The notes under the pieces: generated by a model
The model's database searches: none
What the model was told of the DNA's origin: nothing
The model's input: only the letters and a program-made list of their open reading frames with translations
Shown here: positions 1 through 64,000 of the stretch, one piece after another
Layout of the letters: each line of letters opens with the position of its first letter
How positions within the stretch are numbered: the first letter of the stretch is position 1
Assembly (NCBI GenBank): GCA_964597815.1
Contig: CAZQZN010000001.1
Span: forward strand, 151,965-215,964
DNA: 64,000 bases
Reading direction: 5' to 3'
Source of the DNA: an uncultured bacterium
Lineage (GTDB): Bacteria > Margulisbacteria > WOR-1 > JAKLHX01
Position numbers and translations under genes: made by a program

Positions 1-721
1 GTATGAAGAAAGGCATTATAGGTTTTACTCTATAAGCGAGGATCTTGTCAGTTTCAGGGTAATTTATGGTGAAACAGATTTATTTATAAGCTGTGAAAAG
101 AATCTCAAAGATATTGCAGAAAAAGCACTAAAGGAAAACAGAATAGAGTTAAACAAATATATCAGCAAAAATCCAAATTTTGAAACTTCATTAGTTCCAA
201 TTTCTTATGATCTTTTTGCTCCTAAGATAGCGAAAGTTATGATCAAAGATTCTTCACTCTTAAAAGTTGGACCTATGGCATCAGTTGCAGGGGCAATAGC
301 TGACTTTGTTGGTAAAGAGTTGTTAAAATATAGCGATCAAGTAATTGTTGAAAATGGGGGAGATATTTTTATTAAAACCAGAATTCAAAGAAAAGCCGGT
401 GTTTTCGCAGGGAATTCTCCATTTTCAGAAAAAGTAGCATTAATAATCGAACCAGATGAAACCCCTCTTGGCTTATGCACTTCTTCAGGAACAGTAGGTC
501 ATTCTTTAAGTTTTGGAAATGCCGATGCGGTTGTAATTAAGGCTGCTACTGCTTCATTGGCTGATGCCGCTGCAACTGCTGTTTGCAATGAAATAAAAAG
601 CAAAAATGATATTGAACCGGTTATAAAAAAGTTTTCTAAGCGAGATTTTATCAAAGGTATTTTGATAATCAAAGATGATGTTATGGCAATTTCTGGGCAA
701 ATGGTTATAGAAAAAATTTGA
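1..721 (+). CDS. Conserved hypothetical protein, 5'-truncated by the window edge (possibly ApbE-like/UPF0280 superfamily; the family assignment is tentative)
   Basis: The reading frame stays open from nt 2 through the first Met at 239 with no stop, so the gene starts upstream of the window. The translation looks like a globular, conserved protein (GPMASVAGAIADFVGKELL, Gly/Ala-rich core). Confidence 0.55.
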   Translation, partial: YEERHYRFYSISEDLVSFRVIYGETDLFISCEKNLKDIAEKALKENRIELNKYISKNPNFETSLVPISYDLFAPKIAKVMIKDSSLLKVGPMASVAGAIADFVGKELLKYSDQVIVENGGDIFIKTRIQRKAGVFAGNSPFSEKVALIIEPDETPLGLCTSSGTVGHSLSFGNADAVVIKAATASLADAAATAVCNEIKSKNDIEPVIKKFSKRDFIKGILIIKDDVMAISGQMVIEKI

Positions 722-775
722 CATTTATTGACATAAATCAGCTTTTTGATAAAATTACTTATAAAGGAGAAATTT

Positions 776-1465
776 ATGAGAAAAGTTTTCGTGTTTATTC
801 TTATTTCTGCTCTTGCATTTTGTTCTTTTGGGGATTTATATGCTGCCCCAAAAAAAACAAAAAATAGGAAGATTGTAAAACCGGCACCGAAAAAATTGGA
901 ACCGCAAAGAAATTTCCCATTTTTGCCAAAAACTTTTGTCCCTATGCCAGCACCTGTTAGAGTTGCTCCACCTCCAAAACCAGTAGTTGTACCTGTCAAA
1001 CAAAAACCTGCCTTTGCTGATCTTGGGTTAAAGACAGGATTAAATGCAGGAGTTTTTGCTGTTGGCGTGGATTTTGATTATCCAATGCCAAATTTATCGC
1101 GTGGATTTGCTGCAAGAATAAGCGCTGGATATTTAAGTGGCAATAATCCAAACTCAAGCGCTTCAATTGACAACCCCATGAAAGCTGGGGTTATAAAGTT
1201 TGGCGCAATCTATAACTTGGTTGGTAATAGAATTTTTTCTTTGCCATTAAACTGGTATTTTGGAGCTTCTTACTTGTTGCCAGTGGCTGTTAATAATTCA
1301 AGAAGTGGTGGCTGGGGAATTGAAGCAATAATTGGTGCAAAGTTTAATGGGAATGTTCCTGGCAAATTATATATTGAAACAGGATATAGTGGCTTAAAAT
1401 ATTCTCTTGATACACCTGCGTTAAAAGGGATAAATGCTACAATTGGTTATTGCTATACTTTCTAA
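776..1465 (+). CDS. Secreted or outer-membrane protein: signal peptide, Pro-rich linker, beta-rich C-terminal domain ending in an aromatic residue (YTF)
   Basis: AGGAG RBS 6 nt upstream of the ATG at 776. N-terminus MRKVFVFILISALAFCSFG is a signal peptide. The PxP-rich linker is PMPAPVRVAPPPKPVVVPVKQKP. The C-terminal F is typical of OMP barrels. The ORF track's earlier start at 746 lacks an RBS. Confidence 0.6.
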   Translation: MRKVFVFILISALAFCSFGDLYAAPKKTKNRKIVKPAPKKLEPQRNFPFLPKTFVPMPAPVRVAPPPKPVVVPVKQKPAFADLGLKTGLNAGVFAVGVDFDYPMPNLSRGFAARISAGYLSGNNPNSSASIDNPMKAGVIKFGAIYNLVGNRIFSLPLNWYFGASYLLPVAVNNSRSGGWGIEAIIGAKFNGNVPGKLYIETGYSGLKYSLDTPALKGINATIGYCYTF

Positions 1466-1498
1466 CATCGGCGCAAAACTTTTGATTGTTTAATTCCC

Positions 1499-2707
1499 TT
1501 GCAATTTACTTGGCTTTTTTTTGCCTTGTTATTATATAATTATGTTATAGTGAAAAGCAAGGTTTTAGCATTATTTTTCTTATTCATCATATCTTACTCT
1601 TTTTTATTTTCCAATTCTGTGTTGGCTCAGGAAGCACAAGATGAATTAATGAAAAAAAAAGAAGAACTAAACAAAATTTATGAAGAATTGGAACGGAACA
1701 AAAACAGGCTTGAAAAGACAAAAAGAGAGCAAAAAAATGTAATACAACAATTATACATAATTACAAAAAATTTGAAAAAGACTGAACTTCAGCTAAGTTT
1801 GGCTGAGCAAAAAAGACAAGAAAACGAACGAAAGTTAAATCTTCTAAAATCCTCCCTTGATGAAACGAAAAAGAAATTTCTAATGCGAAGCGATCTTTTA
1901 AAATCCAGAGTAAAAGAAGCTTATAAATCTGGTGGAGTGAACTATCTTCAATTATTTTTATCTTCTGATTCTATCGGAAATTTCATAAATAAGACATATT
2001 TTTTTGAAAAAATTCTTGGAAGAGACATTCGTTTGGCGGATGAAATTTCCAAAGAGCATGAGAAGATTGCGCAAAAAAAGAATCAGGTGGAAAACACAAC
2101 CAATGAAATCATAAAACTTTCTTCATATATTCAATACAAAAAGAAAACTATTGAACAGCAGGCACAGGAAAAGAAGAAAATAAATGAACTTTTGGAAGCA
2201 AAAAGGATTGATTATGAAAGAAAGGTTGAGGAGCTTGAAAGAATATCGAAAGAAATTGAAAAACACATACAAAAACTTGCCGCTGAAAGAGCTGCAAAAG
2301 GCATAGTTATCAAAGGTGGTACAGGTAAATTTATTTGGCCTCTACAAGGGAGAATAACATCAAGATATGGATATAGGAGAAGCCCTTTTTCGGCCAGAAG
2401 GCAGTTTCATACTGGAGTTGATATCGCTAATTCTTACGGGTCACCAATTAAAGCTGCTGATGGGGGACAAGTTATTTTTGCCGGTTGGTGGGGTGGGTAT
2501 GGTAAAGCGGTAATTATTGACCACGGGAAGGGATTTTCAACTGTGTATGGCCACATGTCAAGAATTTATGTTCAACAGGATGAACAAGTAAGTCAAGGCC
2601 AAGTGATTGGTCTTGTTGGAAGTACTGGTTATTCCACAGGGCCACATTTGCACTTTGAAGTTAGAAAAAATGGAGAAACTCAGGATCCTTTGAAATGGTT
2701 GATGTAA
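1499..2707 (+). CDS. M23 family metallopeptidase with a long N-terminal coiled-coil (EnvC-like murein hydrolase/activator)
   Basis: C-terminal HTGVDIA...DHGKGFSTVYGHMS...GPHLHFEV shows the HxxxD and HxH zinc motifs intact. The N-terminal roughly 250 aa are K/E-rich heptad coiled coil. A signal-like hydrophobic stretch follows a possible GTG start at 1550. Confidence 0.85.
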   Translation: MQFTWLFFALLLYNYVIVKSKVLALFFLFIISYSFLFSNSVLAQEAQDELMKKKEELNKIYEELERNKNRLEKTKREQKNVIQQLYIITKNLKKTELQLSLAEQKRQENERKLNLLKSSLDETKKKFLMRSDLLKSRVKEAYKSGGVNYLQLFLSSDSIGNFINKTYFFEKILGRDIRLADEISKEHEKIAQKKNQVENTTNEIIKLSSYIQYKKKTIEQQAQEKKKINELLEAKRIDYERKVEELERISKEIEKHIQKLAAERAAKGIVIKGGTGKFIWPLQGRITSRYGYRRSPFSARRQFHTGVDIANSYGSPIKAADGGQVIFAGWWGGYGKAVIIDHGKGFSTVYGHMSRIYVQQDEQVSQGQVIGLVGSTGYSTGPHLHFEVRKNGETQDPLKWLM

Positions 2708-2723
2708 AATAAAATATATTGAA

Positions 2724-3938
2724 ATGAGGGGAAAAATGAAAAAATATATTCCAAATCTTGCTTGGGTCTTTTTGCTTTTATTTATTTGTGTGGTTGGATA
2801 TCAATCTGTTTCTGCAATAACTGGGTTAAAAGAAAAATTGCAGGTATTTATGCAGGTTTTGGAATATGTAAAAAATGACTATGTAGAAAAAAATGTTGAT
2901 GACCAAAAATTGGTTTATGGCGCGATAAAAGGAATGCTAGATTCGCTTGACGATCCATACACAAGGTTTATGGAGCCAAAACCGTTTAAAGAAATGCAGA
3001 TGAGGATGAAGGGTTCTTATTCTGGAATCGGCATTTATATTGGAATGAAAAACAAAGTATTAACAGTAATAGCTCCAATTCCAGATACTCCGGCGGCAAA
3101 AGCGGGATTAAAATCCGGAGATAAAATTATAACTATTGATGACAAACCGACAAAGGATATGGGATTGGAAGAAGCGGTTAGTATGATAAGAGGCAAAAAA
3201 GGAACAGTTGTAAAGTTAGGGATAATTAAACGCGGAGAAAACGAAAAGAGAGATTTTTCAATTATAAGGGATACAATTGTTGTAAAAAGTGTTGAATACA
3301 AGACTATTGACAAAAACATTGGTTATATTAAATTAATTACTTTTGAAAACTTAAATTCTGCAAATGAAATGAGGAAGGCTATCAAAGCTTTAAAAAATTT
3401 AGGGTGTAAAGCTTTAATTATTGATGTCAGGAACAATGGAGGAGGACTTTTGTCAAATGCCACTGAAATAGCCAGTATGTTTCTTAAAAGCGGAGAGCCA
3501 ATAGTATATACTGTTGATAGAGAAGGCAGAAAAGAAGTTATTGAGTCAAGCGGAGAAAATATCTGGCAGGGACCAATAGTTATGCTGATAAATGAAGGCA
3601 GTGCAAGTGCTTCGGAAATTTTGGCTGGTGCTCTCAGGGACAACAATTATGCCACTCTTGTGGGATATCATACTTTTGGTAAAGCTTCAGTTCAAAGCGT
3701 AAGGCAATTATATGATGGCTCTGCTTTGTTGTTGACTGTTGCAAAATATTTGACGCCTGATGGAAGAGATATTTCTAAAACAGGTATTAATCCAGATATT
3801 GAAGTAAAAACTGGAAAAGAAAAAGATAACAAAGGGGCCTCAATCAATGATAAAGAGGATGAGATTGTTTTTCCTGATGAGGATGCAAAAGATATTCAGC
3901 TTGAGAAAGCAAAAGAATATATAAAGACAAAGATATAA
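2724..3938 (+). CDS. ctpA: Carboxyl-terminal processing protease (S41, CtpA/Prc-like) with PDZ domain
   Basis: Signal peptide, PDZ-like GIGIYIGMKNKVLTVIAPIPDTPAAKAGLKSGDKIITID, and S41 catalytic region LINEGSASASEILAGAL. An alternative ATG lies at 2736. Confidence 0.88.
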   Translation: MRGKMKKYIPNLAWVFLLLFICVVGYQSVSAITGLKEKLQVFMQVLEYVKNDYVEKNVDDQKLVYGAIKGMLDSLDDPYTRFMEPKPFKEMQMRMKGSYSGIGIYIGMKNKVLTVIAPIPDTPAAKAGLKSGDKIITIDDKPTKDMGLEEAVSMIRGKKGTVVKLGIIKRGENEKRDFSIIRDTIVVKSVEYKTIDKNIGYIKLITFENLNSANEMRKAIKALKNLGCKALIIDVRNNGGGLLSNATEIASMFLKSGEPIVYTVDREGRKEVIESSGENIWQGPIVMLINEGSASASEILAGALRDNNYATLVGYHTFGKASVQSVRQLYDGSALLLTVAKYLTPDGRDISKTGINPDIEVKTGKEKDNKGASINDKEDEIVFPDEDAKDIQLEKAKEYIKTKI

Positions 3939-4999
3939 TGTTTGACAGATTAGATAATATCAATTCATACAAAGAGATTGATCCAAACGGAATGGCTGAT
4001 TTAATTTCCAAATTTCCGGAAATGATGGTTGATGCTTCAAAAATTTCCAGTGATGTTTTATTTGATTTTTTGGACAAACCAAAAAACATAGTTTTTTGTG
4101 GAATGGGTGGATCAGCTATAAGCGCTGATATTGCCTCTGTTATTTTGTCAAAATTTGGAGATATTCCTTCTTCTGTTGTAAGGGGTTATAACTTACCACA
4201 TTTTGTAAATACTGATTCTTTGGTAATAATACTTAGTTATTCTGGAAACACTGAAGAAACTCTTTCATGCTATTATCAAGCATTAAATAGAACAAAAAAT
4301 ATTGTTGTTATTTCTTCTGGCGGCAAGGTTTTAGATCTGGCGATTGCAAACAAAAATGTTTTATTTAAAATTCCAAAAGGATTGCCTCCAAGAGCGTCAA
4401 TGCCTTATTTATTGATACCAATAATTTTTGTTATTAACAAGTTCTTCATTGAAGCAAAATTACTTGATCAAGTAAATGAGGCATATAAAACGCTTGTGGA
4501 GTTGAAAGAGAAAATAGGAGTTAATATTCCTTTAAAAGACAACCTTGCAAAACAAATTTCCTCAAAAATTGCGGATAAGATTATCTATATTTTTGGCTCT
4601 GAAGGCGGAAGCGATGTGGCGGCATATAGATTTAAATGCCAATTAAGTGAAAACAGCAAAAAAAATTCTTTCAACAATTCTTTCCCAGAGCTAAATCACA
4701 ATGAAATTGTAAATCTTTCTTTTTACAATCAACAAAATATAACAGCAATTCTTTTAAGAGATTCTAATGAAAGCAAACAAATGCAAAATAGGATTGAAGC
4801 GACGAAAAAAATACTTTCGAAAAGCAAGATAGAAATTGCTGAAATTTATTCAGCAGGGCAATCTTTGCTTTCAAAAATTTTATCACTTTGTTATTTTGGT
4901 GATTATGTTAGTTTGTATTTGTCGATTTTATCTGGCATTGATCCGATGCCAGTTAAACCAATCGATGAGCTCAAAGAAGAGTTAGAGAAAAGAAAATGA
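3938..4999 (+). CDS. Bifunctional phosphoglucose/phosphomannose isomerase (SIS-domain PGI/PMI family)
   Basis: SIS motif CGMGGSAISADIAS and a second SIS-like half. It overlaps the ctpA stop by 1 nt. Confidence 0.75.
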   Translation: MFDRLDNINSYKEIDPNGMADLISKFPEMMVDASKISSDVLFDFLDKPKNIVFCGMGGSAISADIASVILSKFGDIPSSVVRGYNLPHFVNTDSLVIILSYSGNTEETLSCYYQALNRTKNIVVISSGGKVLDLAIANKNVLFKIPKGLPPRASMPYLLIPIIFVINKFFIEAKLLDQVNEAYKTLVELKEKIGVNIPLKDNLAKQISSKIADKIIYIFGSEGGSDVAAYRFKCQLSENSKKNSFNNSFPELNHNEIVNLSFYNQQNITAILLRDSNESKQMQNRIEATKKILSKSKIEIAEIYSAGQSLLSKILSLCYFGDYVSLYLSILSGIDPMPVKPIDELKEELEKRK

Positions 5000-6054
5000 A
5001 AGCTGTATTAATCGCTGGTGGTTTTGGTACTAGATTAAGGCCTTTGACATATAACAGGCCAAAACCAATAGTCCCAGTTGTGAATAGGCCATTTGTTTTG
5101 CATCAGATAGAACTGCTAAAGAAATATGGAATCTATGAAATCATTCTAAATGTTCATTATTTGCCGAAAAGTATGGAGCTTGTTCTTGGAGACGGCAAGG
5201 AATGGGGTGTTAAACTCTATTATTCAATAGAAAAAGAACCGCTTGGCACAGCTGGGGCGGTCAAAAACGCTGAAAAATATTTTGATGAAGAGCCGTTAGT
5301 AGTTTTTAACGGAGATATTTTGACAAATATTGATATTAAAGATTTGATTGAATTCCATAAAAAGTCAAAATCTGTAGCAACTATCGCTTTAACAGAGGTT
5401 GATGACCCAACGCATTATGGACTTGTTATTACTGATAAAGATGGAAAAGTTAAAAAGTTTTTAGAAAAGCCAAGTTGGCAGGAAGTAACCACAAACAAAA
5501 TAAACGCTGGGGTTTATATTTTGGAACCGCGCATATTTAGTTATGTCCCTAAAAACGCTTTTTTTTCTTTTGAAAGAGATCTTTTCCCATTGCTTTTAGA
5601 AAAAAATGAAAATATGTATGCCAAAGTTTCAAGCTCTTATTGGCTTGATATTGGCAGTCCCAAAAAATATTTGCAAGCGCACAAAGATATTTTAAATCAG
5701 GAGATTAAAGTAAATATCGAAGGGGAAAACAAAGGCGACCAAATTTGGATCCACCCATCAGCTCAGATAAACGAGAGCGCAAAGTTAAAAGGGCCGTTAG
5801 TAATTGGCAAAAACGCAAAAGTTGAAAAAGCCAGCATAAAAAATTTTTCTGTAATTGGAGAAAAAGTTTCTATTGATGACGGAGTGATAATTGAAGATAC
5901 AGTTATTTTACGAAACTCAAAAATTGGAAAGGATGTTAAGTTAAAAAACTGTATAATAGGCGAAAATTGCATAATTGAAGATTTTGTTGGGATGTTATAT
6001 GGAATTGTTTTAGCTGATTATTCAATTGTAAAAAAAGGTTCAAGGCTTATATGA
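4996..6054 (+). CDS. Mannose-1-phosphate guanylyltransferase / NDP-sugar pyrophosphorylase with C-terminal left-handed beta-helix
   Basis: N-terminus MKAVLIAGGFGTRLRPLTYNRPKPIVPV is the nucleotidyltransferase G-loop. C-terminal hexapeptide repeats are present. Confidence 0.85.
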   Translation: MKAVLIAGGFGTRLRPLTYNRPKPIVPVVNRPFVLHQIELLKKYGIYEIILNVHYLPKSMELVLGDGKEWGVKLYYSIEKEPLGTAGAVKNAEKYFDEEPLVVFNGDILTNIDIKDLIEFHKKSKSVATIALTEVDDPTHYGLVITDKDGKVKKFLEKPSWQEVTTNKINAGVYILEPRIFSYVPKNAFFSFERDLFPLLLEKNENMYAKVSSSYWLDIGSPKKYLQAHKDILNQEIKVNIEGENKGDQIWIHPSAQINESAKLKGPLVIGKNAKVEKASIKNFSVIGEKVSIDDGVIIEDTVILRNSKIGKDVKLKNCIIGENCIIEDFVGMLYGIVLADYSIVKKGSRLI

Positions 6055-7244
6055 AAACATCTGAAATTGAGAAAACTGTAAAAAAAATAATTGATGATGT
6101 CAAAAAGAACAAAGATAAGGCACTGATAAAATATTGCAATAAATTTGACAAAGTTAATTTCAAATCTCCAAAAGACCTGATTGTAAGTCAGGAAGAAATT
6201 GATAAAGCACACAAAAATGTTGAAGAAGATTTTTTGCGTGCTTTAAGAAAGTCGATAGAAAATATAAGATTTTATCATGAAAAGCAAAAACCTGAAAATT
6301 GGTTTGAAACTTTTGATGATGAATCGATTATTGGTTTGAGAAGCGTTCCATTAGATAGTGTTGGTGTTTATGTCCCCGGTGGAAGAGCGGCTTATCCATC
6401 TTCTGTTTTGATGAATATTATTCCTGCCCAGATTGCCAAAGTAAAACAAATTGTTGTTGTTACTCCTCCTGACAGAAACGGAGTTGTAAATAAATATGTA
6501 TTGGCTGCTATAAAAGAATTGGGCATAGAAAAAGTTTTTAAAGTTGGTGGTAGCCAAGCTATTGCAGCCCTTGCTTTTGGCACAAGAACAATACCAAAAG
6601 TCAACAAAATTGTTGGACCGGGCAACATATTTGTCACTGTTGCCAAAAAGTTATTGTATGGCATTGTGGGTATTGATAAGTTAGCTGGACCAAGCGATGT
6701 TGTAATTATTGCAGATGAGTTTGCGGATGTAAGGTTTGTTGCTTATGATATGGCTTCCCAAGCAGAGCACGATCCAAGTTCAAAGGCAATTTTAATTACT
6801 AATTCAAAAGATATTGAACGTGATGTTAAGAATCAGATTAAAAAGATTGGCTTTTCAAAAAACTGTAAAACCATTTTAGTCAGAGATTTAGATCAGGCAG
6901 TTGAAGTATCTAATGAAATTGCACCCGAACATTTAGAACTTATGGTAGCTGTGCCGCAAAAACTGCTTGAAAAAGTTAAAAATGCTGGTGCTGTGTTTTT
7001 AGGCCCCTATTCACCAGTTACAGTTGGTGATTATATTGCAGGACCTAATCATGTTTTACCAACTGATGGAACGGCAAAATTTTCTTCTCCTTTAAGCGTA
7101 TATGATTTTGTAAAAATGCAAAGCGTTGTTGGTTACACAAAGGCCTCTCTTCAAAAATATGGCAAAGATATTATTACTCTTGCTAAAACTGAAGGTTTTA
7201 ATTTTCATGCAAAATCAGTCGAAGAAAGATTTAGATCAGTTTGA
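6051..7244 (+). CDS. hisD: Histidinol dehydrogenase
   Basis: The SQAEHD motif and overall HisD-length collinearity. The start overlaps the upstream stop by 4 nt. Confidence 0.88.
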
Positions 7245-7911
7245 TCCCGATTTTTTTAAGCAATTTCCTTGGATTTTCAACAACAGCTTTTATTGCCTCT
7301 TCTTCCGGCAAACCGCATAACAAAGCCAATTTTAAGGCCTCTTCTTGTGTAATTAAATCATTTGGCCCATGAGCATCTGTGTTTACAATAAGATTTGCTC
7401 CAGTTTTTAAAGCAATTTTTGCTACATGAAGATTGGTTTCTTTATGTGCCGGTTTTGCAGAAAGTTCTAGATATACATCATTTTTTTTTGCTAACAACGC
7501 TTCTTCTTCAGTTATGTATCCGGGATGAGCCAAAATGTTTATTAATCCTTTGTTTGACACAGCAGCAAAGTTGGTGCCCTTTGCAACTGGCTCAGAAGGA
7601 GTTTCTCCATGGCATATGATAAGTTTTGCTCCAAAATTTTTTGCATCTTGTGCTATTTTTTTTATGAGATGAGGTTGAACGTGTGTTATTTCAACTCCAA
7701 GAACAAATTTTAATTTAAAGTGTCTTGCCTGTTTTTTATTGAAATCTTTTAAGGCGGATAAAACGAATTTTAAGTTTGAATAATCAACATGATCAGTTAT
7801 TGCAATTGCTTCAAAAGAAAGCGTTTCTGCGTACCTTAAAAGTTCTGATGGGAGCAACATCCCATCACTATGCAATGAATGTGTATGTAGATCTATCCTT
7901 TTAGCTTCCAT
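7231..7911 (-). CDS. PHP-domain metal-dependent phosphoesterase (HisK-type histidinol-phosphatase-like)
   Basis: IDLHTHSLHSDG at the N-terminus, internal GVEITH, and TDAHGPNDL near the C-terminus form the PHP His/Asp motif set. Confidence 0.75.
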   Translation of the reverse strand: MEAKRIDLHTHSLHSDGMLLPSELLRYAETLSFEAIAITDHVDYSNLKFVLSALKDFNKKQARHFKLKFVLGVEITHVQPHLIKKIAQDAKNFGAKLIICHGETPSEPVAKGTNFAAVSNKGLINILAHPGYITEEEALLAKKNDVYLELSAKPAHKETNLHVAKIALKTGANLIVNTDAHGPNDLITQEEALKLALLCGLPEEEAIKAVVENPRKLLKKIGIKLI

Positions 7912-7949
7912 TATAAGAGAATAATATCATATAATTTAGTATTGTAATC

Positions 7950-9311
7950 ATGGAAATTGGCGATGAAATTATTTTAAATGTTGAAGATATAACAGCTTCT
8001 TCACAAGGGGTAGGCAATTTTAATGGTTTAAAAATTTTTGTTGATAATGCATTGCCGGGAGAAAGAATTAAAGCAAAAATACTATCCATCAAAAAAAACT
8101 ATATTATTGCTGAAATCAATGAAATAATTGAAAAGTCCCCTTTCAGAGTTGACCCTGTTTGCAGCCATTTTGAAAAATGTGGGGCTTGTCAATTTCTGCA
8201 TATAAACTATGATGCTCAACTTAAAATAAAGACAAAAATTGTTAAAGATGCGCTTAAAAAAATTTCCGGTTTTGGACAGGATCTTGTAAAGGATATTGTC
8301 AAATCACCAAAGCAATTTGGTTATCGAAACAAGATGCAATATCCTCTAAAAAAAATAAAAGGCAAAATTTGTCTTGGTTATTACAGAAAGAAATCTCATC
8401 AAATAATTGACATATTGAATTGTTGTGTTCTTCCTGAAACTCTAAATCTGATAGCCAGCTCTTTGAGGAAGGCATTAAACGAACTAAATTTTTCGATTTA
8501 TGACGAAGATACCCAAAAGGGATTGTTAAGACACTTGCTTGGCAGATATGCGTTTGCCACTGGTGAAAGTGCTATTACGTTTGTCATCAATGATAAAATT
8601 TTTCATGGTTCAAATAGGCTGATTGACACTTTTTTTTCTAATCTTGATAGTTCCATAAAAATAAAAAACATTTCATACAATATCAACTTAAGAAAAACAA
8701 ATGTCATTCTTGGAAACGTCACAAAGGTCATTGTTGGCAATGAGTACATTTATGAATTTTTAGGCAAATTAAAATTTGCTATTTCACCAGCATCGTTTTT
8801 TCAAATAAATCCTTTTCAGGCAAAAAACGTTTTTGATAAGGTTTGTGAGCACTGCAAAAATTTTGGAAGAGCGACAATTTTTGATCTTTACTGTGGTGTT
8901 GGCACAATATCGCTTTGGGTAAGTGATTTTGCTGAGCGGGTGTTTGGAATCGAAGAGATTGAAAGCGCAATTTCTGACGCAAAGAAAAACGCAAAATTAA
9001 ACAACAAGAGAAATGTTTATTTTAGAGTTGGAACAGTTGAGAAACAGCTGCAAAAAATTATCTTAACGAAAAACAATCCAAGCATAGTGGTATTAGATCC
9101 TCCAAGAAGCGGTTGTTCAAGAGAAGTCATCACAAAAGTATTTGATTTTTTGCCGGATAGAATTGTTTATGTTTCTTGTGATCCCGCAACTTTAGCAAGA
9201 GATATTAAAATCTTATCTATTAAATATGACTTAAAAGAAGTTCAGCCTTTTGACATGTTTCCACAAACAGGACATATTGAATGTGTGGCATTATTAGACA
9301 AAAAAAACTAA
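7950..9311 (+). CDS. rlmD: 23S rRNA (uracil-C5)-methyltransferase RlmD/RumA family (TRAM + 4Fe-4S + SAM MTase)
   Basis: TRAM-like N-terminus; Cys cluster CSHFEKCGACQF; SAM-binding DLYCGVGTISL; C-terminal catalytic VVLDPPRSGC. Confidence 0.85.
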   Translation: MEIGDEIILNVEDITASSQGVGNFNGLKIFVDNALPGERIKAKILSIKKNYIIAEINEIIEKSPFRVDPVCSHFEKCGACQFLHINYDAQLKIKTKIVKDALKKISGFGQDLVKDIVKSPKQFGYRNKMQYPLKKIKGKICLGYYRKKSHQIIDILNCCVLPETLNLIASSLRKALNELNFSIYDEDTQKGLLRHLLGRYAFATGESAITFVINDKIFHGSNRLIDTFFSNLDSSIKIKNISYNINLRKTNVILGNVTKVIVGNEYIYEFLGKLKFAISPASFFQINPFQAKNVFDKVCEHCKNFGRATIFDLYCGVGTISLWVSDFAERVFGIEEIESAISDAKKNAKLNNKRNVYFRVGTVEKQLQKIILTKNNPSIVVLDPPRSGCSREVITKVFDFLPDRIVYVSCDPATLARDIKILSIKYDLKEVQPFDMFPQTGHIECVALLDKKN

Positions 9312-9904
9312 TCAAAGAGTTTGTATTGTTTTATTTCAGGAAACCATAATTTTACATCGTCTTCAGAAAATCCAATGGAATCAAAAAGTGGTTTGTTTTT
9401 TTTCAAAAGTTCTACTGCTTCTTTATATTTTTCTTTTCTTGTTAATGCCTTTACATCATCAATCAATTTACTGAATTTTTCAAAATTTAATATGCTTTTT
9501 TTTATTTCTTCAGGATCATTTCCAACTCTTATTATTAAATCCTTATTCTCTTCGACTAATTCAATCGCTTTATCAAATTTACCTTCCTCAATAAATTTAT
9601 CAATCTCCCTTAAAACTTTATTTTGGTTGATAGCATCTTTGACTTTTAATTTTAACTCTTCAATATTAAATCCTGATTTCTCAAGAAGATCTTTATTTTC
9701 ATCGATAAAATCAAAAGCTTTTTGCACGTTTAGAGTATTTGCAATCTCTTCAAATTTTTCCAAAAATTCGTCGATAGTTTTTATCTTTGGAGCAGTGTCT
9801 TGAGGCTCAACATTTTCCCTTAAAATTGGTAAAGGAGGCTTTTTATCTCTGGTGTTATTTTTGCTCAAATAAATTCTTGACGAGCTGATTGAGTTTATAT
9901 ACAT
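9308..9904 (-). CDS. Hypothetical acidic helical protein with three tandem ~36-aa repeats
   Basis: The repeats are FDFIDENKDLLEKSGFNIEELK, AIELVEENKDLIIRVGNDPEEIK and AVELLKKNKPLFDSIGFSEDDVK. It lies in-operon downstream of miaA. Confidence 0.5.
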   Translation of the reverse strand: MYINSISSSRIYLSKNNTRDKKPPLPILRENVEPQDTAPKIKTIDEFLEKFEEIANTLNVQKAFDFIDENKDLLEKSGFNIEELKLKVKDAINQNKVLREIDKFIEEGKFDKAIELVEENKDLIIRVGNDPEEIKKSILNFEKFSKLIDDVKALTRKEKYKEAVELLKKNKPLFDSIGFSEDDVKLWFPEIKQYKLFD

Positions 9905-9928
9905 AACACTTATTTATCGAACAGAACT

Positions 9929-10837
9929 TTAGAAAATTTCACTTTTTATGATTTCTAAAATCTTTTCTGTTGCTGAATTTATCCCGGATTCGAGTGCAAT
10001 GGTGTACTTAATATCAAATCTTTTAAACCAGCTAATTTGCCTTTTAGCAAAATTTCTTGTCTTCTTTTTTACCAGTTCTATTGTTTCTTCTTTTGTTAAA
10101 AAGCCGTTTAAATAATCAATAGTTTCTTTATATCCAAGCGCCTGCATCGAAGGCAATTTTTTATCAAAACCCATTTCAAGAAGAGATTTTACTTCATCTA
10201 TTAGCCCTTTTTTGAACATGCAATCAACTCTTTCATTTATTCTTGAATAGATTTTTTCTCTCTCATCATCCAAACAAATCAAAATTAAATCATTGCGTTT
10301 ATTGTTTTTTTGCAAAACAGAAATTCTTTTTCCAGTTTGATAATAAACTTCAAGCGCTCTCATAATTCTTTTTTTGTCATTTTTTGAAATTTTTTCTGCT
10401 GAAAGCGGATCAATGTTTTTTAGTTCATAGTAAAGATCAAAAGTATTTTTTTTGGACAGCATACTTCTTATTTCTAAACTTGGTGGAGCAATTGGGAAAG
10501 AAAAATCGTTTATGAATGCGTTTAGATATAAACCAGTTCCCCCGACAATAAGAGGGATAGAGTCTTTATTTATTATATCTTTTGCTAGCTTATTAGCCTC
10601 TTTCACAAAATAGGAAGCGTTCCATTCTTCATCAGGGCATACAATATCAATTAGATAGTGTTTCACTTTTTCTCTTTGTTCCACATTTGGCTTTGCAGTG
10701 CCAATATCCATATATTTGTAAACTTGCATTGAATCAGCGGAGATTATTTCAAGCGGAAGTTTTGTTCCTAATTCCACTGCGATATCTGTTTTGCCAGAAG
10801 CAGTGGGCCCGAACAAGAGGAATATCTTATTGGTCAT
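9929..10837 (-). CDS. miaA: tRNA dimethylallyltransferase
   Basis: P-loop LLFGPTASGKTDIAVEL plus conserved MiaA core. Confidence 0.9.
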   Translation of the reverse strand: MTNKIFLLFGPTASGKTDIAVELGTKLPLEIISADSMQVYKYMDIGTAKPNVEQREKVKHYLIDIVCPDEEWNASYFVKEANKLAKDIINKDSIPLIVGGTGLYLNAFINDFSFPIAPPSLEIRSMLSKKNTFDLYYELKNIDPLSAEKISKNDKKRIMRALEVYYQTGKRISVLQKNNKRNDLILICLDDEREKIYSRINERVDCMFKKGLIDEVKSLLEMGFDKKLPSMQALGYKETIDYLNGFLTKEETIELVKKKTRNFAKRQISWFKRFDIKYTIALESGINSATEKILEIIKSEIF

Positions 10838-11514
10838 CTTCTTTGTCGAAGAAAAATAAGACGTAAAAGCTGCAAAAGAGCCATTGTTGTTGCTGCTACA
10901 TATGTAAGGGCTGCTGCATCCAATACTTTTTTGCTCATCTGGATTTCTTCCTGTGTTAAATATTTGCTTTCGGAAAGCATAAAAAGTGCTCGTTTGCTTG
11001 CGTTAAATTCAACAGGTAGAGTAAGCACAGTAAAAGCAACAGCTAATGAAAAAAAGATTATTCCCAAATCCATTAGTTGTGGAAAGTTAAAAATCATCCC
11101 CAAAAAGAATAAGGGAATTGCAAGTGTTGATCCAAAGTTTGAAATGGGAACAATGCTTGCCTTGATTTTGAGGGGCAAATATGACTCTTTTTCCTGAACT
11201 GCGTGCGAAACCTCATGAGCTACAATTCCAGCTGCTGCAATTGATCTGCCATAATATATTTCATCAGACAAATTTATGGATTTATCAATTGGGTTATAAT
11301 TGTCTGTTAGTTTCCCGGGTGCCGGCTTAATTTTTATCTCTTGAAGCCCGTTTCTATCAAGAAGATTTCTCGCGAGCGTTTGTCCGTCGATCCCGGAAGA
11401 GCTGTCAATTTTTGAGTATTTTTCAAAATTATAAGAAACCTTAAACTGAGCGTAAAATGCAAACAATAAAGCTGGCAGAAGCATCAAATAAGTTATGTCG
11501 TAATACATAAACAA
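10834..11514 (-). CDS. Membrane-anchored zinc metallopeptidase, YugP-like family
   Basis: HEXXH motif (AHEVSHAVQ), N-terminal TM helix, family-typical length. It overlaps the miaA start by 4 nt. Confidence 0.72.
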   Translation of the reverse strand: MFMYYDITYLMLLPALLFAFYAQFKVSYNFEKYSKIDSSSGIDGQTLARNLLDRNGLQEIKIKPAPGKLTDNYNPIDKSINLSDEIYYGRSIAAAGIVAHEVSHAVQEKESYLPLKIKASIVPISNFGSTLAIPLFFLGMIFNFPQLMDLGIIFFSLAVAFTVLTLPVEFNASKRALFMLSESKYLTQEEIQMSKKVLDAAALTYVAATTMALLQLLRLIFLRQRR

Positions 11515-11531
11515 AGCTCCTTTACAAATTT

Positions 11532-11966
11532 TTAGTTTTCTGTTTTGTTATCGTAAAAAACTGCTATTTCTAGTTTTCTAACAACTTCGATTACTATAAG
11601 TGTAATTAGAGTAACTACTGCCGCACCAAGATAAAAACCACATCCAACCGCTAATCCGATTGCAGCGCAAATCCAAACTGATGTTGCTGTTGTAAGTCCC
11701 TTGATAGCTCCTTCTGCGTGAATTATAGCGCCAGCACCTATAAACCCTGTTGCGGTTATAACTTGGGAAGCAATCCTGCTTACATCTGTGTTTGGGAAAC
11801 TTGTACTTAAAAATATCGAAATTAACATAAATAGCGTTGAACCAACGCATACCAACATATGGGTTCTTAGCCCAGCGGCTTTTTTGTCTTTTTCTCTAAC
11901 GAATCCAATTGCCCCACCAAGAAAAGCGGATAACAAAAGCTGACCAATTATTGCCTTTTCATCCAT
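11532..11966 (-). CDS. MgtC/SapB family membrane protein
   Basis: The N-terminal MgtC signature LLLSAFLGGAIGFVREKDKKAAGLRTHMLVCVGSTLFMLIS. Confidence 0.85.
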   Translation of the reverse strand: MDEKAIIGQLLLSAFLGGAIGFVREKDKKAAGLRTHMLVCVGSTLFMLISIFLSTSFPNTDVSRIASQVITATGFIGAGAIIHAEGAIKGLTTATSVWICAAIGLAVGCGFYLGAAVVTLITLIVIEVVRKLEIAVFYDNKTEN

Positions 11967-11981
11967 AAAATTCTCCCAATT

Positions 11982-12488
11982 CTATTCAAGTTTAAATCCA
12001 CCGTGTTTTTTAAAATGTTCAACCAATCCGCCATCATTTAGCAAAGTTTGCATGGTTTTTGGAAAAGGCTTAATTTTTATTTCAAAGTTTTTGGTTTTAT
12101 CGATTAAGATTCCTTTGTCCAGATCGATTTCTATTTCATCTCCATCTTCAATTTCATCAGTATCACACTCAATTAAAGGTAGTCCCAGATTAAAACAATT
12201 TCTATAAAATATTCTTGCGAATGATTTTGCTATTACGGCAGATATACCAGCGTATTTAATGGCCATAGGTGCTTGTTCTCTTGATGATCCACACCCAAAA
12301 TTTTTCCCAGCGACTATGAAATCGCCTTTTTTTATCTTTGAGAAAAAATCTGGATCTAAATCTTCCATAACATGTTTTGCAAGTTCAAAAGGATCTTGAA
12401 TATTAAATTTATATCGGCCTGAAATTATATAATCCGTGTTGATATCGTCAACTATTTTTGTTCTTCTTGAAAATCCTTTTAATAACAC
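11982..12488 (-). CDS. leuD: 3-isopropylmalate dehydratase small subunit (archaeal-type short LeuD / aconitase swivel domain)
   Basis: GKNFGCGSSREQAPMAIKYAGISAVIAKSFARIFYRNCFNLGLPL; about 165 aa. Confidence 0.85.
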   Translation of the reverse strand: MLLKGFSRRTKIVDDINTDYIISGRYKFNIQDPFELAKHVMEDLDPDFFSKIKKGDFIVAGKNFGCGSSREQAPMAIKYAGISAVIAKSFARIFYRNCFNLGLPLIECDTDEIEDGDEIEIDLDKGILIDKTKNFEIKIKPFPKTMQTLLNDGGLVEHFKKHGGFKLE

Positions 12489-12768
12489 TATCTGAAAACC
12501 TCCTCACAAAAAAATCTGTTCCCCAAATTATTCCAACTCCAAACAAAGAAGCAATTGCTAATTTTTCAAACTCTATTTTTGGCAATTCAACATTCAGATA
12601 TCTTGCCTTTTGTTCTTCCCAAACTTTTTTTATTTGTTCAAATTCATTAGTTTTAACAGCATTTAGCGAAAAACTTGTGTTTTCCGCTGATATTTTTGGA
12701 TACGGCATGAACAACGCTAAAATTAGACAGATTATTGCTGCAATAATAAGCCATTTTGCATCTATCAT
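12448..12768 (-). CDS. Hypothetical small membrane protein inserted between leuC and leuD
   Basis: The 106-aa ORF has an N-terminal TM helix. Its start is 3 nt after the leuC stop and its 3' end overlaps the leuD start by 41 nt. There is no homology evidence. Confidence 0.35.
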   Translation of the reverse strand: MIDAKWLIIAAIICLILALFMPYPKISAENTSFSLNAVKTNEFEQIKKVWEEQKARYLNVELPKIEFEKLAIASLFGVGIIWGTDFFVRRFSDSVIKRIFKKNKNS

Positions 12769-12771
12769 ACT

Positions 12772-14025
12772 TTACAAATATTTTCTCGGGTCAGTTATTT
12801 TCCCTTCGATTGCTGATGCCGCAACAGTTGCAGGAGAACCAAGATATATTTCAGCTTTATTATTCCCCATTCTGCCTTTAAAATTTCTATTTGCTGTTGA
12901 TAAAACTTTTTCTCCGTCCGATGGCACACCATTGTGTGTTCCAACACATGGACCGCAGCCGGGAGTTACAAAAACTCCTCCAGATTCTAATATGCATTGG
13001 ACTATTCCTTTTTTGATTGCTTCAACAAATATGCTTTTTGATGCAGGAGCAACAATCAATCTGCAATCTTTGTGGATTTTTTTGCCTTTTAAAATTCTTG
13101 CCGCTATTTCAAGATCTTCCAATCTGCCGTTGGTACAAGTGCCAATAAACGCTTGTTGTATTTCTAATCCTTCAACTGCTTCAATAGGAGAAACATTATC
13201 AACAGTATGAGGTTTTGCTATCTGGGGTGAAATTTTAGAAACATCAATTGAGACAATGTCTTTGTATACAGCGTCTTTATCTGGCTCAACAGGAATAAAA
13301 GATTTTTTTGAATGAGATCTCACCCAATTTTCAACTTTTTTATCGGCTTTCATAATTCCCGCTTTTGCGCCCATCTCAATTGCCATATTTGAGATCGTAA
13401 ATCTTGCGTCAACTGACAAATCTTCTATTGCAGGACCATCAAACTCTGCCGCCAAATATGTTGCTCCGTCTGCTCCTATATCACCGATAATTTTTAAAAT
13501 AAGATCTTTTGAATACACACCTTTTGGCCATTTGCCGGAAACAAAAAATTTTATTGTTTCAGGAACTTTAAACCATAATTTTCCGCTGATCATTCCAGCG
13601 GCGAGATCGGTTGACCCAATTCCTGTTGAGAAGACATTTATTGCTCCGTATGTACATGTGTGTGAATCAGCTCCAATTACTAAATTGCCCGGAACAACAA
13701 AGCCCATCTCAGGTGTTATTTGGTGACAAACTCCGCAGCCAATATCAAAAAGATGAATACCTTGAAACTTTGCAAAATCTCTGATTTTTTTGTGTATTGC
13801 CGAAACTCCCTCATTAGGAGGTGGGGCGCTGTGGTCAATAATAATTGCTATTTTTTCTGGATTAAAAACTTTTTTGCCTTCCATTTTGTTAAAAACATCA
13901 ATTGCAACTCCGCTTGTGCCATCTTGTCCGATCATAAAATCCAAATCTGCAATAACAATTTCTCCAGCGATTGCATCTTTGCGGCTGTGTGATGACAAAA
14001 TTTTTTCTGAGATTGTTTTGCCCAT
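12772..14025 (-). CDS. leuC: 3-isopropylmalate dehydratase large subunit (archaeal-type LeuC / homoaconitase family)
   Basis: Aconitase-family Fe-S ligand region GTCTNGRLEDL...PGCGPCVG. Confidence 0.88.
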   Translation of the reverse strand: MGKTISEKILSSHSRKDAIAGEIVIADLDFMIGQDGTSGVAIDVFNKMEGKKVFNPEKIAIIIDHSAPPPNEGVSAIHKKIRDFAKFQGIHLFDIGCGVCHQITPEMGFVVPGNLVIGADSHTCTYGAINVFSTGIGSTDLAAGMISGKLWFKVPETIKFFVSGKWPKGVYSKDLILKIIGDIGADGATYLAAEFDGPAIEDLSVDARFTISNMAIEMGAKAGIMKADKKVENWVRSHSKKSFIPVEPDKDAVYKDIVSIDVSKISPQIAKPHTVDNVSPIEAVEGLEIQQAFIGTCTNGRLEDLEIAARILKGKKIHKDCRLIVAPASKSIFVEAIKKGIVQCILESGGVFVTPGCGPCVGTHNGVPSDGEKVLSTANRNFKGRMGNNKAEIYLGSPATVAASAIEGKITDPRKYL

Positions 14026-14035
14026 ACTAAATATA

Positions 14036-15025
14036 TTATATATTCTTTTTGGTCTTAATTTTTAGCAGTTTTTTTGCTTTTTCTATCAAGTATTTTTCAA
14101 GATTTGGCGTGGAGATGACTTCTTTTAGAAGTGGTATTGCTTTTTTGTTATCAGAAATTTCGGCGAGATCGATTTTTGCTCTTGCAACAAGGTCAATATC
14201 GGCATTTTTATTTCCTATTATTCCCATAAATATTCCTGTTGCTCGTGATTTATCATATCTGGCCATTCTTCTTGTTATGTATTCTCCTTGGAGAAGCTTT
14301 GCTTTTACAGATATGTAGTCATTTGGTTTGTCTTTAATTAACTCAATTGCATTAAGGCAAGATTTTAATTCCGCATTTATATCTGTATTTTTTTCATATA
14401 ACAAAAGTTCTGCGTGATCAACTATTGCTCTTGCCCTAAAATAGGGATCTGCTAAATCGTCTTCTTTAAGCTCTTCGAGAAGCTTTAAGGCCCTTTTTTT
14501 GTCTTCTGTTTTACCTTTCTTCATCAAAAGTTCCGCTTCAACAACCAAACATTTTGAAGAATAATAGTCGCTTTTGCCGACAAGTTCTGAAAGATTTTTA
14601 TACGCTTTTCTTGCAAGTTCGATAGCTTCATCGATTTCGCTGGGTTTTTCTGATCTTATAGCAAGCTCAGCTTTGCCAACCATTGCTGCCGCTCTTAAAT
14701 AACCATAGGTTGCATGTTCTATTACAAAGTCATAATGTGTTTTGGCTTCACGCCAATCGCCGGGGTCATCCCTTGTAATCAACAAATCGGCAAGTCCAAA
14801 TCTTATTTCTGAAGTGTTAAGTCCGCCGGAGACGAACCTTAACATTTTTCTATACTTATTAATAAGCCTGTTTAAACGTTCCTTTTCCCCAACGGCTGCT
14901 ATGGTCGTTTGGACAAGATGAGATAGTATTGGTGATAAAGTGCCTCTCAATTTATTCTCTTGATAATTAATTCTACCTACTGTAAAATATATTGTCAAAT
15001 GATAACACAGAGCAGGAAGCAACAA
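14036..15025 (-). CDS. TPR-like helical repeat protein (hypothetical). The true start is probably the internal Met at 14845.
   Basis: Amphipathic helical repeats. Using the 15025 start would overlap the divergent rnc gene, whereas Met61 (nt 14845) leaves about 150 bp of divergent promoter space. Confidence 0.55.
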   Translation of the reverse strand: MLLPALCYHLTIYFTVGRINYQENKLRGTLSPILSHLVQTTIAAVGEKERLNRLINKYRKMLRFVSGGLNTSEIRFGLADLLITRDDPGDWREAKTHYDFVIEHATYGYLRAAAMVGKAELAIRSEKPSEIDEAIELARKAYKNLSELVGKSDYYSSKCLVVEAELLMKKGKTEDKKRALKLLEELKEDDLADPYFRARAIVDHAELLLYEKNTDINAELKSCLNAIELIKDKPNDYISVKAKLLQGEYITRRMARYDKSRATGIFMGIIGNKNADIDLVARAKIDLAEISDNKKAIPLLKEVISTPNLEKYLIEKAKKLLKIKTKKNI

Positions 15026-15772
15026 CTGCAGGAGATTGAAAAAAAACTTGGCACAAAATTTATTTCCTTTGATTTGATAGACAGGGCTTTAACTCACAGC
15101 AGTTTTGTCAACGAAAATAAAAGAAAAGATTTGTCCGACAATGAAAGAATAGAATTTTTGGGCGATGCAGTACTAAAGCTTGCTGTTTCCGATTACTTAT
15201 ATTTACACTATCCTGAAAAAAACGAGGGAGATCTCACAAAAATTAGGGCTGCAGTAGTATCAGATCTTTCGCTTTCTGAAAAAGCAAAAAACTTAAATAT
15301 TGGGCAGTATTTATTGCTTGGTGAAAATGAAAAACTATCTGGCGGCGACAAAAAAAAATCTAATTTGGCAAACGCTTTAGAAGCAATTATTGCATCGATT
15401 TATCTTGATTCTGGTTTGGAAGAAGCGAAAAAAGTTGTGATAAATTTATTAAAAGATGACATTGAAAAAGCCGCTTCAGAAGGATTTATAATAGATTATA
15501 AAAGCGCTTTGCAGGAACTTTGCCAAAAAAATAAATGGGGGCTTCCGTTTTATAAGGTCTTAAAAGAATTAGGGCCAAAGCACAACAGAATTTTTTTGGT
15601 AGAAGTGAGAATCAAAGGGCTAGGATATGGTTTTGGTAGAGGCCGAACTAAAAAAGAAGCAGAACAAAGCGCTGCAAAAACTGCTTTGACAAAAGTGAAA
15701 AATAGCGGATTGAAAGAACCATTTTTCAAGAATGTGATTTTCGGGCTTTTAGGAAAGAAAGGCAAACAATGA
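14999..15772 (+). CDS. rnc: Ribonuclease III
   Basis: RNase III signature ERLEFLGDAVL and a C-terminal dsRBD. The start is taken at MITQSRK rather than the upstream ATG at 14960. Confidence 0.9.
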   Translation: MITQSRKQQLQEIEKKLGTKFISFDLIDRALTHSSFVNENKRKDLSDNERIEFLGDAVLKLAVSDYLYLHYPEKNEGDLTKIRAAVVSDLSLSEKAKNLNIGQYLLLGENEKLSGGDKKKSNLANALEAIIASIYLDSGLEEAKKVVINLLKDDIEKAASEGFIIDYKSALQELCQKNKWGLPFYKVLKELGPKHNRIFLVEVRIKGLGYGFGRGRTKKEAEQSAAKTALTKVKNSGLKEPFFKNVIFGLLGKKGKQ

Positions 15773-17058
15773 TTTTTCTGATAAAAGGCGGCGTTGTGGT
15801 GAATCCGGCAAGCGGATTGGTTGAACAAAGGGATATTCTCATTGAAGGTGAAAAGATAAGAGAAGTTTCAAAAAATATAAACGTTAGCCTTCAATGTGAA
15901 AAAATAGATGTTTCTGGCAAGTATATTTTCCCTGGGTTGATAGATATGCATGTTCATTTGAGAGACCCCGGTATGGCAGACAAAGAGACAATCGAAACCG
16001 GCACAAGAGCTGCTGCTGTTGGCGGATTTACCAGTGTTGCTTGCATGGCAAATACTGATCCTGTTGCTGATAATGAGTCAGTAATTGAATATATTATTGC
16101 AAAATCCCAAAAAAGCGGGGTTGTTAATGTATTTCCTATAGGAGCGATCACAAAAGGCTTAAAAGGCGAACAGATTGCTGAGATTGGGAAAATGTATTTT
16201 GCAGGAGCTGTTGCTTTCTCGGATGATGGAAGATGTGTTATGAATTCTTTGGTTATGAGATATGCGTTTGAATATGCAAGACAGTTTAATTGTCCAATTA
16301 TTTCCCATTGTGAAGATCATAATCTTTCTGATGGAGGTTTGATGAATGAGAGTTATTTATCCACTATATTGGGATTAAAGGGAATTCCTCCGCTTGCTGA
16401 AGAAATCATGGTTCAGAGAGAAATTTTGCTTGCACAGGAATTTGGACATGTTCACATTGCACATGTTTCAACCGCAAAATCCGTTGAAATGATAAGACAG
16501 GCAAAAGCAAAAGGGATAAAAGTTACATGTGAAACCGCGCCTCATTATTTTACTCTTACCGAAGCAGCTGTTGAAAACTATAACACAAATGCAAAAGTTA
16601 ATCCTCCTTTAAGAAGCGAAACCGACATAAAAGCGATCATTGAAGGATTAAAAGACGGGACAATAGATGCTATAGCCAGTGATCATGCACCACATACTTT
16701 TGAAGATAAAAATGTGGAATTTGCATTAGCGGCAAACGGAATTTCCGGGCTTGAAACCACTTTGGGAATTGTGATTTCTGAACTCGTTGAAACAAAAGAA
16801 CTTTCTCTATTGGATGCAGTTTCAAAATTGACAATCAATCCTGCAATGATAATTGGCTTAAACAAAGGACAGATCAAACAAGGAGCTGATGCTGATTTGA
16901 CAATAGTTGATTTAAACAAAGAATGGACCGTTGACGCCTCAAAGTTTGTTTCAAAAGGCAAAAACACACCTTTTGACGGCTGGAAACTAAAAGGCAAAGT
17001 AATTCACACAATTGTAGGCGGCAAATTTATAGTAAAAGATTCAGTTTTAGTGTGTTAA
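15769..17058 (+). CDS. pyrC: Dihydroorotase (cyclic amidohydrolase family)
   Basis: DMHVHLRDPG metal-binding motif and a later HVSTAKS-type His, and ASDHAPH. It overlaps the rnc stop by 4 nt. Confidence 0.85.
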   Translation: MIFLIKGGVVVNPASGLVEQRDILIEGEKIREVSKNINVSLQCEKIDVSGKYIFPGLIDMHVHLRDPGMADKETIETGTRAAAVGGFTSVACMANTDPVADNESVIEYIIAKSQKSGVVNVFPIGAITKGLKGEQIAEIGKMYFAGAVAFSDDGRCVMNSLVMRYAFEYARQFNCPIISHCEDHNLSDGGLMNESYLSTILGLKGIPPLAEEIMVQREILLAQEFGHVHIAHVSTAKSVEMIRQAKAKGIKVTCETAPHYFTLTEAAVENYNTNAKVNPPLRSETDIKAIIEGLKDGTIDAIASDHAPHTFEDKNVEFALAANGISGLETTLGIVISELVETKELSLLDAVSKLTINPAMIIGLNKGQIKQGADADLTIVDLNKEWTVDASKFVSKGKNTPFDGWKLKGKVIHTIVGGKFIVKDSVLVC

Positions 17059-17127
17059 TCCAATCTTGATCAATATTTTCCCCGTCTGGCATGAAAATTG
17101 CTGTTTGTGGGTTTGGTATAGCAAGTC

Positions 17128-18183
17128 ATGAAAAAAATATTTTTTTCAGTGATAATTTTAATGTGTTTTGCTGTTTTTCTTTCATCGTGTGCCGGAAATT
17201 TCGGACAACAAGATGAAAAAGAGATTAATAAAAAAGATGAGCTAGAGGAAAACATTGTTGCAACACCCAAAATTGAAACATCTCAAACTTCTGAAGCTAT
17301 AAAAGTTTTTGGCTATCCTCAAAACACGGATGAAATCAATAATCAAGAGCAATATCGCCAAATTTTTGAGAATTTTACTGTAAAAAATATAGATGCGAGG
17401 AAAGCCTGTGAAATTTTTGCAAAAATTTTCCCTGAAGCAAGTTTTACTGAAGGGGCAAGGAGCAATCAAATAATAGTGAAAGCTATGCCGGTTGATATTG
17501 TCAGGATAAGAAAATTGTTTTCTTCAATTGATGTTCCTGTTCATCAGGTTATTATTGAAAGCCAGATTTTAGAATTGACGAAAAGCGATTTTGAAAACTT
17601 TGGATTTAGTTGGAATATTTCAAGAAATGGGATGAAAATGGCAGTAGAAAATTCGGCTATTCAATCAGACAAGATATATGCAACAATAAATGCGTTAAAA
17701 AGCAACGGGAAGGCGCGGTTGATCGCAAATCCAAGCATTGCGACAATTGATAATCAGGAAGCAAGTGTAAACATTGGCAGTAAAATTCCTTTTGCCGTTC
17801 CAGTAAATTCAACTTCCCAAGGAATGCAATGGACTATACAATATATTGACGCTGGGGTTTCATTAAAAATAACTCCAAAATTGGCTGATAATGATTACAT
17901 AATAGTTTCTGTAAATCCAGAAGTCAGCTCTATTTCAGAATGGAGGACAACTGCGGCCGGTGAATTTCCTGTCATATCAACTAGAAACGCCAGCACAAAA
18001 ATAAGAATTAAAAACGGGCAAACAATAGTGATTGCAGGACTGATAAATGAAACAGACAGAAAAAATATGTCAAAAATTCCAATAGCAGGCGATATGCCGA
18101 TTTTAGGGGCATTGTTTTCACAACAAACATTGGAAGAAGGGAATTCCGAGATTGTTTTTCTTATTAGGCCGCGAATAATATGA
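17128..18183 (+). CDS. Short secretin-family outer-membrane lipoprotein (one N domain plus secretin C domain)
   Basis: Lipobox FLSSCAGN. The C-terminal secretin domain reads ...GQTIVIAGLINETDRKNMSKIPIAGDMPILGALFSQQTLEEGNSEIVFLIRPRII. Confidence 0.8.
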   Translation: MKKIFFSVIILMCFAVFLSSCAGNFGQQDEKEINKKDELEENIVATPKIETSQTSEAIKVFGYPQNTDEINNQEQYRQIFENFTVKNIDARKACEIFAKIFPEASFTEGARSNQIIVKAMPVDIVRIRKLFSSIDVPVHQVIIESQILELTKSDFENFGFSWNISRNGMKMAVENSAIQSDKIYATINALKSNGKARLIANPSIATIDNQEASVNIGSKIPFAVPVNSTSQGMQWTIQYIDAGVSLKITPKLADNDYIIVSVNPEVSSISEWRTTAAGEFPVISTRNASTKIRIKNGQTIVIAGLINETDRKNMSKIPIAGDMPILGALFSQQTLEEGNSEIVFLIRPRII

Positions 18184-18212
18184 TGATTGCTAAAACTATT
18201 ATATAATGTTTA

Positions 18213-20249
18213 TTGATGCCAAAGAACCAATTACAATCTTCAGAAAAAATAGAAAGAATAAGGATAATACCATTTTTATTGTCCCTATCTTTTTTTGTTA
18301 TTGGTATTGTCTTATTGTGGTTTGGTTTAACTCTATCATCTGATCCTCTTTTTTTCGACTTTGTTAAAACTTATTTGAAAGATCTTCGTCCAACTCCAGC
18401 CATGCTTGAACAAATAGATTACAAAATTTTCGCTATTGCAGACATTTTCAAAAAGGCAGGATTATTTCTGTCGATTATTTCTTTCATTTTGGCTTATTTA
18501 ATTTTGAAGGGATTTGTGCCTTTTGGAAAAATTAAGATTTTTTTGGAAAAAATTTATGTTAATTTCGGAGGAAAAGCAGGGATTAGAAAAATAAGTTTTA
18601 TTATTGGTGCGTCAACAATATTCCTTTGTGGGTATATTCTAATTTTATTTTCAATGGGCCTCAAATTTTTTGGCATAACAATGACAAGATATCATTTTCC
18701 TTTGGCACTGGGTTTAACAATAGTTTCTATGCTTATGCTCTCAAAGTTTTTTTTCAATCGTGAATATATCAAGATGTTTGTTGTTTCAATGGCTGTTTTT
18801 GTTTTTATGTTTTTAATTTCGTTTTTATTTGGGAATTTGTTTTATGATACAGCTTTTGATAGTTTAGCATATCATCAGGAAATCATAATCAGATTAACGC
18901 AAGGCTGGGATTTATATTCATTAAATAATCCTTTGCACACAAAGGATTTTATTAACAGCCATACTTATACTCAAACTAAAGCGGCTGAAATTTGTTCTGC
19001 TTCTCTTGTAAAGTTTGACGGGCTTATAGAATCTGGCAAAATCTTCAATTTTCTCATGATTTTTTCTTCGTTTTTCATTGCTTTTTATGCGGCAACTGTT
19101 TTTCCGTGGATAAGTATTAGAGTTGCAACATTGATTTCCGCTTTGTTGGCTTTTAACCCAGTGTCAGTCTATCAGAGCGCAAGTTATTATATTGATGGAC
19201 AGTTATCGTCAATATTGCTTTGCTTATTTTCGTTGGCAGTAATCCTTCTGACGGAGAAAAAATTTCTTTATGTATTTTTCATTTTTCTATCAATCATTAT
19301 TGCTTCCAATCTTAAACTTACTGGTCTTGTGTATTCTTTTGTTGTTGCTTCAATTTTGGCTGTTTTGCTGTTTTTCAGAGAAGATTTTAAGATGTTTTTT
19401 GCTTCTTCTTTAATGTTTCTTTCAGCCGCACTAATTGCCATTTTTTTAGTTGGTTTTAATCCATATGTTACAAATCATATTTATCATGGCCATATTTTTT
19501 ATCCATTTTTTTGTAAGAATCCTGTGCAAGTTATAGAACATGCGCCTCCAAGCATGAAAGGCAAAAATCAAATAGAAAAAGCATTTGCATCAATTTTTTC
19601 TGAGTGTGAAAATTTTTATGTAGGTCATTTAACTGAATATTCTTTCAAATTTCCTCTTTTTGTTTCTGCACATGAGCTAACCTGTTTTGCTAATACTGAC
19701 ACAAGGGCTTCCGGATTTGGTCCATTATTTGCCGCAATGTTTATTGTTTCGTTGTTAGTTATTTTTTCAATCATTTTTATTGATTGGAAAACAGGAGCGA
19801 TAATTTCCCTTTTCTTTTTATGGATACTGGCAAGTGGTTTTATTATAACTGAGCCTTGGTGGGCAAGATTTGTGCCTCAAATTTATTTTGCTCCAATATC
19901 CACAATTTTGGTATCTTATAAATTTAACTCGAAAGTTTTAAAATTTTTAAGGAATTTTTTGTTATTTTTGGCAATAGCAAATATACTGTTAATCTCAATG
20001 GTTTATTACACATCTCAATACGCAACTTCGGCTTCACTTGAAAGGCAATTAAAAGAAACTGCAAATTCTTATAAAAAAATATATATTTATTTCCCTTATG
20101 GAACATTTGCTTCTCTTTATAGATTAAAAAGTGCCGGGATAGATGCAGTGCCTGTTGACGCAAATTATTTTAAAGAAGCGCCGCAAAAAATCTCTGCTGA
20201 CTTTTTTTCCGGATTTTTTATTGGTGAAAAGAAAGAAAACCAAAAGTGA
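18213..20249 (+). CDS. Large polytopic membrane protein (>=12 predicted TM helices); candidate GT-C-fold glycosyltransferase of a Gtr/Arn-like system
   Basis: 678 aa and strongly hydrophobic throughout, with a periplasmic-loop D-rich segment after TM1. It is 30 nt from the secretin and overlaps the downstream GT2 by 4 nt. The GT-C assignment is inferred from context. Confidence 0.5.
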   Translation: MMPKNQLQSSEKIERIRIIPFLLSLSFFVIGIVLLWFGLTLSSDPLFFDFVKTYLKDLRPTPAMLEQIDYKIFAIADIFKKAGLFLSIISFILAYLILKGFVPFGKIKIFLEKIYVNFGGKAGIRKISFIIGASTIFLCGYILILFSMGLKFFGITMTRYHFPLALGLTIVSMLMLSKFFFNREYIKMFVVSMAVFVFMFLISFLFGNLFYDTAFDSLAYHQEIIIRLTQGWDLYSLNNPLHTKDFINSHTYTQTKAAEICSASLVKFDGLIESGKIFNFLMIFSSFFIAFYAATVFPWISIRVATLISALLAFNPVSVYQSASYYIDGQLSSILLCLFSLAVILLTEKKFLYVFFIFLSIIIASNLKLTGLVYSFVVASILAVLLFFREDFKMFFASSLMFLSAALIAIFLVGFNPYVTNHIYHGHIFYPFFCKNPVQVIEHAPPSMKGKNQIEKAFASIFSECENFYVGHLTEYSFKFPLFVSAHELTCFANTDTRASGFGPLFAAMFIVSLLVIFSIIFIDWKTGAIISLFFLWILASGFIITEPWWARFVPQIYFAPISTILVSYKFNSKVLKFLRNFLLFLAIANILLISMVYYTSQYATSASLERQLKETANSYKKIYIYFPYGTFASLYRLKSAGIDAVPVDANYFKEAPQKISADFFSGFFIGEKKENQK

Positions 20250-21349
20250 AGCTGTCAATAGTATTGCCTGTTTATAATGAAGCCAAAACAATTTTAGAAG
20301 TTTTGAAAGCAGTTCAAGATGCTCCAGTTTTTGGATTAGAAAAAGAAATAATCATTATTGATGATTGTTCAAGTGATTCAACTCCTGATATATTAAAAAA
20401 GTTTGTTTCAAATGATGTAAAAATTGTCAGACATGAAAAGAATCAAGGCAAGGGAGCTGCTCTAAAAACCGGCTTTGACATTGCAACTGGTGATATTATC
20501 CTTATTCAGGATGCTGATTTAGAGTACGACCCAAAAGAATATGAGAACCTTTTAAAGCCTATTCTTGAAGACAAATTTGATGTTGTTTATGGTTCACGAT
20601 TTTTAGAGTATAACGAGAATATAAAAAAATATTCACCGCACACATTGGCAAATAAGTTTCTTACTTTTCTTTCAAACCTTTTTTCTGGTCTTAAACTTAC
20701 TGATATGGAAACATGCTATAAAGTTTTTAAAGCCGGCATAATAAAAGATATTTACATAGAGGAGAAAAGATTTGGCTTTGAGCCGGAAATTACTGCAAAG
20801 ATTGCTTCAAAAATCAGAAAAGAAAATTTAAGAATTGCAGAGGTTCCTATATCATATAAGCCCCGCTCTTACAAACATGGCAAGAAAATAGGCATTAAAG
20901 ATGGCATAAGGGCAATATGGTGCATTGTTAAATACAACGATTCATTTTTTATTACCTTTTTAAGATATGCTTTTAGCGGGCTTTCAGCATCATTTCTGCA
21001 ATTTTTTTCAATGGTTTTTTTAGTTGAGTTTCTTTCTTTCAAAACGGTTTTTTTGCAAAACTTGGCGAATATACTCAGCATATTGATAAGTATGGTTTAT
21101 GTATTCTTGATGCATTCCTTTTTTTCATGGAGGTATAAGTTTAGCTCTTTGATGATTTTTTTCAAGAAAATGTTTGTTTTTTTTGTTTTTTCGGGCATAT
21201 TGCTTATTTTCAGGATTTTGTTGTTTTATCTTTTGTCTGTGATGGGTATGGACTACAAATTAAATACTTTGATAAACATAGTCTTTGTCGTTATAGTAAA
21301 TTTTATCTTTTACAATCTTGTTTTGTTCAAAGAGACAAAAACCACTTAA
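20246..21349 (+). CDS. GT2 polyprenol-phosphate glycosyltransferase (DPM1/ArnC/GtrB-like) fused to a C-terminal GtrA-like 4-TM domain
   Basis: LSIVLPVYNEA...IIIIDDCSSDST...DADLEYDP forms the GT-A DxD set. The C-terminal 130 aa carry a GtrA-like helix pattern. Confidence 0.85.
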   Translation: MKLSIVLPVYNEAKTILEVLKAVQDAPVFGLEKEIIIIDDCSSDSTPDILKKFVSNDVKIVRHEKNQGKGAALKTGFDIATGDIILIQDADLEYDPKEYENLLKPILEDKFDVVYGSRFLEYNENIKKYSPHTLANKFLTFLSNLFSGLKLTDMETCYKVFKAGIIKDIYIEEKRFGFEPEITAKIASKIRKENLRIAEVPISYKPRSYKHGKKIGIKDGIRAIWCIVKYNDSFFITFLRYAFSGLSASFLQFFSMVFLVEFLSFKTVFLQNLANILSILISMVYVFLMHSFFSWRYKFSSLMIFFKKMFVFFVFSGILLIFRILLFYLLSVMGMDYKLNTLINIVFVVIVNFIFYNLVLFKETKTT

Positions 21350-22268
21350 TAGTCAATTCTAGTCCTGTTTGAAGATCTATTTTTGGTTCCCAACCCAATA
21401 AATTTTTTGCTTTCGAAATATCTGGCCTTCTTTGTTTTGGATCATCCTCGGGCAAAGGACTAAATTTTATGTTGGAAAGTGGTTTGTTAAAATTTTTGTT
21501 GACCATTTCAGCTAATTCTTTGATAGTAAATTCGTTTGGATTGCCAAGATTAATAGGGCCGGTTTCATTGCTCTCCAGCATTTTAATGGTACCGTCAATC
21601 AGGTCATCAATATAACAAAAACTTCTTGTTTGAGATCCGTCTCCATATATTGTTAAAGGCATATCTTTCAACGCCTGAGAGATAAAGTTTGGAATGACTC
21701 TCCCGTCGTTTTTGCGCATCCTTGGACCATAAGTATTAAATATCCTTGCGATTTTTATGTCTAAATTGAATTTCCTTTTATAAGAAAAAATCAAAGCTTC
21801 TGAAAATCTTTTGCTCTCGTCATATACACTTCTTGGCCCAATAGGATTTACATTACCCCAGTAACCTTCATTTTGGGGGCTTACTTTTGGATCTCCGTAA
21901 ACTTCAGAAGTAGAAGCGAAAAAATATTTTGCATTGCAGGCTTTTGCAAGTTCAAGAGTATTTAGTGTTCCAATTGAACCTACTTTCATTGTCTCGACAG
22001 GAAAGTTTAGGTAATCAACTGGGCTTGCAGGGGAGGCCAAGTTTATTACGAAATCCAAGTTTTTTTCCATGATTTTTTCCACAAAATCGCTTTTGCATAT
22101 ATCAACTTGAATAAATTCAAAATTATCATTTTTTAAAGCTGTTTGGATATTTGTCTTAGAGCCAGTTAAAAGGTTGTCAGCACAAATTACTCTATTTCCA
22201 CTTTTTAATAAACGATCACAGAGATGAGATCCAATAAAGCCGGCTCCGCCGGCGACAAGAAATTTCAT
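21327..22268 (-). CDS. UDP-glucuronate decarboxylase (UDP-xylose synthase / ArnA-C-terminal-like SDR)
   Basis: VAGGAGFIGSHLCDRLL Rossmann motif, YxxxK region and UXS-typical DGRVIPNFI. Confidence 0.85.
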   Translation of the reverse strand: MKFLVAGGAGFIGSHLCDRLLKSGNRVICADNLLTGSKTNIQTALKNDNFEFIQVDICKSDFVEKIMEKNLDFVINLASPASPVDYLNFPVETMKVGSIGTLNTLELAKACNAKYFFASTSEVYGDPKVSPQNEGYWGNVNPIGPRSVYDESKRFSEALIFSYKRKFNLDIKIARIFNTYGPRMRKNDGRVIPNFISQALKDMPLTIYGDGSQTRSFCYIDDLIDGTIKMLESNETGPINLGNPNEFTIKELAEMVNKNFNKPLSNIKFSPLPEDDPKQRRPDISKAKNLLGWEPKIDLQTGLELTIKWFLSL

Positions 22269-23566
22269 CTTCCAACTCCAAAGTATTTAAATCCTTGCTC
22301 TTTCATTAATTTTGGATTTAACATGTTTCTAGCGTCAAATACATAAAGTTTCTTCAAGCTCTTTTTTAATAGTTCCACTTCAATTTGTTTAAATATAGGC
22401 CAATCTGTTACAAAAATTGCCGCATCAGATCCTTTTGCCGCTGAATAGATGTCTTTTTCAATAACAAGATTTTTAATTGATGGTATTTCTTTTACAACAG
22501 GGTCATAAGCGTGTACAGAAAAACCTTTTTTTGTCAACTTTGATATTAATTTTATTGAGGGCGATTCTCGAATATCATCTGTGCCGGGCTTAAATGAAAG
22601 GCCAAACACGGCAACTTTTTTATTTTTTGGGCTTTTTAAAACTTTCAAAATTTTGTTTAGAATCAGGTCAACTTGCTGTTCGTTAATTTTGTTTAATGTT
22701 TCCAAAAGGCAAGGTTTGTATCCCATCTTTTTTGATAAACTCACAATTGCGGAAACATCTTTTGGCAGACAAGAACCACCATAACCTATTCCGGCGTTTA
22801 GAAAATATCGCCCAATTCTTTTATCCAATCCAACCGCATTTGCGAGCTTTACGACATCAACTCCGACTCTTTCGCAGATGTTTGCGATTTCATTAATGAA
22901 AGATATTTTTGTTGCTAAAAAAGAGTTGGAAACATATTTTATCATTTCTGCTGTTTTAATATCAGTAAAAATTATGTGTGCGTTTAGGCTTCTGTATAAT
23001 TCTGTAATTGTGTCAAATGCTTTTGTGTCTATTGCCCCAATAACAATTCTATCCGGATTCATAAAATCGTTTATTGCATTGCCCTCACTTAAAAATTCCG
23101 GATTTGATACAACTGAAAAATTTTTTTGTGGGATATTGTGTTTTCTTAATATTTTATGGACGATGTCTCCCATTCCAACAGGAACAGTGCTTTTATTTAC
23201 AATCACTTTGTAGAAATTTTTGGTTTTTATGCTTTTTAGAGAATTTGCTATGTTTTTTGCGACTTTAATTACATTTGATATATCCGCAGAGCCATCATTT
23301 TTTGGTGGAGTGGCAACAGCTATAAAAATTACATCGGATTGTTTGACAGCATCGTCTAAATTTGTGCTAAAGAAAAGCCTTTTGTTTTTGCTATTAAATT
23401 TGACAAGTTCTTCAAGCCCCGGTTCAAAAAAAGGCACAATGCCATTTTTTAAGCTTTCTAATTTTTTGTAATCTTTATCGATACAAAAAACCTGATTGCC
23501 CAAATTTGCCAAACAGGCTCCGGTTACCAGCCCCACATATCCAGAACCAATAATACAAACCTTCAT
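22265..23566 (-). CDS. ugd: UDP-glucose 6-dehydrogenase
   Basis: MKVCIIGSGYVGLVTGACLA at the N-terminus, catalytic GGSCLPKD, and family-typical length. Confidence 0.9.
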   Translation of the reverse strand: MKVCIIGSGYVGLVTGACLANLGNQVFCIDKDYKKLESLKNGIVPFFEPGLEELVKFNSKNKRLFFSTNLDDAVKQSDVIFIAVATPPKNDGSADISNVIKVAKNIANSLKSIKTKNFYKVIVNKSTVPVGMGDIVHKILRKHNIPQKNFSVVSNPEFLSEGNAINDFMNPDRIVIGAIDTKAFDTITELYRSLNAHIIFTDIKTAEMIKYVSNSFLATKISFINEIANICERVGVDVVKLANAVGLDKRIGRYFLNAGIGYGGSCLPKDVSAIVSLSKKMGYKPCLLETLNKINEQQVDLILNKILKVLKSPKNKKVAVFGLSFKPGTDDIRESPSIKLISKLTKKGFSVHAYDPVVKEIPSIKNLVIEKDIYSAAKGSDAAIFVTDWPIFKQIEVELLKKSLKKLYVFDARNMLNPKLMKEQGFKYFGVGR

Positions 23567-23634
23567 GATTTTTATTATAACTCAAAAAATTTCCTCGTGT
23601 TATAATTTAGTAAGTTTAAGGAGGAAAACAAAGT

Positions 23635-24150
23635 ATGAAGTGTCCAAAATGTTTGTCTAGCATACCAGAGTGGAATAAGGCTTGCAAATGCGGATATAAA
23701 TTGGATTTTTCAAAAGTTCCTTCTCCTCCAAGGCAGATAGGTTTAATAAACGATTACGAGGCGATAATTGGTGAACAGCTTGGCAAAATGATAAATCTGG
23801 TAAATGATATTGAGAAAAAAACCGGCATAGAAATTGTAGTCGCTATACTAAACAATACCAAGCCGCTACTTCCTGAAAATTATGCTTTTTATCTATTTAA
23901 TAAATGGAATCTTGGTAAAAAAGACCATAGAGCGATTTTAATCTTGGTTGCAATGTATGAAAGGCGAGTTGAAACTGAAATTGGATTTGGGTTGGAAAAA
24001 TACATTACTGAGGATGAGACAGAAAAATTGTTGGATGAAATAATAATCCCTTATTTTAAGCAAAGCAAATATGGGGAAGGTCTTTACGAGGCTTTGAAAG
24101 CTTTGGCTAAAAAATTGGAAAATTTGGATCTGCCGCCACTGAAAAAATAA
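23635..24150 (+). CDS. TPM-domain (TLP18.3/Psb32/MOLO-1 phosphatase-like) protein with N-terminal zinc ribbon
   Basis: CPKC...CKCG zinc ribbon; TPM core KKDHRAILILVAMYERRVETEIGFGLEKYITEDE. Confidence 0.7.
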   Translation: MKCPKCLSSIPEWNKACKCGYKLDFSKVPSPPRQIGLINDYEAIIGEQLGKMINLVNDIEKKTGIEIVVAILNNTKPLLPENYAFYLFNKWNLGKKDHRAILILVAMYERRVETEIGFGLEKYITEDETEKLLDEIIIPYFKQSKYGEGLYEALKALAKKLENLDLPPLKK

Positions 24151-24157
24151 GACTTAT

Positions 24158-25039
24158 CTATGATGTGAGATACTCAAGTGCTTCCAAATATTTTTTTGAA
24201 GTCATTTCTATAACATCTTTTGGTAACTCAGGTGCAGGCGGTTTTTGGTTCCAGTTTATAGATAAAAGGTAATCTCTTACATATTGCTTGTCGAAACTTT
24301 TTTGTCCTCTCCCAACTTGATAATCACTTTTAGGCCAAAATCTCGATGAATCAGGAGTCAAAACTTCATCAATCAAAATTAAATCATTGTTATAAATACC
24401 AAACTCAAATTTTGTGTCAGCGATAATAATCCCTTTTGAATCTGCAATTTGTGATGCTTTTTTGTACAATTGTATAGAAATTGATCTTATTTTTTCCGCC
24501 AAATCTTTTCCAATGATATCTTTTGTCTTTTCAAAATCTATTGTTTGGTCATGTTTACCCGCTTCTTCTTTTGTTGAAGGCGTGAAAATTGGTTCGGGAA
24601 GTTTTTGAGATTCTTTGAGCCCTTTGGGAAGCTCGATGCCAGAAATTTTTCCAGTGGTTAAATAATCCTTCCATCCGGAGCCAGATAAGTAGCCTCTTAC
24701 TATGCATTCTATTGGAAGCGGCTTTGCTTTCTTTACAATCATTGATCTGCCGTCAAGTTCATCTTTGTATTTTTTGCAAATATCCGGATACTTTTCTACA
24801 TCGTTTGTTATAAGATGGTTATCGACGATGTCTTTTAACTGATTAAACCAGAAGATTGAAATTTTTGTTAAAACTTCGCCTTTTCTTGGGATTGGATTTG
24901 GCAGCACCACATCAAAAGCAGATAGACGATCGGTTGCCACAATTAGCAAACTTTCGCCAAGATCATAAATATCCCTGACTTTTCCTCTACCAAGAAGTTT
25001 TAGATTTGGGAAATTTGTGCTATACACTTGTGATTGCAT
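24158..25039 (-). CDS. purC: Phosphoribosylaminoimidazole-succinocarboxamide synthase (long form)
   Basis: [39 protein letters not shown] synthetase signature. Confidence 0.9.
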
Positions 25040-25118
25040 AATATTTTTCCTTCAAGCTTTTCTTAAAAGTTGATTGGTTAGTTATCTCTGAGGTATTTTT
25101 AACATATTATAACACAAC

Positions 25119-25787
25119 TTATGTTTTGTGGGAGAGGTCCAAGTTGAGTTTTTTCAATGCTTCTGTTTCTCCAAAAACGATTAAAATATCGCCTTCCATA
25201 ATCATATTTTCATCAGTCAGATTGAAGATTAATTCATCACCTCTTTTGATTCCAAGAATTGTTACATGAAACCTTCTTCTTAAAGCCAATTCTTTGATGG
25301 TTTTGTTTGCAAGTTTTTCTGTTGCTTCAACGCTGACAATGTTTATATGTTGCCCTAACTCTAGATAATCCAAAATGCTGTCAGAAGTGAGTTTGTTGAC
25401 AAGTTTTATAGCAGTGTCTTGTTCTGGATAAACAATTTGATCAACTTGAAGTTTTGTCAATATCTTTCCGTGAATAGTGTTTTGTGCTTTTGCTATGACT
25501 TTTTTTATTCCAAATCCCTTGCATAGCTGACTGCAAATAATATTTGATTCGATATTTGAACTTTCTGCGACAATAGCGACATCGCAATCATTTACTCCAG
25601 CTTCTTTCAAAGTTGATTCATTTGTTATATCTCCAACGAATGCGTGAGTTACTTCATCTTTGATATTGTCGATTTTTACCTCGTTTAGATCAATTACAAT
25701 AACTTCCTGCCCTCTGTAAAAAAGTTCTCTTGCAACTTTGCTTCCAAATCTCCCAAGCCCAAGAACGGCAAATTGTTTCTTTTCCAT
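25119..25787 (-). CDS. trkA: Trk-type K+ uptake NAD-binding subunit
   Basis: FAVLGLGRFGSKVARELFYRGQEVIVID Rossmann plus C-terminal TrkA_C domain. Confidence 0.85.
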   Translation of the reverse strand: MEKKQFAVLGLGRFGSKVARELFYRGQEVIVIDLNEVKIDNIKDEVTHAFVGDITNESTLKEAGVNDCDVAIVAESSNIESNIICSQLCKGFGIKKVIAKAQNTIHGKILTKLQVDQIVYPEQDTAIKLVNKLTSDSILDYLELGQHINIVSVEATEKLANKTIKELALRRRFHVTILGIKRGDELIFNLTDENMIMEGDILIVFGETEALKKLNLDLSHKT

Positions 25788-25808
25788 AAAAACTCCTCCT
25801 TTTATTTA

Positions 25809-27122
25809 TTATCCAACAGAAATTCCCTCTTTGGGATGTTTTAAATCGCTTATTCTGCTTTTTGTTGAAATTGACGATAGAAGCGTTATTGTTCCCACTC
25901 TTCCAATAAACATCACAAAGGAAAGTATTATTTTCCCAATGTCTGAAAGCAATGGAGTAATTCCCAAACTAAGGCCAACAGTGCCAAAAGCTGAGAAAAC
26001 TTCAAACGACACTGCTTTTAATGAGAAATTTTCACTTGCGTTTAGAAAGAAAATGGCTATTGCTATAAATGAGATTGCAAGAAAAAATATTGTGAAAGAT
26101 TTTCTGACAGTTTCAGGAGGAATTCTTCTTTCAAAGATAATAGTGTTTTTTGATTCTTTAAGTGAAGAAATAATTGTTGCAACAATCAAGGTAAAAGTTG
26201 TTGTTTTTATTCCGCCGCCTGTTCCTCCGGGGCTTGCGCCAACAAACATCAATCCCATTAAGACAAGAATTGATGCATTTCTCATATTTGCAATTGGCAA
26301 AGTGTTAAAGCCAGCTGTTCTTGCTGTGACAGATTGGAAATATGATGAAAGGATTTTTTCAAAATTTCCTAAAAAACCAAGTGTAGCTGGGTTGTTAAAC
26401 TCAATTGTAAAAATGCTGATTGCGCCTAACAAAATCAAAAAAAGTGTTGTTGACAAAACAACTTTTGATTGAAGTGAAAATCTTTTATTTTGGCTTATAT
26501 CGCTTATTACCAAAAACCCTAATCCTCCAAAAATTATGAGTGTTGTGATAACCAAATTTACTACTATATCTCCTCGATATGCTGTAAAACTTGAGAAATT
26601 TGGGAAAAGCGAAAATCCGGCGTTGCAAAATGCTGAAACTGAGTGAAACACTCCATAAAAGATGGCCCTTTTAAAACCAAAACTTGGTAACCATCTTATT
26701 GATAGAATTAAAGCCCCAAGGCCTTCAAATCCAAATACGATGATCAAAATCCTTTTTATTATATTAACGACTTCTCTGCCAGAGTACATATTTAAGGTTT
26801 CTTGTGCAATTAGTTTTTCTGTTATGAACAATTTTCTTTTTAGTAAAACCATGAAAAAAGTGGAAAATGTCATATATCCTAAACCGCCGATTTGTATCAG
26901 CGTTAATATAACCAATTTGCCAAACAAAGAGAAATATGTTCCTGTATCAAAGCACGCAAGGCCGGTCACACAAGTTGCTGAAGTTGCAGTAAAGAGTGAG
27001 TTTGCAAAATTTGTTTCTTGCCCATTTGCGGAAGAAAATGGCAGAGATAGAAGTACTGTTCCTGTTAGTATAACCAGAAGGAAGCTTAAAACTACAATCA
27101 ACGAAGGTCTAAATCTTAACAT
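25809..27122 (-). CDS. trkH: Trk/Ktr-type K+ transporter membrane subunit
   Basis: Repeated MPM pore modules with GxGYG-like selectivity segments (IGGLGYMTF, GLGFLVI, GASPGGTGGG). Confidence 0.85.
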   Translation of the reverse strand: MLRFRPSLIVVLSFLLVILTGTVLLSLPFSSANGQETNFANSLFTATSATCVTGLACFDTGTYFSLFGKLVILTLIQIGGLGYMTFSTFFMVLLKRKLFITEKLIAQETLNMYSGREVVNIIKRILIIVFGFEGLGALILSIRWLPSFGFKRAIFYGVFHSVSAFCNAGFSLFPNFSSFTAYRGDIVVNLVITTLIIFGGLGFLVISDISQNKRFSLQSKVVLSTTLFLILLGAISIFTIEFNNPATLGFLGNFEKILSSYFQSVTARTAGFNTLPIANMRNASILVLMGLMFVGASPGGTGGGIKTTTFTLIVATIISSLKESKNTIIFERRIPPETVRKSFTIFFLAISFIAIAIFFLNASENFSLKAVSFEVFSAFGTVGLSLGITPLLSDIGKIILSFVMFIGRVGTITLLSSISTKSRISDLKHPKEGISVG

Positions 27123-27230
27123 TTATATATATCCAAATGAATATGATATAACAATCATCCTTTCTTAGCAAGTCGTAAGTTTGAGAAATCCGTCAATACT
27201 TTGAGGAAGGTAATAATTTACTGATGTTTT

Positions 27231-27240
27231 GTGTTATAAT
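27231..27240 (+). promoter_or_regulatory. Extended -10 promoter element (TGnTATAAT) upstream of fba
   Basis: gtgTTATAAT ends 33 nt before the fba ATG, within a 150-bp intergenic region following the convergent trkH. Confidence 0.4.
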
Positions 27241-27272
27241 TTTTTTGTAAGAAAAAGAAAGGGGATTTTAAA

Positions 27273-28202
27273 ATGCCGCTGGTCACAAGCAAAGAGATGT
27301 TCAAAAAAGCTTATGTTGGAGGATATGCAATTGGGGCGTTTAATGTTAACAATATGGAAATACTTCAGGCGATTGTAGATGCAGCAAAAGAGGAAAATGC
27401 TCCTTTGATACTACAGGTCTCAGCAGGGGCAAGAAAGTATGCTCGTCATGAATATCTGATTCATCTTGTCAAAGCTGCCTTGGAAACTGCTGATCTGCCT
27501 ATTGTTTTGCACTTGGATCATGGTGAAGATTTTGAAATCTGCAAGGCATGCATTGATGGTGGTTTTACTTCGGTGATGATAGATGGCTCAAAGTATCCAT
27601 TGGAAGAAAATATTAAGCTTACAAAACAAGTTGTTGACTATGCTCACCCAAGAGGGGTAAGCGTTGAAGCAGAACTTGGGAAATTAGCTGGGGTTGAAGA
27701 TGCCGTAAAGGTTGCAGCAAAGGATGCTACCTACACTGATCCTGATGAAGCAGAAAGATTTGTAAAAGAAACTGGTTGTGATTCTTTGGCGATTGCGATA
27801 GGCACAAGCCATGGTGCCTACAAGTTTAAAGGCGAACCACGATTGGACATGGAAAGGTTAAAAGAAATTGCAAAAAGATTGCCAAACTTTCCGTTGGTCT
27901 TACATGGAGCTTCTTCTGTTCCGCAATATTTAGTTGATGAATGCAACAAGTATGGCGGTAAACTTCCCGGCGCTAAAGGTGTTCCAGAAGAAATGTTGAG
28001 AGAGGCAGCAAAAGGCGCAATTTGTAAAATAAATATAGATACAGATTTGCGTTTGGCAATGACAGCCACTATTAGGAGGATTTTTGTTGAAAATCCGGCT
28101 GAGTTTGATCCAAGAAAATATCTTGGTCCTGCAAGAGATGAGATAAAAAAGGTTGTCAAACACAAAATAGCAAATGTTTTAGGTTGTTCCGGAAAAGCTT
28201 AA
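27273..28202 (+). CDS. fba: Class II fructose-bisphosphate aldolase
   Basis: GGYAIGAFNVNNME...LHLDHG...GTSHGAYKF class II FBA motifs. Confidence 0.9.
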   Translation: MPLVTSKEMFKKAYVGGYAIGAFNVNNMEILQAIVDAAKEENAPLILQVSAGARKYARHEYLIHLVKAALETADLPIVLHLDHGEDFEICKACIDGGFTSVMIDGSKYPLEENIKLTKQVVDYAHPRGVSVEAELGKLAGVEDAVKVAAKDATYTDPDEAERFVKETGCDSLAIAIGTSHGAYKFKGEPRLDMERLKEIAKRLPNFPLVLHGASSVPQYLVDECNKYGGKLPGAKGVPEEMLREAAKGAICKINIDTDLRLAMTATIRRIFVENPAEFDPRKYLGPARDEIKKVVKHKIANVLGCSGKA

Positions 28203-28209
28203 AATATTT

Positions 28210-28596
28210 ATGGCTTCAAAATATACAAAAACTCACGCAACTGCGGGATTGAGAGACAAACTCCCAAAAATTGCTGTTTTTGAAAATCAGTTCTCCGACT
28301 ATGAGATAACCATAATTGAACCTGAATTTACTTCTGTTTGTCCCAAAACCTCTCTGCCAGATTTTGGCGTTATAACGATAAAATATGTCCCCGACAAATA
28401 TTGTTTAGAATTAAAATCACTCAAATATTATTTCAATTCTTATAGAAATTTAGGCATATTCATGGAAAATGTTGTTAACAGAATTTTGGTAGATATAGTA
28501 AAAGCCTGCCGGCCCAAAAAAGCTTATGTTCTGGGAGAATTTAATCCAAGAGGTGGAATAAAAACTATTGTTGAGGCAAAATTTCCAGTTTCATAA
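28210..28596 (+). CDS. queF: NADPH-dependent 7-cyano-7-deazaguanine reductase (type I QueF)
   Basis: EFTSVCPKTSLPDFGVITIKYVPDKYCLELKSLKYYFNSYRN has the catalytic Cys and the QueF motif. Confidence 0.85.
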   Translation: MASKYTKTHATAGLRDKLPKIAVFENQFSDYEITIIEPEFTSVCPKTSLPDFGVITIKYVPDKYCLELKSLKYYFNSYRNLGIFMENVVNRILVDIVKACRPKKAYVLGEFNPRGGIKTIVEAKFPVS

Positions 28597-28996
28597 AAGT
28601 ACAGCCGATTTTTGGGCATCCTTCACACCATTTTTCATCTCTTATTATGCACTCGTTCATATTTTCTTTTACAACTTTAAATCCAAATTTCTTGAAATAT
28701 TCAGGAATTAGTGTTGTCAAATAAATTGATTTGTATCCCATTTCAATTGCTTTCTTTAGGAGTTCTAACACTATTTTTTTACCTATTCCTTTATTTCTAT
28801 ATTCTTCAATGACGCCAATTGTTCCAAGTTCTATGCAATCTTTATGTTGTAATAATCTTCCAAAGCCAATTATTTTGCCGTCAATTTCAGCAACCAAAAA
28901 CTGATTTGCATCCATATCATTTGATTCAAGGTTATATTTTTTTGCCAGAGAGAATATTATTTCCAGATCGTTGCCTTTAGCTTTTCTGATAAGCAT
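28565..28996 (-). CDS. GNAT family N-acetyltransferase with C-terminal Cys cluster
   Basis: Acetyl-CoA binding RNKGIGKKIVLELLKKA; C-terminal CEGCPKIGC. Confidence 0.72.
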   Translation of the reverse strand: MLIRKAKGNDLEIIFSLAKKYNLESNDMDANQFLVAEIDGKIIGFGRLLQHKDCIELGTIGVIEEYRNKGIGKKIVLELLKKAIEMGYKSIYLTTLIPEYFKKFGFKVVKENMNECIIRDEKWCEGCPKIGCTFMKLEILPQQ

Positions 28997-29002
28997 TGCA
29001 AA

Positions 29003-29992
29003 TTGAATTATATCATCTATTTTGGTAGGATAAGAATTGTGGGGAACATAGAAAAGTTTAAAAATAAAAAAATTGCTGTTTTGTGCGGTGGAGTATCCGG
29101 AGAAAGGGAAGTGTCTTTAAGATCCGGCAAAAAAGTTTATGAGAGTTTAATTTCGCAAGGGCTAAACGCTATTTTGCTTGATACAAAAGAAGAAGATTTT
29201 TTAACAGTTTTGAAAACTGAAAAAGTTGATTTGGCTTGTATAATGCTACATGGCAGATTTGGTGAGGATGGGACAATTCAGGGATTTCTAGAGATACTTG
29301 GCATACCGTATACTGGATCCAAAGTTTTAGCTTCAGCGCTCGGGATGAACAAAATCGCTTCCAAAAAAATATGGTTATCCAATGGTATTCCAACTCCAAA
29401 ATTTATTGAAATTGATCCAAAAGGAGATCTTAATGCTCAATGTGAGAGGATAAAAAGAGTATTCCCTTTTCCGTTGGTTATTAAACCGACTAACGAAGGT
29501 TCGAGTTTGGGAGTGTCTATTTTGAAAGATGAAAGGACTTTTGAAGAGGTTTTAAAGAATACGATTTATGAATTTAACGATGTATTTGTTGAAGAATTTA
29601 TCGATGGAATTCAAACAACAGTTGGAGTTTTACAACTGGAAAACGAATACAAAGCACTGCCAATTTTGGAGCTGAGGCCAAAAGGCGAATTCTATGACTA
29701 TAAATCCAAATACACAAATGGAATGACAGAATTTATAATTCCTGCAAATCTTCCAAAACAAGTATATGCTAGTACACAGGAAATAGCTGTTAAATCATTT
29801 AGAGCGCTTGGTTGCAGAGGATTTGCCAGAATAGACATAATAGTAGATAGAGATGGAGTGCCTTTTGTTCACGATGCAAACACTATTCCCGGAATGACAG
29901 AGCTTTCTGATTTGCCTGCACAGGCGTCGGCTGATGGAATTACTTATGATCAGTTGGTTTTGCATATTTTAGAAAGTGCTTTTTATCATTAA
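29003..29992 (+). CDS. ddl: D-alanine--D-alanine ligase
   Basis: KIAVLCGGVSGEREVSLRSG N-domain plus ATP-grasp core. The start is uncertain, with a possible GTG at 29040. Confidence 0.85.
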   Translation: MNYIIYFGRIRIVGNIEKFKNKKIAVLCGGVSGEREVSLRSGKKVYESLISQGLNAILLDTKEEDFLTVLKTEKVDLACIMLHGRFGEDGTIQGFLEILGIPYTGSKVLASALGMNKIASKKIWLSNGIPTPKFIEIDPKGDLNAQCERIKRVFPFPLVIKPTNEGSSLGVSILKDERTFEEVLKNTIYEFNDVFVEEFIDGIQTTVGVLQLENEYKALPILELRPKGEFYDYKSKYTNGMTEFIIPANLPKQVYASTQEIAVKSFRALGCRGFARIDIIVDRDGVPFVHDANTIPGMTELSDLPAQASADGITYDQLVLHILESAFYH

Positions 29993-30001
29993 GAAAATCT
30001 T

Positions 30002-30760
30002 ATGAAAAAAACGGCTCTTGTTTTTTTAAGAGTTTTAGTGCTTCTAACAATAGTTATAAGTTTTATTTTTGCTTTTTTATCTCTACCATTTTGGCAAGTA
30101 AAAAACATATATGTTGAAGGGAACAAGATTCTTTCAGCAGATTTTATTAAAAGCAAAGTCAACATTCCTTTTAACGAAAATATTTTTTTCTTTGACCGAT
30201 CTTATGTTTTGCGAAAACTTTTTGAACTTCCTCAAATAAAAAGTGCTTCTGTCTCATTGAGATTGCCAAATTCTATCATCATCAAAATTAAAGAAAGAAA
30301 TCCATTTGCTGTTGTTACCGCTTCTAACAAATATTTGATTATTGACAACGAAGGTTATATCATTGAGTCCATTGAAGCCATTGGTTCTTTAGAAAAGTTT
30401 TTTGTGCAAAAAGCCATTGATCTGCCAACAGTTTTGAATTTGCCAAAAGAAGCAATCATAGATGGAAATAAAATTGATCCAAAAGCGATGAAAGTGATTG
30501 AATTTTCTTTTTTAAAGTTGAAAAATTTTTTAAAAGACAGCAAGTTTGAATTTGAATTAAAAGACGGCCAAATAGACCTTATAATTGATGGTGCTTTCAA
30601 AATAAAACTAGGAGTTCCCGAAGATATTGAAGAAAAATCAAACGTTTTGTCTAAAATTTTAGATGCCATTAAAGATAAAAGAACCATAGAATATATAGAT
30701 GTAAGAGTAGATAATTTCCCTGTTGTAAAATTTAAGAGTATGTTGGATAATAAACAATAA
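30002..30760 (+). CDS. ftsQ: Cell division protein FtsQ/DivIB (TM anchor + POTRA)
   Basis: Single N-terminal TM helix followed by a POTRA-like VKNIYVEGNKILSADFI and the FtsQ beta domain. Confidence 0.78.
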   Translation: MKKTALVFLRVLVLLTIVISFIFAFLSLPFWQVKNIYVEGNKILSADFIKSKVNIPFNENIFFFDRSYVLRKLFELPQIKSASVSLRLPNSIIIKIKERNPFAVVTASNKYLIIDNEGYIIESIEAIGSLEKFFVQKAIDLPTVLNLPKEAIIDGNKIDPKAMKVIEFSFLKLKNFLKDSKFEFELKDGQIDLIIDGAFKIKLGVPEDIEEKSNVLSKILDAIKDKRTIEYIDVRVDNFPVVKFKSMLDNKQ

Positions 30761-30808
30761 AAGCTCAAAAATGTGTTAAAATAAATAAGCAATTTTAAGG
30801 AGAAAGAA

Positions 30809-31885
30809 ATGAACGAAATTAAAAATTTTGCAAGCATAAAAGTTTTTGGAGTTGGTGGAGCTGGCACAAATGCCGTAAACAGGATGATAGGTGCCGGATT
30901 AAAAGGCGTTGAGTTTTGGGTTGCAAACACCGACCTTCAGGCGATAAGTGTTTCACTTGCTGATAAAAGGATACATTTAGGATCAAAACTCACCAAAGGA
31001 CTTGGTGCTGGTGCAAATCCTGAAATAGGAATGAAAGCTGCTGAAGAATCGAGAGATGAGATTGCAAAAGCTGTTGAAGGCGCGGATATGATATTTTTGA
31101 CTGCCGGTTTTGGTGGAGGCACTGGTACAGGTGCTACTCCAATCATTGCTGAAGTTGCCAAAGATATGGGGATTTTGACAATTGGCGTTGTGACAAAGCC
31201 TTTTAAGTTTGAGGGTCCTGTTAGAAACGCTCAAGCTGAAAATGGCATATCGATTTTAAGGGAAAAGGTTGATGCGCTCATAATAATTCCGAATGACAAA
31301 CTGCTCCAAGTTATTGACAAAAAGACTCCAATAACGGATGCTTTTAAAGTTGCTGATGATGTTTTAAGACAAGGAGTAAAAGGCATTTCTGATTTGATAA
31401 CTGTTCCCGGATTGATAAACCTTGATTTTGCCGATGTAAGAACTATTATGGCTGATGCTGGATCTGCAATGATGGGAATAGGAATTGCATCAGGAGAAAA
31501 TAGAGCTGTTGAAGCTGCTGAACAGGCCATATCTTCGCCGTTATTGGAAGAAACAATAACTGGTGCAACAGGTGTAATCTTTAATGTTACTGGGGGATCC
31601 GATTTGACCTTATTTGAAATAAACGAAGCCGCTTCTGTGATTTACAATGCAGCTGATCCAGGTGCAAACATAATTTTTGGTTCTGTAATTGATGAAAAAA
31701 TGCAGGGTGATATAATGATAACTGTTATAGCAACAGGATTTAAGAGAGCAACTCAAGATCAACCATTTAGATCTAATGTAATGCCCGCGCTAAAGTCAGA
31801 AAATTTGAAAAACCAAAAAGTTCCTCAGCAGAAAACTCCAAATATTGACATGCCGGATTTTTTGCAGGGTATAGCAAGGGCTTAA
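30809..31885 (+). CDS. ftsZ: Cell division GTPase FtsZ
   Basis: [13 protein letters not shown] and the tubulin signature GGGTGTG; AGGAG RBS upstream. Confidence 0.95.
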
Positions 31886-31975
31886 AAAACTTCAATATTT
31901 CAATTTTTTGAAATAATAAAGAATGCAATCTTATAAAAATTTATTGCAAATTTTAGCAGTAATTGTTTTGACCAA

Positions 31976-33169
31976 TTATAATCCCGCTTCTTTTTTTAAT
32001 ATTTTGGCTTTATCTGTTTTTTCCCAGGGCAAATCCAAATCAGGTCTACCAAAATGTCCATAAGCGGCAACTTGTTTGTAAATTGGCCTTCTTAAATCGA
32101 GATTCTTAATAATTCTTCCTGGTCTAAGATCAAAATGTTTATTGACAAGCTCTGCTATTTTGTTATCTGTTATTTTACCTGTACCAAATGTATCAACCAT
32201 AATGGAAAGAGGTCTGGCAACACCAATAGCATAGGCAAATTGCACTTCACATTTATCTGCAAGCCCAGCTGCAACAATATTCTTTGCAACATATCTGGCT
32301 GCGTAACTTCCTGATCTGTCTACTTTTGTTGGATCTTTTCCTGAGAAAGCTCCGCCTCCATGCCTGCCAACTCCTCCATAAGTATCGATGATTATTTTTC
32401 TTCCAGTAAGTCCAGTATCGCCTTGAGGGCCCCCGATCACAAATCTTCCGGTTGTGTTTACATATATCTTTGTGTTCTTATCCATTAGTTCAGCAGGTAT
32501 TATCCTATTGATAACTCGTTCTGTTATATCGTTTTTGATTCTGTCTTGATCAACATCTGGATTGTGTTGAGCGGCAATTAATACACTATCAACGCGAATT
32601 GGTTTGTCGTTTTCGTATTCGATAGTTACTTGCGTTTTGCCATCAGGTCTTAAATATTTTAGTTCGCCGCTTTTTCTGACATCAGCGAGTTTTTTGGCAA
32701 GTTTTTGTGCCAAAGATATTGGCAGAGGCATTAGTTCAGGAGTTTCATTGCAGGCATACCCAAACATCAATCCTTGATCTCCAGCTCCAAGATTATCCAA
32801 ATCTTCTTTTACAACTTCTCCTCCTCTTACCTCTAAAGCCGTATCTACACCTCGTTCTATATCTTTTGATTGTTCTTTTATTGAGACCAAAACTCCACAA
32901 GTTTCATAATCAAAGCCTATTTCTCTGCTAACATAACCAATTTCTTTTATGGTATTTCTAACAATCGAAGGGATATCAACATAAGTGCCTGTGGTTATTT
33001 CTCCGGCAACAATAACGAGTCCGTTTGTTGTCAAAGCTTCGCAGGCAACTCTGGCAGGAGGATCTTTCTTAATAATCTCATCCAGAATAGCGTCAGATAT
33101 TTGGTCACACATCTTGTCCGGATGGCCTTCGGTAACAGATTCGCAAGTAAACAAGTATCTTTTGCTCAT
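31976..33169 (-). CDS. metK: S-adenosylmethionine synthetase
   Basis: [24 protein letters not shown] plus [16 protein letters not shown]. Confidence 0.95.
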
Positions 33170-33241
33170 TGTTTGTCTCCTCTAGTTTTTATTATAGATG
33201 CGTTTGAAGTGTTTCGCAACAGGTGTTAGAATAAACTTATC

Positions 33242-33679
33242 GTGGGAAATTTGAGCGAACATTTTAGTTATAGAGATTTTGCGTGCAAATGTAAAAAATG
33301 CAAATCAGAAGTAAAGATACATCTTGGATTAGTTGGTGCTCTTGAAGCAATATCAGCTAATTTTAGAAGAGTTCCTAGAATAGTTGACGCTTATAGGTGT
33401 GAAGATTCGTCAAACACACTGGTGCCAATCAAGAAAGATTCGCATAGGCAGGGAAGGGCTGTGCATATTTACATAGATGGCGTACCATTAAATCAGCTTT
33501 TTGAATTTGTAAAAACACTTCCGGAAATTAGAGGCATTGGTTATTATCAAGAAGAGGGAATCCTTCATATTGACACAAGGCAATCAGAAAAAGATCAGCA
33601 AAAAGATATCTGGGTAAAAGAAAACGGGAAAATACTGCCGTTAACTCCTGATTTAAAATCCAAATACAACCTTAGATAA
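33242..33679 (+). CDS. Peptidase M15A-like (YcbK/DUF882-type) small zinc D,D-peptidase fold protein
   Basis: FSYRDFACKCKKC; SAYRCE...SHRQGRAVHI; GIGYY...LHIDTR pattern. Confidence 0.55.
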   Translation: MGNLSEHFSYRDFACKCKKCKSEVKIHLGLVGALEAISANFRRVPRIVDAYRCEDSSNTLVPIKKDSHRQGRAVHIYIDGVPLNQLFEFVKTLPEIRGIGYYQEEGILHIDTRQSEKDQQKDIWVKENGKILPLTPDLKSKYNLR

Positions 33680-33684
33680 TTTTT

Positions 33685-34578
33685 ATGTTTGACAATCTGG
33701 CAAAATCTTTTGCTGAATACTTAAAACAAGAAAGAAATTTTTCAGACCATACAATTAATTCTTACCTTTTGGATTTAAAGGATTTAATCAACTTTTGCAA
33801 AACTTGCGGCATAAACTATCCGAATTCATTTACGAGGCATGATGCTCGCAAATTTCTGTCGCAAATTGAGGAAAAAGGTTTGTCAATGAGAACTATTGCA
33901 AGAAAAGTTTCATGTTTCCGATCATTTTTCTCTTTTTTGGTAAAAAAGCACTTGTCAAATTCAAATCCTTGGAAGGCAGTTTCTTTGCCTAAAATTTCAA
34001 AAAGACTGCCAGAGTTTTTATATCCTGAAGAAGTTGACCTTCTTTTGGAAAATTTTGATGTAAGAGATCCTATAAGTTCAAGGGACAAAGCTATTCTTGA
34101 AACACTATATGCCTCCGGAATGAGAGTAAGTGAACTTGTAAAGCTGAATTTATCAGATGTTGATTTTGATGAAGGAGAAATACTTGTAACAGGCAAAGGT
34201 TCAAAAGAAAGAATTGTTTTGATTGGTTCAAAAGCGAATTTAGCATTGAAAGATTATATTAAATTTGGTCGTCCAAAATTAATCAAGAACTCTTCAAGCA
34301 GAGCTCTTTTTGTAAATAAAATGGGAGGTCGTCTTACATCTAGGTCAGTTGAAAGAATCATTCAAAATCGTTTAAAAAAATGCAGCATCCAAAAGAAAAT
34401 TACTCCACATTCTTTAAGGCATAGTTTTGCCACTCATTTGCTTGAAAGAGGTGCGGATCTAAGAATTGTTCAAGAGCTTTTGGGGCATTCATCTTTGTCA
34501 ACAACTCAGATCTATACCCATTTAACAAAGGAAAGGTTAAAAAGCGTATACGATAATTCTCATCCAAGGTCGACATAA
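33685..34578 (+). CDS. Tyrosine recombinase XerC/XerD family (chromosome dimer resolution)
   Basis: N-terminal SAM-like core-binding domain; catalytic R..HSLRHSFATHLLERGADLRIVQELLGHSSLSTTQIYTHL. Confidence 0.85.
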   Translation: MFDNLAKSFAEYLKQERNFSDHTINSYLLDLKDLINFCKTCGINYPNSFTRHDARKFLSQIEEKGLSMRTIARKVSCFRSFFSFLVKKHLSNSNPWKAVSLPKISKRLPEFLYPEEVDLLLENFDVRDPISSRDKAILETLYASGMRVSELVKLNLSDVDFDEGEILVTGKGSKERIVLIGSKANLALKDYIKFGRPKLIKNSSSRALFVNKMGGRLTSRSVERIIQNRLKKCSIQKKITPHSLRHSFATHLLERGADLRIVQELLGHSSLSTTQIYTHLTKERLKSVYDNSHPRST

Positions 34579-34619
34579 ATTCGATTGGCAATGGTTATGT
34601 TGCAGACTTTTGTTGCCAC

Positions 34620-35096
34620 TTGTATAATTTAAATATAGTGCTTTTAGATCTAAACGGGTTATTAAAAGAAAAAGGCGTTAGAATCCTTTACAGTGAAAAT
34701 GTTTATGTGGAGGTTCCAAAGGAAGAAATAGACATTGTAAACCCAGTTAATGTCAATTTGGAGTTCACAAATACAGGTGATGGGCTTTGGATGCAGGGGA
34801 AAATTGTTGCGAATGTTCACTTAAACTGTTCGAGATGTCTTGAAAACTATGTTGGCCAAATTGTTGCTGTTGTTGAAGAGAGATTAAAAAAACAATCGGA
34901 TGTAGAGGAAGATGATATAGTTTATGAGATTGATGAACATGGGAATTTGGATCTGACAGAGGTTATAAGGCAGAGCCTGATTATGAATATTCCAATCAAA
35001 ACCCTTTGTTCAGAAAGTTGCGACGGTATAGAAATTGAAGAAGTAAAGAAGTTAATTGATCCAAGATTAGAGAAGTTAAAACAAATAAAATTATAG
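34620..35096 (+). CDS. yceD: YceD/DUF177 family protein (large-subunit biogenesis, precedes rpmF)
   Basis: Two Cys pairs (CSRCLENY, CSESCDG) and conserved synteny yceD-rpmF-plsX. Confidence 0.78.
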   Translation: MYNLNIVLLDLNGLLKEKGVRILYSENVYVEVPKEEIDIVNPVNVNLEFTNTGDGLWMQGKIVANVHLNCSRCLENYVGQIVAVVEERLKKQSDVEEDDIVYEIDEHGNLDLTEVIRQSLIMNIPIKTLCSESCDGIEIEEVKKLIDPRLEKLKQIKL

Positions 35097-35107
35097 GAGG
35101 AATACTG

Positions 35108-35311
35108 ATGCCAGTACCAAAGAAAAGACACAGCAACACAAGGACAAATAGAAGAAGAGCAAATTGGAAAGTCGAGAAAATCAATTATGGTTTATGTCCG
35201 TCTTGTGGATCTCCAATACTACCTCACAGAGCGTGCCCAAATTGCGGTTCATATCAGGGAAGAGTTGCTATCACAATAAAAGAGAAAAAAAGCAAAAACA
35301 AGGGAGAATAA
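35108..35311 (+). CDS. rpmF: 50S ribosomal protein L32
   Basis: MPVPKKRHSNTRTNRRRANWK... with a CxxC...CxxC zinc ribbon; GGAGG RBS. Confidence 0.95.
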   Translation: MPVPKKRHSNTRTNRRRANWKVEKINYGLCPSCGSPILPHRACPNCGSYQGRVAITIKEKKSKNKGE

Positions 35312-35314
35312 TCC

Positions 35315-36289
35315 TTGATACGGATTGCAATTGATGCGATGGGCGGAGATCATGCCCCCGAGGAAATAATCAAAGGTGCTGAGTCGTTTCTCAAAGAAGA
35401 AAATGTTTCTCTGATACTCGTCGGTGATAGAGAAAAAATTAGTCATTTAAGAAAAGATCTGCGCACCGAAATTGTTCATTGTAGCGAAGTTATTTCTATG
35501 AATGAACCTCCTGTGCAGGCTGTCAAACAGAAAAAAAACGCATCAATAAATGTTGCAATGGAATTGGTTAAGGAGGGGAAAGCCGATGCTGTCATTTCGG
35601 CTGGTAATACTGGTGCGATAATGGCATCTGCACTCTTTAAAATTGGCAGAATTGAAGGAGTTGAACGGCCTGCGATTGCAACAATTTTTCCAAATGTTCA
35701 TGGAGGAGAGTTTTTGCTTCTGGATATGGGTGCAAATGTTGACTGCAAGCCAAAGCACTTGGAGCAATTTGCTATGATGGGTTATCTTTATGCCGAAAAA
35801 GTTATGCATATAAAAAACCCAAGAGTAGGTCTCCTTAGCATTGGGACTGAAAAAGAAAAGGGGAATGAATTGACACAGCAATCATATGAATTAATAAAGC
35901 AAAAATCACTCAATTTTATTGGAAATGTCGAAGGAGGAGACCTTTTTACAAACAAAGTTGATGTTGTGGTGTGCGATGGTTTTGTTGGAAATGTTGTTCT
36001 AAAAATTTCCGAAAGTTTGTCAACACAGTTGTTTTTGATGTTGAAAGAAGAAATTAAAAAAGATTTGATCTCAAAACTTGGAGTGTTCTTTTTAAAAAAT
36101 TCTTTCAATAACTTTAAGAAGAAAATAGATTATGATGAACATGGTGCTGCTCCGTTGCTTGGAGTAAACGGCATTGTGTTTAAGGCACATGGCAGAGCAA
36201 AAGCAAAAGCGATAAAAAACGCAATCAGGGTTTGTTCTGAGGCGATAAAAAATGATATTGTAAAAAGTATAAGAGAAGGAATAAAATGA
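35315..36289 (+). CDS. plsX: Phosphate:acyl-ACP acyltransferase (TTG start)
   Basis: IAIDAMGGDHAPEE N-terminus. The only upstream in-frame start after the rpmF stop is TTG at 35315. Confidence 0.88.
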   Translation: MIRIAIDAMGGDHAPEEIIKGAESFLKEENVSLILVGDREKISHLRKDLRTEIVHCSEVISMNEPPVQAVKQKKNASINVAMELVKEGKADAVISAGNTGAIMASALFKIGRIEGVERPAIATIFPNVHGGEFLLLDMGANVDCKPKHLEQFAMMGYLYAEKVMHIKNPRVGLLSIGTEKEKGNELTQQSYELIKQKSLNFIGNVEGGDLFTNKVDVVVCDGFVGNVVLKISESLSTQLFLMLKEEIKKDLISKLGVFFLKNSFNNFKKKIDYDEHGAAPLLGVNGIVFKAHGRAKAKAIKNAIRVCSEAIKNDIVKSIREGIK

Positions 36290-37263
36290 AAAGCTCAAAA
36301 ATTGTTGGAACTGGATCCTGTTTGCCGGAAAAAATTTTGACAAACCTCGATTTAGAAAAAATTGTTGAAACCTCTGATGAATGGATAAAGACAAGAACTG
36401 GAATTTCTGAGAGAAGAATTACTGATGATGCTGTTGCGACTTCTGATTTGGCCATAAAAGCGGCAAAAAGTGCCATTGATATGTCTGGGATAAAAAGCAG
36501 TGATTTGGATTTAATAATTGTTGGCACCACTTCTCCAGATACTTTGTTTCCTTCCACAGCTTGCATTATCCAAAATCTTTTGGACGCCAAAAAAGCTGTT
36601 GCATTTGATGTGTCTGCGGCTTGTTCCGGCTTTAATTTTGCTTTATCAATAGCACACAATTTCATTTCGTCAAATGTTTATGGCAACGCACTTGTTATTG
36701 GAGCAGACACTCTAACAAAATATCTAAACTGGTCTGATAGAAATACATGTGTTTTGTTTGGCGATGGTGCTGGAGCGGTTGTTTTGACACAATGCGAAAA
36801 AAACAGCGGAATTTTGGCTAATTATCTTCATGCAGAGGGCAGTGGCGGCAAGTATCTTATTATGCCGGGCGGAGGAAGCCGTAATCCTAATCCAAAATCA
36901 GAGGAAGAACGTTGCATAAAAATGGATGGCAAAGAGGTTTTTAAATTTGCTGTAAGGGCTATGGAAGAAGGCATTATTAAAGTTGCTGAGATGGCAGATA
37001 TTGATTTAAGTGATATTGATTTGGTAATTCCACATCAGGCAAATGTCAGAATAATCGATCATGTTGCTAAAAAAATAGGAATTTCAAAAGAGAAATTCTT
37101 TACAAATTTGCAAAAATATGGAAATACTTCTGCTGCATCAGTTCCAATTGCCTTAGATGAGGCATACCGTAGCGGAATTGTGAAAAATGATGATATAATT
37201 GCTTTGGTTGGGTTTGGCGCTGGTTTGACCAGCGGAGCAAATTTAGTTAAATGGGAGGTATAG
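36286..37263 (+). CDS. fabH: 3-oxoacyl-ACP synthase III
   Basis: Active-site AACSGF, His/Asn motifs, and N-terminal SKIVGTGSCLPEK. Confidence 0.9.
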   Translation: MKSSKIVGTGSCLPEKILTNLDLEKIVETSDEWIKTRTGISERRITDDAVATSDLAIKAAKSAIDMSGIKSSDLDLIIVGTTSPDTLFPSTACIIQNLLDAKKAVAFDVSAACSGFNFALSIAHNFISSNVYGNALVIGADTLTKYLNWSDRNTCVLFGDGAGAVVLTQCEKNSGILANYLHAEGSGGKYLIMPGGGSRNPNPKSEEERCIKMDGKEVFKFAVRAMEEGIIKVAEMADIDLSDIDLVIPHQANVRIIDHVAKKIGISKEKFFTNLQKYGNTSAASVPIALDEAYRSGIVKNDDIIALVGFGAGLTSGANLVKWEV

Positions 37264-37273
37264 ACAATAAGTT

Positions 37274-38431
37274 ATGGAATATGGATTAACTGAAGAACAA
37301 ATAATGATAAGAGACCTTGCAAGAAAGATTTCTGTTGAAAAAGTCAAGCCAGTCAGAGCCGAACTTGATGAAACGGGCAAATTCCCATGGGATTTAATGA
37401 ATGAATTTGCAAAAGCTGACTTGTGCGGACTTTATATTCCTGAAAAATATGGCGGTTTTGGCGGAGGTTGTTTGGAATTTTGCCTCGCAACTGAGGAAAT
37501 AAGCAGAATTTGTGGTGGGGTTGGAGTAACTTTTGCTGCTTCTGCACTCGGGGCATTTCCTATTTTAATGTTTGGCACTGAAGAACAAAAAGAGAAATAT
37601 CTTCCTGACATAGCTTCTGGCAAAAAACTTGCCGCATTTGGCTTAACAGAAGCAAACGCTGGTTCGGATGCTGCTGGAATTCAGACAACTGCAAAAAAAG
37701 ATGGTGATTATTACATTTTAAATGGCACAAAACAATGGATAACAAATGGAGGAGAAGCAGAAACATACACTGTCATTGCGATGACTGACAAATCAAAAGG
37801 CAGCCGTGGTGCGACGGCATTTATACTTGAAAAAGGCATGAAAGGTTTTGACTTTGGGAAAAAGGAAAACAAAATGGGGATAAGGGCTTCGGCGACAAGG
37901 GAATTGATCTTTCAGGATTGCAAGGTTCACAAATCTCAAATACTTGGCAAAGAAGGAATGGGATTTATTGTTGCAATGAAAACCCTTGACAGAACAAGGC
38001 CCGGGATAGGCGCTCAGGCGGTTGGAATTGCGCAAGGAGCGTTAGATGAGGCGCTTGCATATTCAAAAACGAGAATTCAATTTGAGAAACCAATTTCTTC
38101 ATTTCAAGCTGTTCAACATATGCTTGCAGATATGGCAACACAGATTGAAGCAGCCCGAGCTCTTGTTTATGCAACGGCGAGGACTGTTGATGCCGGCGTT
38201 CAAGATATTTCAAAAGATAGTGCCATGTGCAAACTTTTTGCAAGTGATGTTGCAATGAAAGTGACAACAGATGCTGTTCAGATTTTTGGAGGATATGGCT
38301 ATATGAAGGAGTATCCAGTAGAAAAAATGATGCGTGATGCAAAAATCACTCAAATATATGAAGGCACCAATCAAATTCAACGAAATGTAATTGCTCTTTC
38401 ATTGATCAAAGAGTTGGCAGCGAAGAAATAA
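37274..38431 (+). CDS. Acyl-CoA dehydrogenase (short-chain/butyryl-CoA dehydrogenase-like) embedded in the fab operon
   Basis: ACAD family motifs GLTEANAGSDAAG and QIFGGYGYMKEYPVEKMMRDAKITQIYEGTNQIQR. Confidence 0.9.
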   Translation: MEYGLTEEQIMIRDLARKISVEKVKPVRAELDETGKFPWDLMNEFAKADLCGLYIPEKYGGFGGGCLEFCLATEEISRICGGVGVTFAASALGAFPILMFGTEEQKEKYLPDIASGKKLAAFGLTEANAGSDAAGIQTTAKKDGDYYILNGTKQWITNGGEAETYTVIAMTDKSKGSRGATAFILEKGMKGFDFGKKENKMGIRASATRELIFQDCKVHKSQILGKEGMGFIVAMKTLDRTRPGIGAQAVGIAQGALDEALAYSKTRIQFEKPISSFQAVQHMLADMATQIEAARALVYATARTVDAGVQDISKDSAMCKLFASDVAMKVTTDAVQIFGGYGYMKEYPVEKMMRDAKITQIYEGTNQIQRNVIALSLIKELAAKK

Positions 38432-38433
38432 CC

Positions 38434-39222
38434 ATGAACATAATAGTTTGTATAAAACAGGTGCCTGATACCACCGATGTAAAAATAGATCCAAAAACCA
38501 ACACCTTGATAAGAGAAGGGGTAAAAAGCATTATTAATCCATTTGATGAAAATGCGATAGAAGAAGCTTTGCGCATAAAAGAAAAATTTGGTGGAAAAGT
38601 AATTGTTATAACAATGGGGCCTTCACAAGCTGCAGATGCCTTAAAGACCGCAATTGCTATGGGCGCTGATGAAGCAGTGTTGATAAGCGACAGAGCTTTC
38701 GCTGGGGCGGATACTTGGGCAACATCATATACTTTATCTCAAGCAATAAAAAAAATCGGTACTTTTGATTTGGTTTTGTTTGGCAAACAGGCAATCGACG
38801 GTGATACAGCGCAAGTTGGGCCGGGTGTTGCAGAGTTTTTAGATATACCACAAATAACCTTTGCCGTAAATATAGAAATTGACAAAGAAAACAGAAAAAT
38901 CAAGGCAAAAAGACAGTTAGAAGATTCCTCAGAAACGATAGAAACAAATCTTCCTGCGGCAGTTACTGTAGTAAAACAAATAAATGAGCCGCGCATGCCG
39001 TCGTTAAAGGGACAAATCAGGGCAAAAAAAACCGAAATACCTGTTTGGACAGCTGATGATATACTTGCAGAACCGGACAATATTGGATTAAAGGGATCAC
39101 CAACTCAAGTTGTAAAAATTTTTACTCCTCCTCCGAGAGGCAATAGTCAAATTCTTGAAGGAACGCCTGAAGAGATTGCAGAAAAATTATTCCAAAAGTT
39201 AAAGGAGCAAAAGGTACTTTAA
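38434..39222 (+). CDS. etfB: Electron transfer flavoprotein beta subunit
   Basis: [13 protein letters not shown]... EtfB fold, about 260 aa. Confidence 0.9.
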
Positions 39223-40424
39223 TGGTTGAAGGAATTAGAGTAATACCTGAAAAATGCAAAGGATGCAAACTTTGTATTCCAGCGTGTCCATTTGGTGCCA
39301 TAGAAATTATTAATAAGGTCGCTGTAATAACAGATAAATGTGTTTTATGTGGCGCTTGTGTTGGAGCATGCAAATTCAATGCAATCATAATAGAAAAGAA
39401 AGAAGAATCACCAAAAAAAGATTTGTCAGGTTATAAAGGGATATGGGTTTTTGCTGAACAGCACAATGGCGAGCTTCAAACAGTTTCAATGGAACTTATT
39501 GCTGAAGGGAAAAAACTTGCAAAGGACATAAATTGTGATGTAACAGCAATACTTTTAGGTGCTGGTAATCTAAAAGATATGGCGCAGGAACTTATTAAAC
39601 ACGGTGCAGACAAAGTAATACTTGTTTCTGACAACAATTTGAAAAATTACCTTACGGAACCATTTGCTGATACAATCTCTTTCCTGATTGAAAAATATAA
39701 ACCGGAGATTTTTTTGCTTGGTGCTACTACAACCGGCAGAGATCTGGCTTCAAGAATAGCGGCAAGAATAAGGGTTGGACTTACTGCTGATTGCACTGGT
39801 TTGGATATTGATCCAGAAAAAAAGATATTATTGCAAACAAGGCCTGCTTTCGGCGGAAATATTATGGCAACTATTATTTCTCCAAATTTTAGACCTCAGA
39901 TGGCGACAGTCAGACCAAAAGTTTTCAAAAAACTTCCAAAAGATGATTCCAGAAAAGGACAAATAATAGAAGAACAAGCAAAAATAACCGAAAAATCTTT
40001 GAGGGCAAAAATTCTTGAAATAGTGAAATCAACTGAAAAAAAAGTTAATTTGGCTGAAGCCGAAATAATTGTTTCCGGAGGAAGAGGAATTGGCTGTGCA
40101 GAAAATTTCAAGATGATTCAAGAACTTGCCGAAGTTCTTGGTGGAGCAGTTGGGGCAAGCAGGGCAACTGTTGATGCTGGTTGGATATCGCAATACCATC
40201 AGGTAGGGCAGACGGGTAAAACAGTCAGCCCAAAAATATATTTTGCTTGTGGAATTTCTGGAGCAATTCAGCACTTAGCCGGCATGTCTTCCTCTGACAT
40301 AATCATAGCTATAAACAAAGATCCTTATGCTCCAATATTTAATGTTGCTACTTATGGGATAGTTGGAGATGTTCTTGAAATAGTTCCAGCTTTGACGAAA
40401 AAGTTTAAGGAGCTACTCTCTTGA
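39222..40424 (+). CDS. etfA: Electron transfer flavoprotein alpha subunit with N-terminal 2x[4Fe-4S] ferredoxin domain (CarE/FixB-like)
   Basis: [12 protein letters not shown] and [12 protein letters not shown] ferredoxin motifs precede EtfA domains, including the FAD-binding C-terminus. Confidence 0.9.
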
Positions 40425-41329
40425 CAGTTGCTTTTGTTTTTCCCGGACAAGGTTCTCAAAAGGTCGGAATGGGAAAAGATATTTATGATAATTTTGCCAA
40501 GGCAAGAAAAATTTTTGACGAAGCAAACGAAGCATTGGGATTTGATCTTAAAAAAATTTGTTTTGATGGGCCCGAAGATCAGTTAAAACTAACTGAAATA
40601 TCACAACCGGCAATTTTAACAACAAGCATAGCAATTTTAAGTTGTGTCGAAAGCAATCCATCTTTTGTTGCAGGCCATAGTTTAGGCGAATACAGTGCTT
40701 TGGTTTGTGCGAAAGTTTTAAATTTTTCAGATGCAGTCAGGATAGTCCATAAGCGTGGAAAATTTATGCAGGAAGCAGTACCTGTTGGAGAAGGTACTAT
40801 GGCAGCGGTAATTGGCTTGGATAGAGAAACGATTCTAAAATGCTGTCAAATGGCTTCCCAATATGGAGTTGTTGAAGCGGCAAATTTTAATTCACCCGGA
40901 CAAATAGTCCTTTCTGGCACCTTAAAAGCAGTTGAATATGCAAGCAAACTTTGTAAAGAAAACGGGGCAAAAAGAATAATACCATTACAAGTTAGCGCTC
41001 CTTTTCATTGTTCCCTTATGCAACCTGCTGCAGAAAAATTGGCTGTTGAATTGGAAAAGATCAATTTTTCAAACGCACAAATTCCTGTTGTTTCAAATGT
41101 AAATGCAAACCCAACAACAAATGGACAAGAGATCAAACAACTTCTAATAGAACAAGTTGTTAGTTCGGTATTGTGGGAAGATTCTATCAATAAGATGGTA
41201 AATTTAGGAGTTGATTCATTTGTTGAAATTGGATGTGGTAAGGTTTTGACCGGCCTGATTAAAAAAATAAATGGAAATGTTAAAATATACAATATCGAAG
41301 ATTCAGAATCTTTGAAGGAGTACAAATAA
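40421..41329 (+). CDS. fabD: Malonyl-CoA:ACP transacylase
   Basis: FVFPGQGSQ and [10 protein letters not shown] motifs. Confidence 0.9.
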
Positions 41330-42069
41330 TGAAGCTAAAAGGGCAAACGGCATTTATTACCGGGTCAGCACAAGGAATAGGGAAGGCAATCAGCCAGTTG
41401 CTTGCGCAAGAAGGGGCAAATATTGTTGTCTCAGACGTTAATTTGGAATCAGCATCAGCTACTGCTCAAGAAATTAAATCCAATTTTTTAGTTGAAGCAA
41501 TTGCAATAAAATGCAATGTTGCCATATCAGCAGAAGTTTCAGAAGCATTTAAGAAAACCATTGAGCAGTTTGGGAGAATAGATATTTTAGTCAATAATGC
41601 TGGAATAACAAGAGATTCTTTAATTATGAGAATGAAAGATGAAGATTGGGATGCGGTTATTAACGTTAATTTAAAAGGGGTTTTTAATGGCATAAAAGCT
41701 GTTGCTCCAATCATGATGAAACAAAAATATGGCAGAATAATAAATATCGCTTCAATTGTTGGGCAAATGGGAAATGTGGGACAGGCAAATTATTCTGCTT
41801 CAAAAGGTGGAGTGATAGCTCTTACAAAAACTGCTGCAAGAGAACTTGCTTCAAGAGGAATTACTGTTAATGCCATAGCTCCTGGATTTATCGATACAGA
41901 CATGACCAAGGTTTTGCCGGAAGAAGTAAAAGGTAAATTGAAAGAACAAATTCCGATGGGGATTCTTGGGACCCCCCAAGATATTGCTAAAGCAGTTTTA
42001 TTTCTTAGCTCTGATGCTCCTTATATCACAGGGCAGGTTATTGCTGTAAATGGTGGAATGTATATGTAA
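41329..42069 (+). CDS. fabG: 3-oxoacyl-ACP reductase
   Basis: TGSAQGIGKAI Rossmann; NAG; YSASKGG catalytic triad. Confidence 0.9.
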   Translation: MKLKGQTAFITGSAQGIGKAISQLLAQEGANIVVSDVNLESASATAQEIKSNFLVEAIAIKCNVAISAEVSEAFKKTIEQFGRIDILVNNAGITRDSLIMRMKDEDWDAVINVNLKGVFNGIKAVAPIMMKQKYGRIINIASIVGQMGNVGQANYSASKGGVIALTKTAARELASRGITVNAIAPGFIDTDMTKVLPEEVKGKLKEQIPMGILGTPQDIAKAVLFLSSDAPYITGQVIAVNGGMYM

Positions 42070-42151
42070 ATTAATTGTCTTGACGGTTTCTTCCATAACT
42101 TTTAGAAGTTATAATATAATAAATTGTAAGAAAGGCAGGTGAATGGGTAAA

Positions 42152-42397
42152 ATGGATGAAAAGGAAATATTTGAAAAAGTAAAAAAAGTGGTGGTTGAAC
42201 AACTTGGTGTCAGCGATTCTGAAGTAACGGAAAAATCATCTTTCGTAGATGATTTGGGGGCAGATTCTCTAGACACGGTTGAGTTAGTTATGGCTTTAGA
42301 GGAAGCATTTGGGCTTGAAATCCCAGATGAAGAAGCTGAAAAAATAAAAACAGTGGGCGATACTGTAAAGTATATAATGTCCCACGCGAAAAACTGA
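42152..42397 (+). CDS. acpP: Acyl carrier protein
   Basis: [18 protein letters not shown] with the phosphopantetheine Ser. The start is taken at the second ATG (RBS aggtga 9 nt upstream); the track's ATG at 42143 abuts the RBS. Confidence 0.9.
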
Positions 42398-43371
42398 TGA
42401 AATTGCCAACATTAAAAATTGGAAATCTTTTAGCCAAAATTCCAATAATTCAAGGTGGTATGTCCATAAGAATTTCTGGCGGGAAATTGGCTGGCGCTGT
42501 TGCAGCTACTGGTGCAATTGGCGTGATAGGAGCATCCGGCCTTGAACATGAAGAATTGGCCAACGAAATAAAAACGGCCAGAGAAATAGCAAATGGCGGC
42601 ATAATCGGGATAAACATACTCTATGCCGCCACCGATTTTTTGGGGATTGTAAAAACTGCAATAAAAGAAAAAATAGATTTTATAACTTCCGGTGCTGGAT
42701 TTTCCCGAGATCTTTTCAAAATTGGAAAAGAAGCCAATGTTCCAATAATTCCTATTGTGTCTTCAGGCAAACTCGCAACTCTTGCTGAGCAACTTGGAGC
42801 GGCTGCTATAGTTGCTGAAAGCAAAGAAGCCGGCGGTCATCTTGGAACTCTGGAAAAGACAACCGAACAACTCTTAAAAGAAGTAAAGTCCTCTGTAAAA
42901 AATATACCTGTTATTGCAGCTGGTGGGATGGCTGATGGTTATGATATAGCGAAAATGTTAAATTTGGGTGCTGATGGAGTTCAGCTTGCCACAAGGTTTA
43001 TTATCTCTGAAGAGTGCAATGCAGCACTTCCTTATAAAATGGTTCATGCAAACACAACTAATCCAAATGATGTGATAATAATAAAGAGCCCTGTTGGTAT
43101 GCCCGGTAGAGCCATAAGAAACAAGTTGACAAATGATATGTTAAAAGGTATTTATCCTCCAATACCATACTGTGACAACTGCCTTAAATTTTGCTCAAAA
43201 CAATATTGCATTTTCGATGTTTTGAAAAAAGCCCAAAAGGGTGATATCGAAAATGGATTGATTTTTACGGGAGAGAGCATTTCAAAAATTAAAGATAAGG
43301 TTATAAAACCTGTTGCTGAAATTATCAGACAACTGGTCAAGGAGGCAGAATTAGCTTATGTTGGAACGTAG
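42397..43371 (+). CDS. fabK: Enoyl-ACP reductase II (FMN-dependent NPD/FabK family)
   Basis: IIQGGMSIRISGGKLAGAVAATGAIGVIGASG... TIM-barrel NPD family. Confidence 0.82.
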   Translation: MKLPTLKIGNLLAKIPIIQGGMSIRISGGKLAGAVAATGAIGVIGASGLEHEELANEIKTAREIANGGIIGINILYAATDFLGIVKTAIKEKIDFITSGAGFSRDLFKIGKEANVPIIPIVSSGKLATLAEQLGAAAIVAESKEAGGHLGTLEKTTEQLLKEVKSSVKNIPVIAAGGMADGYDIAKMLNLGADGVQLATRFIISEECNAALPYKMVHANTTNPNDVIIIKSPVGMPGRAIRNKLTNDMLKGIYPPIPYCDNCLKFCSKQYCIFDVLKKAQKGDIENGLIFTGESISKIKDKVIKPVAEIIRQLVKEAELAYVGT

Positions 43372-44602
43372 AGTAGTTGTTACAGGAGTTGGCGCTGTAA
43401 CTCCTATTGGTATAGGAAAAGAAAACTTTTGGAATGCATTAAAATCAGGGAAAAATGGAGTTGGCAAAATTTCTTATTTTGATCCTTCGCCTTTTGATAC
43501 CCAAATTGCTGCTGAAGTAAAAGATTTTGATCCTTCAATATATTTGGACAAAAAAGAGGCAAGAAGACTCGTTAATTTTATTGTTTTTGCAATTGCCGCT
43601 TCGAAGATGGCGTTAGATGATTCTGGTTTAGAAATAAATGAAAGCAATGCGCCGAATGTCGGTGTTTTAATTGGTTCTGGGATAGGAGGCCTAAAATTTC
43701 TTGAAGAACAGTCAAAAATTTTGTGTGAAAAAGGCCCTTCAAGGTGTTCCCCATTTATGGTGCCTCTTATGATAAATGATATGGCAGCTGGAATGGTGTC
43801 AATAAAAACAGGGGCAAAGGGCCCAAATAGCTGCACGACAACCGCATGTGCTTCCGGCACTAATTCAATTGGAGATGCTTATGAAATAATAAAGAGGGGA
43901 GCAGCCGATGTTATGATAACCGGTGGCACAGAAGCTGCTATTACACCTCTTGGCATTGCTGGATTTTGTGCCGCACAAGCACTTTCAAGAAGAAATGATT
44001 CGCCTGAGAAAGCGTCGCGTCCATTTGATGCTCAAAGAGATGGCTTTGTGATGGGAGAGGGAGCAGGGATTGTAATTTTAGAAGAGTTAGAACATGCAAA
44101 AAAACGCGGGGCACAAATTTATGCTGAAGTTGTAGGATATGGGATGAGCGGTGATGCATTTCACATGACTGCGCCTCACGAAACTGGAGACGGGGCAATA
44201 AGGGCTATGAAAGCCGCGATTAAAAATGCTGGCATTTCTCCCGAAAAAATTGATTATATTAACGCTCATGGCACATCGACTCAATTAAACGACAAGCTGG
44301 AAACTCTTGCTATAAAAAAAGTATTTGGAGAATATTCAAAAAAAATTGCAATCAACTCAACAAAATCAATGATTGGTCATCTCTTGGGTGCTGCTGGTGG
44401 TGTTGAATTTGTCGCGATGGTTCTTTCAGTAAAAAATGATTTTATTCACCCTACAATAAATTATGAATATCCCGATCCAGAGTGCGATTTGGATTATGTG
44501 CCAAATGTCGGAAGAGATCAAAAAATCAATTATGCTATGAGCAATTCTTTTGGATTTGGCGGACATAATGCTGTCATAATTTGCAAAAAATTCAACGCCT
44601 AA
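43358..44602 (+). CDS. fabF: 3-oxoacyl-ACP synthase II
   Basis: Active-site Cys (TTACASG) and the characteristic INAHGTST and KSMIGHLLGAAG His motifs. Confidence 0.9.
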   Translation: MLERRVVVTGVGAVTPIGIGKENFWNALKSGKNGVGKISYFDPSPFDTQIAAEVKDFDPSIYLDKKEARRLVNFIVFAIAASKMALDDSGLEINESNAPNVGVLIGSGIGGLKFLEEQSKILCEKGPSRCSPFMVPLMINDMAAGMVSIKTGAKGPNSCTTTACASGTNSIGDAYEIIKRGAADVMITGGTEAAITPLGIAGFCAAQALSRRNDSPEKASRPFDAQRDGFVMGEGAGIVILEELEHAKKRGAQIYAEVVGYGMSGDAFHMTAPHETGDGAIRAMKAAIKNAGISPEKIDYINAHGTSTQLNDKLETLAIKKVFGEYSKKIAINSTKSMIGHLLGAAGGVEFVAMVLSVKNDFIHPTINYEYPDPECDLDYVPNVGRDQKINYAMSNSFGFGGHNAVIICKKFNA

Positions 44603-46638
44603 TTCTGAGCATTATTTTTAAAAACCAAACTAAAAGTAGTCCCTTTTTCAATTTCGCTTTCAACAGATATTGCTGCGTTGTGTTCATTGGCAAATCTAAA
44701 AGCTATAGCGAGTCCTAATCCTGTGCCATGTTCTTTTGTTGTAAAAAACGGATCAAATATTTTCCCCAGCATTTCTTTTGATATTCCTTTTCCGGTGTCA
44801 GAAATTTTAATTATAACTTCTTCATCTTTTTTTTCAGAGTGTAATGACAATATTCCTCCATTTGGCATTGCGTCAATAGCGTTTATAAACAAGTTTAATA
44901 GAACCTGCTTCATTCTGTTTTTGTCAGCCAATACAATATGATCCTCGCTTGTTTGATTTGTTATGATAATATTTTTTCCTTTTGCCAAATCGCGCACAAG
45001 AATTATTGTTTCTTCTGAAAGTTCTTTTGGGTTGATTTTCTCTATTACAGGAGTGGATTGTTTTGAATAGTCTTGAATACCTTGTAAAATGAGTTTTATT
45101 CTTCTTATTTCATTTTGGAGCAATACTGAATAATTGTCCAAAAATTCTTTATTATCAATTTGATGTGGGAGAAGTTGCGAAAAAATTGAGACAAAAGTCA
45201 AGGCATTTTTTACTTCATGCGCAATGCCAGCTATAACAACACCCAAACTTGCCAATTTTTCAAGTTTTAATGATTTTTCAAGAGATTTAATTTTTTGTTT
45301 ATATCTAATGGCGTTATCAATTCCGGCAGCGGTTTGATTTGCCAAGGTTTCAAAAAGCTGAATTTCTTCATCTGAAAATGGTGTCATATCTTTTTTGCAG
45401 TCAGAAGCGAGAAATCCCAAGAGTTTTTGTTCTTCACCACCAAAACAAGGAACAAGCAAAGTTATGTCCTTGTCAAAAATATCTATTTCCTCTTTGACGA
45501 TTGATGATTTTGTTTTTATTAATTCTTTAATAGTACTGTTTTCTTGAGAAATAAATGTGCCTTTAAGCTTTGTCAAAGAACCTTTTGCACTTGTGCAAAT
45601 ATATGCTGAGCATTCCTCATCTATGATAAAGGTTGCAACACCGTTCAATTTCAGAGTTATTGACGATGTATTGGTAATAAATTTTGAAAATTCTTCAATT
45701 GTTCTGAGTTTTTTGATTTTGTGCGAAAATTTTACTGCAATTTTTTCTGCCAAGAGCTTTGTTTTGAAAAATGTTTTATCAATAAATGAAATAGAAAAGT
45801 TCATAAGCGGGTAATATGCTATTGAAGCGATAATCAGAAATGGAAGAGTGCCCCAAAAAGAATTTAGATTTATAAACGGCAAAGATATATTGCTTGTAAT
45901 AAACATTATTGAGAAAAATATGACAGTAAACAAAACTGTTGAAACAGAATATAAAACACTTTTCCTGATGAGCATTTCAATGTTCATAAGCCTGTATCTT
46001 GTTATGGCATATGTTGTGAATGAGACAAATATTACTGTTGCAGAAGGACCAATAAAATTCAGTTTTGAAGTGCCTAATAGAGGAAGAATCAAATTGGTTA
46101 TTATGCCAATTAATGTTGAAATAACCATGCCAAAGAACATATATGATAATTTTGCTTTAATTAATGGTGTTGAAATTTTATATTTTTTGTATAGGATAAA
46201 GAATCCCACGATCACAAATGAAACGAAATATATTGCAAAAATGCTGTTGCCAATCCCATAGGCAACTTCTCTGTCAAAGCTGTTCACAGATTTTACAATG
46301 ATATCGGTTGGAATCATCGGTAAAAACAAAAGCCATGGTGAAAATATCGCTAATATATGCCATATTCCAAATGGTTTTTCTTTTTCAGAAAATAAAAATG
46401 AAAAATATAAAAAAGAGGATGGGATTAAGATTGGTCCGAGGAACATTAATCTTGCCCAAAACAAAGGATAGTTTGTCTGCCAAAACATAAATGTAGCAAA
46501 ATTCCAAATTGCGACTCCAATAATAATTGTAAATAAGGACAAATTTAAATGTCTTTTTGGCCCGTTTTTTAAAACAACAAAAGCCAAAAATAAATTTAGC
46601 AAAAATGCTGAAAATAGTATTAATGTTTTGAACATCAT
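44599..46638 (-). CDS. Sensor histidine kinase HK1, with N-terminal 7TM receptor-type membrane domain (HisKA_7TM-like), middle GAF/PAS-like region, DHp and HATPase
   Basis: Seven hydrophobic helices in the first ~300 aa. H-box IAHEVKNALTFV (His codon at 45218-45220). N/G1/G2 boxes LFINAIDAM, DTGKGI, GTGLGLAI. No receiver domain. Confidence 0.85.
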   Translation of the reverse strand: MMFKTLILFSAFLLNLFLAFVVLKNGPKRHLNLSLFTIIIGVAIWNFATFMFWQTNYPLFWARLMFLGPILIPSSFLYFSFLFSEKEKPFGIWHILAIFSPWLLFLPMIPTDIIVKSVNSFDREVAYGIGNSIFAIYFVSFVIVGFFILYKKYKISTPLIKAKLSYMFFGMVISTLIGIITNLILPLLGTSKLNFIGPSATVIFVSFTTYAITRYRLMNIEMLIRKSVLYSVSTVLFTVIFFSIMFITSNISLPFINLNSFWGTLPFLIIASIAYYPLMNFSISFIDKTFFKTKLLAEKIAVKFSHKIKKLRTIEEFSKFITNTSSITLKLNGVATFIIDEECSAYICTSAKGSLTKLKGTFISQENSTIKELIKTKSSIVKEEIDIFDKDITLLVPCFGGEEQKLLGFLASDCKKDMTPFSDEEIQLFETLANQTAAGIDNAIRYKQKIKSLEKSLKLEKLASLGVVIAGIAHEVKNALTFVSIFSQLLPHQIDNKEFLDNYSVLLQNEIRRIKLILQGIQDYSKQSTPVIEKINPKELSEETIILVRDLAKGKNIIITNQTSEDHIVLADKNRMKQVLLNLFINAIDAMPNGGILSLHSEKKDEEVIIKISDTGKGISKEMLGKIFDPFFTTKEHGTGLGLAIAFRFANEHNAAISVESEIEKGTTFSLVFKNNAQN

Positions 46639-47207
46639 ATTTTCAAAATTTTAACAAGTTTTTTTATTAAATTTGCTCTTCTCACATTTTTTTGATCTTT
46701 TTCGTAAGAAGAATTGTTATCGATATCCAGCGCCATTGCGCATGCTTTGCCGACATCATAAAAGTCAAACTTTAGCAAAGTATTAAATCCAAATTTTTTG
46801 TATAGTTCTATATTTTCTGATTTTCTCTCCAACGAAAATATCACGATTCTTTTTGCCCCATGTTCCTTAGCGTATTCATAAGCCAAAACCATAAGGCCAA
46901 GAGAAACGAACCCTTTTCTTTCTTCAGGCAATACCGCCAATTTTTGTATTTCTGCCATTGGTTTGTCTTTGAACTTTTTAAGGTCAACGAATTTTTCTAT
47001 CGGAAGATTTTCTGTGCCGGTTACAACTGTTATGACGCCAATAATTCTATTTTCTTTTTTTGCTATAAAGTGGGTTGAGGTTTTGTCAAAAGAGCTTGTT
47101 ATTGCTTCTTTTGGATAATGATCTTCATTAATGAAGACCTTCTCTCTAATGGCGATAATATCTGATAAATTTTTGTCGCCTTTTATTTGTTCAAATGTAT
47201 AATCCAT
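46635..47207 (-). CDS. GNAT-fold acyltransferase (possibly N-acyl amino acid synthase / LuxI-like subfamily; the subfamily assignment is tentative)
   Basis: IAIREKVFINEDHY...FD...H pattern and QKLAVLPEERKGFVSLGL resemble the R..VF..E/D..FD core of N-acyl synthase GNATs. 190 aa. It overlaps the HK1 start by 4 nt. Confidence 0.55.
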   Translation of the reverse strand: MDYTFEQIKGDKNLSDIIAIREKVFINEDHYPKEAITSSFDKTSTHFIAKKENRIIGVITVVTGTENLPIEKFVDLKKFKDKPMAEIQKLAVLPEERKGFVSLGLMVLAYEYAKEHGAKRIVIFSLERKSENIELYKKFGFNTLLKFDFYDVGKACAMALDIDNNSSYEKDQKNVRRANLIKKLVKILKI

Positions 47208-48010
47208 TATTTATCTACTATACCGCTTACTAATATACCTTGTCCAGCATATACTAATTTAGATTTTACTTCTTTAAAGCCGTTTTTTGATAAAAGATCC
47301 TTTATCTCTTCTCTAGAAAAGTATTTATATGCCCCTTTCTTTTGCTTATTGTTAATTATTTGGTTATAAAATAACATTTTGATTGTTGGCAATATAAGCC
47401 CAAATGCCTTAATAAGAGATTTTAGAAGTCCTAATTTTTTTCTGCCTATTCTTAATGTTTCAATGTATATTTTTTTTGGATCAAATCCTTTTTTTAAAGT
47501 TGCAATAATAAGTTTGCCTCCGGGTTTTAAAATTCGGTGGGATTCTTTAAGAGCGGATTCTCTTCCTTTGTCGCTTAAAATATAGAAAACATTTATGGAA
47601 ATAATTCTATCAAATGTATTTGATTGAAATTTGCTTTTTTTGCTAATATCTCCAAATTCTATTTTTATGTTTTCTGAAAAGATTTTTTTTTGTGCTATTT
47701 CTAATGCCTCCGGTATAATATCTATCCCAATATATTCAATTCTATTTTTTTGCAAAAGTGGTATAAGATTTCCAGTCCCGCAACCAGCGTCCAAAACCTG
47801 CTGATCAGCATCTAGTTGTGCCTCTTGAACAACTTTTTTCAGTAATGTTTGATAAGAATAAGATTCGTTGAGCACGTCATAGACTTTGAAATAATTCTTC
47901 CAAAAATTTTTTCCAAGGAATTTCTTGCTGAAATTTCTAAAAAAACTTTTTATAGAAAATCTTTTTCCAAACATATTTCTAATTTTCCAAAATAAAAGCA
48001 GTTTTATCAA
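47207..48010 (-). CDS. Class I SAM-dependent methyltransferase
   Basis: Motif I VLDAGCGTGNL, motif post-I IGIDI, motif II/III region. A likely alternative start is Met13 (nt 47974). It overlaps the GNAT start by 1 nt. Confidence 0.8.
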   Translation of the reverse strand: MIKLLLFWKIRNMFGKRFSIKSFFRNFSKKFLGKNFWKNYFKVYDVLNESYSYQTLLKKVVQEAQLDADQQVLDAGCGTGNLIPLLQKNRIEYIGIDIIPEALEIAQKKIFSENIKIEFGDISKKSKFQSNTFDRIISINVFYILSDKGRESALKESHRILKPGGKLIIATLKKGFDPKKIYIETLRIGRKKLGLLKSLIKAFGLILPTIKMLFYNQIINNKQKKGAYKYFSREEIKDLLSKNGFKEVKSKLVYAGQGILVSGIVDK

Positions 48011-48020
48011 TTATTAATAA

Positions 48021-48040
48021 ATATCCAATATTTTGGATAT
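48021..48040. promoter_or_regulatory. Perfect 8-bp inverted repeat ATATCCAA-TATT-TTGGATAT in the divergent control region between the two operons (candidate operator)
   Basis: Read directly from the sequence. It lies just upstream of the minus-strand MT gene and 160 nt upstream of the plus-strand reductase gene. Confidence 0.3.
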
Positions 48041-48146
48041 TTTGTCAATTGTAGAACTAAAAGGCTTATTCAGCTAGTTGTTTCTTGCGGGTTAAGGAAG
48101 TAAATAGAAAAGCTGATACTAATTACAATTGGATTGATCCATTTTT

Positions 48147-48175
48147 TTGCTTTATCAAACAAAAACGGCTATAAT
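48147..48175 (+). promoter_or_regulatory. Sigma70-like promoter (TTGCTT-17 nt-TATAAT) for the reductase-thioesterase-HK2 operon
   Basis: -35 at 48147-48152 and -10 at 48170-48175. The -10 ends 24 nt before the ATG at 48200. Confidence 0.45.
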
Positions 48176-48199
48176 AGAATAAACAAAAAGGAATAGTTT

Positions 48200-49393
48200 A
48201 TGAAAATAGCCATTACTGGTGTTACAGGATTACTTGGAAGGAATTTATTTTATGAAATTTTAAAGCAAAACTTAAACAATACGAATATAAAAATATTTGT
48301 TTTTGGCAGAAATCAAGGGAGCAAGTCTTTAAAACAAAGATTGATAGATGAGATAAAAAATGATGGCAGAATGTATCTTGGTATAACGACCGAACAAAAA
48401 TTAAAGAATTTTTTTGAACATTTTGAAGAAGTGATAAGGCCAGTTCATTTTGATCTGGCAAAAACTGATTTGGGAATTTCAAATCAAGATTTTGAGGAAT
48501 TAAAAAAACAAAAAATAGAGAAATTTTTCCATCTCGCGGCGCTGACAGATTTTCGTGTAACCCCCCTTATTAAAAAAAAATTAGATGAGGTAAATGTTGA
48601 AGGAACAAAGAAAGTAATAAATTTAATCGGAGAGATTGGAGTCAAACACTTAATTTTTAGTGGGTCTGCATATTCTGCTGGAATGACAAGCGGTATTGTT
48701 ATGCCGGATTGCGCAAATCCAATGGGAAAATTCAGAAATTATTATGAGCAAACAAAATTGATTGCTGAGGATGCGATCAAAGAATTTTCTAAGGAGAGTA
48801 AAATCAATTATCAGATTTTTCGCTTAACCGGAATTGGAGGCCGCTTAATTGAACAGCCTATTGGGCATGTTAGCAAATACGATATATTTTATGGATGGAT
48901 GATGTTTTTCTTTAAGCAGCGATTGTCTTCTCTAGGAGAGAAATTTTCTAATTACAATGAACCGCTAGAAATAAATGTTAGAATTGCGCTTAATAAAAAA
49001 GGTGGGATGAATGTTGCTCCTGCCGATTATGCGGCAAAAATAATGTACTTAACTTCAATTTTTGGCAATTCCAATGAGAGTTATCATATCGTAAATGATA
49101 TTGATATTCCAAATCAAAGATGTGTGGAGTTAATGTTGGAAGCATTAAATATAACTGGTTGGCAAATTGTCGATGATATTCCAAAAGAGAAAAATAAAAT
49201 TGAGCGGTTTTATTATAAGAGTGTTGGTGATATCTTTACTCCTTATGTAATGACTGATAAAATAGTTTACAATATAGACAATCTTGAGAGTATAAGAAAA
49301 AAATATAAAATCGAATGTCCGCCTATGACAGAGGACAATTTCAAAAAGTTGTTAAATTTTGCTAAAGAAAATAATTTTGGAGTAAAGATTTGA
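48200..49393 (+). CDS. Thioester-reductase-type SDR (fatty acyl-CoA/ACP reductase-like, NAD_binding_4/'male sterility' domain)
   Basis: ITGVTGLLGRNLFYEILKQ...IKIFVFGR...KQRLIDEI...VHFDLAKTDLGISNQDFEELKKQKIEKFFHLAALTDF reproduces the GxTGFLG...CLVR...GDL...LGL...HxAA pattern of terminal thioester reductases. Confidence 0.72.
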   Translation: MKIAITGVTGLLGRNLFYEILKQNLNNTNIKIFVFGRNQGSKSLKQRLIDEIKNDGRMYLGITTEQKLKNFFEHFEEVIRPVHFDLAKTDLGISNQDFEELKKQKIEKFFHLAALTDFRVTPLIKKKLDEVNVEGTKKVINLIGEIGVKHLIFSGSAYSAGMTSGIVMPDCANPMGKFRNYYEQTKLIAEDAIKEFSKESKINYQIFRLTGIGGRLIEQPIGHVSKYDIFYGWMMFFFKQRLSSLGEKFSNYNEPLEINVRIALNKKGGMNVAPADYAAKIMYLTSIFGNSNESYHIVNDIDIPNQRCVELMLEALNITGWQIVDDIPKEKNKIERFYYKSVGDIFTPYVMTDKIVYNIDNLESIRKKYKIECPPMTEDNFKKLLNFAKENNFGVKI

Positions 49394-49821
49394 AAGAAAA
49401 TATTTTTCAAAAATCTTTTACGGAGGAATTTATTGTTCATCTGTCTGACACTTCTTGTTATGGGATGGCTTTTTATCTTTCCTATCACAAATGGATTGCA
49501 TCCACAAAAGAAAAATTTTTTATAAAGAATGTTCCTCAATTTACGCAAATGTTTTCAAATGAGGGAATAAAGTTGATAGTCCTTGAAAATTACTTAAAGA
49601 TTTATAGGGAACTCAATTTGCATGAAGTAGTTAAAGTAAACCTTGTCTGTTCAGAAATAAAAAGGATTAAGGTTAAATTGAATTATCAATTATTAAACTC
49701 CGAAAATCTTTTGGTTGCTGAGGGTTATGATCGGATTGCTTTTGTGGACAGTTTTGGGAAGCCAATCATGCTGCCGGATAAAATTATGTTTGCGCTAAAA
49801 AAAATTCTTGTTGATTTATGA
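49390..49821 (+). CDS. Hotdog-fold (4HBT/YbgC-like) acyl thioesterase
   Basis: F.VHLSDTSCYGMAFYLSYHKWIASTKEKFF ... IAFVDSFGKPIMLPDKI matches the 4HBT layout (D-x-D/T...aromatic Y, C-terminal '...lP.e'). It overlaps the neighbours by 4 nt on both sides. Confidence 0.62.
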   Translation: MKENIFQKSFTEEFIVHLSDTSCYGMAFYLSYHKWIASTKEKFFIKNVPQFTQMFSNEGIKLIVLENYLKIYRELNLHEVVKVNLVCSEIKRIKVKLNYQLLNSENLLVAEGYDRIAFVDSFGKPIMLPDKIMFALKKILVDL

Positions 49822-51935
49822 ATCTGTTATCAATCTTTTGTTTTATAAACGGTTTTATAAATCTTTCCATAGGTTTCTTTTTGCTCAATCTGAATAAAAA
49901 TAAAATTATAAATATTTACTTCTTTTTGTTCACTTTGTCAATTGCTGTTTGGAATGAAGGCTATGCTTTTATGTACAGTCATCCGGATCTTAGTACCGCA
50001 CTATTGATGGCAAATATTGGAACAATAGGAATTATTTTTATTCCATTTTTTGCGAATCTTTTTGTACAAAAATTTCTAGGTCTTGAAGAGAGAAAATTAA
50101 ATGCGATCCTCACAATAATTGCATTGTTCCTTTTGTTTTTGTTGCTAAAATTTGGGTTTTATTCAGGCGTAACTAATCGTGGATTTTGGAATTATCCAGT
50201 TGCTGGAAATTTAGATTTTTTGAACATTTTGTTTTATGTGGTTATTTTTACAAAGATAAATTATCAGCTTTTTTCTGCTTATATTAGAGCTAGTGGCATT
50301 TATAAAAAAAGGATTTTTCACCTTTTGTTTGCTTTTGGGCTGGGTTTTTTTGGTTTTGTTGATTGGATACCAAATTTTATTTATTGGTTTCCTCCATTTG
50401 CCTTTTTATTGTCATTTACATGGGTTGTTGTTATTGCCTATGCCACATTTTCTGTCCGTTTGATGGATACCGAAATAGTTATTCGCAAAGGTGTCTTATA
50501 TTCGATAACTTTGTTTCTAATATCTTTTCTTTACCTTTTTTCAATATATTCTGCCAGATATTTATCACATATTTTTTCTGTTGAACAGCAGATCTGGTTT
50601 ATTTTACCAGCGGTTATAATTGCTTCTATATTGCTCAACCCAATCCGCGAGAGGATGATAAATTATGTGGATAAAACATTTTTTAAGACAAGATATGAAG
50701 CAGATAAAATCGCTCATAAGTTTTCTGAAAATATTAAACGTTTAATGAAAGTAAAAGAGCTTAGTGAATATGTAGATAGAGCTGCAATGAGAACATTTAA
50801 ATTAAAAGGAGTTTGCGTATTTGTTTTTAATGAGAAGAGTAATGAATATTTTTGCCAAGATGCTCGGGGGGATATGAAAGAATTTGTGAATAAAACAATA
50901 AATCCTGATTCCTTATTAGCAAAAGAATTAAAGCGAACAAAAAAAGTATTAACAACTGAAAATCTAAAAATACTGATGAGAGAAAAAACAACAGATGATG
51001 AACATTTCAAAATGGCCAATGATCTGATTTGTGAATTAGATAATCTTAAAGCTGTAATAGCAGTTCCAAGCATTTCATATAAAAAAGATTATTCTTTAAT
51101 TGCTTTTCTATTGTCATCTGGCAAAAAATCAGAAGACCTTTTTTCAGAAACTGATATTTCTCTGCTCGAAAATATATCTAATTTGGTATCAATAGCACTG
51201 GAAAATGCAGAGTTATTTGAAGAGCAAATGGATATTTTGACTAAATCGATGAAATTGGAAAAACTTGCTGAACTTGGCAGGGCAACTTCAGAACTTGCTA
51301 AACAATCTGAGAAAGCTTTTGCATATATTGAGTGGTTTGCAAATGAGTTTCCAAACAAAAAAGAAGATAGGGAATTTTTATTGAAAGAAGGGAAAAAACT
51401 TGAAATAGAAACTGAGAAGTTTAAATTGTTCATGCTTGGCATTTTGAATTTTTCACGCCCATCGCCATTAAAAATTGTTTCTCTTAATGTAAAAAAAGTT
51501 TTAGATGAAGTAATTTTCATGTTGTTTGGTGGGTATGACGAAAAAGATAATCAAAAGATATCTTTGGCAATAAACTGTCCTGATTATTTAAACGTTTTGG
51601 GAGATCAAAACGCACTTAAACAAGTTTTTTTCAATATTATAAAAAATGCTATAGAATCTTTCAAAAAGGATTTTGGCAAAATTGAAATAAATGTTTTCGA
51701 ACAAGGCAATAATATAATAATTCAGGTAAAAGATGATGGCGAAGGCATTGATGATAAAATTAAAGATAGAATTTTTGAGCCTTTTTTCAGCACAAAAGAA
51801 GATGGAATAGGTTTGGGGCTTTCAATAGTACTGCGTTTGGTAAAGGATATGCATGGTTTAATAGATTTTGAAACGAAGAAAAATTTCGGTTCAATATTCA
51901 CAATAACGCTACCAAAAACAAATTCCTCAAACTGA
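49818..51935 (+). CDS. HK1-paralogous 7TM-receptor histidine-kinase-like protein HK2, lacking the phospho-acceptor His (Lys at the H-box position) but with intact HATPase N/G1/G2 boxes
   Basis: Same architecture as HK1. DHp helix reads KLEKLAELGRATSELAKQSEKAF, with the Lys codon aaa at 51300-51302 aligned to the His of HK1's IAHEVKN. N box FFNIIKNAIES, G1 DDGEGI, G2 GIGLGLSIV. Confidence 0.85.
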   Translation: MNLLSIFCFINGFINLSIGFFLLNLNKNKIINIYFFLFTLSIAVWNEGYAFMYSHPDLSTALLMANIGTIGIIFIPFFANLFVQKFLGLEERKLNAILTIIALFLLFLLLKFGFYSGVTNRGFWNYPVAGNLDFLNILFYVVIFTKINYQLFSAYIRASGIYKKRIFHLLFAFGLGFFGFVDWIPNFIYWFPPFAFLLSFTWVVVIAYATFSVRLMDTEIVIRKGVLYSITLFLISFLYLFSIYSARYLSHIFSVEQQIWFILPAVIIASILLNPIRERMINYVDKTFFKTRYEADKIAHKFSENIKRLMKVKELSEYVDRAAMRTFKLKGVCVFVFNEKSNEYFCQDARGDMKEFVNKTINPDSLLAKELKRTKKVLTTENLKILMREKTTDDEHFKMANDLICELDNLKAVIAVPSISYKKDYSLIAFLLSSGKKSEDLFSETDISLLENISNLVSIALENAELFEEQMDILTKSMKLEKLAELGRATSELAKQSEKAFAYIEWFANEFPNKKEDREFLLKEGKKLEIETEKFKLFMLGILNFSRPSPLKIVSLNVKKVLDEVIFMLFGGYDEKDNQKISLAINCPDYLNVLGDQNALKQVFFNIIKNAIESFKKDFGKIEINVFEQGNNIIIQVKDDGEGIDDKIKDRIFEPFFSTKEDGIGLGLSIVLRLVKDMHGLIDFETKKNFGSIFTITLPKTNSSN

Positions 51936-51990
51936 TTTTGGTTATTTGTTTTGATTGCGTGATATAATTTCTTAAAAGGAGTAGTTGCCA

Positions 51991-54459
51991 GTGTTTGAGA
52001 GATTTTCGGAAAGAGCAATTAAAGTAATAAAAATTGCCCAAGAAGAGGCAAAACGGCTTATGTCTCGTGCAGTTGGGCCTGAACACCTTTTGCTTTCCAT
52101 GATAAAAGAAAGAGAACCTATTGTTATAAAAACTTTTGAGTCTTTTAAGATAAACCCAAATGATGTAAAGCAAAGATTGGAACAATATATTTTTGAGGAA
52201 AAGTTGCCACTTCCTCAAGAACCTCAATTTAGCGCGCAATTGAAACACTCAATAGAACTTGCTTGGGATGAAGCGCGTCAATTAGGGCATAGTTATATTG
52301 GAGTAGAACATCTCTTTTTAGGAGTTCTAAGAGAGGGAAGCGGAATCGCAGGCCGAACAATGAATGAGATGGGGATCTCTTATAATTCTGCAAAAAATCG
52401 CATAATTTCTTCTCTTGGTGAAGAAGTTCATTACACAAAAAAAACAAGATCTTCAACCAGCACGCCTGTTTTGGACAATTTCAGCAGAGATTTAACAGCT
52501 TTGGCAAAAGAAAAAAAACTTGATCCAGTTATTGGCAGAAGCAAAGAAATACAAAGAGTGATTCACATATTATCAAGAAGAAAAAAGAATAATCCTGTTT
52601 TAACTGGGGAAGCGGGAGTTGGTAAAACTGCTATTGTTGAAGGTTTAGCGCAGGAAATTGTTGCTGGAGATGTCCCTCCATCTTTAATTGGAAAACGTCT
52701 GGTTACCCTTGATCTAGGTTTATTAATTGCAGGCACAAAATATAGAGGTGAATTTGAAGAAAGGCTGAAGAGAATAATAGACGAAGTCAGAAAGGCCGAA
52801 AATGTTATATTGTTTATTGATGAACTTCACACAATAATTGGTGCAGGCGCTGCTGAGGGCGCTATGGATGCTGCCAACATGCTTAAACCTCCGCTTGCAA
52901 GAGGAGAGATGCAATGTATTGGTGCAACCACATTTGATGAATACCGAAAAAAAATAGAAAGCGATCCAGCACTTGAAAGAAGATTTCAATCCGTAAAAGT
53001 TGAAGAGCCAAGCATTGAAGACACTATAGCTATACTAAAAGGACTGCGTGCAAGATATGAAGATTTTCATAATGTCGAAATAACTGATTCAGCAATAGAA
53101 TCTGCTGCAAAACTCTCCGCACAATATATTTCAGACAGGCACCTTCCAGACAAAGCAATCGATTTAATTGATGAAGCTTCTGCAAAAGTTATGTTAAAAG
53201 CTTCAGCTTCTCCAGAGTTGATAGAGATCAATAAAGAATTGGAAACAATAAAGGATGAAATTGACTCTGCCATAAGAAACAATGACAAAGAAAAAGCTGA
53301 CTTTTTAAAACAAAGAGAAGAATTCCTATTGAAGCGTGCTGAAGAAATAAATGCACTAAGAGAATCAGACAACGAAAAGAATCGTCCGCTTGTTGATGAA
53401 GAAGCAATTGCTGAAGTTGTTTCTTCTTGGACAGGAGTTCCAATTACTACCCTAACTGAGGAAGAAACAAAGCGTTTGCTTCGTATGGAGGAAGAAATTG
53501 CAAAGCATGTAGTCGGTCAAAAAGATGCAATAACTGCACTTGCAAAATCTATAAGGAGAGCACGTGCCGGATTAAAAGATCCAAAAAGACCAACTGGTTC
53601 ATTTTTGTTTTTAGGGCCGTCAGGAGTGGGGAAAACTGAACTTGCGAAAAGGCTGGCGGAATTTTTATTTGGGGATCAGGAAGCGATGATAAGAGTAGAT
53701 ATGAGCGAATATCTTGAATCTCACACGGTTTCTCGTTTGGTTGGTTCCCCACCCGGATATGTTGGCTTTGGTGAAGGGGGGCAGTTAACAGAACCAGTTA
53801 GGCGAAAACCTCATTCTGTTGTCTTGCTCGATGAAATAGAGAAAGCTCATCATGAAGTGATAAACCTTTTATTGCAGATATTGGAAGATGGACGTTTAAC
53901 TGATACTCAGGGGAGGACAGTAGATTTTAGAAATACAGTAGTAATTATGACTTCAAATGTTGGTGCTGAACATATAAGGAAAGAAACAACTTATGGTTTT
54001 ATTACTCGAGATGATGCTGAAGCAAGCTACGACAGAATGAAAGAGAAGGTTTTGGAAGAACTAAAACGGACTTTCAAGCCAGAGTTTTTAAATAGAATTG
54101 ATGAAACAATAGTATTTCATCCTTTGTCAAAAGAAGATCTTGTCAAAATAGTTGATATTATGATCAACGAGTTAAATGAGAGATTAAGAGATAAAGATAT
54201 CTCAATTGAATTATCTATGAAAGCAAAAGAGTTTATAGCTGATAAAGGGTATGATCCAAAATTTGGAGCAAGACCTCTAAGAAGAGTTATTGAAAACTTA
54301 ATTGAAGAACCGTTATCTGAGGGGTTGTTATCGGGCAAATTTTCTCAATCAAGCTACATAAAGATAGGAGTAAGCGGTCAGGAATTAACTTTCTTGCCAA
54401 AAAAAGAAAAAGGACAAAAGTCTAAGGAAAAAACAGCTGAATTTTCCCAAACAAAATGA
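51991..54459 (+). CDS. clpC: ATP-dependent Clp protease ATP-binding subunit ClpC (GTG start; the track's TTG at 51985 is less likely)
   Basis: Two Clp N-domain repeats, two AAA+ modules (GEAGVGKT; GPSGVGKTE) and a UVR-like middle region. AAAGGAG RBS 9 nt before the GTG. Confidence 0.95.
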
Positions 54460-55814
54460 AAAATTTTATTTGTCAAATTTGCGGCGCTAAATTTCCTTCT
54501 TGGGTAGGCAGATGTTCGGAATGCGGTAATTGGAATTGCGTTGTGGAAGATGCACTGGATATTGCCCAAAGAAAAAAATCTTTTCCTAAAACGACAGGCT
54601 CAAAAACCGAAAACAAACCGCTTTCTTTATCTGAAATTCCCCTCCAAAGTGAGGAGAGAATATCATCAAAAATTGAGGAGTTTGATAGAGTATTGGGTGG
54701 AGGAATTGTAAAAGGTGCTGTTGTGCTTTTTACGGGGGAGCCCGGAATAGGCAAATCCACCCTTTTGCTTCAAATTGCCGATATTTTATCTAAAAAAGAA
54801 AAAATTTTGTATGTGAGCGGAGAGGAATCTCTTTCTCAAATCAAAATTAGAGCTAAAAGGCTTAATATCAATTCAGAAAACTTGCTAATTTTAACAGCAA
54901 CAGATGTTTTTGACATAGAAAATTACATTAAAAGCACAAATCCTGCGTTGGTGATAATTGATTCAATTCAAACTCTTGAAATTGAAAGTGCAAGTTCTTC
55001 TGCTGGATCAATTTCTCAGGTTAGAGAAAGTTGTTTGTATTTAACGCAGGTTGCAAAAACCAATAATATCCCTCTTATAATTGTTGGGCAGATTACTAAA
55101 GACGGATCAGTTGCCGGACCAAAGATGCTGGAACATATGGTTGATGCTGTTTTGTATTTTGAAGGGGATAAAAATAGGCCTTTTAGGATCATTAGATCTG
55201 TAAAGAATAGGTTTGGTTCAACAAATGAAGTTGGAATATTTGAGATGAAGATAGATGGCTTAAAAGAGGTTAAGAACCCATCGCAGTTGCTAATTGATGA
55301 AACTTCCATTGGCTTGCCCGGATCTGTTATTACTTGTCTTATTGAAGGTTCAAGACCAATATTAGTTGAGATACAATCTCTTGTAAGTTATTCAAAACTA
55401 CCTTATCCAAAAAGAGTTTTTACAGGTTTAGATTTTAACCGCGTTTCAGTAATTATTGGAGTTTTAGAAAAGAAAATAGGATTAAAACTTTCTGAAAATG
55501 ACATTTATTTGAATATCGCTTCTGGAATATATTCTGAAGATCCAGCAATTGATTTGCCGATTGCAATTTCAATTTCATCTTGTGTTAAAAACAAAGGGCT
55601 TGATTCAAAAACAATTGTTTTAGGCGAAATTGGATTAACAGGTGAAGTAAGAGCTGTGCCAAACTTGGATCAGAGATTAAACGAGTCAATAAAACTAGGT
55701 TTTAAAAAGGCAGTAATTCCTTTACAAAATAGAGAAAATGGGAAAACTTTTAATAGTTTAGAATTGATTAAAGTTGCAAGTATTAAAGAGGCCTTTGATA
55801 AATTGTTTAGCTAA
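54456..55814 (+). CDS. radA: DNA repair protein RadA/Sms
   Basis: N-terminal C4 zinc finger [21 protein letters not shown], RecA-like GEPGIGKST and KNRFG motifs, C-terminal Lon-like domain. Confidence 0.95.
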
Positions 55815-55824
55815 AATGGAATAA

Positions 55825-56058
55825 TTATATTTCTTTTTCCTTGATCAAGCCGAAAACTATTGCTCTTGCAATAGCATCGATTTGAGCGGTGCTTGCTTTC
55901 GTGTTTAAAGCGGAAAATTCCTGTGCAACCATTTCCCTAGTTGCTGAAAGTAGATCTTTTCCCGTCTTTGCTGGATTAATTCTTTGAATGTTGTTAATAG
56001 AATTTTTCTCAATTTCAGCTTTTCTAATCATATTAACATTATTGATTTCACTTGCCAT
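55825..56058 (-). CDS. Hypothetical small protein (77 aa)
   Basis: The ORF has plausible composition and runs convergent with radA and divergent from the ankyrin gene. I recognise no family. It may be spurious. Confidence 0.35.
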   Translation of the reverse strand: MASEINNVNMIRKAEIEKNSINNIQRINPAKTGKDLLSATREMVAQEFSALNTKASTAQIDAIARAIVFGLIKEKEI

Positions 56059-56253
56059 TTTTTTTGTCTCTCCTTATTGGATCTTGTTTTGGAGATCTCT
56101 ATAAGAACTATTTAACCCCTTCCAAATATATATCGTAATAAAACGGCAAAGATTTCATTTGACTAAAGTGATAGTCTAATATAAAATTTGAAATACGACG
56201 TGAAAAATGTCGATAACAATATTAGAGGGGTTTAAAAAGGAGGACAAGAAAAA

Positions 56254-56979
56254 ATGACTGAAATAAGAGAAATTGGTTCTTCTAATATTTCTTCTGCAAG
56301 AAATCAAAATGTTTCTGAGAGGGCTGCTGTTACAAAATCTCCAAGCTCAGCAGAAAGAAAAAACGTTGTTTCTCAAAATTCGGCAAATCAGACTGACTTG
56401 GCCAATTCTGACTTATTCAAGGCACTTGAAAATGGTGATATAAACGCTATTAAAACCGCTTTGTCTAAGGGCGCAAAAGTCAACGCAACAAATGAAGAGG
56501 GCTTAACCCCATTGATGATTGCTGCTAAAGGTGGGAATTTGGAAGCGGTAAAAGCTTTGATTTCAGCAAAAGCTGATGTTAATGCAGAGGATGTTTTTGG
56601 TTTGACACCTCTTATGTATGCAACAATTTTTGATAAGACAGAAGTTGCTAAATTTTTGATAAATTCTAAGGCACATATTAATGATGAAGTTGATGAGCTT
56701 GGCAAAAATGCTTTTATGTATGCTGTAACAAATAACAATGTTGAACTTGTTAAAGCTATGATAAACGCAAAAGCTGATGTCAATACTACAGATAACCAAG
56801 GTCTTACACCGCTAATGATAGCAGCATCAAATGGAAATGCAAAAATAGTAAATCTTTTGCTTGATGCAAAAGCAAAGGTAGATGTTAAAGACAATTTAGG
56901 TACTACGGCTTTGATGTATGCTAAAACAAATGGCAATGCTGAAATAGTAAAAGCGCTCATTGCTCATGGAGCAAAATAA
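56254..56979 (+). CDS. Ankyrin-repeat protein (6 repeats) with ~55-aa Ser/Asn-rich disordered N-terminal leader and no signal peptide
   Basis: Repeated G.TPLM.A...GN...VK.LI...A.VN modules; GGAGG RBS upstream of the ATG. Confidence 0.85.
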   Translation: MTEIREIGSSNISSARNQNVSERAAVTKSPSSAERKNVVSQNSANQTDLANSDLFKALENGDINAIKTALSKGAKVNATNEEGLTPLMIAAKGGNLEAVKALISAKADVNAEDVFGLTPLMYATIFDKTEVAKFLINSKAHINDEVDELGKNAFMYAVTNNNVELVKAMINAKADVNTTDNQGLTPLMIAASNGNAKIVNLLLDAKAKVDVKDNLGTTALMYAKTNGNAEIVKALIAHGAK

Positions 56980-57167
56980 AAACAAGTTGCGAAAAAACAG
57001 GCCTTAATAAATAAACACACAAACGCTACTTTATAAGTGTATTATTAATGACAGCTTCAAACCAAGCTAAGTAAATAGCAATTAAACATTTCCATAGCAA
57101 AGTTTATAGAGCAACAATAAATAGATTTTGGCGTCTTTTTAATTTTTGGGTTTGATGAAATGAAATT

Positions 57168-60100
57168 CTATTTTCTATATGGTCCAACCCCGTATTTTTC
57201 TTGAGCTTTTCTTATTCTTTCTTTTCTTGCAGCTTTTTCCGCTTCTTTATTTTTGTCAACTAATTCAACCGGTGGTTTATTTTCATTAATTTTTCTTTGA
57301 GTTTTACCTTTATTCTGTTCTTTAGGGAACATAGGTGTCATTAATTTAGATGGATCTTCCTCTTGGCCAGTATTCATATCGTGAACATCTTTTTCTCTAT
57401 TTTTGTCTTTTCTAATTTCTCCTTTAATCTTATTAATAGACGAATTTGCAATATAACCTGGTTTTGTTGAGGTTTTGTCTTTTGTCATTACAGCGAGAAT
57501 CTTTTCCTTAATAGAAATATCATAAGGCAGATCCAAGTTTTCAGCTTTTAGTGTTCTGGTTTCTTGCATTATGATACCATTTTGATTTATGTAGCCCTTA
57601 TTGATCAAGAGATTCCATAGAGATTCTAATTCTGAGTCATCCATTATGCCTCTAAAATCTTTAATTGATACAGAACGGCTATTTTTTAAAACTGCCTGTT
57701 GCTTTACTTTCCCGTTTATTAATGCGGCTACAAATTCTTCAATTCCAAATGAGGCCTTAATAGGTTTTGCATCTTTGCCCCAATTACCTTCAACATAAAT
57801 TTTGTCCTTTTTCCTGCCAAACAATTTGTGTGAATTTGGCATTCTATTCATTGCAAAATCAGTCAGTTTTTCTCTTATTTGAGCTAACGTTTTTGAGATT
57901 TGCGCAAAATCTTGAGATTCTTCATTTCCAATCATTTCAGATATCATTCCGGCGTTTGCAGGAGACGTTCCAGCGATAGAAATCAATCCTACCGCAGAAG
58001 AATAAACTCCATTAATATCTCCGGCTTTTATTGCGTTGTTCAATTCTGAATATAAAGTTTTGGAAAGATTAATCAAATCTTTTTCTTTAGTTTCTTTTAT
58101 CCTTTGTAATACTTTGTCTTCAAGAGCCAATCTTTCAAAAGAAGATTGTTTTTCTAAAGCCTCTTTTGCAAAAACCTCTGCTTCAATTATTACAGATTTT
58201 TCTTTCATTGTTTTTTTATCTTTCGGGAGTGCAACTTTTATTCCGGAGTTTAATTCTGCAAGATATTCAGCTGGGAATTGATTTATAAAGTGTTCGATTT
58301 TTTCTTTTAAAGAATCCGGAAGCGATGACAAAACCTGTCCTATTTGCGCTCTTGTTTGAGGAGTATTGCCATTTTTATCTATTAAACGATAAATCAGATA
58401 CATTGTGTCTTCAAAAAGCTTGTCATAGAAAGCACTTCTTAATTCTTCAACATTTTCAAATTGTTTGGCTGAAGAATTTTTCAGTTGGTCTATATCAGTT
58501 TCGCTGATTATTTTTCTTTCAATTGATTCATTTAAAACTTCTGTGATTGCATATTTTTCTGTTAAGGAATATTCTGTGCTGTCTAAGTTTACAATGCCTA
58601 TTCTTTCATTTTGTTTAACTAAACCTTTTTCATCAATATATCCAGAATTTATTAGATCTTGCCACACTTTACTTGTTTTTTTGCCTACTTTATTAAAATC
58701 TCTTGGTGAAACTTTTCCAGCAGGACTTTTAGGATTTATTATGCCAATACCTTTGCCTATTTCTTTTAGCGGAAAGAAGATTGTGTTTACAATTTTGCTT
58801 TGAGTATCGGCAATTTTTCTGAAAATCCCATCTTTTTCCTCAATAGATTCTTTGGCGTCCTTATATATGTCTAAAAGTGCTTTTTTCTCTTTATCTTGAA
58901 TTTCCAAATTTGGCAGGATTTTTTCAAAATCTGGATTAAAAATCAGATCTTTGTCCTCTGGGTTTATAAACAGCATTTGTAATAAATCATCTGTAATTGA
59001 AACCTTCTTAAGCAGTTTTTCTCTATTTATGATAACAGCGCTGTTGTTTGCGTATGATTTGATCAATAAATCGTTTTGTGGCATATCGTCGGAGTCATTT
59101 TCAAGCCACTCAAAAGCGCCATTTTCTTTTAAGGTTGATAATGTTGCCAACAGCTCTTTTGTTTCTCTTTCGATTATGCCTTCATTTTTGGCCTTTCTAT
59201 TTCCACCAATCATTGTCAAAACATTTATTATTGGCAATCTTGAAGAATCTTGCCACCAGTTTGCGGTGTTTTGACCCAGTGCAACAAACTGGTCATCTAT
59301 TTTTCTTCTAATTAGAGCGGAAAGTCGAGGATCATCTGATCCAAAAAGTTCAATGGTCAACTCTTTAATTATTTCTCTCTTCTTGGTTATATCTTTTTCT
59401 GAATTGTAGGCCATGACAAGAGAGCCAATTGCTGCACTAGTTGGATTGAACGAGGTAACTGGAAGACCATTTATAGAAAGACCAGATTTGCCAACTCCAA
59501 CAGTAGTTTCACCCAAAATTTGTGTATCACTTGATTTAATGCCTTTTGTTGAAATTGATATATTTGGATTTCCATTAACATCCATTCCAACCCCAACATT
59601 TTTTACTTTCACGCTGCCCTGCATGCCATTTGGCCCATAACTTGATTGCAAAGAGGATTCTGGAGATAAAGCTACTGTTTGGTTCACAGACCAATAAGTA
59701 TCCCAATCGCCATTTGTGTTTGCAATGCCGGCGTCAACACCAACTGAGACGGGCCCTTGGCTTGCTCTAATTCCCAGACCCAAACCATATCTGTATGTGT
59801 CTTTTGTATTAGCCCATTCATTTTGTTTAAGATTAAGATCTTTGATATTTTCATATTCGCCAAACACAGATAAAGTTGTGTCAAAAGTGATGTTTTGTTT
59901 GTCAAGATGAAACTTTTTATTAACTCCAATCTCGCCTCTCAATCTGTAAAACTCTGCTAATTTAAGAATAGCTTCATTTTCGGAATGGCCTTGATAAAGA
60001 GTTTTTGTCCCATTTTTGTTTTTCATCATTATACTGGTGCCAACAGGTGTCTTAGTAATTATTAGTTGATATGCTAATTTTGGATCTTCCCAAGTGTTTG

Positions 60101-64000: not shown

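Follow-up and report, generated by a model that had tools for sequence, protein, structure and literature searches.

A predicted lipid-carrier glycosylation cassette linked to UDP-xylose synthesis genes in an uncultured Margulisbacteria genome

Four adjoining genes in the window, the whole 64-kb stretch of DNA analysed here, may form a Gtr/Arn/DPMS-type lipid-carrier system for extracytoplasmic glycosylation fed by UDP-xylose, a reading to which we assign an even chance. The original prediction of a three-part Gtr/Arn-like cassette coupled to UDP-xylose synthesis is supported in silico by the genes themselves, the enzyme classes of their products, and the recurrence of UDP-xylose synthase (UXS) genes beside relatives of the encoded GT2 glycosyltransferase. 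If correct, this would be a UDP-xylose-fed lipid-carrier system with a GT-C family not described before. Our literature search turned up no account of polyprenyl-phosphate xylose being formed from UDP-xylose, and no experimental demonstration of the UDP-xylose-fed lipid-linked route predicted here.

Results and Discussion

Gene organization

All four genes are present at the coordinates originally predicted and are listed here with two neighbors.

18213–20249, plus strand: polytopic membrane protein with a predicted GT-C fold (677/678 aa; fold, gene context)
20246–21349, plus strand: GT2-GtrA/DPMS fusion, predicted polyprenyl-phosphate glycosyltransferase (367 aa; Pfam, PDB, fold)
21327–22268, minus strand: UDP-glucuronate decarboxylase (UDP-xylose synthase, UXS type; 313-aa SDR; PDB matches)
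22265–23566, minus strand: UDP-glucose 6-dehydrogenase (UGDH; 433 aa; Pfam, NCBIfam TIGR03026)
17128–18183, plus strand: neighboring short secretin (351 aa; lipobox-like signal sequence; Pfam Secretin, E 2e-46)
23635–24150, plus strand: neighboring TPM-domain protein (171 aa; Pfam TPM_phosphatase, E 6e-27)

The first open reading frame has 678 codons counted from TTG; the public protein P0001 has 677 residues, which makes the ATG at 18216 the probable true start. The GT2 gene starts with GTG and shares 4 nt with the end of the GT-C gene, stop codon included (AAGTGAAG), in agreement with the predicted overlap. The UXS and UGDH genes are convergent with this pair, also as predicted: GT2 and UXS share 23 nt at their 3′ ends, and the end of UGDH overlaps the start of UXS by 4 nt, suggesting translational coupling. 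Neither an aminotransferase nor a formyltransferase, both originally noted as absent, occurs among the ORFs surveyed within approximately 10 kb on either side of the cassette.

A gap of 30 nt separates the secretin gene from the GT-C gene downstream, which it immediately precedes in all Margulis-type loci examined (L001–L003 and L007–L010), while the TPM-domain gene, divergent from UGDH, keeps its position in Margulis-type loci. The entire neighborhood is syntenic in Margulisbacteria, housekeeping genes included, so that secretin adjacency alone does not prove membership and UXS/UGDH adjacency within Margulisbacteria is by itself weak evidence. We treat the secretin and TPM-domain protein as neighbors of the cassette.

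UDP-xylose supply

The decarboxylase aligns over residues 2–310 with the human UXS1 structures 4gll and 2b69 (E 1e-101, 343 bits), compared with only 112 bits for ArnA, and conserves the ASTSEVYGDP, YDExKR, and GSQTR stretches relative to human UXS1. Scores against the NCBIfam ArnA and U4kpxs models fall far under their cut-offs. The choice between UXS and ArnA types raised by the original prediction is thus decided in favor of UXS, and UDP-xylose is favored over a 4-keto-pentose as the product. UGDH contains all three UDPG_MGDP_dh Pfam domains and scores 450.6 bits against NCBIfam TIGR03026 (nucleotide-sugar dehydrogenase; cut-off 189.8); a TuaD-like model gives 503.6 bits, under its equivalog cut-off of 700.

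The GT2-GtrA fusion

The GT2 protein matches Pfam Glycos_transf_2 (PF00535; E 6e-39) and GtrA_DPMS_TM (PF04138; E 7e-7, 29.9 bits, cut-off 26.1). Its catalytic domain (residues 1 to ~231) carries a DAD motif at positions 89–91, invariant in alignment A2, and is followed by a four-helix GtrA/DPMS-type transmembrane domain (residues ~234–360). A phmmer search of the PDB highlights Pyrococcus furiosus type III DPMS (5mlz, 5mm1, 9ep0) as the closest relative (5mlz: residues 1–355, E 1e-20), ahead of ArnC and then GtrB. The top 19 Foldseek matches of the AF2 model (pLDDT 87) are all DPMS, ArnC, or GtrB, with E values of 6e-18 (P. furiosus DPMS) to 7e-11. Sequence and fold therefore agree in predicting a polyprenyl-phosphate glycosyltransferase, which clusters with these enzymes and not with cytoplasmic-acceptor GT2s, as had been anticipated. 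The best NCBIfam models, AglJ, PgfS, PpgS, and ArnC, all score under cut-off (ArnC: 65.6 bits, cut-off 529).

The fused GtrA-like domain of the original prediction is confirmed by Pfam, but the label "flippase-type" over-reads it: the same four-helix domain is present in P. furiosus DPMS, which aligns with the fusion over its length, and we know of no demonstration of flippase activity for this domain. Both proteins combine it with a GT-A catalytic domain, at about 20% identity; DPMS uses GDP-mannose, whereas the genes linked to the fusion are predicted to make UDP-xylose. We propose that the fusion is a polyprenyl-phosphate xylose synthase.

Recurrence of UXS beside relatives of the GT2

The proposal of xylose as the GT2 sugar derives from recurrent UXS linkage. 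True UXS orthologs lie beside GT2-clade relatives in 8 of 23 evaluable non-Margulis loci, representing eight unrelated lineages with GC contents of 0.36–0.72, compared with none of 76 control loci (1.4 Mb; Fisher p = 2.9e-6). In a Spirochaetales locus (L089), the order is PMT_2, UXS (56% identical), and GT2-GtrA (51% identical), with UGDH nearby; L095 combines GT87, GT2, UXS, and UGDH; and L102 encodes, on one strand, a polytopic protein, GT2-GtrA, a second polytopic protein, UGDH, and UXS. The remaining UXS-linked loci are L126, L140, L149, L163, and L165. The partners across the eight are other GT-Cs (PMT_2, GT87) or unclassified polytopic proteins. Cassettes of this general design are not uncommon in metagenomes.

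The same architecture could instead carry a lipid-linked sugar other than xylose, namely glucose, GlcNAc, glucuronate, or L-arabinose after epimerization, with UGDH and UXS present by synteny and feeding cytoplasmic glycosyltransferases encoded elsewhere. We consider this unlikely, though it is the most serious alternative. The synteny across Margulis-type genomes described above favors it, as does the absence of UXS from the flanks of 15 of the 23 evaluable loci. UXS-linked GT2s are dispersed across the GT2 tree and form no single clade, so sugar specificity is not readable from phylogeny, and characterized relatives use mannose (DPMS), glucose (GtrB), L-Ara4FN (ArnC), or a hexose (AglJ). However, UXS is often the immediate neighbor of the GT2 gene on the same strand in these unrelated lineages, is absent from the control loci, and in the window is joined, together with UGDH, to the GT2 gene by end overlaps. 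A UGDH ortholog was undetected in the available sequence of five of the eight UXS-linked loci (three on short contigs), which also argues against this alternative.

The 678-residue membrane protein

The 678-residue protein has approximately 13 transmembrane segments by a crude hydropathy count. It has no match in Pfam, NCBIfam, or PDB sequences, and profile comparisons with single PMT_2 and DUF6044 sequences gave none. The candidate GT-C assignment of the original prediction is thus supported by fold and not by sequence. The AF2 model (pLDDT 90.2, pTM 0.91) yields GT-C enzymes as its top 12 Foldseek matches in the PDB (ALG12, STT3, PglB, ArnT, PMT; ArnT ranks seventh), with probabilities of 0.69–1.0, E values of 3e-3 to 0.2, none below 1e-3, and TM-scores of 0.3–0.5. 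AftB and AftD rank lower (E about 1), and transporters fall below all 12 GT-C matches, with probabilities of at most 0.15. No non-glycosyltransferase membrane family was matched.

Residues D212, D216, Y220, K276, D328, K368, N421, and R552 are invariant in alignment A1. The first three belong to an FYDxxxDxxxYHQE motif just C-terminal to the helix at 185–209, and a topology model predicts an outer-face position for this loop and for the remaining invariant polar residues. The first ~120 residues, comprising about two extra transmembrane helices, are found in the Margulis clade only. On the strength of the model, we predict that the protein is a GT-C-fold glycosyltransferase of a family for which Pfam and NCBIfam hold no model.

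This family is large and unnamed, with 3,979 cluster representatives (E ≤ 1e-3), and two of its members are named "Glycosyltransferase RgtA/B/C/D-like domain-containing" in UniRef. Its domain is also found fused to Acyl_transf_3 and to a GT2, fusions that point to a possible surface-glycan role. Gene contexts were surveyed in 80 genome loci, four from the Margulis clade and 76 from elsewhere. A UbiA-type polyprenyl-phosphate phosphoribosyltransferase adjoins the family in 49 of the 76 non-Margulis loci, and a lipid-phosphate-sugar synthase of either UbiA or GT2 type in 55. By context, UbiA occurs with an SMR-like protein and DUF212 in 39 of the 80 loci, alone in seven, and with the SMR-like protein in three; GT2 occurs in six, and GT2 with UXS in four, these being the Margulis clade, to which pairing with GT2-GtrA, UXS, and UGDH is confined. 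NF008977 (268 bits, cut-off 234) identifies the UbiA partner as a decaprenyl-phosphate phosphoribosyltransferase, and this protein matches the Rv3806c structure 8j8j (E 9e-42). For the small SMR-like protein, the ArnF and ArnE models give the best scores, although these stay under cut-off, and the DUF212 partner is a member of the divergent PAP2 family. Since most other lineages couple the GT-C family to a PRPP-dependent UbiA synthase, the Margulis clade looks like a case in which the donor module was swapped and the transferred sugar is still a pentose.

These contexts also raise the possibility that the window GT-C uses a PRPP-derived polyprenyl-phospho-pentofuranose (Ribf, Araf, or Xylf) supplied by a UbiA-type synthase whose gene lies beyond the window; the adjacent GT2 would in that case serve a different GT-C or pathway. 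Such systems, and GT-C donor promiscuity for Ribf and Xylf, are described by Kelly et al. (2024; PMC11127046). We regard this as improbable: tblastn of seven Margulis-type loci, each of at most 22 kb, finds no UbiA homolog, and nothing UbiA-like appears in the window by ORF survey, with a subset of ORFs scanned against Pfam. The 4-nt overlap of GT-C and GT2 in the window and their spacing of 14–43 nt in the other Margulis genomes fit co-expression, and at least six non-Margulis family members adjoin a GT2 instead of UbiA. That the 678-residue protein is a polymerase/ligase-like enzyme, transporter, or scaffold with a mere GT-C fold resemblance is very improbable, for although it has no sequence link to any curated GT-C family and its Foldseek scores are modest, GT-C enzymes hold the 12 best structural matches, its invariant acidic and basic residues lie on one predicted face right after a transmembrane helix, as in GT-Cs, and its family shows a consistent association with lipid-phosphate-sugar synthases in different phyla.

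Proposed pathway and comparison with known systems

In the UDP-xylose-fed pathway that we propose, UGDH would convert UDP-glucose to UDP-glucuronate and UXS would convert this to UDP-xylose, both enzymes being identified by sequence. The GT2-GtrA fusion would load the sugar from its UDP donor onto polyprenyl phosphate at the cytoplasmic face, and the lipid-linked sugar would be flipped outward, perhaps aided by the GtrA-like domain. The GT-C-fold protein would then transfer it to an extracytoplasmic acceptor. The identity of the sugar as xylose, its flipping, the transferase activity, and the acceptor are our inferences; the fold is that of the model.

Three-component systems with lipid-linked pentoses and GT-C enzymes have precedent (Kelly et al., PNAS 2024, PMC11127046). 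In Citrobacter youngae O1/O2 these comprise the PPPRS ORF15, the MATE flippase ORF14, and the GT-C ORF12 (CAZy GT136), and Xylf is a known lipid-linked donor. As proposed here, a lipid-phosphate-linked pentose is added to a glycan outside the cytoplasm by a GT-C, and most relatives of the 678-residue protein carry a donor module of that type (UbiA-type phosphoribosyltransferase, SMR-like protein with ArnE/ArnF as best match, and phosphatase). In contrast, UGDH and UXS would supply the donor module in the window, a GT2-GtrA fusion. No PPPRS, MATE or SMR protein, or epimerase is present, and the sugar expected is UDP-xylose-derived xylopyranose rather than PRPP-derived Ribf or Xylf. The window GT-C also differs in lacking a large C-terminal carbohydrate-binding module.

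Polyprenyl-phosphate pentoses are likewise used by GT-Cs in mycobacteria, where the UbiA system Rv3806c/Rv3807c serves Aft/Emb enzymes. The methylthioxylose capping pair there is Rv0539/Rv0541c. Capping of this kind depends on a GT-C and a donor linked to decaprenyl phosphate (PMC11127046). The mycobacterial donors derive from PRPP or methylthioadenosine, not UDP-xylose, and AftB and AftD are weak fold matches of the window GT-C.

The Arn pathway of lipid A modification (ArnA/ArnC/ArnE-F/ArnT) resembles the proposed one: decarboxylation of UDP-glucuronate supplies a GT2, which places a pentose derivative on undecaprenyl phosphate for periplasmic transfer by a GT-C. Among the relatives of the window GT2, ArnC ranks second by both sequence and structure. 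Unlike that pathway, the cassette has a UXS-type decarboxylase and contains no aminotransferase, formyltransferase, deformylase, or ArnE/F, and neither ArnT nor PMT_2 is matched by the sequence of its GT-C. The combination of a polyprenyl-phosphate GT2, a GtrA-family module, and a GT-C is shared with the GtrA/GtrB/Gtr(type) systems of O-antigen glucosylation and with Gram-positive CsbB/GtcA/YfhO-type systems, in which GtrA is separate from the GT2 and the sugar is glucose or GlcNAc, as opposed to the predicted xylose. The window GT-C belongs to a different family from the Gtr/YfhO-type enzymes, and GtrB ranks third among the relatives of the GT2.

Results

Organization of the cassette

The cassette (18213–23566) lies in a window of GC 0.34 and is flanked by housekeeping genes, a short secretin lipoprotein and a TPM-domain protein. 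The features are as follows.

17128–18183: short secretin, 351 aa, lipobox-like signal (LSSC)
18213–20249, + strand: 678-aa polytopic protein (678-codon ORF), putative GT-C
20246–21349, + strand: GT2-GtrA protein, 367 aa, GTG start
21327–22268, − strand: UXS-type SDR, 313 aa, SDR epimerase/dehydratase Pfam families
22265–23566, − strand: UGDH, 433 aa, all three UDP-glucose dehydrogenase Pfam domains
23635–24150: TPM-domain protein

The GT-C gene probably starts at the ATG at 18216, since its identical public counterpart (P0001) is 677 residues long. The overlap of the GT-C and GT2 genes noted in the original prediction amounts to 4 nt, the GTG start of the latter lying over the preceding stop. 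The UXS and UGDH ORFs also share 4 nt. Their convergence with the GT-C/GT2 pair agrees exactly with the ORF listing, and the 3′ ends of the UXS/UGDH pair and the GT2 gene share 23 nt. No aminotransferase or formyltransferase was found among ORFs surveyed within ~10 kb either side of the cassette, as had been claimed, and ArnB, an ArnA formyltransferase domain, the ArnD deformylase and ArnE/F are likewise missing from the window ORFs surveyed around it. A scan of 16.8–24.3 kb gave seven terminator-like sites (5.1 in shuffled sequence) and a moderate excess of promoter-like matches (45 vs. 29.4 shuffled), with no site marking an operon boundary; Rfam and tRNA scans of the window returned nothing.

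Enzyme classes and operon-like overlaps are evident from sequence or fold, and suggest the following pathway. UGDH and UXS would make UDP-xylose, from which GT2-GtrA would form polyprenyl-phosphate xylose at the inner face of the membrane. The lipid-linked xylose would be flipped to the outer face, and the GT-C would pass it on to an extracytoplasmic acceptor; xylose on the lipid, the flipping agent and the acceptor are the presumed elements of this scheme.

The secretin is solitary, the neighboring ORFs including no further genes for type II secretion or type IV pili, and lies directly upstream of the GT-C gene throughout the Margulis-type loci (close relatives of the source organism with the same gene neighborhood). 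The secretin, or a pilus, was considered as acceptor and set aside, adjacency being the sole evidence in a fully syntenic region.

Enzymes of predicted UDP-xylose supply

The 313-aa SDR aligns over residues 2–310 with human UXS1 structures (E 1e-101, 343 bits), compared with only ~112 bits for ArnA, and scores far under the cut-offs of the NCBIfam ArnA and UDP-4-keto-pentose/UDP-xylose synthase (U4kpxs) models. An ASTSEVYGDP stretch is identical between the SDR and human UXS1, YDESKR aligns with YDEGKR, and YDExKR and GSQTR are kept; the SDR catalytic Tyr-x3-Lys and the T-S-E stretch are thereby present. The choice between UXS and ArnA-type decarboxylases, posed by the original prediction, is settled at the level of sequence in favor of UXS (EC 4.1.1.35), an assignment that favors UDP-xylose over a released 4-keto-pentose. 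Identification of the 433-aa protein as UGDH also stands: in addition to its three dehydrogenase domains, it scores well above the cut-off for nucleotide-sugar dehydrogenases (450.6 vs. 189.8 bits), and the closest models are the TuaD and AglM UDP-glucose dehydrogenases.

A second nucleotide-sugar supply pair lies 12 kb upstream of the cassette (3938–6054, 4-nt overlap). One gene specifies a bacterial SIS protein of the PGI/PMI type, the other an NDP-sugar pyrophosphorylase whose C-terminus carries hexapeptide repeats.

The GT2-GtrA fusion

Pfam identifies Glycos_transf_2 and, above cut-off, GtrA_DPMS_TM in the 367-aa protein. The closest solved relative by sequence is the Pyrococcus furiosus dolichyl-phosphate mannose synthase (DPMS; PDB entry 5mlz, E 1e-20, residues 1–355), the alignment spanning the GT2 catalytic domain and the four-helix TM domain, with ArnC and GtrB ranking next. 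The top 19 Foldseek matches of the AlphaFold model (pLDDT 87) are all DPMS, ArnC or GtrB (E 6e-18 to 7e-11), and a D89-A-D91 motif is invariant among homologs. The best NCBIfam matches are also all polyprenyl-phosphate enzymes, far under their equivalog cut-offs: AglJ (109.5; cut-off 325), PgfS (69.6; 500), PpgS (66.3; 370) and ArnC (65.6; 529). As anticipated, sequence and predicted fold clearly assign the protein to the polyprenyl-phosphate DPMS/ArnC/GtrB class and not to GT2s with soluble acceptors; its sugar cannot be read from the NCBIfam models. The predicted fusion to a GtrA-like domain is likewise present. The description of this domain as a flippase is more tentative, the same module being the membrane anchor of archaeal DPMS.

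At E ≤ 1e-30 the size of the GT2 clade exceeds 8,000 proteins, among them fused GT2-GtrA proteins (~50% identity) and 235-aa catalytic-only forms (~60% identity). A small SAM-dependent methyltransferase gene lies directly 3′ of GT2 relatives in a Margulis locus (L002, 11167–11748) and an unrelated metagenome (L092, 5883–6494), and Candidatus Electrothrix proteins of 549–560 aa (P0105, P0110, P0111) combine the methyltransferase and GT2-GtrA in one chain. Some versions of the system might accordingly involve methylation of the sugar or of a lipid-linked intermediate; the window GT2 is not followed by a methyltransferase gene.

Linkage of UXS to the GT2 clade

Within the Margulis-type loci, adjacency of UXS/UGDH is weak evidence because the whole neighborhood is syntenic, aconitase, RNase III, dihydroorotase, SAICAR synthase and Trk genes included. 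It is plausible, if on balance unlikely, that the same machinery handles a different sugar and that UXS and UGDH are neighbors by synteny only. Relatives of the GT2 outside the Margulis-type loci were examined to judge the linkage. In a Spirochaetales MAG, PMT_2 (a different GT-C), UXS (56% identical) and GT2-GtrA (51%) are encoded on one strand with UGDH nearby, and among 80 metagenome loci UXS orthologs (at least 52% identity) adjoin GT2 in seven (L095, L102, L126, L140, L149, L163, L165). L102 encodes, on one strand, a polytopic protein, GT2, a separate GtrA, a second polytopic protein, UGDH and UXS. Among non-Margulis loci, UXS is linked to 8 of 23 evaluable GT2 loci (those with a UXS match or with flanks of 4 kb or more on each side) and to 0 of 76 GT-C loci (1.4 Mb; Fisher p = 2.9e-6). 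The GC of the eight linked loci ranges from 0.36 to 0.72, indicating independent lineages. UXS-linked GT2s are scattered over a neighbor-joining tree and form no single clade, so that the linkage is a tendency of the family at large and phylogeny gives no reading of specificity.

L095 (2042–11192) encodes, besides UXS, a Wzx-like flippase, UGDH, an oligosaccharyltransferase of the STT3/AglB type, and a GT-C of family GT87 whose gene overlaps that of a 235-aa GT2, and may be an N-glycosylation locus using xylose.

Fold and topology of the 678-aa protein

Comparison with GT-C families, suggested in the original prediction, gave no match at the level of sequence but consistent ones at the level of fold. 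The 678-aa protein matches no Pfam-A family at E ≤ 0.01 and no NCBIfam model, and none of 30 aligned family members matched a GT-C Pfam family at E ≤ 1. A profile of these 30 members found nothing among PDB sequences at E ≤ 10, and hhalign comparisons with a PMT_2 protein, the two L102 polytopic proteins and a DUF6044 protein were not significant, a weak test since all the targets were single sequences. Two family members carry RgtA/B/C/D-like names in UniRef. In contrast, the 12 top PDB matches of the AF2 model (pLDDT 90.2, pTM 0.91) in Foldseek are all GT-Cs (ALG12, yeast and human STT3, PglB, ArnT, Pmt1/2). ALG9, Pmt4, AftB and AftD are lower in the list, and unrelated transporters appear at probabilities ≤ 0.15. 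The candidate GT-C label is thus supported by fold, and the weak E-values of these matches (best 3e-3) mark the protein as a distant member.

The AF2 model and hydropathy give ~13–15 hydrophobic helices and a C-terminal domain of only ~60–80 aa. Alignment reveals invariant D212, D216 and Y220 (in FYDxxxDxxxYHQE), K276, D328, K368, N421 and R552. D212 and D216 directly follow helix 185–209, and helices 215–229, 244–251 and 257–269 come next. A simple topology model based on the positive-inside rule places the K/R-rich N-terminus inside and the acidic 62-residue loop after helix 185–209 outside; every invariant polar residue is in loops of the same parity as this loop, on the predicted outer face, as expected of a GT-C active site. 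D212/D216 may be the counterpart of the catalytic Asp in the solved enzymes.

In Margulis-type proteins, residues 1 to ~120 (18213–18570) are an N-terminal extension that spans about two TM helices, joined by a conserved loop (RPxPAMLxxxDYK). The extension is missing from the ~560-aa relatives of other phyla.

The GT-C family and its gene partners

About a dozen full-length relatives share 37–59% identity with the 678-aa protein, one named Candidatus Margulisiibacteriota, and many of 540–600 aa lack the first ~120 residues. Named MAGs among the closest relatives are the basis for assigning the window to Margulisbacteria. Profile searches of 1.84 billion cluster representatives identified 3,979 family members at E ≤ 1e-3 (2,324 at E ≤ 1e-30), and 383 loci were found in species-representative genomes. 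The family extends through Bacillota, Desulfobacterota, Bacteroidota, Chloroflexota, Cyanobacteria, Omnitrophota and Verrucomicrobiota to a CPR lineage and one Methanosarcinales MAG. Because the family is found in both monoderms and diderms, as well as in a CPR bacterium and an archaeon, lipid A is unlikely to be the acceptor in general.

Partners were screened with tblastn within 3 kb of the GT-C gene in the best 80 of the 383 loci.

Partner genes near the GT-C gene (80 loci)
UbiA + small SMR-type protein + DUF212: 39
UbiA alone: 7
UbiA + SMR: 3
SMR only: 6
GT2: 6
None of UbiA, SMR or GT2: 15

GT2 together with UXS is found only in the four Margulis-type loci. The UbiA partner is a decaprenyl-phosphate phosphoribosyltransferase (NF008977, 268 bits vs. 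234; PDB entry 8j8j, E 9e-42), the SMR partner has ArnF and ArnE as best models, under cut-off, and DUF212 is a divergent PAP2 phosphatase family. Use of a lipid-phosphate-linked sugar donor by the 678-aa protein is supported by this gene context, an adjacent UbiA-type or GT2 gene being present in 55 of 76 non-Margulis loci, and we infer that the family comprises GT-Cs using polyprenyl-phosphate monosaccharide donors, mostly pentoses. The window GT-C might, like these relatives, use a PRPP-derived donor encoded elsewhere; this is improbable given its 4-nt overlap with GT2, and neither UbiA nor SMR was found in Margulis-type loci (tblastn) or surveyed window ORFs. That the protein is not a glycosyltransferase is very unlikely in view of the uniformly GT-C fold matches and the family gene context.

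Rare fusions of the family domain (P0186, 1062 aa; P0256, 970 aa) join it in one case to an N-terminal Acyl_transf_3 membrane O-acyltransferase and in the other to a Glyco_trans_2_3 GT2, and one locus lies amid apparent ABC-transporter polysaccharide genes, judged from size and TM count only; both observations are compatible with glycan modification. The GT-C gene of Paenibacillus and related genera is often directly followed by one for a conserved ~757-aa protein (L004, 9696–11969; paralogs in L017, L023, L029 and others), with a diverged paralog often a few kb upstream on the opposite strand. This protein has an N-terminal signal anchor but matches nothing in Pfam or NCBIfam, and could be an acceptor or accessory protein.

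Relation to known systems

The lipid-linked donors of known extracytoplasmic systems are glucose, GlcNAc, mannose, Ara4N, GalA and GalN, along with pentofuranoses derived from PRPP. A full-text literature search returned no description of polyprenyl-phosphate xylose made from UDP-xylose; a paper on Cytophaga hutchinsonii Ugd refers to xylose in glycoproteins and to no lipid-linked form of it. The cassette shares its working logic with the Arn, Gtr, DPMS/PMT and pentofuranose systems, yet falls outside every specific family tested (ArnA, GT2 equivalogs, curated GT-C families), and its decarboxylase is UXS-type where that of the Arn pathway is ArnA-type.

The pentofuranose systems offer the closest comparison for the GT-C. 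There, a polyprenyl-phosphoribose synthase, a MATE or SMR flippase and a GT-C (CAZy GT136; ORF12 in Citrobacter youngae) attach Ribf, or Xylf after epimerization, to O antigens in the periplasm, the GT-C being promiscuous for the two donors; the authors note Gram-positive examples and report that the GT-C genes of such loci mostly carry a hypothetical annotation (Kelly et al., PNAS 2024, PMC11127046). The donor module of these systems is the UbiA partner set of the relatives of the 678-aa protein. The spacing of the published D31-x2-E34-Y35 motif of ORF12, whose other named residues are H106 and R349/Y350, differs from that of DxxxDxxxYHQE in the window, and the window and Margulis-type loci are without the UbiA-type synthase, MATE/SMR flippase and C-terminal carbohydrate-binding module of GT136 systems, whereas non-Margulis relatives do have UbiA and SMR partners. 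Since most GT-C relatives are tied to a pentofuranose donor module, and given the Ribf/Xylf promiscuity reported by Kelly et al., the Margulis arrangement reads as a donor-module swap in which the pentose is retained.

It is possible, though short of probable, that this reflects a widespread, uncharacterized bacterial, and perhaps archaeal, route in which UXS makes UDP-xylose, a specific GT2 clade (QDADLEY/EEKRFGFEPE motifs, with or without GtrA) converts it to polyprenyl-phosphate xylopyranose, and various GT-Cs xylosylate extracytoplasmic envelope glycans or proteins, the 678-aa protein founding a lipid-linked-pentose GT-C family of ~4,000 clusters that swaps PRPP/UbiA and UDP-xylose/GT2 modules. 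If so, the route would add a new donor sugar to extracytoplasmic glycosylation, give a function to a large GT-C family with no Pfam or NCBIfam model and to a very abundant GT2 clade, and inform on the envelope of uncultivated Margulisbacteria. It also presents a testable case of donor-module swapping around one GT-C family.

A human fecal “Bacteriophage sp.” fragment (L170, MT837543.1, 898–5419) encodes a UbiA-type polyprenyl-phosphoribose synthase, HAD phosphatase, SMR protein and SDR epimerase, together with a 565-aa polytopic DUF6044 protein, which suggests that DUF6044 (PF19510) is another GT-C family of three-component pentofuranose systems.

Other features of the window

The ORF at 57168–63923 (− strand) is 2,251 aa long and has neither a Pfam match nor any predicted TM helix. 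The region at 44599–51935 is low in GC (~0.30) and is possibly a small gene cluster for a lipid or signal molecule. Between genes for two paralogous histidine kinases with 7TM receptors, of 679 and 705 aa, it encodes a FeeM-like GNAT of the N-acyl amino acid synthase family, a methyltransferase and an NAD-binding reductase of the “male sterility” type, besides a 143-aa ORF.

Follow-up and report, generated by a model that had tools for sequence, protein, structure and literature searches.

The locus analysed here raises the question of why genes for an acyl-CoA dehydrogenase and an electron-transfer flavoprotein (Etf) lie in the middle of an operon for type II fatty-acid synthesis (FASII), and which reaction their products would catalyze there. 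The window, that is, the whole 64-kb stretch of DNA that was analysed, carries on its forward strand an operon with the order yceD-rpmF-plsX-fabH-[acd-etfB-etfA]-fabD-fabG-acpP-NMO-fabF. It opens with yceD (DUF177; 34620..35096; Pfam YceD, 59.6 bits), in a position matching that in loci L081, L082 and L085, and rpmF for ribosomal protein L32 (35108..35311), an open reading frame with a GGAGG site on its 5' side, supported by Ribosomal_L32p calls at the equivalent position in the same three loci. These are followed by plsX for phosphate acyltransferase (35315..36289; TIGR00182, 409.7 bits against a cut-off of 243.4) and fabH for beta-ketoacyl-ACP synthase III (36286..37263; TIGR00747, 411.8 bits against 292.1). 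The trio comes next and consists of acd (37274..38431; 385 aa, with the Pfam Acyl-CoA_dh N, M and C domains), etfB (38434..39222; 262 aa, an ETF beta subunit by Pfam and NCBIfam) and etfA (39222..40424; 400 aa, with two Fer4 domains and then ETF and ETF_alpha by Pfam). Downstream of it are fabD for malonyl-CoA:ACP transacylase (40421..41329; TIGR00128, 391.2 bits against 260.9), fabG for 3-oxoacyl-ACP reductase (41329..42069; TIGR01830, 327.2 bits against 297.75), acpP for acyl carrier protein (42143..42397; TIGR00517, 118.8 bits against 70.45), a gene for an NMO-family flavoprotein that falls between FabK and FabX and has a four-Cys [4Fe-4S] motif (42397..43371), and fabF for beta-ketoacyl-ACP synthase II (43358..44602; TIGR03150, 657.8 bits against 493.75), which closes the operon and is followed by a convergent histidine kinase gene. 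A preliminary description of this DNA had given the order from plsX to fabF, with the trio at 37274-40424 between fabH and fabD; the three open reading frames are located exactly there and the order is borne out, with yceD-rpmF upstream and with the gene then called fabK assigned to the NMO family.

The same description had given junctions of 0-4 nt throughout, which is too narrow. Gaps of 10 nt (fabH to acd), 2 nt (acd to etfB) and 73 nt (fabG to acpP) were measured, together with overlaps of 1 nt (etfB with etfA, fabD with fabG, and acpP with the NMO gene), 4 nt (etfA with fabD) and 14 nt (the NMO gene with fabF). The statement that the trio is co-translated with the fab genes does not hold as written, since it was drawn from the tight junctions only. 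Most gene starts in the operon have a GGAG-type ribosome-binding site upstream. In a terminator scan, sites were no commoner than in shuffled sequence, and all forward-strand matches lay within coding regions.

The two Etf subunits give the clearest indication of what kind of enzyme is encoded. It has been reported that the motif DGDTAQVGP is the diagnostic recognition motif for the second FAD and is missing in non-bifurcating Etfs (PMC9232219). This motif was found exactly at residues 122-130 of EtfB, while human ETFB has DDDCNQTGQ in its place (checked against 1efv_B), and it is also exact in 67 of the 72 EtfB proteins from other genomes that adjoin a ferredoxin-fused EtfA. When EtfB was compared with solved bifurcating relatives, it scored 276 bits with CarD, with which it aligns over the full length (262 aa in both) with small gaps only, 260 with EtfB of C. 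difficile (Cd), 253 with Tm EtfB, 245 with EtfB of A. fermentans (Af) and 221 with LctB, against 70-127 bits with non-bifurcating structures (127 for human ETFB). In the non-bifurcating Etf of C. propionicum, an insertion has been described that keeps ferredoxin out. EtfA likewise scored 306-447 bits with bifurcating and about 140-173 bits with non-bifurcating structures. Its N-terminal ferredoxin domain, which takes up about residues 1-66 (nt 39222-39419), contains Cys12/15/18/22 and Cys40/43/46/50, two CX2CX2CX3C motifs for two [4Fe-4S] clusters; these eight cysteines are invariant in 15 homologues and fall within the first 60 aligned residues in 72 of the 82 loci scored. The best solved match of EtfA is CarE (6fah_A, 447 bits, residues 5-395), and because the alignment begins at residue 5 it covers the ferredoxin domain, in agreement with the earlier comparison to CarE. 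For EtfB and EtfA as well as for Acd, the best-matching solved structures are without exception subunits of bifurcating or confurcating complexes. By these sequence signatures the Etf of the trio is of the electron-bifurcating type. Matheus Carnevali et al. considered this Etf not to be bifurcating, a judgement that the motif evidence contradicts.

The Acd subunit is most similar among solved structures to the butyryl-CoA dehydrogenases (Bcd) of C. difficile (5ol2_C, 435 bits) and A. fermentans (4l1f, 425 bits), its catalytic Glu363, in the sequence IYEGT, is invariant, and annotators have labelled it butyryl-CoA dehydrogenase. In the clade tree, however, the fab-linked Acds form one clade separate from true Bcd; the Acd of the window shares 62-92% identity with Acds from other phyla (60-92% for the clade as a whole) but 55-56% with true Bcd, and members are also present in Exilispira and Syntrophorhabdales MAGs. 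The NCBIfam equivalogs for the AcrABC acryloyl-CoA reductase were tried and rejected, all three scores being below cut-off (AcrC 466.8 against 640, AcrB 262.2 against 475, AcrA 388.8 against 600). Carrier-protein-dependent relatives did not identify the protein by sequence either, with 70.8 bits for MbtN against a cut-off of 700 and scores under the cut-offs for PigA and RedW. The prolyl-ACP dehydrogenase 4irn scored 211 bits, against 435 for the CoA-dependent Bcd, and a search of Acd for an ACP-docking signature yielded none that was identifiable.

If the trio had entered the operon recently, as the preliminary description had considered, its composition might differ from that of the surrounding genes and its position might be peculiar to this genome. 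Neither is the case, because the GC and GC3 of the trio are those of the neighbouring genes and the arrangement recurs in Margulis-/Saganbacteria, where the trio is kept in L001, L081 and L085 in the order seen in the window and in L082 and L087 in modified form (in L082 unrelated genes separate etfA from fabD, and L087 is without fabH). The Acd clade also adjoins fab genes in Nitrospirota, Omnitrophota, Desulfobacterota, Spirochaetota and Dehalococcoidia. Overall, its linkage to fab genes takes nine or more different forms, spread over no fewer than six named phyla: plsX-fabH-[trio]-fabD, plsX-[acd]-fabD (with no Etf), fabG-[acd]-acpP, fabF-[trio], fabF-[acd], fabF-rnc-[trio], rpmF-[trio]-fabG, fabH-[trio]-fabG and [trio]...yceD-rpmF-fabD. 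Among the 29 complete trios on genome contigs with at least 3 kb of flank on each side, 14 have a fab gene within 1.5 kb. On metagenome contigs, 23 loci whose Acd is at least 60% identical directly adjoin a fab or rpmF gene, as against none of the 12 loci with an Acd below 60%. Gene linkage by itself is no proof of function, since yceD, rpmF, rnc and smc, which do not encode enzymes of fatty-acid synthesis, are likewise conserved neighbours of fab genes.

Based on the gene content, the bifurcating-Etf signatures and the conserved linkage of the Acd clade to fab genes, we consider the best explanation, with a probability of roughly one half, to be that the trio encodes a flavin-based, electron-bifurcating enoyl-ACP reductase akin to Bcd/EtfAB and CarCDE, which was recruited to FASII, depends on NADH and reduces ferredoxin as well. 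What we infer in this reading is that the substrate is bound to ACP, that the reaction runs in the reductive direction and that it is coupled to ferredoxin. NADH would deliver its electrons to the second FAD, held by EtfB, where the pair would be split. One electron would pass via the FAD of EtfA to the FAD of Acd, and two such rounds would reduce trans-2-enoyl-ACP to acyl-ACP, which is the enoyl-ACP reductase step of FASII; the other would travel through the two [4Fe-4S] clusters of the N-terminal domain of EtfA to ferredoxin. The net reaction would be 2 NADH + enoyl-ACP + 2 Fd(ox) -> 2 NAD+ + acyl-ACP + 2 Fd(red), and each elongation cycle would thus give low-potential electrons usable by Rnf or hydrogenases. 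In a Spirochaetota locus (L132), rnfC-rnfD is found a little downstream of the trio. The preliminary description had also thought of an Etf-dependent, possibly bifurcating enoyl-thioester reductase within FASII; that idea gains from the conserved fab linkage and the bifurcation signature of EtfB, but its accompanying statements on co-translation and on a separate FabK do not stand as written.

The published distribution of FabI may fit such a role. According to published KO tables, FabI is absent in 5 of 5 Riflemargulisbacteria and 26 of 26 Saganbacteria genomes, all 31 of which carry Etf and 28 of which also carry Bcd, while in Marinamargulisbacteria FabI is present in 3 of 3 genomes and Bcd and Etf are absent (PMC6349859 supplements). 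These absences are soft, because for most of these genomes the same tables list neither FabZ nor the NMO gene, and the latter was found in Saganbacteria contigs. A search of the loci with an E. coli FabI sequence as query detected no true homologue except in L132, in which a FabI-family gene (328 bits) directly follows the trio, and therefore the trio is not in every case the sole candidate reductase.

An unlikely alternative, although the strongest of those we weighed, is that the NMO-family protein is the real enoyl-ACP reductase, with its cluster fed by ferredoxin or by the ferredoxin domain of EtfA, and that Acd-EtfBA has another job linked to FASII, for example supplying low-potential electrons or reducing short enoyl-CoA for the FabH primer. 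This protein had been described as a separate FabK, a name that can no longer be kept, as it scores 188.5 bits with the FabK model TIGR03151 (cut-off 453.1), carries a FabX-type four-Cys [4Fe-4S] motif and has no homologue annotated as FabK among those that are named. It matches FabX (7e1q, 148 bits) and FabK (7l00, 147 bits) almost equally, but its C-terminal 123 aa score 43 bits with FabX and 23 with FabK, which has no Cys in the aligned region. Cys259/262/266/271, which align with FabX Cys300/304/308/320 apart from a one-residue shift at the first of them, and the catalytic His148 are invariant in 12 homologues. The predicted fold resembles FabX (TM 0.85) and FabK (TM 0.80-0.82) about equally, and this FabK-like barrel is without the FabX insertion bearing the ACP-binding Arg164, while Thr130 of FabX aligns to Arg. 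The identity to FabX is about 35%, compared with the >50% used in the FabX paper. The role of the protein is ambiguous. A reductase function would agree with the acpP-NMO-fabF position kept in Margulis-/Saganbacteria and with a report on F. nucleatum, in which FabK inhibition is partly relieved when a FabX homologue is overexpressed (PMC11091888). The FabX paper states that the subdomain with the four Cys stands in for the NAD(P)H motif of FabK, so the NMO protein would need an outside electron donor. On the other hand, the gene is missing from fab-linked loci of Nitrospirota, Omnitrophota, Desulfobacterota and Dehalococcoidia, in which the linkage of Acd remains, and in many loci Acd stands alone within the fab block without Etf, which fits a catalytic role in FASII and not electron supply. 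No thiolase, Hbd or crotonase was found that could supply a CoA primer.

More doubtful is the view that the trio encodes a conventional Bcd/EtfAB, which uses acyl-CoA either in fermentation or in the breakdown of fatty acids, and is a passenger in a conserved housekeeping block without a role in FASII. The closeness of Acd to true Bcd, its annotation, and the non-FAS passengers known from this block would suit it, as would the location of about half of the evaluable trios away from fab genes, many of those in Omnitrophota lying between glgC-acetyltransferase and smc. A passive passenger would not be expected at several internal fab sites (fabH|fabD, plsX|fabD and fabG|acpP), however, nor would a linkage specific to the Acd clade at 60% identity or more. 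Moreover, partner enzymes of a CoA pathway were not found nearby: the 64-kb window has no thiolase, crotonase or hydroxyacyl-CoA dehydrogenase, across 80 loci no thl-hbd-crt cluster recurs close to the trio, and in the published tables thiolase is absent in 5 of 5 Riflemargulisbacteria and 24 of 26 Saganbacteria and Hbd in all of them (PMC6349859 supplements). It is still less probable that the complex works backwards, by confurcation, and dehydrogenates acyl-ACP without oxygen. Reduced ferredoxin would then help to drive acyl-ACP oxidation to NADH, and Acd itself or the FabX-like protein would isomerise trans-2-enoyl-ACP to the cis-3 product for unsaturated fatty acids, so that anaerobes would have an equivalent of the FabX route, which needs oxygen. 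In favour of this, such Etf complexes can operate in both directions (for example Ldh-EtfAB, also with a ferredoxin domain), acyl-CoA dehydrogenases can have 3,2-enoyl isomerase side activity, strict anaerobes lack the oxygen that H. pylori FabX uses as acceptor, a FabX-like gene is within the operon, and L132 pairs FabI with the trio as H. pylori pairs FabI with FabX, but FabZ already yields trans-2-enoyl-ACP in every cycle, so that backtracking would bring no clear gain unless there were a dedicated isomerase, nothing found supports an isomerase function, and the FabX-like gene is missing in most fab-linked loci.

Of all steps in bacterial fatty-acid synthesis, the one carried out by enoyl-ACP reductase varies most; it is also a major target of antibiotics, and four enzyme types are known for it. 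Somewhat more tentatively than for the window itself, we propose that a Bcd-like Acd with a ferredoxin-fused bifurcating EtfAB may constitute a fifth, unrelated class, which in anaerobes of many phyla would replace or accompany FabI/FabK and would make reduced ferredoxin in each cycle of lipid elongation. Since Acd and the ferredoxin-fused Etf are found in FAS operons of anaerobes from several phyla, together they may form an overlooked enzyme that conserves energy in the last reduction step of fatty-acid synthesis. It could account for the FabI gap in the Margulis-/Saganbacteria genome tables. If this is true, "Bcd/Etf" genes in metagenomes, which are currently read as a sign of butyrate fermentation or beta-oxidation, would have to be reread, and anaerobes living near the thermodynamic limit would regain energy even from lipid biosynthesis, feeding energy conservation through Rnf or hydrogenases, where FabI wastes the energy of an exergonic reduction (acceptor about -10 mV, NADH -320 mV).

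Compared with known systems, the putative reductase shares its three subunit families, the second-FAD motif of EtfB and the catalytic Glu of Acd with Bcd/EtfAB of C. difficile and A. fermentans. It differs in the extra 2x[4Fe-4S] domain of EtfA, in its place in a FASII operon instead of beside thl-hbd-crt, and in an Acd that belongs to a clade of its own and probably acts on an ACP-bound substrate. The caffeyl-CoA reductase CarCDE of Acetobacterium woodii provides the best matches for EtfA, including the two-cluster ferredoxin domain (CarE), and for EtfB (CarD), whereas Acd scores higher with Bcd (435 bits) than with CarC (337 bits), and the lipid-synthesis context of the trio is without caffeate-activating genes. 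With FabI, FabL and FabV (SDR) and FabK (NMO) the trio would have the reaction in common, trans-2-enoyl-ACP to acyl-ACP, and its operon position is the slot that fabK occupies in Firmicutes operons, between fabH/acpP and fabD. In family it is unrelated to all of them, consisting of three subunits that carry three FADs and two Fe-S clusters, and it would spend two NADH per reduction with reduced ferredoxin as co-product. FabX of Helicobacter pylori, a dehydrogenase/isomerase with FMN and [4Fe-4S], resembles the neighbouring NMO protein in cluster Cys, catalytic His and predicted fold, but the Cys spacing of the latter (CX2CX3CX4C) is different, the helix insertion is lacking, and FabX needs oxygen while the host of the window is probably a strict anaerobe. 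A functional parallel comes from a eukaryote, Euglena gracilis, in whose anaerobic mitochondrial fatty-acid synthesis an acyl-CoA dehydrogenase and an ETF reduce enoyl-CoA with energy conservation (PMC6587861). There, too, this pair of proteins serves as the enoyl reductase of a fatty-acid-making cycle, although it acts on CoA thioesters (reverse beta-oxidation), with an ETF that does not bifurcate and with electrons supplied by complex I via rhodoquinone, unlike the ACP-bound substrate and bifurcating Etf that we propose for the trio.

The preliminary description had placed the trio acd-etfB-etfA between fabH and fabD, and the ORFs found there agree: acd (37274-38431) encodes a member of the acyl-CoA dehydrogenase family in which all three domains are present, etfB (38434-39222) an electron-transfer-flavoprotein beta subunit, and etfA (39222-40424) an alpha subunit whose N-terminal part holds two Fer4 domains. 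The trio lies in a single plus-strand run that begins with yceD (start at 34620), rpmF (35108), plsX (35315) and fabH (36286) and continues after etfA with fabD (40421), fabG (41329), acpP (42143), an NMO-family gene (42397-43371) and fabF (43358-44602), most of the core genes passing their NCBIfam cut-offs. The junctions are tight, as had been claimed, but not all fall within 0-4 nt, since fabH and acd are separated by 10 nt and fabG and acpP by 73 nt, while the others range from a 2-nt gap (acd-etfB) to a 14-nt overlap. GGAG-type sites precede most starts in the operon, and a promoter and terminator scan gave the same counts as shuffled sequence. A recent horizontal insertion was ruled out, because the trio resembles the neighbouring genes in GC content (0.37-0.40) and in GC3 (0.24-0.29) and because relatives share the arrangement. 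The remaining genes of the window are housekeeping genes, such as ddl, ftsQ, ftsZ, metK, an xerC-like gene, clp, radA and sensor kinases, and no thiolase, crotonase or hydroxyacyl-CoA dehydrogenase gene was found in the 64 kb.

Residues 122-130 of EtfB read DGDTAQVGP, a stretch reported from the Ldh-EtfAB structure to recognise the bifurcating FAD and to be missing in non-bifurcating Etfs (PMC9232219). The second-FAD residues, which the preliminary description had named among the points to check, are therefore present in exact form; human ETFB (sequence identical to 1efv_B) has DDDCNQTGQ at the same place. Among solved structures, EtfB matched CarD (276 bits), the EtfB proteins of C. difficile (260), T. 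maritima (253) and A. fermentans (245), and LctB (221), compared with 127 bits for human ETFB. The top solved match of EtfA was CarE (447 bits); this alignment starts at residue 5 and therefore covers the ferredoxin domain, and the eight cysteines of EtfA are invariant across 15 homologues, so that the earlier likening of this domain to that of CarE holds. For Acd, the top solved matches were Bcd subunits of bifurcating complexes (5ol2_C, 435 bits; 4l1f, 425 bits), ahead of CarC (337 bits) and of the carrier-protein-dependent prolyl-ACP dehydrogenase 4irn (211 bits). The nearest NCBIfam models for the three proteins were the subunits of C. propionicum acryloyl-CoA reductase, all three scoring under the cut-off. 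Judged by sequence, the trio is therefore a complex of the Bcd/EtfAB type whose ferredoxin domain is of the CarE type. In Margulis- and Saganbacteria lineages, "Bcd/EtfAB" had been seen by Matheus Carnevali et al. (2019), who did not mention the fab context and considered the Etf unlikely to bifurcate, given an AMP-binding domain (PMC6349859). That judgement is contradicted by the exact second-FAD motif in EtfB.

The nearest named homologues of Acd, EtfB, EtfA and the NMO protein came from Candidatus Margulisiibacteriota, Saganbacteria and WOR-1, and the window probably belongs to this group as well; by exact database look-up, the Acd of the window is on record (P0121) and its EtfA is not. Screening a single genome for each species with an alignment of ferredoxin-fused EtfA gave 80 loci, on which the window proteins were placed by tblastn. 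The gene order of the window was found in a Margulisiibacteriota locus (L001) and, by exact look-up, in a Saganbacteria locus (L081), in L082 and in L085, a 1.77-Mb contig, with unrelated genes separating etfA from fabD in L082. In L081 (GCA_026387835.1, 12111-14138), fabG was called as two genes, and the NMO gene was uncalled and its matches were spread over two frames, so that frameshifts or assembly errors are suspected in this MAG. Four Nitrospirota loci (L040, L045, L046, L058) carry the trio at the insertion point seen in the window but lack the NMO gene, as does a WS1 locus with a divergent Acd (L034). The trio comes after fabG-acpP-fabF in Omnitrophota and in loci with the label Planctomycetes (L020, L028, L030, L032, L033, L036, L039, L054). 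Other orders are plsX-fabH-fabD-fabG-acpP-fabF-[trio]-smc (L071), fabF-rnc-[trio] (L086, also from exact look-up) and, in Dehalococcoidia, [trio]-FKBP-yceD-rpmF-fabD-fabG (L069). In Thermodesulfovibrionales, Acd is missing and the order is acpS-etfB-etfA-fabD (L077, 6365-11170; L080, 8731-11170), with a ferredoxin-fused EtfA; here the link to ACP and FASII genes is that of the Etf, whose partner enzyme is different or distant. In L077, acpS is preceded by genes for a membrane Fer4+CCG+VTT protein and a DUF2064 protein. Among the complete trios flanked by 3 kb or more on each side in genome contigs, 14 of 29 had a same-strand fab gene no farther than 1.5 kb away.

Searching metagenomes with an alignment of Acd sequences yielded further loci. 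Seven of them (L091, L106, L107, L111, L115, L120, L121) have the order plsX-[acd]-fabD-fabG-acpP-fabF, and neither fabH nor etf genes were found in the flanks examined; the lone Acd, at 8001-9164 in L120, occupies the usual place of fabH between plsX and fabD, and the Acd protein cluster of L091 is named Syntrophorhabdales. The other arrangements were fabG-[acd]-acpP-fabF (L105), fabF-[acd] (L088, L137), rpmF-[trio]-fabG (L123, L124) and fabH-[trio]-fabG-acpP-fabF (L133, L149). By cluster look-up, the hosts were Syntrophorhabdales, Desulfobulbaceae, Nitrospirota, Omnitrophota or Ratteibacteria, and Exilispira (Spirochaetota). In 23 metagenome loci whose Acd is at least 60% identical to that of the window, acd or the trio directly adjoins a fab or rpmF gene, and in none of the 12 with a lower identity does it do so, a linkage to be read with the caveat that the unrelated genes yceD, rpmF, rnc and smc likewise keep their place beside fab genes. 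In a distance tree, the Acds beside ferredoxin-fused EtfA in Margulis- and Saganbacteria, Omnitrophota, Nitrospirota and Dehalococcoidia form one clade, with or without adjoining fab genes, and are 62-92% identical to the window Acd; the Bcd proteins of C. difficile and A. fermentans (55-56%) and the Firmicutes loci stand outside it. Across phyla, Acd is conserved to the same degree as acpP and more strongly than fabH, fabD, fabG, fabF and plsX.

After clustering of every ORF from the 80 genome loci, no beta-oxidation or butyrate-pathway gene was a recurrent neighbour; those that recurred were glgC, smc, rnc and genes for an acetyltransferase and a GGDEF protein. In the published KO tables, thiolase is absent from 5/5 Riflemargulisbacteria and 24/26 Saganbacteria, Hbd from every tabulated genome of both groups, and FabI from 5/5 and 26/26, respectively, while 5/5 and 23/26 were assigned a Bcd and 5/5 and 25/26 an Etf; Marinamargulisbacteria (3/3) have FabI and lack Bcd and Etf (PMC6349859). 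This complementary distribution of FabI and Bcd/Etf fits a reductase role of the trio. The absences are soft evidence, because FabZ is missing from the tables for most genomes and no FabK (K02371) is given for Saganbacteria, although Saganbacteria contigs carry the FabK/FabX-like NMO gene at acpP-NMO-fabF. A further association was found in an Exilispira-like locus of Spirochaetota (L132, 5750-15351), fabH-fabZ-tetR-[acd-etfB-etfA]-fabI-GDPD-rnfC-rnfD, where tetR encodes a TetR regulator and GDPD a glycerophosphodiesterase; it again ties the trio to FASII, and also to the ferredoxin:NAD+ Rnf complex, a ferredoxin consumer. The FabI-like gene lies directly beside the trio, so that a FabI can coexist with it and the trio would not have to be the only reductase.

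The NMO protein might provide another one. It had been described as a separate FabK, an assignment which we do not retain: its score against the FabK model was 188.5 bits (cut-off 453.1) and its cysteines are FabX-like. Among solved structures, FabX of H. pylori (148 bits) and FabK of C. difficile (147 bits) matched best, and the C-terminal 123 residues scored 43 bits against FabX and 23 against FabK. Four cysteines align on or within one residue of the FabX ligands Cys300, Cys304, Cys308 and Cys320, where FabK has none, and neither these cysteines nor the catalytic His148 vary among 12 homologues. However, the identity to FabX is only about 35%, and the helix insertion with the ACP-binding Arg164 is missing. 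The predicted fold could not be used to tell the two apart, as the AlphaFold model (pLDDT 81, with the cysteine loop at low confidence) fitted FabX (TM 0.85) and FabK (0.80-0.82) about equally in Foldseek. H. pylori FabX requires oxygen, and a FabX homologue overexpressed in the anaerobe F. nucleatum partly offset FabK inhibition. For these reasons, the role of the NMO protein could be that of a reductase dependent on Fe-S, that of a FabX-like enzyme for unsaturated fatty acids, or the two together. Among the loci compared, its gene was found only in Margulis- and Saganbacteria.

Other genes of the window were noted. Directly past the fab operon (46635-49393), and flanked by two HisKA_7TM sensor kinases, lie genes for a GNAT/FeeM-like N-acyl amino acid synthase (46635-47207, minus strand), a SAM methyltransferase (47207-48010, minus) and a NAD_binding_4 "male sterility" fatty-acyl-reductase-like protein (48200-49393, plus), which may form a lipid-modifying cluster. 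A 2251-aa ORF (57168-63923, minus) had no Pfam match at E <= 1e-4, and an ankyrin-repeat protein is encoded on the opposite strand just before it on the map (56254-56979). At E <= 1e-5, Pfam likewise gave no match for ORFs of 678, 329, 160 and 239 aa (18213-20249, plus; 14036-15025, minus; 239-1465, plus); a secretin gene (17128-18183) precedes the one of 678 aa.

The most economical reading is that the Acd clade would carry out the enoyl reduction of FASII in the biosynthetic direction, with the bifurcating Etf as its partner, oxidising NADH and reducing ferredoxin. CoA and ACP share the pantetheine thioester. Acd itself has the look of a CoA enzyme. It differs from Bcd at fourteen clade-specific positions, including a TRP segment shared with 3pfd, the closest mycobacterial acyl-CoA dehydrogenase structure, and no ACP-docking signature was found among these residues when compared by sequence position. 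We put the odds that the trio acts as an enoyl-ACP reductase at about even, judging from sequence and gene context. In the open-access papers and bioRxiv preprints searched, we found no description of an Etf-dependent or bifurcating enoyl-ACP reductase, an acyl-ACP dehydrogenase with an Etf, or an Fe-S FabK; the enzyme family is already known, and its FASII context, cross-phylum conservation and proposed role are undescribed in that literature. Bcd/EtfAB performs the same chemistry on crotonyl-CoA (PMC5691135), and its Bcd subunits are the closest solved counterparts of the window Acd. Compared with CarCDE, EtfA and EtfB have their best solved matches in CarE, including its ferredoxin domain, and CarD, whereas Acd is less like CarC than like Bcd. 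In the anaerobic fatty-acid synthesis of Euglena, an Acd together with an ETF serves as the enoyl reductase, and this use of the pair is what the role proposed for the trio would have in common with it.

Follow-up and report, generated by a model that had tools for sequence, protein, structure and literature searches.

Why an uncultivated bacterium should keep two divergent gene cassettes beside its FASII operon, each joining lipid-modifying enzymes to a membrane sensor, is the question raised by this locus. A preliminary description had proposed that the six genes form a module for the synthesis and perception of a fatty-acyl-derived molecule. We re-examined them in the window, that is, the whole 64-kb stretch of DNA analysed. 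The coordinates of the six ORFs were reproduced exactly, and Pfam searches bore out all six domain assignments: two HisKA_7TM kinases, a FeeM-like GNAT, a class-I methyltransferase (MT), a thioester-reductase SDR and a YbgC-type hotdog protein. Overlaps between the cassette genes, described as 1 to 4 nt long, were found to be 4, 1, 4 and 4 nt. Pfam annotation of the other ORFs in the window gave housekeeping genes only.

Enzymes of the two cassettes and the FASII junction

The neighbouring operon, with the gene order yceD-rpmF-plsX-fabH-acd-etfB-etfA-fabD-fabG-acpP-fabK-fabF, is a genuine FASII operon, as claimed, on the evidence of plsX, fabH, fabD, fabG, acpP, fabK and fabF. Its last gene, fabF (43358 to 44602, plus strand), matches the N- and C-terminal ketoacyl-synt families of Pfam. 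The reported 4-nt convergent overlap with the kinase gene HK1 can be read in the sequence: CTAA is common to both genes, and their stop codons therefore overlap. The transcriptional cross-talk with the fab operon that had been suggested is no conserved feature, since the fabF-HK1 gap in syntenic relatives is 79 to about 740 nt and the overlap is specific to the window's genome. In most genomes neither cassette type lies near fab genes, and independent fab associations were seen at L043 (plsX-fabH-fabD) and L002 (a fabG-like gene). Neither the fabF overlap nor the fab adjacency is general across the cassettes; the proposed draw of substrates from the adjoining operon was likewise not upheld and stays conjectural.

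Cassette A lies on the minus strand and consists of MT, GNAT and HK1. The class-I SAM-dependent MT (47207 to 47974) matched only generic class-I families (Methyltransf_25/11 in Pfam, UbiE/CMAS-like), and no NCBIfam family above its cut-off. A mechanically called ORF reaches a TTG at 48010; the start is most likely the ATG at 47974, and the resulting 255-aa product agrees with the gene annotated on the identical ENA contig (L080). The GNAT-fold acyltransferase (190 aa, 46635 to 47207) has as its best Pfam family the N-acyl amino-acid synthase FeeM (PF21926, 41.3 bits, cut-off 27). A fold search with its AF2 model (pLDDT 86) gave a best TM-score of 0.70, to FeeM 2g0b, a search that does not separate FeeM/LuxI-like enzymes from ordinary acetyltransferases. 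The family is narrow, with about nine clusters, and is always accompanied by an MT and a 7TM kinase; this trio is arranged in three ways, and in two of these it stands apart from fab genes.

The GNAT also weakly matches Acetyltransf_5 and exosortase-associated acyltransferase families (24.5 against a cut-off of 112 for the FeeM-like TIGR03694), which are users of acyl-ACP. Together with the direct adjacency to FASII in this clade, these matches favour cell-autonomous membrane-lipid homeostasis as a rival explanation. The enzymes would then remodel envelope lipids, for example aminolipids through an OlsB/FeeM-like N-acyltransferase and a methyltransferase, or fatty alcohols and ether-lipid precursors through the reductase. 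The 7TM kinases would monitor their own membrane in the manner of DesK, reading its composition or physical state and feeding back on lipid synthesis, and no signal would be released. However, a second acyltransferase (OlsA-type) for aminolipids is absent.

Cassette B, on the plus strand, begins with a stand-alone thioester-reductase-type SDR (397 aa, 48200 to 49393; Pfam NAD_binding_4, 1e-29) of the NAD_binding_4/terminal R-domain/fatty-acyl reductase fold class. Its motifs TGxTGxxGR and Y182xxxK186 are invariant in the family alignment. A profile search of the PDB placed the MxaA R domain at the top (2.7e-15) and aligned the NRPS T-R di-domain over the full length, and the best Foldseek matches of its AF2 model (pLDDT 92) were R domains and plant FAR (TMq 0.67-0.75). 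Next comes a YbgC/4HBT-type hotdog thioesterase (143 aa, 49390 to 49821), recognized by 4HBT_2 at 26.4 bits (cut-off 25.5) and by the NCBIfam YbgC/FadM models below their cut-off, with an invariant D20-T-S-x-Y-G motif. It is confined to the SDR plus thioesterase (SDR+TE) cassette type, with orthologues in L001, L023, L053 and L081, and some genomes encode it as a fusion with the reductase (P0026, 41% identity, 9e-33). The thioesterase and the thioester reductase vie for one substrate, which counts against a clear pathway logic.

The divergent promoter region between MT and SDR (47975 to 48199) contains a perfect 10-4-10 palindrome at 48019-48042, AAATATCCAA-TATT-TTGGATATTT, which overlaps a minus-strand TTGACA-17-GATATT match and is a candidate operator. 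The palindrome scan did not find it conserved in relatives, and a promoter scan of the region performed no better than on shuffled background.

HK1 and its paralogue lacking the phospho-acceptor histidine

Both kinases match HATPase_c and exceed the HisKA_7TM cut-off of 28.6 bits, with scores of 41.0 and 38.1 bits, and their paralogy was confirmed (30% identity, E = 1e-75). HK1 (679 aa, 44599 to 46638, minus strand) has the Pfam profile of a canonical 7TM sensor histidine kinase. Its HisKA_7TM domain (aa 8-220, 45979-46617) is followed by two more hydrophobic segments, a weak GAF match, a DHp domain with His474 (45217-45219) and HATPase_c (44617-44925). The H-box, GIAHEVKNAL, is kept in orthologues.

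HK2 (705 aa, 49818 to 51935, plus strand) combines a HisKA_7TM domain (aa 12-218, 49851-50471) with an intact HATPase_c domain (51600-51920) containing the N, G1, F and G2 boxes; Pfam found no HisKA match in it. Lys495 (51300-51302), located in a DHp-like helix close to that of HK1, aligns with His474, and the eight HK2 orthologue clusters have K, G or S at this position. HK2 had been taken for a working histidine kinase. With Lys495 in the place of His474, it is predicted not to function as one in the usual sense, and the phospho-acceptor His is absent across the entire orthologue group. Because the group has nevertheless conserved the DHp helix and the ATP-binding boxes, HK2 appears to be a conserved pseudo-kinase. 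A phosphatase role is unlikely for the window's HK2, because its H-box has lost the E and N as well (KQSEK).

Lacking the His and retaining both an ATP-binding domain and an HK1-like DHp helix, HK2 would most likely exert its effect by way of HK1. It could pair with HK1 in a heterodimer or inhibit it, in the manner of RetS and GacS, or it could supply catalytic activity in trans; HK1 would be the sole phosphorylatable kinase at the locus. Kinase-like paralogues that act on another kinase, instead of a response regulator of their own, are exemplified by the His-less DivL and by RetS, which binds the DHp domain of GacS and blocks its trans-autophosphorylation (PMC8498467). Unlike HK2, RetS has retained its His, and it is of the hybrid type, with a carbohydrate-binding domain in the periplasm; an HK1-HK2 interaction is what we infer from the similarity of their helices. 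The layout of both kinases (multi-TM, GAF, DHp, CA) resembles that of PrsK, with aa 139-672 of HK1 and aa 203-699 of HK2 covering nearly the whole TIGR02916 model, but their scores of 93 and 106 bits are far under its curated cut-off of 300. In contrast to PEP-CTERM/exosortase systems, the ORFs annotated in the window include no PrsR, exosortase or PEP-CTERM genes.

Recurrence of the cassettes and co-variation of sensors with enzymes

Whether the neighbourhood is conserved in related genomes was then checked. At least four further MAGs of Margulisiibacteriota type (L081, L082/83, L084/85 and L090/91) share the entire six-gene arrangement in synteny. More widely, reductase and kinase genes are adjacent in 32 of 74 loci, which come from Margulisiibacteriota/WOR-1, Omnitrophota, Planctomycetia, Alphaproteobacteria and others. 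The gene after the reductase encodes a 7TM kinase in 26 of them and a hybrid kinase in four; in the other two, a 7TM kinase gene comes before the reductase. Given the synteny in four further genomes and this recurrence, the arrangement is far above chance expectation.

Some relatives carry additional genes. A GMC oxidoreductase (AlkJ-like class) lies between reductase and kinase in seven loci, and in L043 and L078 the gene directly before the reductase encodes a FadL/TodX outer-membrane channel. These genes would suit a kinase that detects imported exogenous hydrophobic compounds, such as a fatty acid, aldehyde, alcohol or hydrocarbon-like molecule, which the reductase, the thioesterase or the GMC oxidoreductase would metabolise or detoxify. 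The enzymes would be partners of the sensor rather than makers of its ligand, possibly in a physical complex with the 7TM domain. The 4-nt overlaps of reductase and kinase genes, common in the recurring loci, would suggest stoichiometric co-production of the two, and in L090 and L086 enzyme operons include genes for proteins that consist of the 7TM domain alone. We regard this explanation as improbable all the same. Thioester reductases of this fold use activated acyl-thioesters, and the cassettes contain no acyl-CoA ligase or adenylation enzyme; a FadL or transporter gene is absent at the locus in the window and its close relatives. Catabolic genes are usually targets of a regulator and do not lie upstream of the sensor in its operon, and the MT+GNAT cassette is left unexplained.

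Sensor domains were found to vary with the enzymes. In neighbour-joining trees without support values, built from loci that are not phylogenetically independent, the 7TM domains group by the enzyme class of their operon (MT+GNAT 6/6, SDR+TE 5/5, SDR+GMC 6/6), the domain of HK1 falling in the clade of all MT+GNAT-linked kinases and that of HK2 in the clade of all SDR+TE-linked kinases, whereas the kinase cores cluster by lineage. The nearest neighbour belongs to the same enzyme class for all 16 of the 7TM domains, even where the cores are only 25-31% identical, versus 7 of 16 for the cores. Identity within and between enzyme classes is 50% and 22% for the 7TM domain, and 42% and 30% for the core. 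Divergence of the reductase correlates with that of the adjacent 7TM domain at r = 0.57 and of the core at r = 0.41; the lowest correlation, r = 0.21, is between the 7TM domain and the core of the same kinase.

The pattern is sharpest between L081 and L082. Their flanks are 89-94% and their kinase cores 96-98% identical, but the 7TM domains share only 21% and 37%, and the enzymes differ. DNA homology ends at residue ~213-215 in both kinases, at the edge of HisKA_7TM. MT and GNAT are 93% identical between the two and the HK1 7TM domain just 37%, which indicates that MT and GNAT alone do not set HK1 specificity.

The proposed functional coupling of enzymes and kinases thus gains support from the conserved neighbourhood, the reductase-thioesterase fusion and the co-variation. 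Simple linkage could contribute to the last, since the kinase gene has its 5' end beside the enzyme genes and one recombination tract could span both, and physical binding of the 7TM domain to an enzyme would also produce it. An absence of any coupling, with chance or inherited synteny in a compact genome and cassettes that are recombination blocks or MAG assembly mosaics, is very improbable. The nearest relatives do inherit the whole region by descent, and the genomes are MAGs, but the same pairings occur in unrelated phyla and non-syntenic contexts, a reductase-thioesterase fusion exists, in both kinases the breakpoints coincide with the boundary of the domain, and independent assemblies (L082/L083 and L084/L085) carry the same alleles. 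The recurrence of the pairings, the class-matched 7TM domains and the breakpoints have largely refuted this explanation.

Output partners and comparison with known systems

The preliminary description had noted the lack of a response regulator. For the window this holds: a receiver-domain HMM that gave 34 matches in control loci found nothing better than E = 0.06 in the six-frame translation of the 64 kb, and a response regulator is absent within ±10 kb in all syntenic Margulisiibacteriota loci. As a property of the system it does not hold. In relatives, CheY-type receivers and HD-GYP proteins usually come after the reductase-kinase pair, in Omnitrophota and Planctomycetia as SDR-(GMC)-7TM kinase-CheY-CheY-GAF/HD-GYP. 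In L088 and L086, the MT-GNAT-kinase operon has REC-REC proteins encoded beside it. The missing regulator is therefore a matter of gene location.

The explanation that we favour, at about an even chance, is that of two cognate divergent cassettes whose enzymes make a lipid ligand sensed by the co-encoded 7TM domain, with HK2 modulating HK1 and the response regulator unlinked. The small lipid-tailoring enzymes would start from an acyl-thioester, for which acyl-ACP or acyl-CoA supplied by fatty-acid synthesis is the most plausible candidate, and produce a small hydrophobic molecule; the terminal kinase of each operon would perceive its own operon's product through HisKA_7TM. Cassette A may yield an N-acylated and/or methylated product, possibly an N-acyl amino-acid methyl ester, and cassette B a fatty aldehyde or alcohol. 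Two ligand inputs would converge on one phosphorylation output, received by a response regulator whose gene lies in another part of the genome. The locus is consistent in appearance with the module first proposed, its chemistry being read from family membership.

Homeostasis we consider unlikely, though less so than the sensing of exogenous compounds. A 7TM domain is suitably positioned for reading bilayer lipids, and the HK2 operon of L090/91 includes a PlsC-type glycerolipid acyltransferase. On the other hand, allelic replacement of cassettes, as between L081 and L082, is not expected of homeostatic sensors, and most related cassettes are not beside lipid-synthesis genes. The CheY and HD-GYP outputs of relatives typically serve lifestyle or c-di-GMP control and not lipid-gene transcription. 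The enzymes lie upstream of the kinase in one transcript, as in phcBS, agr and comQXP, whereas in des/desKR the enzyme gene is a regulated target.

Ralstonia PhcB-PhcS-PhcR, the 3-OH-PAME/MAME quorum-sensing system, also has a SAM-dependent methyltransferase gene upstream of a multi-pass sensor kinase and a methylated fatty-acid-derived signal. Cassette A shares this operon order, but its MT has no PhcB-specific match, a GNAT is added, HisKA_7TM is the sensor domain, the operon has no response regulator, and a second divergent cassette with a His-less paralogue is present. The Xanthomonas Rpf/DSF system (RpfF-RpfC-RpfG) joins an enzyme diverting FAS intermediates to a sensor kinase with several membrane passes, a receiver and a c-di-GMP phosphodiesterase of the HD-GYP type. 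Loci of the Omnitrophota and Planctomycetia resemble it, with a thioester reductase in place of the crotonase RpfF and with receiver and HD-GYP on separate proteins; the window itself has neither. In Vibrio CqsA-CqsS and Legionella LqsA-LqsS, the synthase encoded next to a multi-pass membrane sensor kinase consumes an acyl-thioester, and the kinase binds the hydrophobic product, an alpha-hydroxyketone. The synthases CqsA and LqsA transfer acyl groups in a PLP-dependent manner, and CqsS is of the hybrid kinase type; the enzyme families of the cassettes match none of these.

As in staphylococcal agr and Bacillus comQXPA, for which pherotype polymorphism has been described (PMC4408185), the production genes and the membrane sensor domain vary as a unit, and the kinase core and flanks are conserved. 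In those systems AgrB or ComQ processes a ribosomal peptide into the signal, whereas our cassettes contain no peptide precursor or processing enzyme and their enzymes are of lipid/acyl type. Specificity groups and secretion would be putative here, and the L081 and L082 genomes, about 93% identical, probably represent different species and not strains. The lipid product may serve cell-to-cell signalling after its release, and among related genomes the sensor part is swapped along with the enzymes, much as in bacterial "dialect" communication systems.

Organization of the locus and its counterparts in other genomes

The six genes form two divergent cassettes between fabF and clpB. Cassette A, on the minus strand, comprises genes for a methyltransferase (MT, 47207-48010 as a mechanical ORF), a GNAT protein (46635-47207) and the kinase HK1 (44599-46638). 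Cassette B, on the plus strand, comprises genes for a short-chain reductase (SDR, 48200-49393), a hotdog protein (49390-49821) and the kinase HK2 (49818-51935). The positions of all six ORFs coincide exactly with those in the preliminary description, as do the short overlaps between adjoining genes (4, 1, 4 and 4 nt), and the domains called there are all backed by Pfam. The probable start codon of the MT is the ATG at 47974, which gives 255 aa and is the start called for this gene on an identical ENA contig. Upstream of the locus lie yceD, rpmF, plsX, fabH, the genes for acyl-CoA dehydrogenase, EtfB and EtfA, and then fabD, fabG, acpP, fabK and fabF; downstream lie clpB/C and radA. The remainder of the window is ordinary core chromosome.

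Inspection of the surrounding sequence revealed several further features. The acyl-CoA dehydrogenase, EtfB and EtfA genes (37274-40424) are inserted between fabH and fabD of the FASII operon, and EtfA carries an N-terminal double [4Fe-4S] ferredoxin domain. This insert was found in every syntenic MAG (L081-L085 and L090; L numbers designate related loci from other genomes or MAGs). A Bcd/Etf-type module within a fab operon is unusual; its role may be that of an alternative enoyl reductase, or it may provide a connection to ferredoxin. A giant ORF (57168-63923, minus strand; at least 2251 aa), for which Pfam gave no match, adjoins the gene for an ankyrin-repeat protein (56254-56979, plus strand); the giant ORF is syntenic in relatives (2611 aa in L081, 2463 aa in L090), where ankyrin genes are present too. 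Another ORF without a Pfam match (18213-20249, 678 aa) comes after a secretin-domain gene (17128-18183).

The six-gene neighbourhood, which had been described from this contig as one module, was found to be syntenic in other Margulisiibacteriota-type MAGs, identified by fetching the contigs of GNAT-family clusters. The common order is fab operon, fabF, HK1, GNAT, MT, divergent SDR, an optional thioesterase gene, HK2, clpB and radA. In L081 the thioesterase is present and an extra 341-aa methyltransferase adjoins HK1. L082/83 and L084/85 are without the thioesterase and have instead a 551-aa protein, HK3, encoded upstream of the reductase, with two more methyltransferases in L082. In L090/91, HK1 and a His-less HK2 occupy the same fabF-clpB slot with other enzymes: one arm encodes an MT20-like methyltransferase, and the HK2 operon (L090 6125-9999, plus strand) encodes a shikimate-DH/AlaDH-like NAD-dehydrogenase, a stand-alone 7TM-only protein, a PlsC-type acyltransferase and a DUF362 protein. 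A gene for a PF05635 protein (23S rRNA intervening-sequence protein) stands between HK2 and clpB in L081 (4772-5131) and L082 (943-1365), and is absent from this place in the window. The trio of MT, GNAT and 7TM kinase also occurs away from fab genes, beside response regulators: REC-REC proteins flank it on both sides in L088, and in L086/87 a receiver protein is followed by GNAT, MT and kinase.

Whether the window encodes a receiver was determined with an HMM made from 27 receivers of related loci, which gave 34 matches in a control set. On the six-frame translation of the window its best E value was 0.06, in agreement with the earlier statement that the 64 kb holds no receiver-domain protein. 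No cognate response regulator was found in the 64-kb window, nor within ±10 kb in the syntenic MAGs. Since receivers adjoin related cassettes outside the syntenic MAGs, the response regulator is presumably simply encoded elsewhere in the genome.

The fabF gene ends at 44602 and HK1 at 44599, CTAA being common to both stop codons. This 4-nt overlap is peculiar to the window, the gaps in relatives being 79 to about 740 nt, so the transcriptional coupling of fabF and HK1 proposed earlier is not a conserved feature. Scans for promoter-like sites (50 against 46 expected) and terminator-like sites (9 against 7.6) gave background levels. The divergent promoter region contains a perfect 10-4-10 palindrome (AAATATCCAA-TATT-TTGGATATTT, 48019-48042) overlapping a minus-strand -35/-10-like pair; because it shows no conservation in relatives, we list it as a mere candidate operator. 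Rfam gave no match in the window or in three relatives. The relatives have a conserved leader of ~100 nt located 5' of MT genes (L081 9039-9145; L082 6651-6860 and 9039-9145; L084 ~9010-9238), in which a T-run comes after a hairpin (AACATCTC...GAGATGTT). The two copies in L082 are 99.5% identical across 210 nt. No Rfam family matched this leader, and its counterpart is absent from the window.

Enzymes of the two cassettes and recurrence of the reductase-kinase pair

The reductase matched NAD_binding_4 in Pfam (1e-29, 103.8 bits, model positions 1-258), in agreement with the thioester-reductase type supposed earlier. Alignment of the family revealed invariant TGxTGxxGR (T9-G10-x-x-G13-R14) and Y182xxxK186 motifs. 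PDB searches with single sequences had too little power to class either the reductase or the GNAT protein, and the reductase was classed through its family profile and an AF2 model (pLDDT 92). Against solved structures, the profile ranked the terminal reductase domain of MxaA first and aligned an NRPS thiolation-reductase di-domain over its full length. The top Foldseek matches of the model were MxaA, CpkC, CAR, NRPS R domains and rice FAR, over about 400 columns, with TMq values of 0.67-0.75 to R domains and the plant fatty-acyl reductase and of about 0.6 to the GalE-type epimerases behind them. Because R domains and FAR outrank the GalE-type epimerases, the protein is predicted to be an active enzyme of the thioester-reductase type. 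It appears to be a distant member of the thioester reductase/fatty-acyl reductase group, since its TIGR01746 score of 63 lies below the cut-off of 213. A sugar epimerase was rejected on the same ranking, and the invariant YxxxK and NADPH-binding motifs led us to reject a non-catalytic NmrA-like redox sensor. The reductase has no fused carrier-protein domain, and the nearest ACP is encoded by acpP (42143-42397).

The hotdog protein matched 4HBT_2 at 26.4 bits, slightly over the cut-off of 25.5, and matched TIGR02799 and TIGR00051 below their cut-offs. Its D20, in the motif D-T-S-x-Y-G, is invariant across five orthologues; we take this conserved N-terminal Asp to be the catalytic residue of YbgC-type enzymes. 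In a homologous protein, P0026, reductase and thioesterase are fused, and its C-terminal domain shares 41% identity with the thioesterase of the window.

In cassette A, the best family for the GNAT protein was FeeM (PF21926), with a score of 41.3 bits (cut-off 27) over model positions 2-149 of 158. Generic acetyltransferases came first in Foldseek (1.8e-09), ahead of TofI (rank 13), SbzI (rank 24) and FeeM (ranks 43/49), all of them lying within roughly two orders of magnitude; the top TM-score, 0.70, was to FeeM (2g0b_D), and this fold search does not separate a FeeM/LuxI-like enzyme from an acetyltransferase. The GNAT family is narrow, with about nine clusters. The MT is a generic class-I SAM enzyme by Pfam, with no match to a specific family, and NCBIfam gave no name above cut-off for any of the six proteins.

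A scan for the reductase in one genome per species yielded 79 loci, 74 of them scorable by ORF clustering. In 26 of the 74, the reductase gene is followed on its own strand by that of a HisKA_7TM kinase, the two often overlapping by 4 nt; these loci belong to Margulisiibacteriota/WOR-1, Omnitrophota, Planctomycetia and unclassified MAGs. The reductase is followed by a hybrid kinase (HisKA-HATPase-REC-REC-Hpt) in 4/74 loci and preceded by a 7TM kinase in 2/74. Between reductase and kinase there is either nothing, a hotdog thioesterase (L001, L023, L053, L081 and the window) or a GMC oxidoreductase; the latter is present in seven loci, in one of them upstream. Located 3' of the kinase are one or two CheY-type receivers, then a GAF/HD-GYP-type or small unknown protein. 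The reductase-kinase pair comes after plsX-fabH-fabD in L043 and after a fabG-like gene in L002, and in L043 and L078 the gene directly before that of the reductase encodes a FadL/TodX outer-membrane channel. The FadL and GMC neighbours agree with a system for sensing and processing imported hydrophobic compounds, for which, however, no acyl-activating enzyme is present. That the genes are neighbours merely by chance is essentially excluded.

Reductase orthologues in Bacteroidota and Cyanobacteria were not linked to a kinase. Those of Bacteroidota (Phaeodactylibacter and Lewinellaceae; L034, L048, L054, L057, L058 and L064, around 10001-11170) stand among glycosyltransferase, O-antigen-ligase-like, Wzm/Wzt ABC-transporter and PEP-utilising-enzyme genes. 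These clusters contain no kinase and therefore constitute a second, non-signalling context of the reductase family. A pair of reductase and 7TM kinase was also found on a 2.6-kb contig binned as Methanosarcinales (L032); the contig is short and its binning may be wrong. If the binning is right, the pairing would extend to archaea.

HK1 and the pseudo-kinase HK2

Both kinases have the HisKA_7TM-like domain assigned to them previously. PF16927 (cut-off 28.6) matched HK1 at 41.0 bits and HK2 at 38.1 bits, covering model positions 2-222 and 6-222, respectively, out of 224, and hydropathy analysis gave 7 to 9 hydrophobic segments. The two proteins are paralogues (30% identity, E = 1e-75). Both matched HATPase_c (9.5e-24 for HK1, 4.7e-23 for HK2), and the N, G1, F and G2 boxes are intact in HK1, HK2 and all orthologues. 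HK1 contains GIAH474EVKNAL, the phospho-acceptor His box of the DHp, which is kept by all orthologues; its HisKA match in Pfam (26.5 bits) is slightly below the cut-off of 26.9.

HK2 had been called a histidine kinase in the preliminary description, which overlooked that the phospho-acceptor His is replaced. No HisKA match was obtained in Pfam, Lys495 of HK2 (ELAKQSEKAF) aligns with His474 of HK1 (GIAHEVKNAL) in every alignment, and there is no His anywhere in the helix to act as phospho-acceptor. The His is kept by all 28 other 7TM kinases of related loci. HK2 orthologues from the sister MAGs, together with four more clusters from the databases, have Ser or Gly at this position, and the helix around the site is strongly conserved among them (EKLADLGkATAGVA-x-EAQsALSYIEWFS). 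The His-less group comprises eight clusters in all, which are 36-48% identical to HK2 of the window; the nearest His-containing relatives of HK2 reach at most 30% identity. Since the orthologue clusters are also His-less, the loss is not confined to the genome of the window. Because the His is lost across the orthologues and the ATP boxes are intact, HK2 is classified from its sequence as a conserved pseudo-histidine kinase, predicted to bind ATP and not to be phosphorylatable at the canonical site. HK1 is the sole phosphorylatable kinase of the window.

What HK2 may do can be considered from the residues around the lost site. A dedicated phosphatase is possible in the relatives, where E and N/S persist around the lost His, and is unlikely in the window because E and N are also lost there (KQSEK). 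Most plausibly HK2 acts on HK1, which we propose because it has an HK1-like DHp helix together with an intact catalytic domain. It could be a heterodimer partner or inhibitor of HK1, in the fashion in which RetS acts on GacS (PMC8498467), or a catalytic subunit acting in trans on HK1. HK3 of the sister genomes (L082 4918-6573 and L084 7253-8908, both on the minus strand) consists of a HisKA_7TM domain and a DHp with His, without a catalytic domain, and it shares an operon with the His-less, catalytic-domain-containing HK2. From their domain content, HK3 and HK2 look like a complementary split kinase, and this arrangement fits the idea of a catalytic subunit acting in trans.

Joint variation of sensor domains and upstream enzymes

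Comparison of L081 with L084 revealed that the cytoplasmic parts of both kinases are 75-87% identical, and the 7TM domains only 37% (HK1) and 23% (HK2). The HK2 7TM domain of the window is 57% identical to that of L081, the thioesterase being present in both operons, and the HK1 7TM domains of the window and L084 share 70% identity. Trees were built for the 7TM domain (first 235 residues of 46 kinases) and the core (last 240 residues, DHp and catalytic parts). In these neighbour-joining trees, which carry no support values and include loci that are not independent, the 7TM domains group by the enzymes encoded upstream in their own operon and the cores follow lineage. Kinases linked to MT and GNAT fall into one 7TM clade (6/6, including the non-syntenic L087 and L088), those linked to SDR and thioesterase into another (5/5), and those linked to SDR and GMC oxidoreductase into a third (6/6). 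In the core tree, the SDR-thioesterase and MT-GNAT kinases are scattered, and all His-less HK2 proteins stand together, sister to the HK1 group, whatever enzymes precede them. By 7TM domain, the nearest neighbour was of like enzyme class in 16/16 cases, and by core in 7/16; identities within and between classes were 50 and 22% for the 7TM domain and 42 and 30% for the core.

L081 and L082 have cores that are 96% (HK2) and 98% (HK1) identical and 7TM domains that are 21% and 37% identical, respectively; conversely, L081 HK2 and the kinase of L053 are 55% identical in the 7TM domain and 25% in the core, and L084 HK1 and the kinase of L088 are 68% and 31% identical. The DNA of L081 and L082 is 89-94% identical over clpB, both kinase cores, MT and GNAT, and the fab operon. 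No DNA homology between them was found over the segment of the HK2 7TM domain, thioesterase and SDR, nor over that of the extra methyltransferase and the HK1 7TM domain. In both kinases the breakpoints lie at residue ~213-215, coinciding with the C-terminal edge of the HisKA_7TM model. The putative signal-production genes and the sensors of these two loci are jointly hypervariable, with core and flanks conserved, as in pherotype loci. The agr locus has the same architecture, its production genes and sensor domain varying jointly on a conserved kinase core. In the ComQXPA pherotype locus, production genes and sensor domain vary as a unit on such a core (PMC4408185). Among 27 reductase-kinase pairs, reductase identity correlated with that of the 7TM domain at r = 0.57 and of the core at r = 0.41, and the lowest correlation was between the 7TM domain and core of the same kinase (r = 0.21); physical adjacency alone favours co-transfer of sensor domain and enzymes. 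If the genes served cell-autonomous membrane-lipid homeostasis, the adjacency to fab genes and the PlsC variant would be accounted for, but such a role is at odds with the swapping of cassettes and with the CheY/HD-GYP outputs.

A cognate relationship between enzymes and sensor is the best-supported reading, because the two vary jointly, the enzymes are encoded, and presumably co-transcribed, upstream of the kinase, a gene fusion exists and the pairing recurs across phyla. In its simplest form, the enzymes would make a hydrophobic ligand that is detected by the 7TM domain. Judging from the enzyme families, the substrates are likely to be acyl-thioesters; cassette B would yield a fatty aldehyde or alcohol, and cassette A an N-acylated and/or methylated product, such as an N-acyl amino-acid methyl ester, a type of compound for which no synthase genes are known (PMC11580390). 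The specific chemistry, and secretion, are proposed with limited confidence.

It is possible, if on balance doubtful, that these loci represent a hitherto unrecognised, multi-phylum class of lipid-derived autoinducer systems, with fatty aldehyde/alcohol and N-acyl amino-acid methyl-ester signals, cognate HisKA_7TM kinases, swapped cassettes and integration by a pseudo-kinase. The aldehyde/alcohol-type signal would then come from a thioester reductase, standing alone as a protein and accompanied by a thioesterase or GMC oxidoreductase, and the N-acyl amino-acid methyl-ester-type signal from the N-acyl synthase and methyltransferase of the second cassette type. Swapping of enzyme-plus-sensor cassettes onto a constant kinase core would create pherotype-like specificity groups, and Margulisiibacteriota would integrate two channels through the His-less pseudo-kinase. 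If true, this would provide the first ligands for the HisKA_7TM family and the first candidate genes for NAME-type compounds.

The locus works like PhcBS, CqsAS, RpfFCG and agr/comQXPA but belongs to none of them, as it has no PhcB-specific methyltransferase, PLP synthase, crotonase or peptide precursor, respectively. The resemblance to PhcB/PhcS noted in the preliminary description holds for the logic and not for the components, since the MT is only a generic class-I enzyme, the operon contains no regulator and the sensor is HisKA_7TM. The kinases also differ from PrsK (TIGR02916), scoring 93.3 and 106.3 bits, far below the cut-off of 300; the match to the exosortase-associated acyltransferase model is likewise far below cut-off, and the window contains no exosortase or PrsR gene of a PEP-CTERM context. 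Full-text literature searches returned HisKA_7TM only in domain censuses, and nothing relevant on a reductase-kinase signalling pair or on Margulisbacteria kinases. We regard the locus as a synthase-receptor signalling cassette, a kind already known, in which the enzyme families and the receptor class are new, diversification is by cassette type and a pseudo-kinase is built in.

The HisKA_7TM sensor domain is widespread among bacteria and archaea, and no ligand is known for it. The co-variation of enzymes and sensors points to the products of the enzymes encoded directly upstream as its input, and the analysis supplies matched, testable enzyme-sensor pairs for this orphan domain. Cassette swapping with breakpoints at the domain edge is a natural experiment in rewiring the input specificity of kinases, and the His-less HK2 with the complementary HK3 of sister genomes offers a compact system in which to study signalling by pseudo-kinases and split kinases. 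These results suggest chemical communication, or at least sensing of self-made lipids, in uncultivated Margulisiibacteriota, Omnitrophota and Planctomycetota, phyla for which no characterised signalling systems are known.

Follow-up and report, generated by a model that had tools for sequence, protein, structure and literature searches.

HK2, a putative membrane receptor pseudo-histidine kinase, and its neighboring His-containing paralogue in an uncultured Margulisbacteria bacterium

The gene HK2 (49818..51935, plus strand, 705 aa, as delimited by its ORF, Pfam matches and an AF2 model) lies in the 64-kb window, the whole stretch of DNA that we analyzed, and encodes a membrane sensor that has the fold of a histidine kinase and no phospho-acceptor His. 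Sequence comparisons with its relatives indicate that the His was truly lost, that this happened long ago and that selection maintains its absence. Our preferred reading, which we hold with moderate confidence, is that HK2 is not a decaying gene and is instead a functional, selectively maintained receptor pseudokinase acting through the neighboring kinase, HK1.

Architecture of HK2 and its missing histidine

HK2 is composed, in this order, of a HisKA_7TM sensor, two more transmembrane helices, a GAF-like domain, a His-less DHp and a CA (HATPase_c) domain. Residues 12-218 score 38.1 bits with the HisKA_7TM model (PF16927), above its cutoff of 28.6, and so belong to that family. They fall largely within a variable 7TM sensor module that we have defined as 'type A' from Pfam and breakpoint positions (residues 1-213; 49818..50456, plus strand), and that ends at an RLMD junction. 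The conserved stretch downstream (50469..51125, plus strand) contains, in the AF2 model, TM8-TM9 (218-288), a juxtamembrane helix with H300 and the GAF-like domain (312-436), which gives weak GAF_2/GAF_3 matches in Pfam. According to the alignments and the AF2 secondary structure, the helical hairpin of the DHp covers residues 444-546 (51147..51455, plus strand), with helices at 444-514 and 518-546, and is followed by the CA domain (residues 554-700; 51477..51917, plus strand; HATPase_c E 4.7e-23). When searched with Foldseek, HK2 gave TM values of 0.6-0.74 with the cytoplasmic domains of HK853, ZraS and YycG.

A first-pass annotation of this DNA had proposed that HK2 carries a Lys in the place of the acceptor His of HK1, and two alignments confirmed it. 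BLASTP aligned both proteins over their full length (28% identity, E 2e-79) with K495 opposite H474, and a profile of HK2 orthologues, compared with the PDB sequences, placed the K495 column on the acceptor His of ZraS (9jfj, 'AGVAHEIRNPL') and of ThkA (3a0r, 'ARVAHEIRNPI'). The Lys is codon 495, aaa, in frame at 51300..51302 on the plus strand, and the H-box of HK2 reads A-K-Q-S-E-K-A-F, versus A-H-E-x-K-N-A-L. The coordinates given for the His codon of HK1, 45218-45220, needed correction: the cat triplet of His474 is at 45217-45219 on the minus strand. Pfam HisKA matches HK1 and not HK2, while HATPase_c and HisKA_7TM are matched in both.

The annotation had conceded that its proposal would fall if a His elsewhere mapped to the acceptor position. 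This is excluded by the alignment to ZraS and ThkA and by the DHp itself, neither helix of which contains a single His. The only His residues of HK2 are 55, 168, 251, 300, 396 and 679, and the closest to K495 are H396 and H679, 99 residues upstream and 184 residues downstream, well outside the 40 or so residues on either side that had been described as free of His. The ATP-binding boxes had been reported as intact, and so they are: the N box (51633-51647; N606/N610), the G1 box (DxGxG, 51732-51746; D639xG641xG643), the F box (51774-51785; F653/F656) and the G2 box (GxGLG, 51804-51818; G663xG665LG667), all on the plus strand, correspond to columns that are invariant or nearly so in the family alignment. 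HK2 thus has the CA boxes of a competent HisKA-type kinase and lacks the acceptor His.

Conservation of the loss among relatives

We aligned 180 DHp segments of the family, comprising the best 150 matches from 1.84 billion representatives together with the matches of the first homologue search. The acceptor column contains His in 159 of the 180, and most of the exceptions are phylogenetically near HK2. In the orthologues P0003-P0008 and in the MAG loci L011-L014 this column is G or S, and none of them has His; a scan of GTDB contigs yielded four related Margulisiibacteriota MAG loci. These His-less orthologues, from Margulisiibacteriota MAGs and from metagenomes, are 36-48% identical to HK2. 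The more distant P0030, P0032, P0041/42, P0044, P0055 and P0062 present K, R, I or N, and K or R is found at the acceptor column in 7/14 His-less representatives. An alignment of orthologues had been suggested as a check on the conservation of Lys, and the outcome is mixed: the loss of His is conserved, while Lys itself is variable. Given that the orthologues carry G or S and the remoter relatives K, R, I or N, Lys as such is of no particular importance, and phosphorylation of Lys495 is improbable.

Beyond the acceptor, the +4 position is N in 10/12 His-containing relatives, and K, S, N, L or A in the His-less group (N in 3/14). The HK2 of the window reads K-Q-S-E-K, so that both positions of the E/DxxT/N phosphatase motif are gone. 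The CA motifs, N-D-G-G-G-G, are common to the whole HK2 clade. Among orthologues, dN/dS ranged from 0.035 to 0.12 for the HK2 DHp and from 0.11 to 0.39 for its CA domain, compared with 0.06-0.25 for the DHp of HK1. No other region of HK2 is as strongly constrained as the DHp. In a bootstrapped NJ tree, P0041/42 group with the His-containing P0010/34 with 100% support, and a single His-less clade receives only around 50%. This tree suggests at least two independent losses of His within the B lineage of the A/B paralogue pair.

In the sense attributed to Collins & Childers, pseudo-histidine kinases have the histidine kinase fold, lack at least one catalytic function and are evolutionarily maintained. 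The fold of HK2, the absence of His in all its orthologues and across the clade, and purifying selection fit this definition, and support the earlier proposal of a pseudo-histidine kinase that would be unable to autophosphorylate at the canonical site. The annotation also described this condition as rare for membrane sensor kinases. A figure can be given for that word, since 0.9% of HisKA domains lack the His in a published census, and pseudo-histidine kinases are a recognized class, albeit a thinly sampled one in which the examples worked out so far, DivL and PsmA among them, act as organizers in the cytoplasm or at the pole.

The HK1 paralogue and the exchange of sensor cassettes

HK1 (44599..46638, minus strand, 679 aa) is a paralogue of HK2 with the same architecture, a complete H-box and a variable 7TM module of its own (roughly 46000-46638, minus strand). 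Its operon starts with a class I SAM-dependent methyltransferase of the UbiE/CMAS-like type (47207..48010, minus strand). Between this gene and HK1, and co-oriented with them, lies a gene for a GNAT / FeeM-like N-acyl amino acid synthase (46635..47207, minus strand; Pfam FeeM E 1.8e-10, above cutoff), the product of which also has a weak NCBIfam match to exosortase-associated acyltransferase. The HK2 operon is divergent and starts with an NAD_binding_4 / thioester-reductase-type SDR (48200..49393, plus strand; Pfam E 1.1e-29; NCBIfam thioester reductase domain), followed by a 4HBT_2 / YbgC-like acyl thioesterase (49390..49821, plus strand) that is translationally coupled to HK2, the stop codon of the former overlapping the start ATG of the latter in ATGA. 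The intergenic region that separates both operons (48011..48199) contains a perfect palindrome, AATATCCAA-TATT-TTGGATATT, at 48020-48041. In the relatives, an intergenic core of ~230 nt is conserved that is missing from the window, and its sequences are too similar to each other to judge covariation. Rfam gave no matches in the window or in three related loci, and a scan of the island for promoters and terminators returned as many as expected from shuffled sequence, and is uninformative in this AT-rich DNA.

In the ten loci where both flanks could be read, the His-less protein always adjoins a His-containing paralogue. The two genes diverge in the window, L001, L002, L004, L006, L007 and L009, and stand in tandem in L019, L020 and L021, from which the enzyme genes are absent and where the His-containing paralogue is still adjacent. 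This conserved adjacency gives indirect support to the partnership between HK1 and HK2 that the annotation had raised as a possibility, although a tandem duplication could be its simple explanation. Besides, HK1 has an intact CA domain of its own and does not depend on that of HK2, which is a point against the partnership. On the favorable side, the HK1 and HK2 of relatives share 50-56% of the residues of DHp helix 1 and about 30% of those of helix 2; for the pair of the window, identity in helix 1 is only 30%, versus 28% overall. At the positions that usually determine response-regulator specificity, HK2 has a clade-conserved Y-I-E-W-F and HK1 has Y/F-V-S-A/I-F, and this difference could reflect a separate partner for HK2. 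We found no Response_reg or Hpt domain in the 64-kb window, either with CheY as query against all six-frame ORFs (phmmer --max) or with Pfam on about 50 ORFs, and no receiver domain within 10 kb in the related loci.

The N-terminal parts of both proteins vary strongly between closely related strains. Loci L006 and L007 have flanks that are 92-98.5% identical at the DNA level and ClpC proteins that are 100% identical, but residues 1 to ~210 of their HK1 and HK2 are only 20-30% identical and their enzyme genes are non-homologous. Sliding identity and blastn place the breakpoints in the relatives at codon ~210-220. In seven loci, the type of sensor co-varies perfectly with the enzyme genes immediately upstream, and the cassettes of HK1 reassort independently of those of HK2, which counts against the partnership in that their signals could be unrelated. 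Judged from these sequences, the 7TM sensor part (~210 aa) of either kinase, together with its adjoining lipid-tailoring enzyme genes, behaves as a cassette that is swapped between near-identical strains.

In the agr (agrBDC), comQXP and phc systems, the genes for signal synthesis and the sensor half of the receptor form a variable block, the kinase half is conserved, and sharp breakpoints separate conspecific strains. The HK1/HK2 loci present the same arrangement of variable synthesis genes and sensor half joined to a conserved kinase half, and by analogy they resemble agr/comQXP pherotype loci. They differ in having two receptors, a kinase and a pseudokinase, that flank two independently reassorting cassettes; in enzymes that are lipid-tailoring and not peptide-processing; and in the absence of a cognate regulator from the locus.

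Possible roles of HK2 and comparison with known systems

Among the roles considered for HK2 by the first-pass annotation was that of a decoy. This undersells the protein: a polymorphic sensor module that co-varies with the adjoining enzyme genes looks like part of a working receptor. In the reading that we prefer, the 7TM module of HK2 would bind a ligand of its own, probably a lipid-derived product of the upstream reductase and thioesterase, and HK2 would inform HK1 by protein-protein contact, most likely as a DHp heterodimer or hetero-oligomer. The ATP-loaded CA domain of HK2 may then phosphorylate His474 of HK1 in trans, or may gate HK1 allosterically; the AF2 model of HK2 is a monomer (pLDDT 78, pTM 0.39), so that cis and trans geometries cannot be told apart from it. 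Phosphorylated HK1 would in turn act on an unlinked response regulator, and the ZraS/AtoS/PrsK-like DHp-CA suggests one of NtrC type. Should the heterodimer be true, it would provide a natural system in which to study trans-phosphorylation, the integration of two inputs and the persistence of ATP-binding pseudokinases, and would point to lipid-based, strain-specific signaling in an uncultivated phylum.

One could argue that HK2 instead works only as a phosphatase of a response regulator, or, like DivL, as a sensor that binds one. Its DHp would dock the phosphorylated regulator and either remove the phosphate, or read the phosphorylation state and relay it to another kinase, with no mixed dimer with HK1. 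We regard this as unlikely, yet credible. From earlier literature, as reviewed in a preprint (bioRxiv 10.1101/2025.06.23.661182), HisKA phosphatase activity does not require the acceptor His, and the extreme conservation of the HK2 DHp extends to the surface motif YIEWF just past the acceptor, at the regulator docking site. In most close orthologues +1 is still E, in some +4 is N (GEAQN, SEAQN), and DivL offers a precedent. The E/DxxT/N motif is, however, not conserved, +4 being K, S, L or A in 11/14 His-less proteins, and a conserved phosphatase role is weakened by this relaxed Asn. The lack of receiver domains in the window, and within 10 kb in the related loci, also counts against it and, taken alone, regulator binding leaves the strict retention of the ATP motifs unexplained. 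Even if HK2 only bound a regulator, it would represent a clean new family of pseudo-histidine kinases with a clear evolutionary signature.

The intact and constrained ATP-binding motifs would also suit a kinase that is active on another, non-canonical residue, be it a Ser/Thr of HK2 or of a partner protein (as in PDK/BCKDK, SpoIIAB/RsbW, plant ETR2 or phytochrome), Lys495 or His300. All seven of the closest HK2 sequences have H300 (KIAHKFS), where HK1-type proteins have K, R or V, and K/R recurs at the acceptor column in half of the His-less representatives. The other half of the clade has G, S, I or N, though, so no chemically equivalent acceptor is kept, and phospho-Lys was discarded because Lys is not conserved. 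H300 becomes R, K, N or A in remoter His-less members, and its juxtamembrane helix, which precedes the GAF-like domain, is distant from the DHp in sequence. Neither H300 nor position 662 qualifies as a conserved alternative His, each being His in only 7/14 His-less proteins, and no His column is shared by the whole group. The DHp has no Ser, Thr or Tyr columns specific to the His-less proteins. Taken together, we judge this kind of acceptor improbable.

We see a similarly slim chance that HK2 works locally and independently of HK1, as an ATP-binding protein that, at the membrane, scaffolds or regulates the two enzymes of its own operon, the reductase and the thioesterase, with no phosphorelay output. 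The perfect co-variation of sensor type with the upstream enzyme genes in the seven loci, and the translational coupling of HK2 to the thioesterase gene, speak for it. Left unexplained are the strongest constraint falling on the DHp, a module for dimerization and partner docking, and the constant adjacency of a His-containing paralogue, which holds in L019-L021 even without enzyme genes. Finally, an artefact or a decaying pseudogene, through a sequencing or assembly error at 51300-51302 (which the annotation had named as a threat to its proposal) or a recent loss of function, has nothing but the missing His in its favor and can be dismissed with near certainty: the metagenome assemblies ERZ27247228 (ENA) and 3300009503 (JGI), which are independent and share 99.7-99.8% identity with the window, both contain this codon within an identical GCTAAACAA, the ORF of 705 aa is intact, the orthologues at 36-48% identity are His-less as well, and dN/dS is well below 1.

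Returning to HK2 as a receptor pseudokinase acting through HK1, a broader and speculative version, for which we claim only a low probability, would make the fabF-clpC island of Margulisiibacteriota a two-receptor locus for chemical communication or self-recognition. Two independently swappable cassettes, each of lipid-tailoring enzymes and a matching 7TM sensor, would be mounted one on the true kinase HK1 and the other on the obligate pseudokinase HK2, the CA domain of HK2 would phosphorylate the His of HK1 in trans within a heterodimer, and the output would require or integrate two strain-specific lipid signals, combining a bacterial analogue of the HER2/HER3 kinase-pseudokinase receptors with agr-like pherotypes.

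As for known systems, RetS of Pseudomonas aeruginosa is a 7TM-type kinase homologue that regulates the true kinase GacS by direct DHp-DHp contact and not through its own phosphorelay. In RetS the His is kept and the ATP site is degenerate, the sensor is a 7TMR-DISM, and receiver domains are present. Its structures 6dk7/6dk8 are among the PDB profile matches, but HK2 is its mirror image and not of its type, with the His lost, the ATP site kept, a HisKA_7TM sensor (PF16927) and no receiver. DivL of Caulobacter crescentus is the archetypal pseudo-histidine kinase, an essential protein that has several PAS domains and a conserved Tyr in place of the acceptor His, senses DivK~P via its DHp and controls the true kinase CckA through protein contacts. 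HK2 resembles DivL in being a retained protein with the histidine kinase fold and a replaced acceptor His, and the DHp-CA structure of DivL (4q20) is among the Foldseek matches (TM 0.71). Unlike DivL, HK2 is a 9-TM receptor with a HisKA_7TM N-terminus and a GAF-like domain and has no conserved replacement residue (K/G/S/R/I/N, never Y); its ATP-binding motifs are fully conserved and its putative partner kinase is the adjacent paralogue. PsmA of Streptomyces venezuelae, a cytoplasmic hybrid pseudokinase that binds DivIVA at hyphal tips, represents a conserved family with a variable acceptor (E/D/Q/V/Y), a conserved flanking H-box and no D/ExxT/N motif (PMC12963549). The HK2 clade bears the same evolutionary signature, but PsmA is neither a membrane receptor nor paired with a paralogous kinase. 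Next to these examples, the HK2 family would stand as membrane receptor pseudokinases that have lost the kinase-acceptor and phosphatase determinants and strictly kept the ATP-binding motifs, always with a true-kinase paralogue next door and with a predicted ligand-binding module that is exchanged between strains along with lipid-modifying enzyme genes.

The closest relatives of HK2 in sequence and structure are PrsK (TIGR02916), AtoS/ZraS and ThkA. The DHp-CA matches ZraS (PDB profile E 1.6e-39) and falls in the NtrB/ZraS type, and the layout of multiple transmembrane helices, GAF, DHp and CA is shared with PrsK (NCBIfam E 1.6e-30, residues 203-699), the partner of which is the sigma-54 activator PrsR. 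All of these relatives have the acceptor His and HK2 belongs to none of their families, with scores far under the curated cutoffs; for TIGR02916, HK2 scores 106.3 bits and HK1 93.3 bits, against a cutoff of 300 bits.

Replacement of the acceptor histidine in HK2

The window is AT-rich (34% GC) and encodes two paralogous membrane sensor kinases, HK1 (679-aa ORF, minus strand, 44599-46638) and HK2 (705-aa ORF, plus strand, 49818-51935). Both matched the Pfam models HisKA_7TM, GAF (weakly) and HATPase_c, while the HisKA phospho-acceptor model matched HK1 only. By BLASTP the two proteins align over their whole length (28% identity, E 2e-79), and Lys495 of HK2 (aaa, 51300-51302) pairs with His474 of HK1, as the first-pass annotation had proposed. 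It had placed the His codon of HK1 at 45218-45220; the true position, one base away, is 45217-45219. In agreement with this pairing, a profile of the HK2 orthologues, searched against PDB sequences, sets its K/G/S column against the phospho-acceptor His in both ZraS and ThkA. The claim that no other His lies close to Lys495 also held: the six His residues of HK2 are at 55, 168, 251, 300, 396 and 679, and a scan of these positions found none in the DHp, the helical hairpin that bears the acceptor. A sequencing error at 51300-51302, which the annotation had named as fatal to its reading, was ruled out: two metagenome contigs of independent origin, which match the window at 99.7-99.8% identity, both have AAA at this codon. 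The absence of the acceptor His in HK2 is real.

In an AlphaFold2 model (mean pLDDT 78), residues 3-211 of HK2 form seven TM helices. A junction modelled with low confidence, at an RLMD motif (214-217), leads to two more long helices at 218-288, after which come a GAF-like alpha/beta domain (312-436), the DHp hairpin (helices 444-514 and 518-546) and the ATP-binding CA domain (554-700). In Foldseek, the C-terminal part resembles HK853, ZraS and YycG, as well as the pseudokinase DivL (TM 0.6-0.74).

A first homologue search gave six orthologues (P0003-P0008, 36-48% identity), and Pfam HisKA annotation was found on 0/6. At the acceptor column each of the six carries a G or an S (GVA-G/S-EAQ-S/N-AL), where HK1 and the next-nearest relatives read GVAHEAKNAL; four Candidatus Margulisiibacteriota MAG loci (GTDB) likewise have G or S, and they also indicate the lineage to which the window belongs. 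We then searched 1.84 billion cluster representatives with a profile and hmm-aligned the matches together with the first homologues. The column is His in 159 of the 180 aligned DHp segments, and more His-less relatives with intact CA motifs have K (P0030, P0041/42), R (P0032, P0062), I (P0044) or N (P0055). Because K, R, I, N, G and S all occur here, the alignment indicates that the replacing residue is unconstrained and that Lys has no special meaning. Conservation of the Lys had been the point at issue in the earlier proposal of a multiple alignment; what proved conserved is the loss of the His, and not the Lys itself.

The N, G1 and G2 ATP-binding boxes, previously described as intact, are so throughout the alignment, with N606, N610, D639, G641, G643, G665 and G667 invariant. 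Having no acceptor, HK2 does not qualify as a catalytic HisKA kinase, and at the sequence level it falls under the definition of a pseudo-histidine kinase. Such proteins had been called rare; a recent census puts His-less members at 0.9% of HisKA domains, and the class is already a recognised one.

Genomic pairing with a true kinase

The HK1/HK2 island lies between the end of a fatty-acid synthesis operon (yceD, plsX, fabH, acyl-CoA dehydrogenase, ETF, fabD, fabG, acpP, fabK, fabF) and clpC-radA. HK1 closes an operon on the minus strand, after a methyltransferase and a FeeM-like GNAT; HK2 closes one on the plus strand, after a thioester-reductase-type SDR and a 4HBT thioesterase whose stop overlaps the HK2 start (ATGA). 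The 64-kb window encodes neither a receiver nor an HPt domain. Every related locus recovered from MAGs and metagenomes (L001, L002/L003/L014, L004/L005, L006/L011, L007 and L009) repeats this layout, with a His-containing HK1 adjoining fabF, a His-less HK2 adjoining clpC and variable enzyme genes in between. Three remoter His-less proteins, P0030 (L019), P0041 (L020) and P0055 (L021), are in tandem with a His-containing paralogue, and in 10/10 loci with both flanks readable the pseudokinase has a true kinase from its own family as a neighbour.

In a bootstrapped NJ tree, the partners fall into two paralogous lineages: A, all His-containing and including HK1, and B, including HK2. P0041/42 cluster with the His-containing P0010/34 (100% support); for the main His-less clade, support is ~50%. 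This topology suggests two or more losses of His inside lineage B.

Regarding the surrounding DNA, an acyl-CoA dehydrogenase and a ferredoxin-fused ETF alpha/beta pair (37274-40424) lie inside the fab operon between fabH and fabD, an arrangement also present in related loci. The two kinase operons diverge from an intergenic region of 190 bp that contains a perfect 9-bp palindrome around a 4-nt spacer (48020-48041; AATATCCAA TATT TTGGATATT), a candidate operator. A giant ORF (57168-63923, minus strand, 2251 aa) without Pfam match at E<=1e-5 adjoins an ankyrin-repeat gene (56254-56979), and syntenic giant ORFs of 2463-2680 aa in related loci also lack Pfam matches. The P0010 locus (ENA ERZ1426827) presents a further enzyme-plus-receptor arrangement in this family: an Aminotran_1_2 gene (CqsA-like fold family) and a small ORF, a 697-aa 7TM kinase, an acyltransferase, DUF362 and then His-containing P0010 adjoining fabF.

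Variable sensor-enzyme cassettes

The L006 and L007 genomes are near-identical (ClpC 100% at the protein level, flanking DNA 92-98.5%), and beyond residue ~210 their HK1 and HK2 are 95-100% identical up to the C-terminus. The ~210 residues before that point form the HisKA_7TM module, and there identity is only 20-30% in both kinases; the enzyme genes between the kinases have no DNA homology. Homology stops sharply at HK1 codon ~208 and restarts at HK2 codon ~220, at the RLMD junction, the gap being broken only by a conserved stretch of ~215 bp within the divergent intergenic region. These sharp breaks and the conserved island indicate that two independent cassettes surround a conserved core. 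In the window, the exchanged modules are the 5' parts of HK1 (46000-46638) and HK2 (49818-50456); L004 and L009 differ similarly. The non-coding core of the divergent intergenic region, ~230 nt long (L006:8637-8851, L007:5367-5581, L004:5645-5893, L009:4257-4504, L002:6799-7011) is 85-98% conserved across loci whose flanking cassettes are unrelated, too high among relatives for covariation testing. It holds the hairpin GGAGCTTTTTAGCTCT, has no Rfam match and is absent from the window.

Sensor type tracks the adjacent enzymes in 7/7 loci. HK2 sensors of type A accompany a reductase and a thioesterase (window, L001, L007), type B a reductase alone (L002, L009), type C a PlsC-type acyltransferase and DUF362 (L004), and type D an AlaDh-like dehydrogenase (L006/L011/L013); HK1 types track FeeM-GNAT/methyltransferase gene sets in the same way. 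Upstream of the acyltransferase, DUF362 and type-C HK2 of L004 lies a truncated HK2 5' fragment (L004:7096-8109, 337 aa), made up of a type-D sensor and the conserved part to codon ~336, which looks like the footprint of a cassette insertion by recombination within the gene.

When the window is compared with L007, HK2 proves better conserved in its sensor part (50-72%) than in its cytoplasmic part (20-60%). The agr, comQXP and phc pherotype loci have the same variable sensor-plus-enzyme architecture, a likeness that argues for the HK2 sensor being a working, specificity-determining receptor. Its ligand is probably a lipid derivative made by the enzymes encoded alongside. A fuller reading, in which kinase and pseudokinase would form a receptor for two signals with lipid pherotypes specific to each strain, we hold to be doubtful.

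Possible routes of HK2 output

When 14 His-less and 12 His-containing relatives were compared column by column, the acceptor was the sole DHp column conserved in the latter and lost in the former, and the +4 Asn of the E/DxxT/N phosphatase motif was relaxed (N in 3/14 His-less proteins). At the level of aligned residues, the canonical acceptor is lost and the phosphatase determinant relaxed, with the nucleotide-binding motifs and the DHp scaffold strictly kept. Free catalytic residues in the DHp and a fixed ATP site in the CA domain are the pattern expected under a mixed HK1:HK2 dimer with trans geometry, in which the CA domain of HK2 would face the sole available His, that of HK1. We infer that HK2 may be a ligand-sensing pseudokinase acting via the adjacent HK1, a reading that we favour with modest confidence. 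Within it, trans-phosphorylation takes roughly half of the weight, the alternative being an allosteric role of nucleotide-dependent CA-DHp docking. DHp helix 1 is 50-56% identical between HK1 and HK2 of the relatives (helix 2, ~30%) and only 30% in the window, against 28% overall; this likeness is compatible with mixed dimers and is not proof of them. Against output through HK1 stand the intact CA domain of HK1 itself, the independent reassortment of the HK1 and HK2 sensor cassettes, and a clade-specific surface motif of HK2, YIEWF. The motif occupies the positions where regulators normally dock and could be the sign of a separate HK2 partner.

HK2 might instead be a dedicated phosphatase or a DivL-like regulator sensor. 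The YIEWF motif would suit such a role; with the +4 Asn relaxed, we consider it unlikely. Use of a non-canonical acceptor or substrate is more improbable still: His occurs at position 300 and at position 662 in 7/14 His-less relatives each, and no conserved His column common to all 14 was found among the columns compared. His300 (50715-50717) lies in a KIAHKFS motif of the juxtamembrane helix ahead of the GAF-like domain; all seven of the closest HK2 sequences have this His, where HK1-type proteins have K, R or V, and remoter His-less members do not keep it. We give an equally low weight to HK2 as a local regulator of its own operon's enzymes, which its place in that operon would fit and its constant pairing with a true kinase would not. 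That HK2 is an artefact or a pseudogene is barely credible given its dN/dS among orthologues (Nei-Gojobori), 0.035-0.12 for the DHp and 0.11-0.39 for the CA domain, compared with 0.06-0.25 for the HK1 DHp and 0.01-0.04 for clpC. Judged by these ratios, HK2 is a maintained gene and the His-less DHp is its most constrained part.

The closest worked examples are DivL and PsmA, a Streptomyces pseudokinase with the same signature as the HK2 clade, an unconstrained acceptor replacement (PMC12963549), and the closest precedent for a kinase homologue regulating another kinase is RetS-GacS; HK2 is neither DivL-type nor RetS-type. Its DHp-CA is similar in sequence to ZraS/AtoS and its overall layout to PrsK, both far below family cutoffs. 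The novelty of HK2 lies in four features found together: a pseudokinase that is a membrane receptor and keeps its ATP site intact, its obligate pairing with a paralogous kinase, a loss of His that appears to have recurred within the family, and a polymorphic sensor-plus-enzyme cassette.

HK1 and HK2 weakly match the PEP-CTERM kinase PrsK (TIGR02916), and the GNAT (46635-47207, minus strand) the PEP-CTERM/exosortase-associated acyltransferase TIGR03694, all far below cutoff; a distant kinship to the PEP-CTERM regulatory module is possible. The DHp loop and helix 2 are the usual response-regulator specificity region. Between L006 and L007, this part of HK1 (residues ~470-550) is only 70-82% identical, against 95-100% for its other cytoplasmic parts and 100% for the HK2 DHp. 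Finally, the HK2 operon of one lineage contains a third paralogue, HK3 (L002:7080-8735, also L003 and L014; 551 aa), with HisKA_7TM, a GAF-like region, a DHp with His (SLQHEINNPL) and a wholly absent CA domain. HK3 and HK2 are thus degenerate in complementary ways, HK2 having lost the His and kept the CA domain; an HK3-HK2 pairing is uncertain because the HK3 DHp is of a different subtype.
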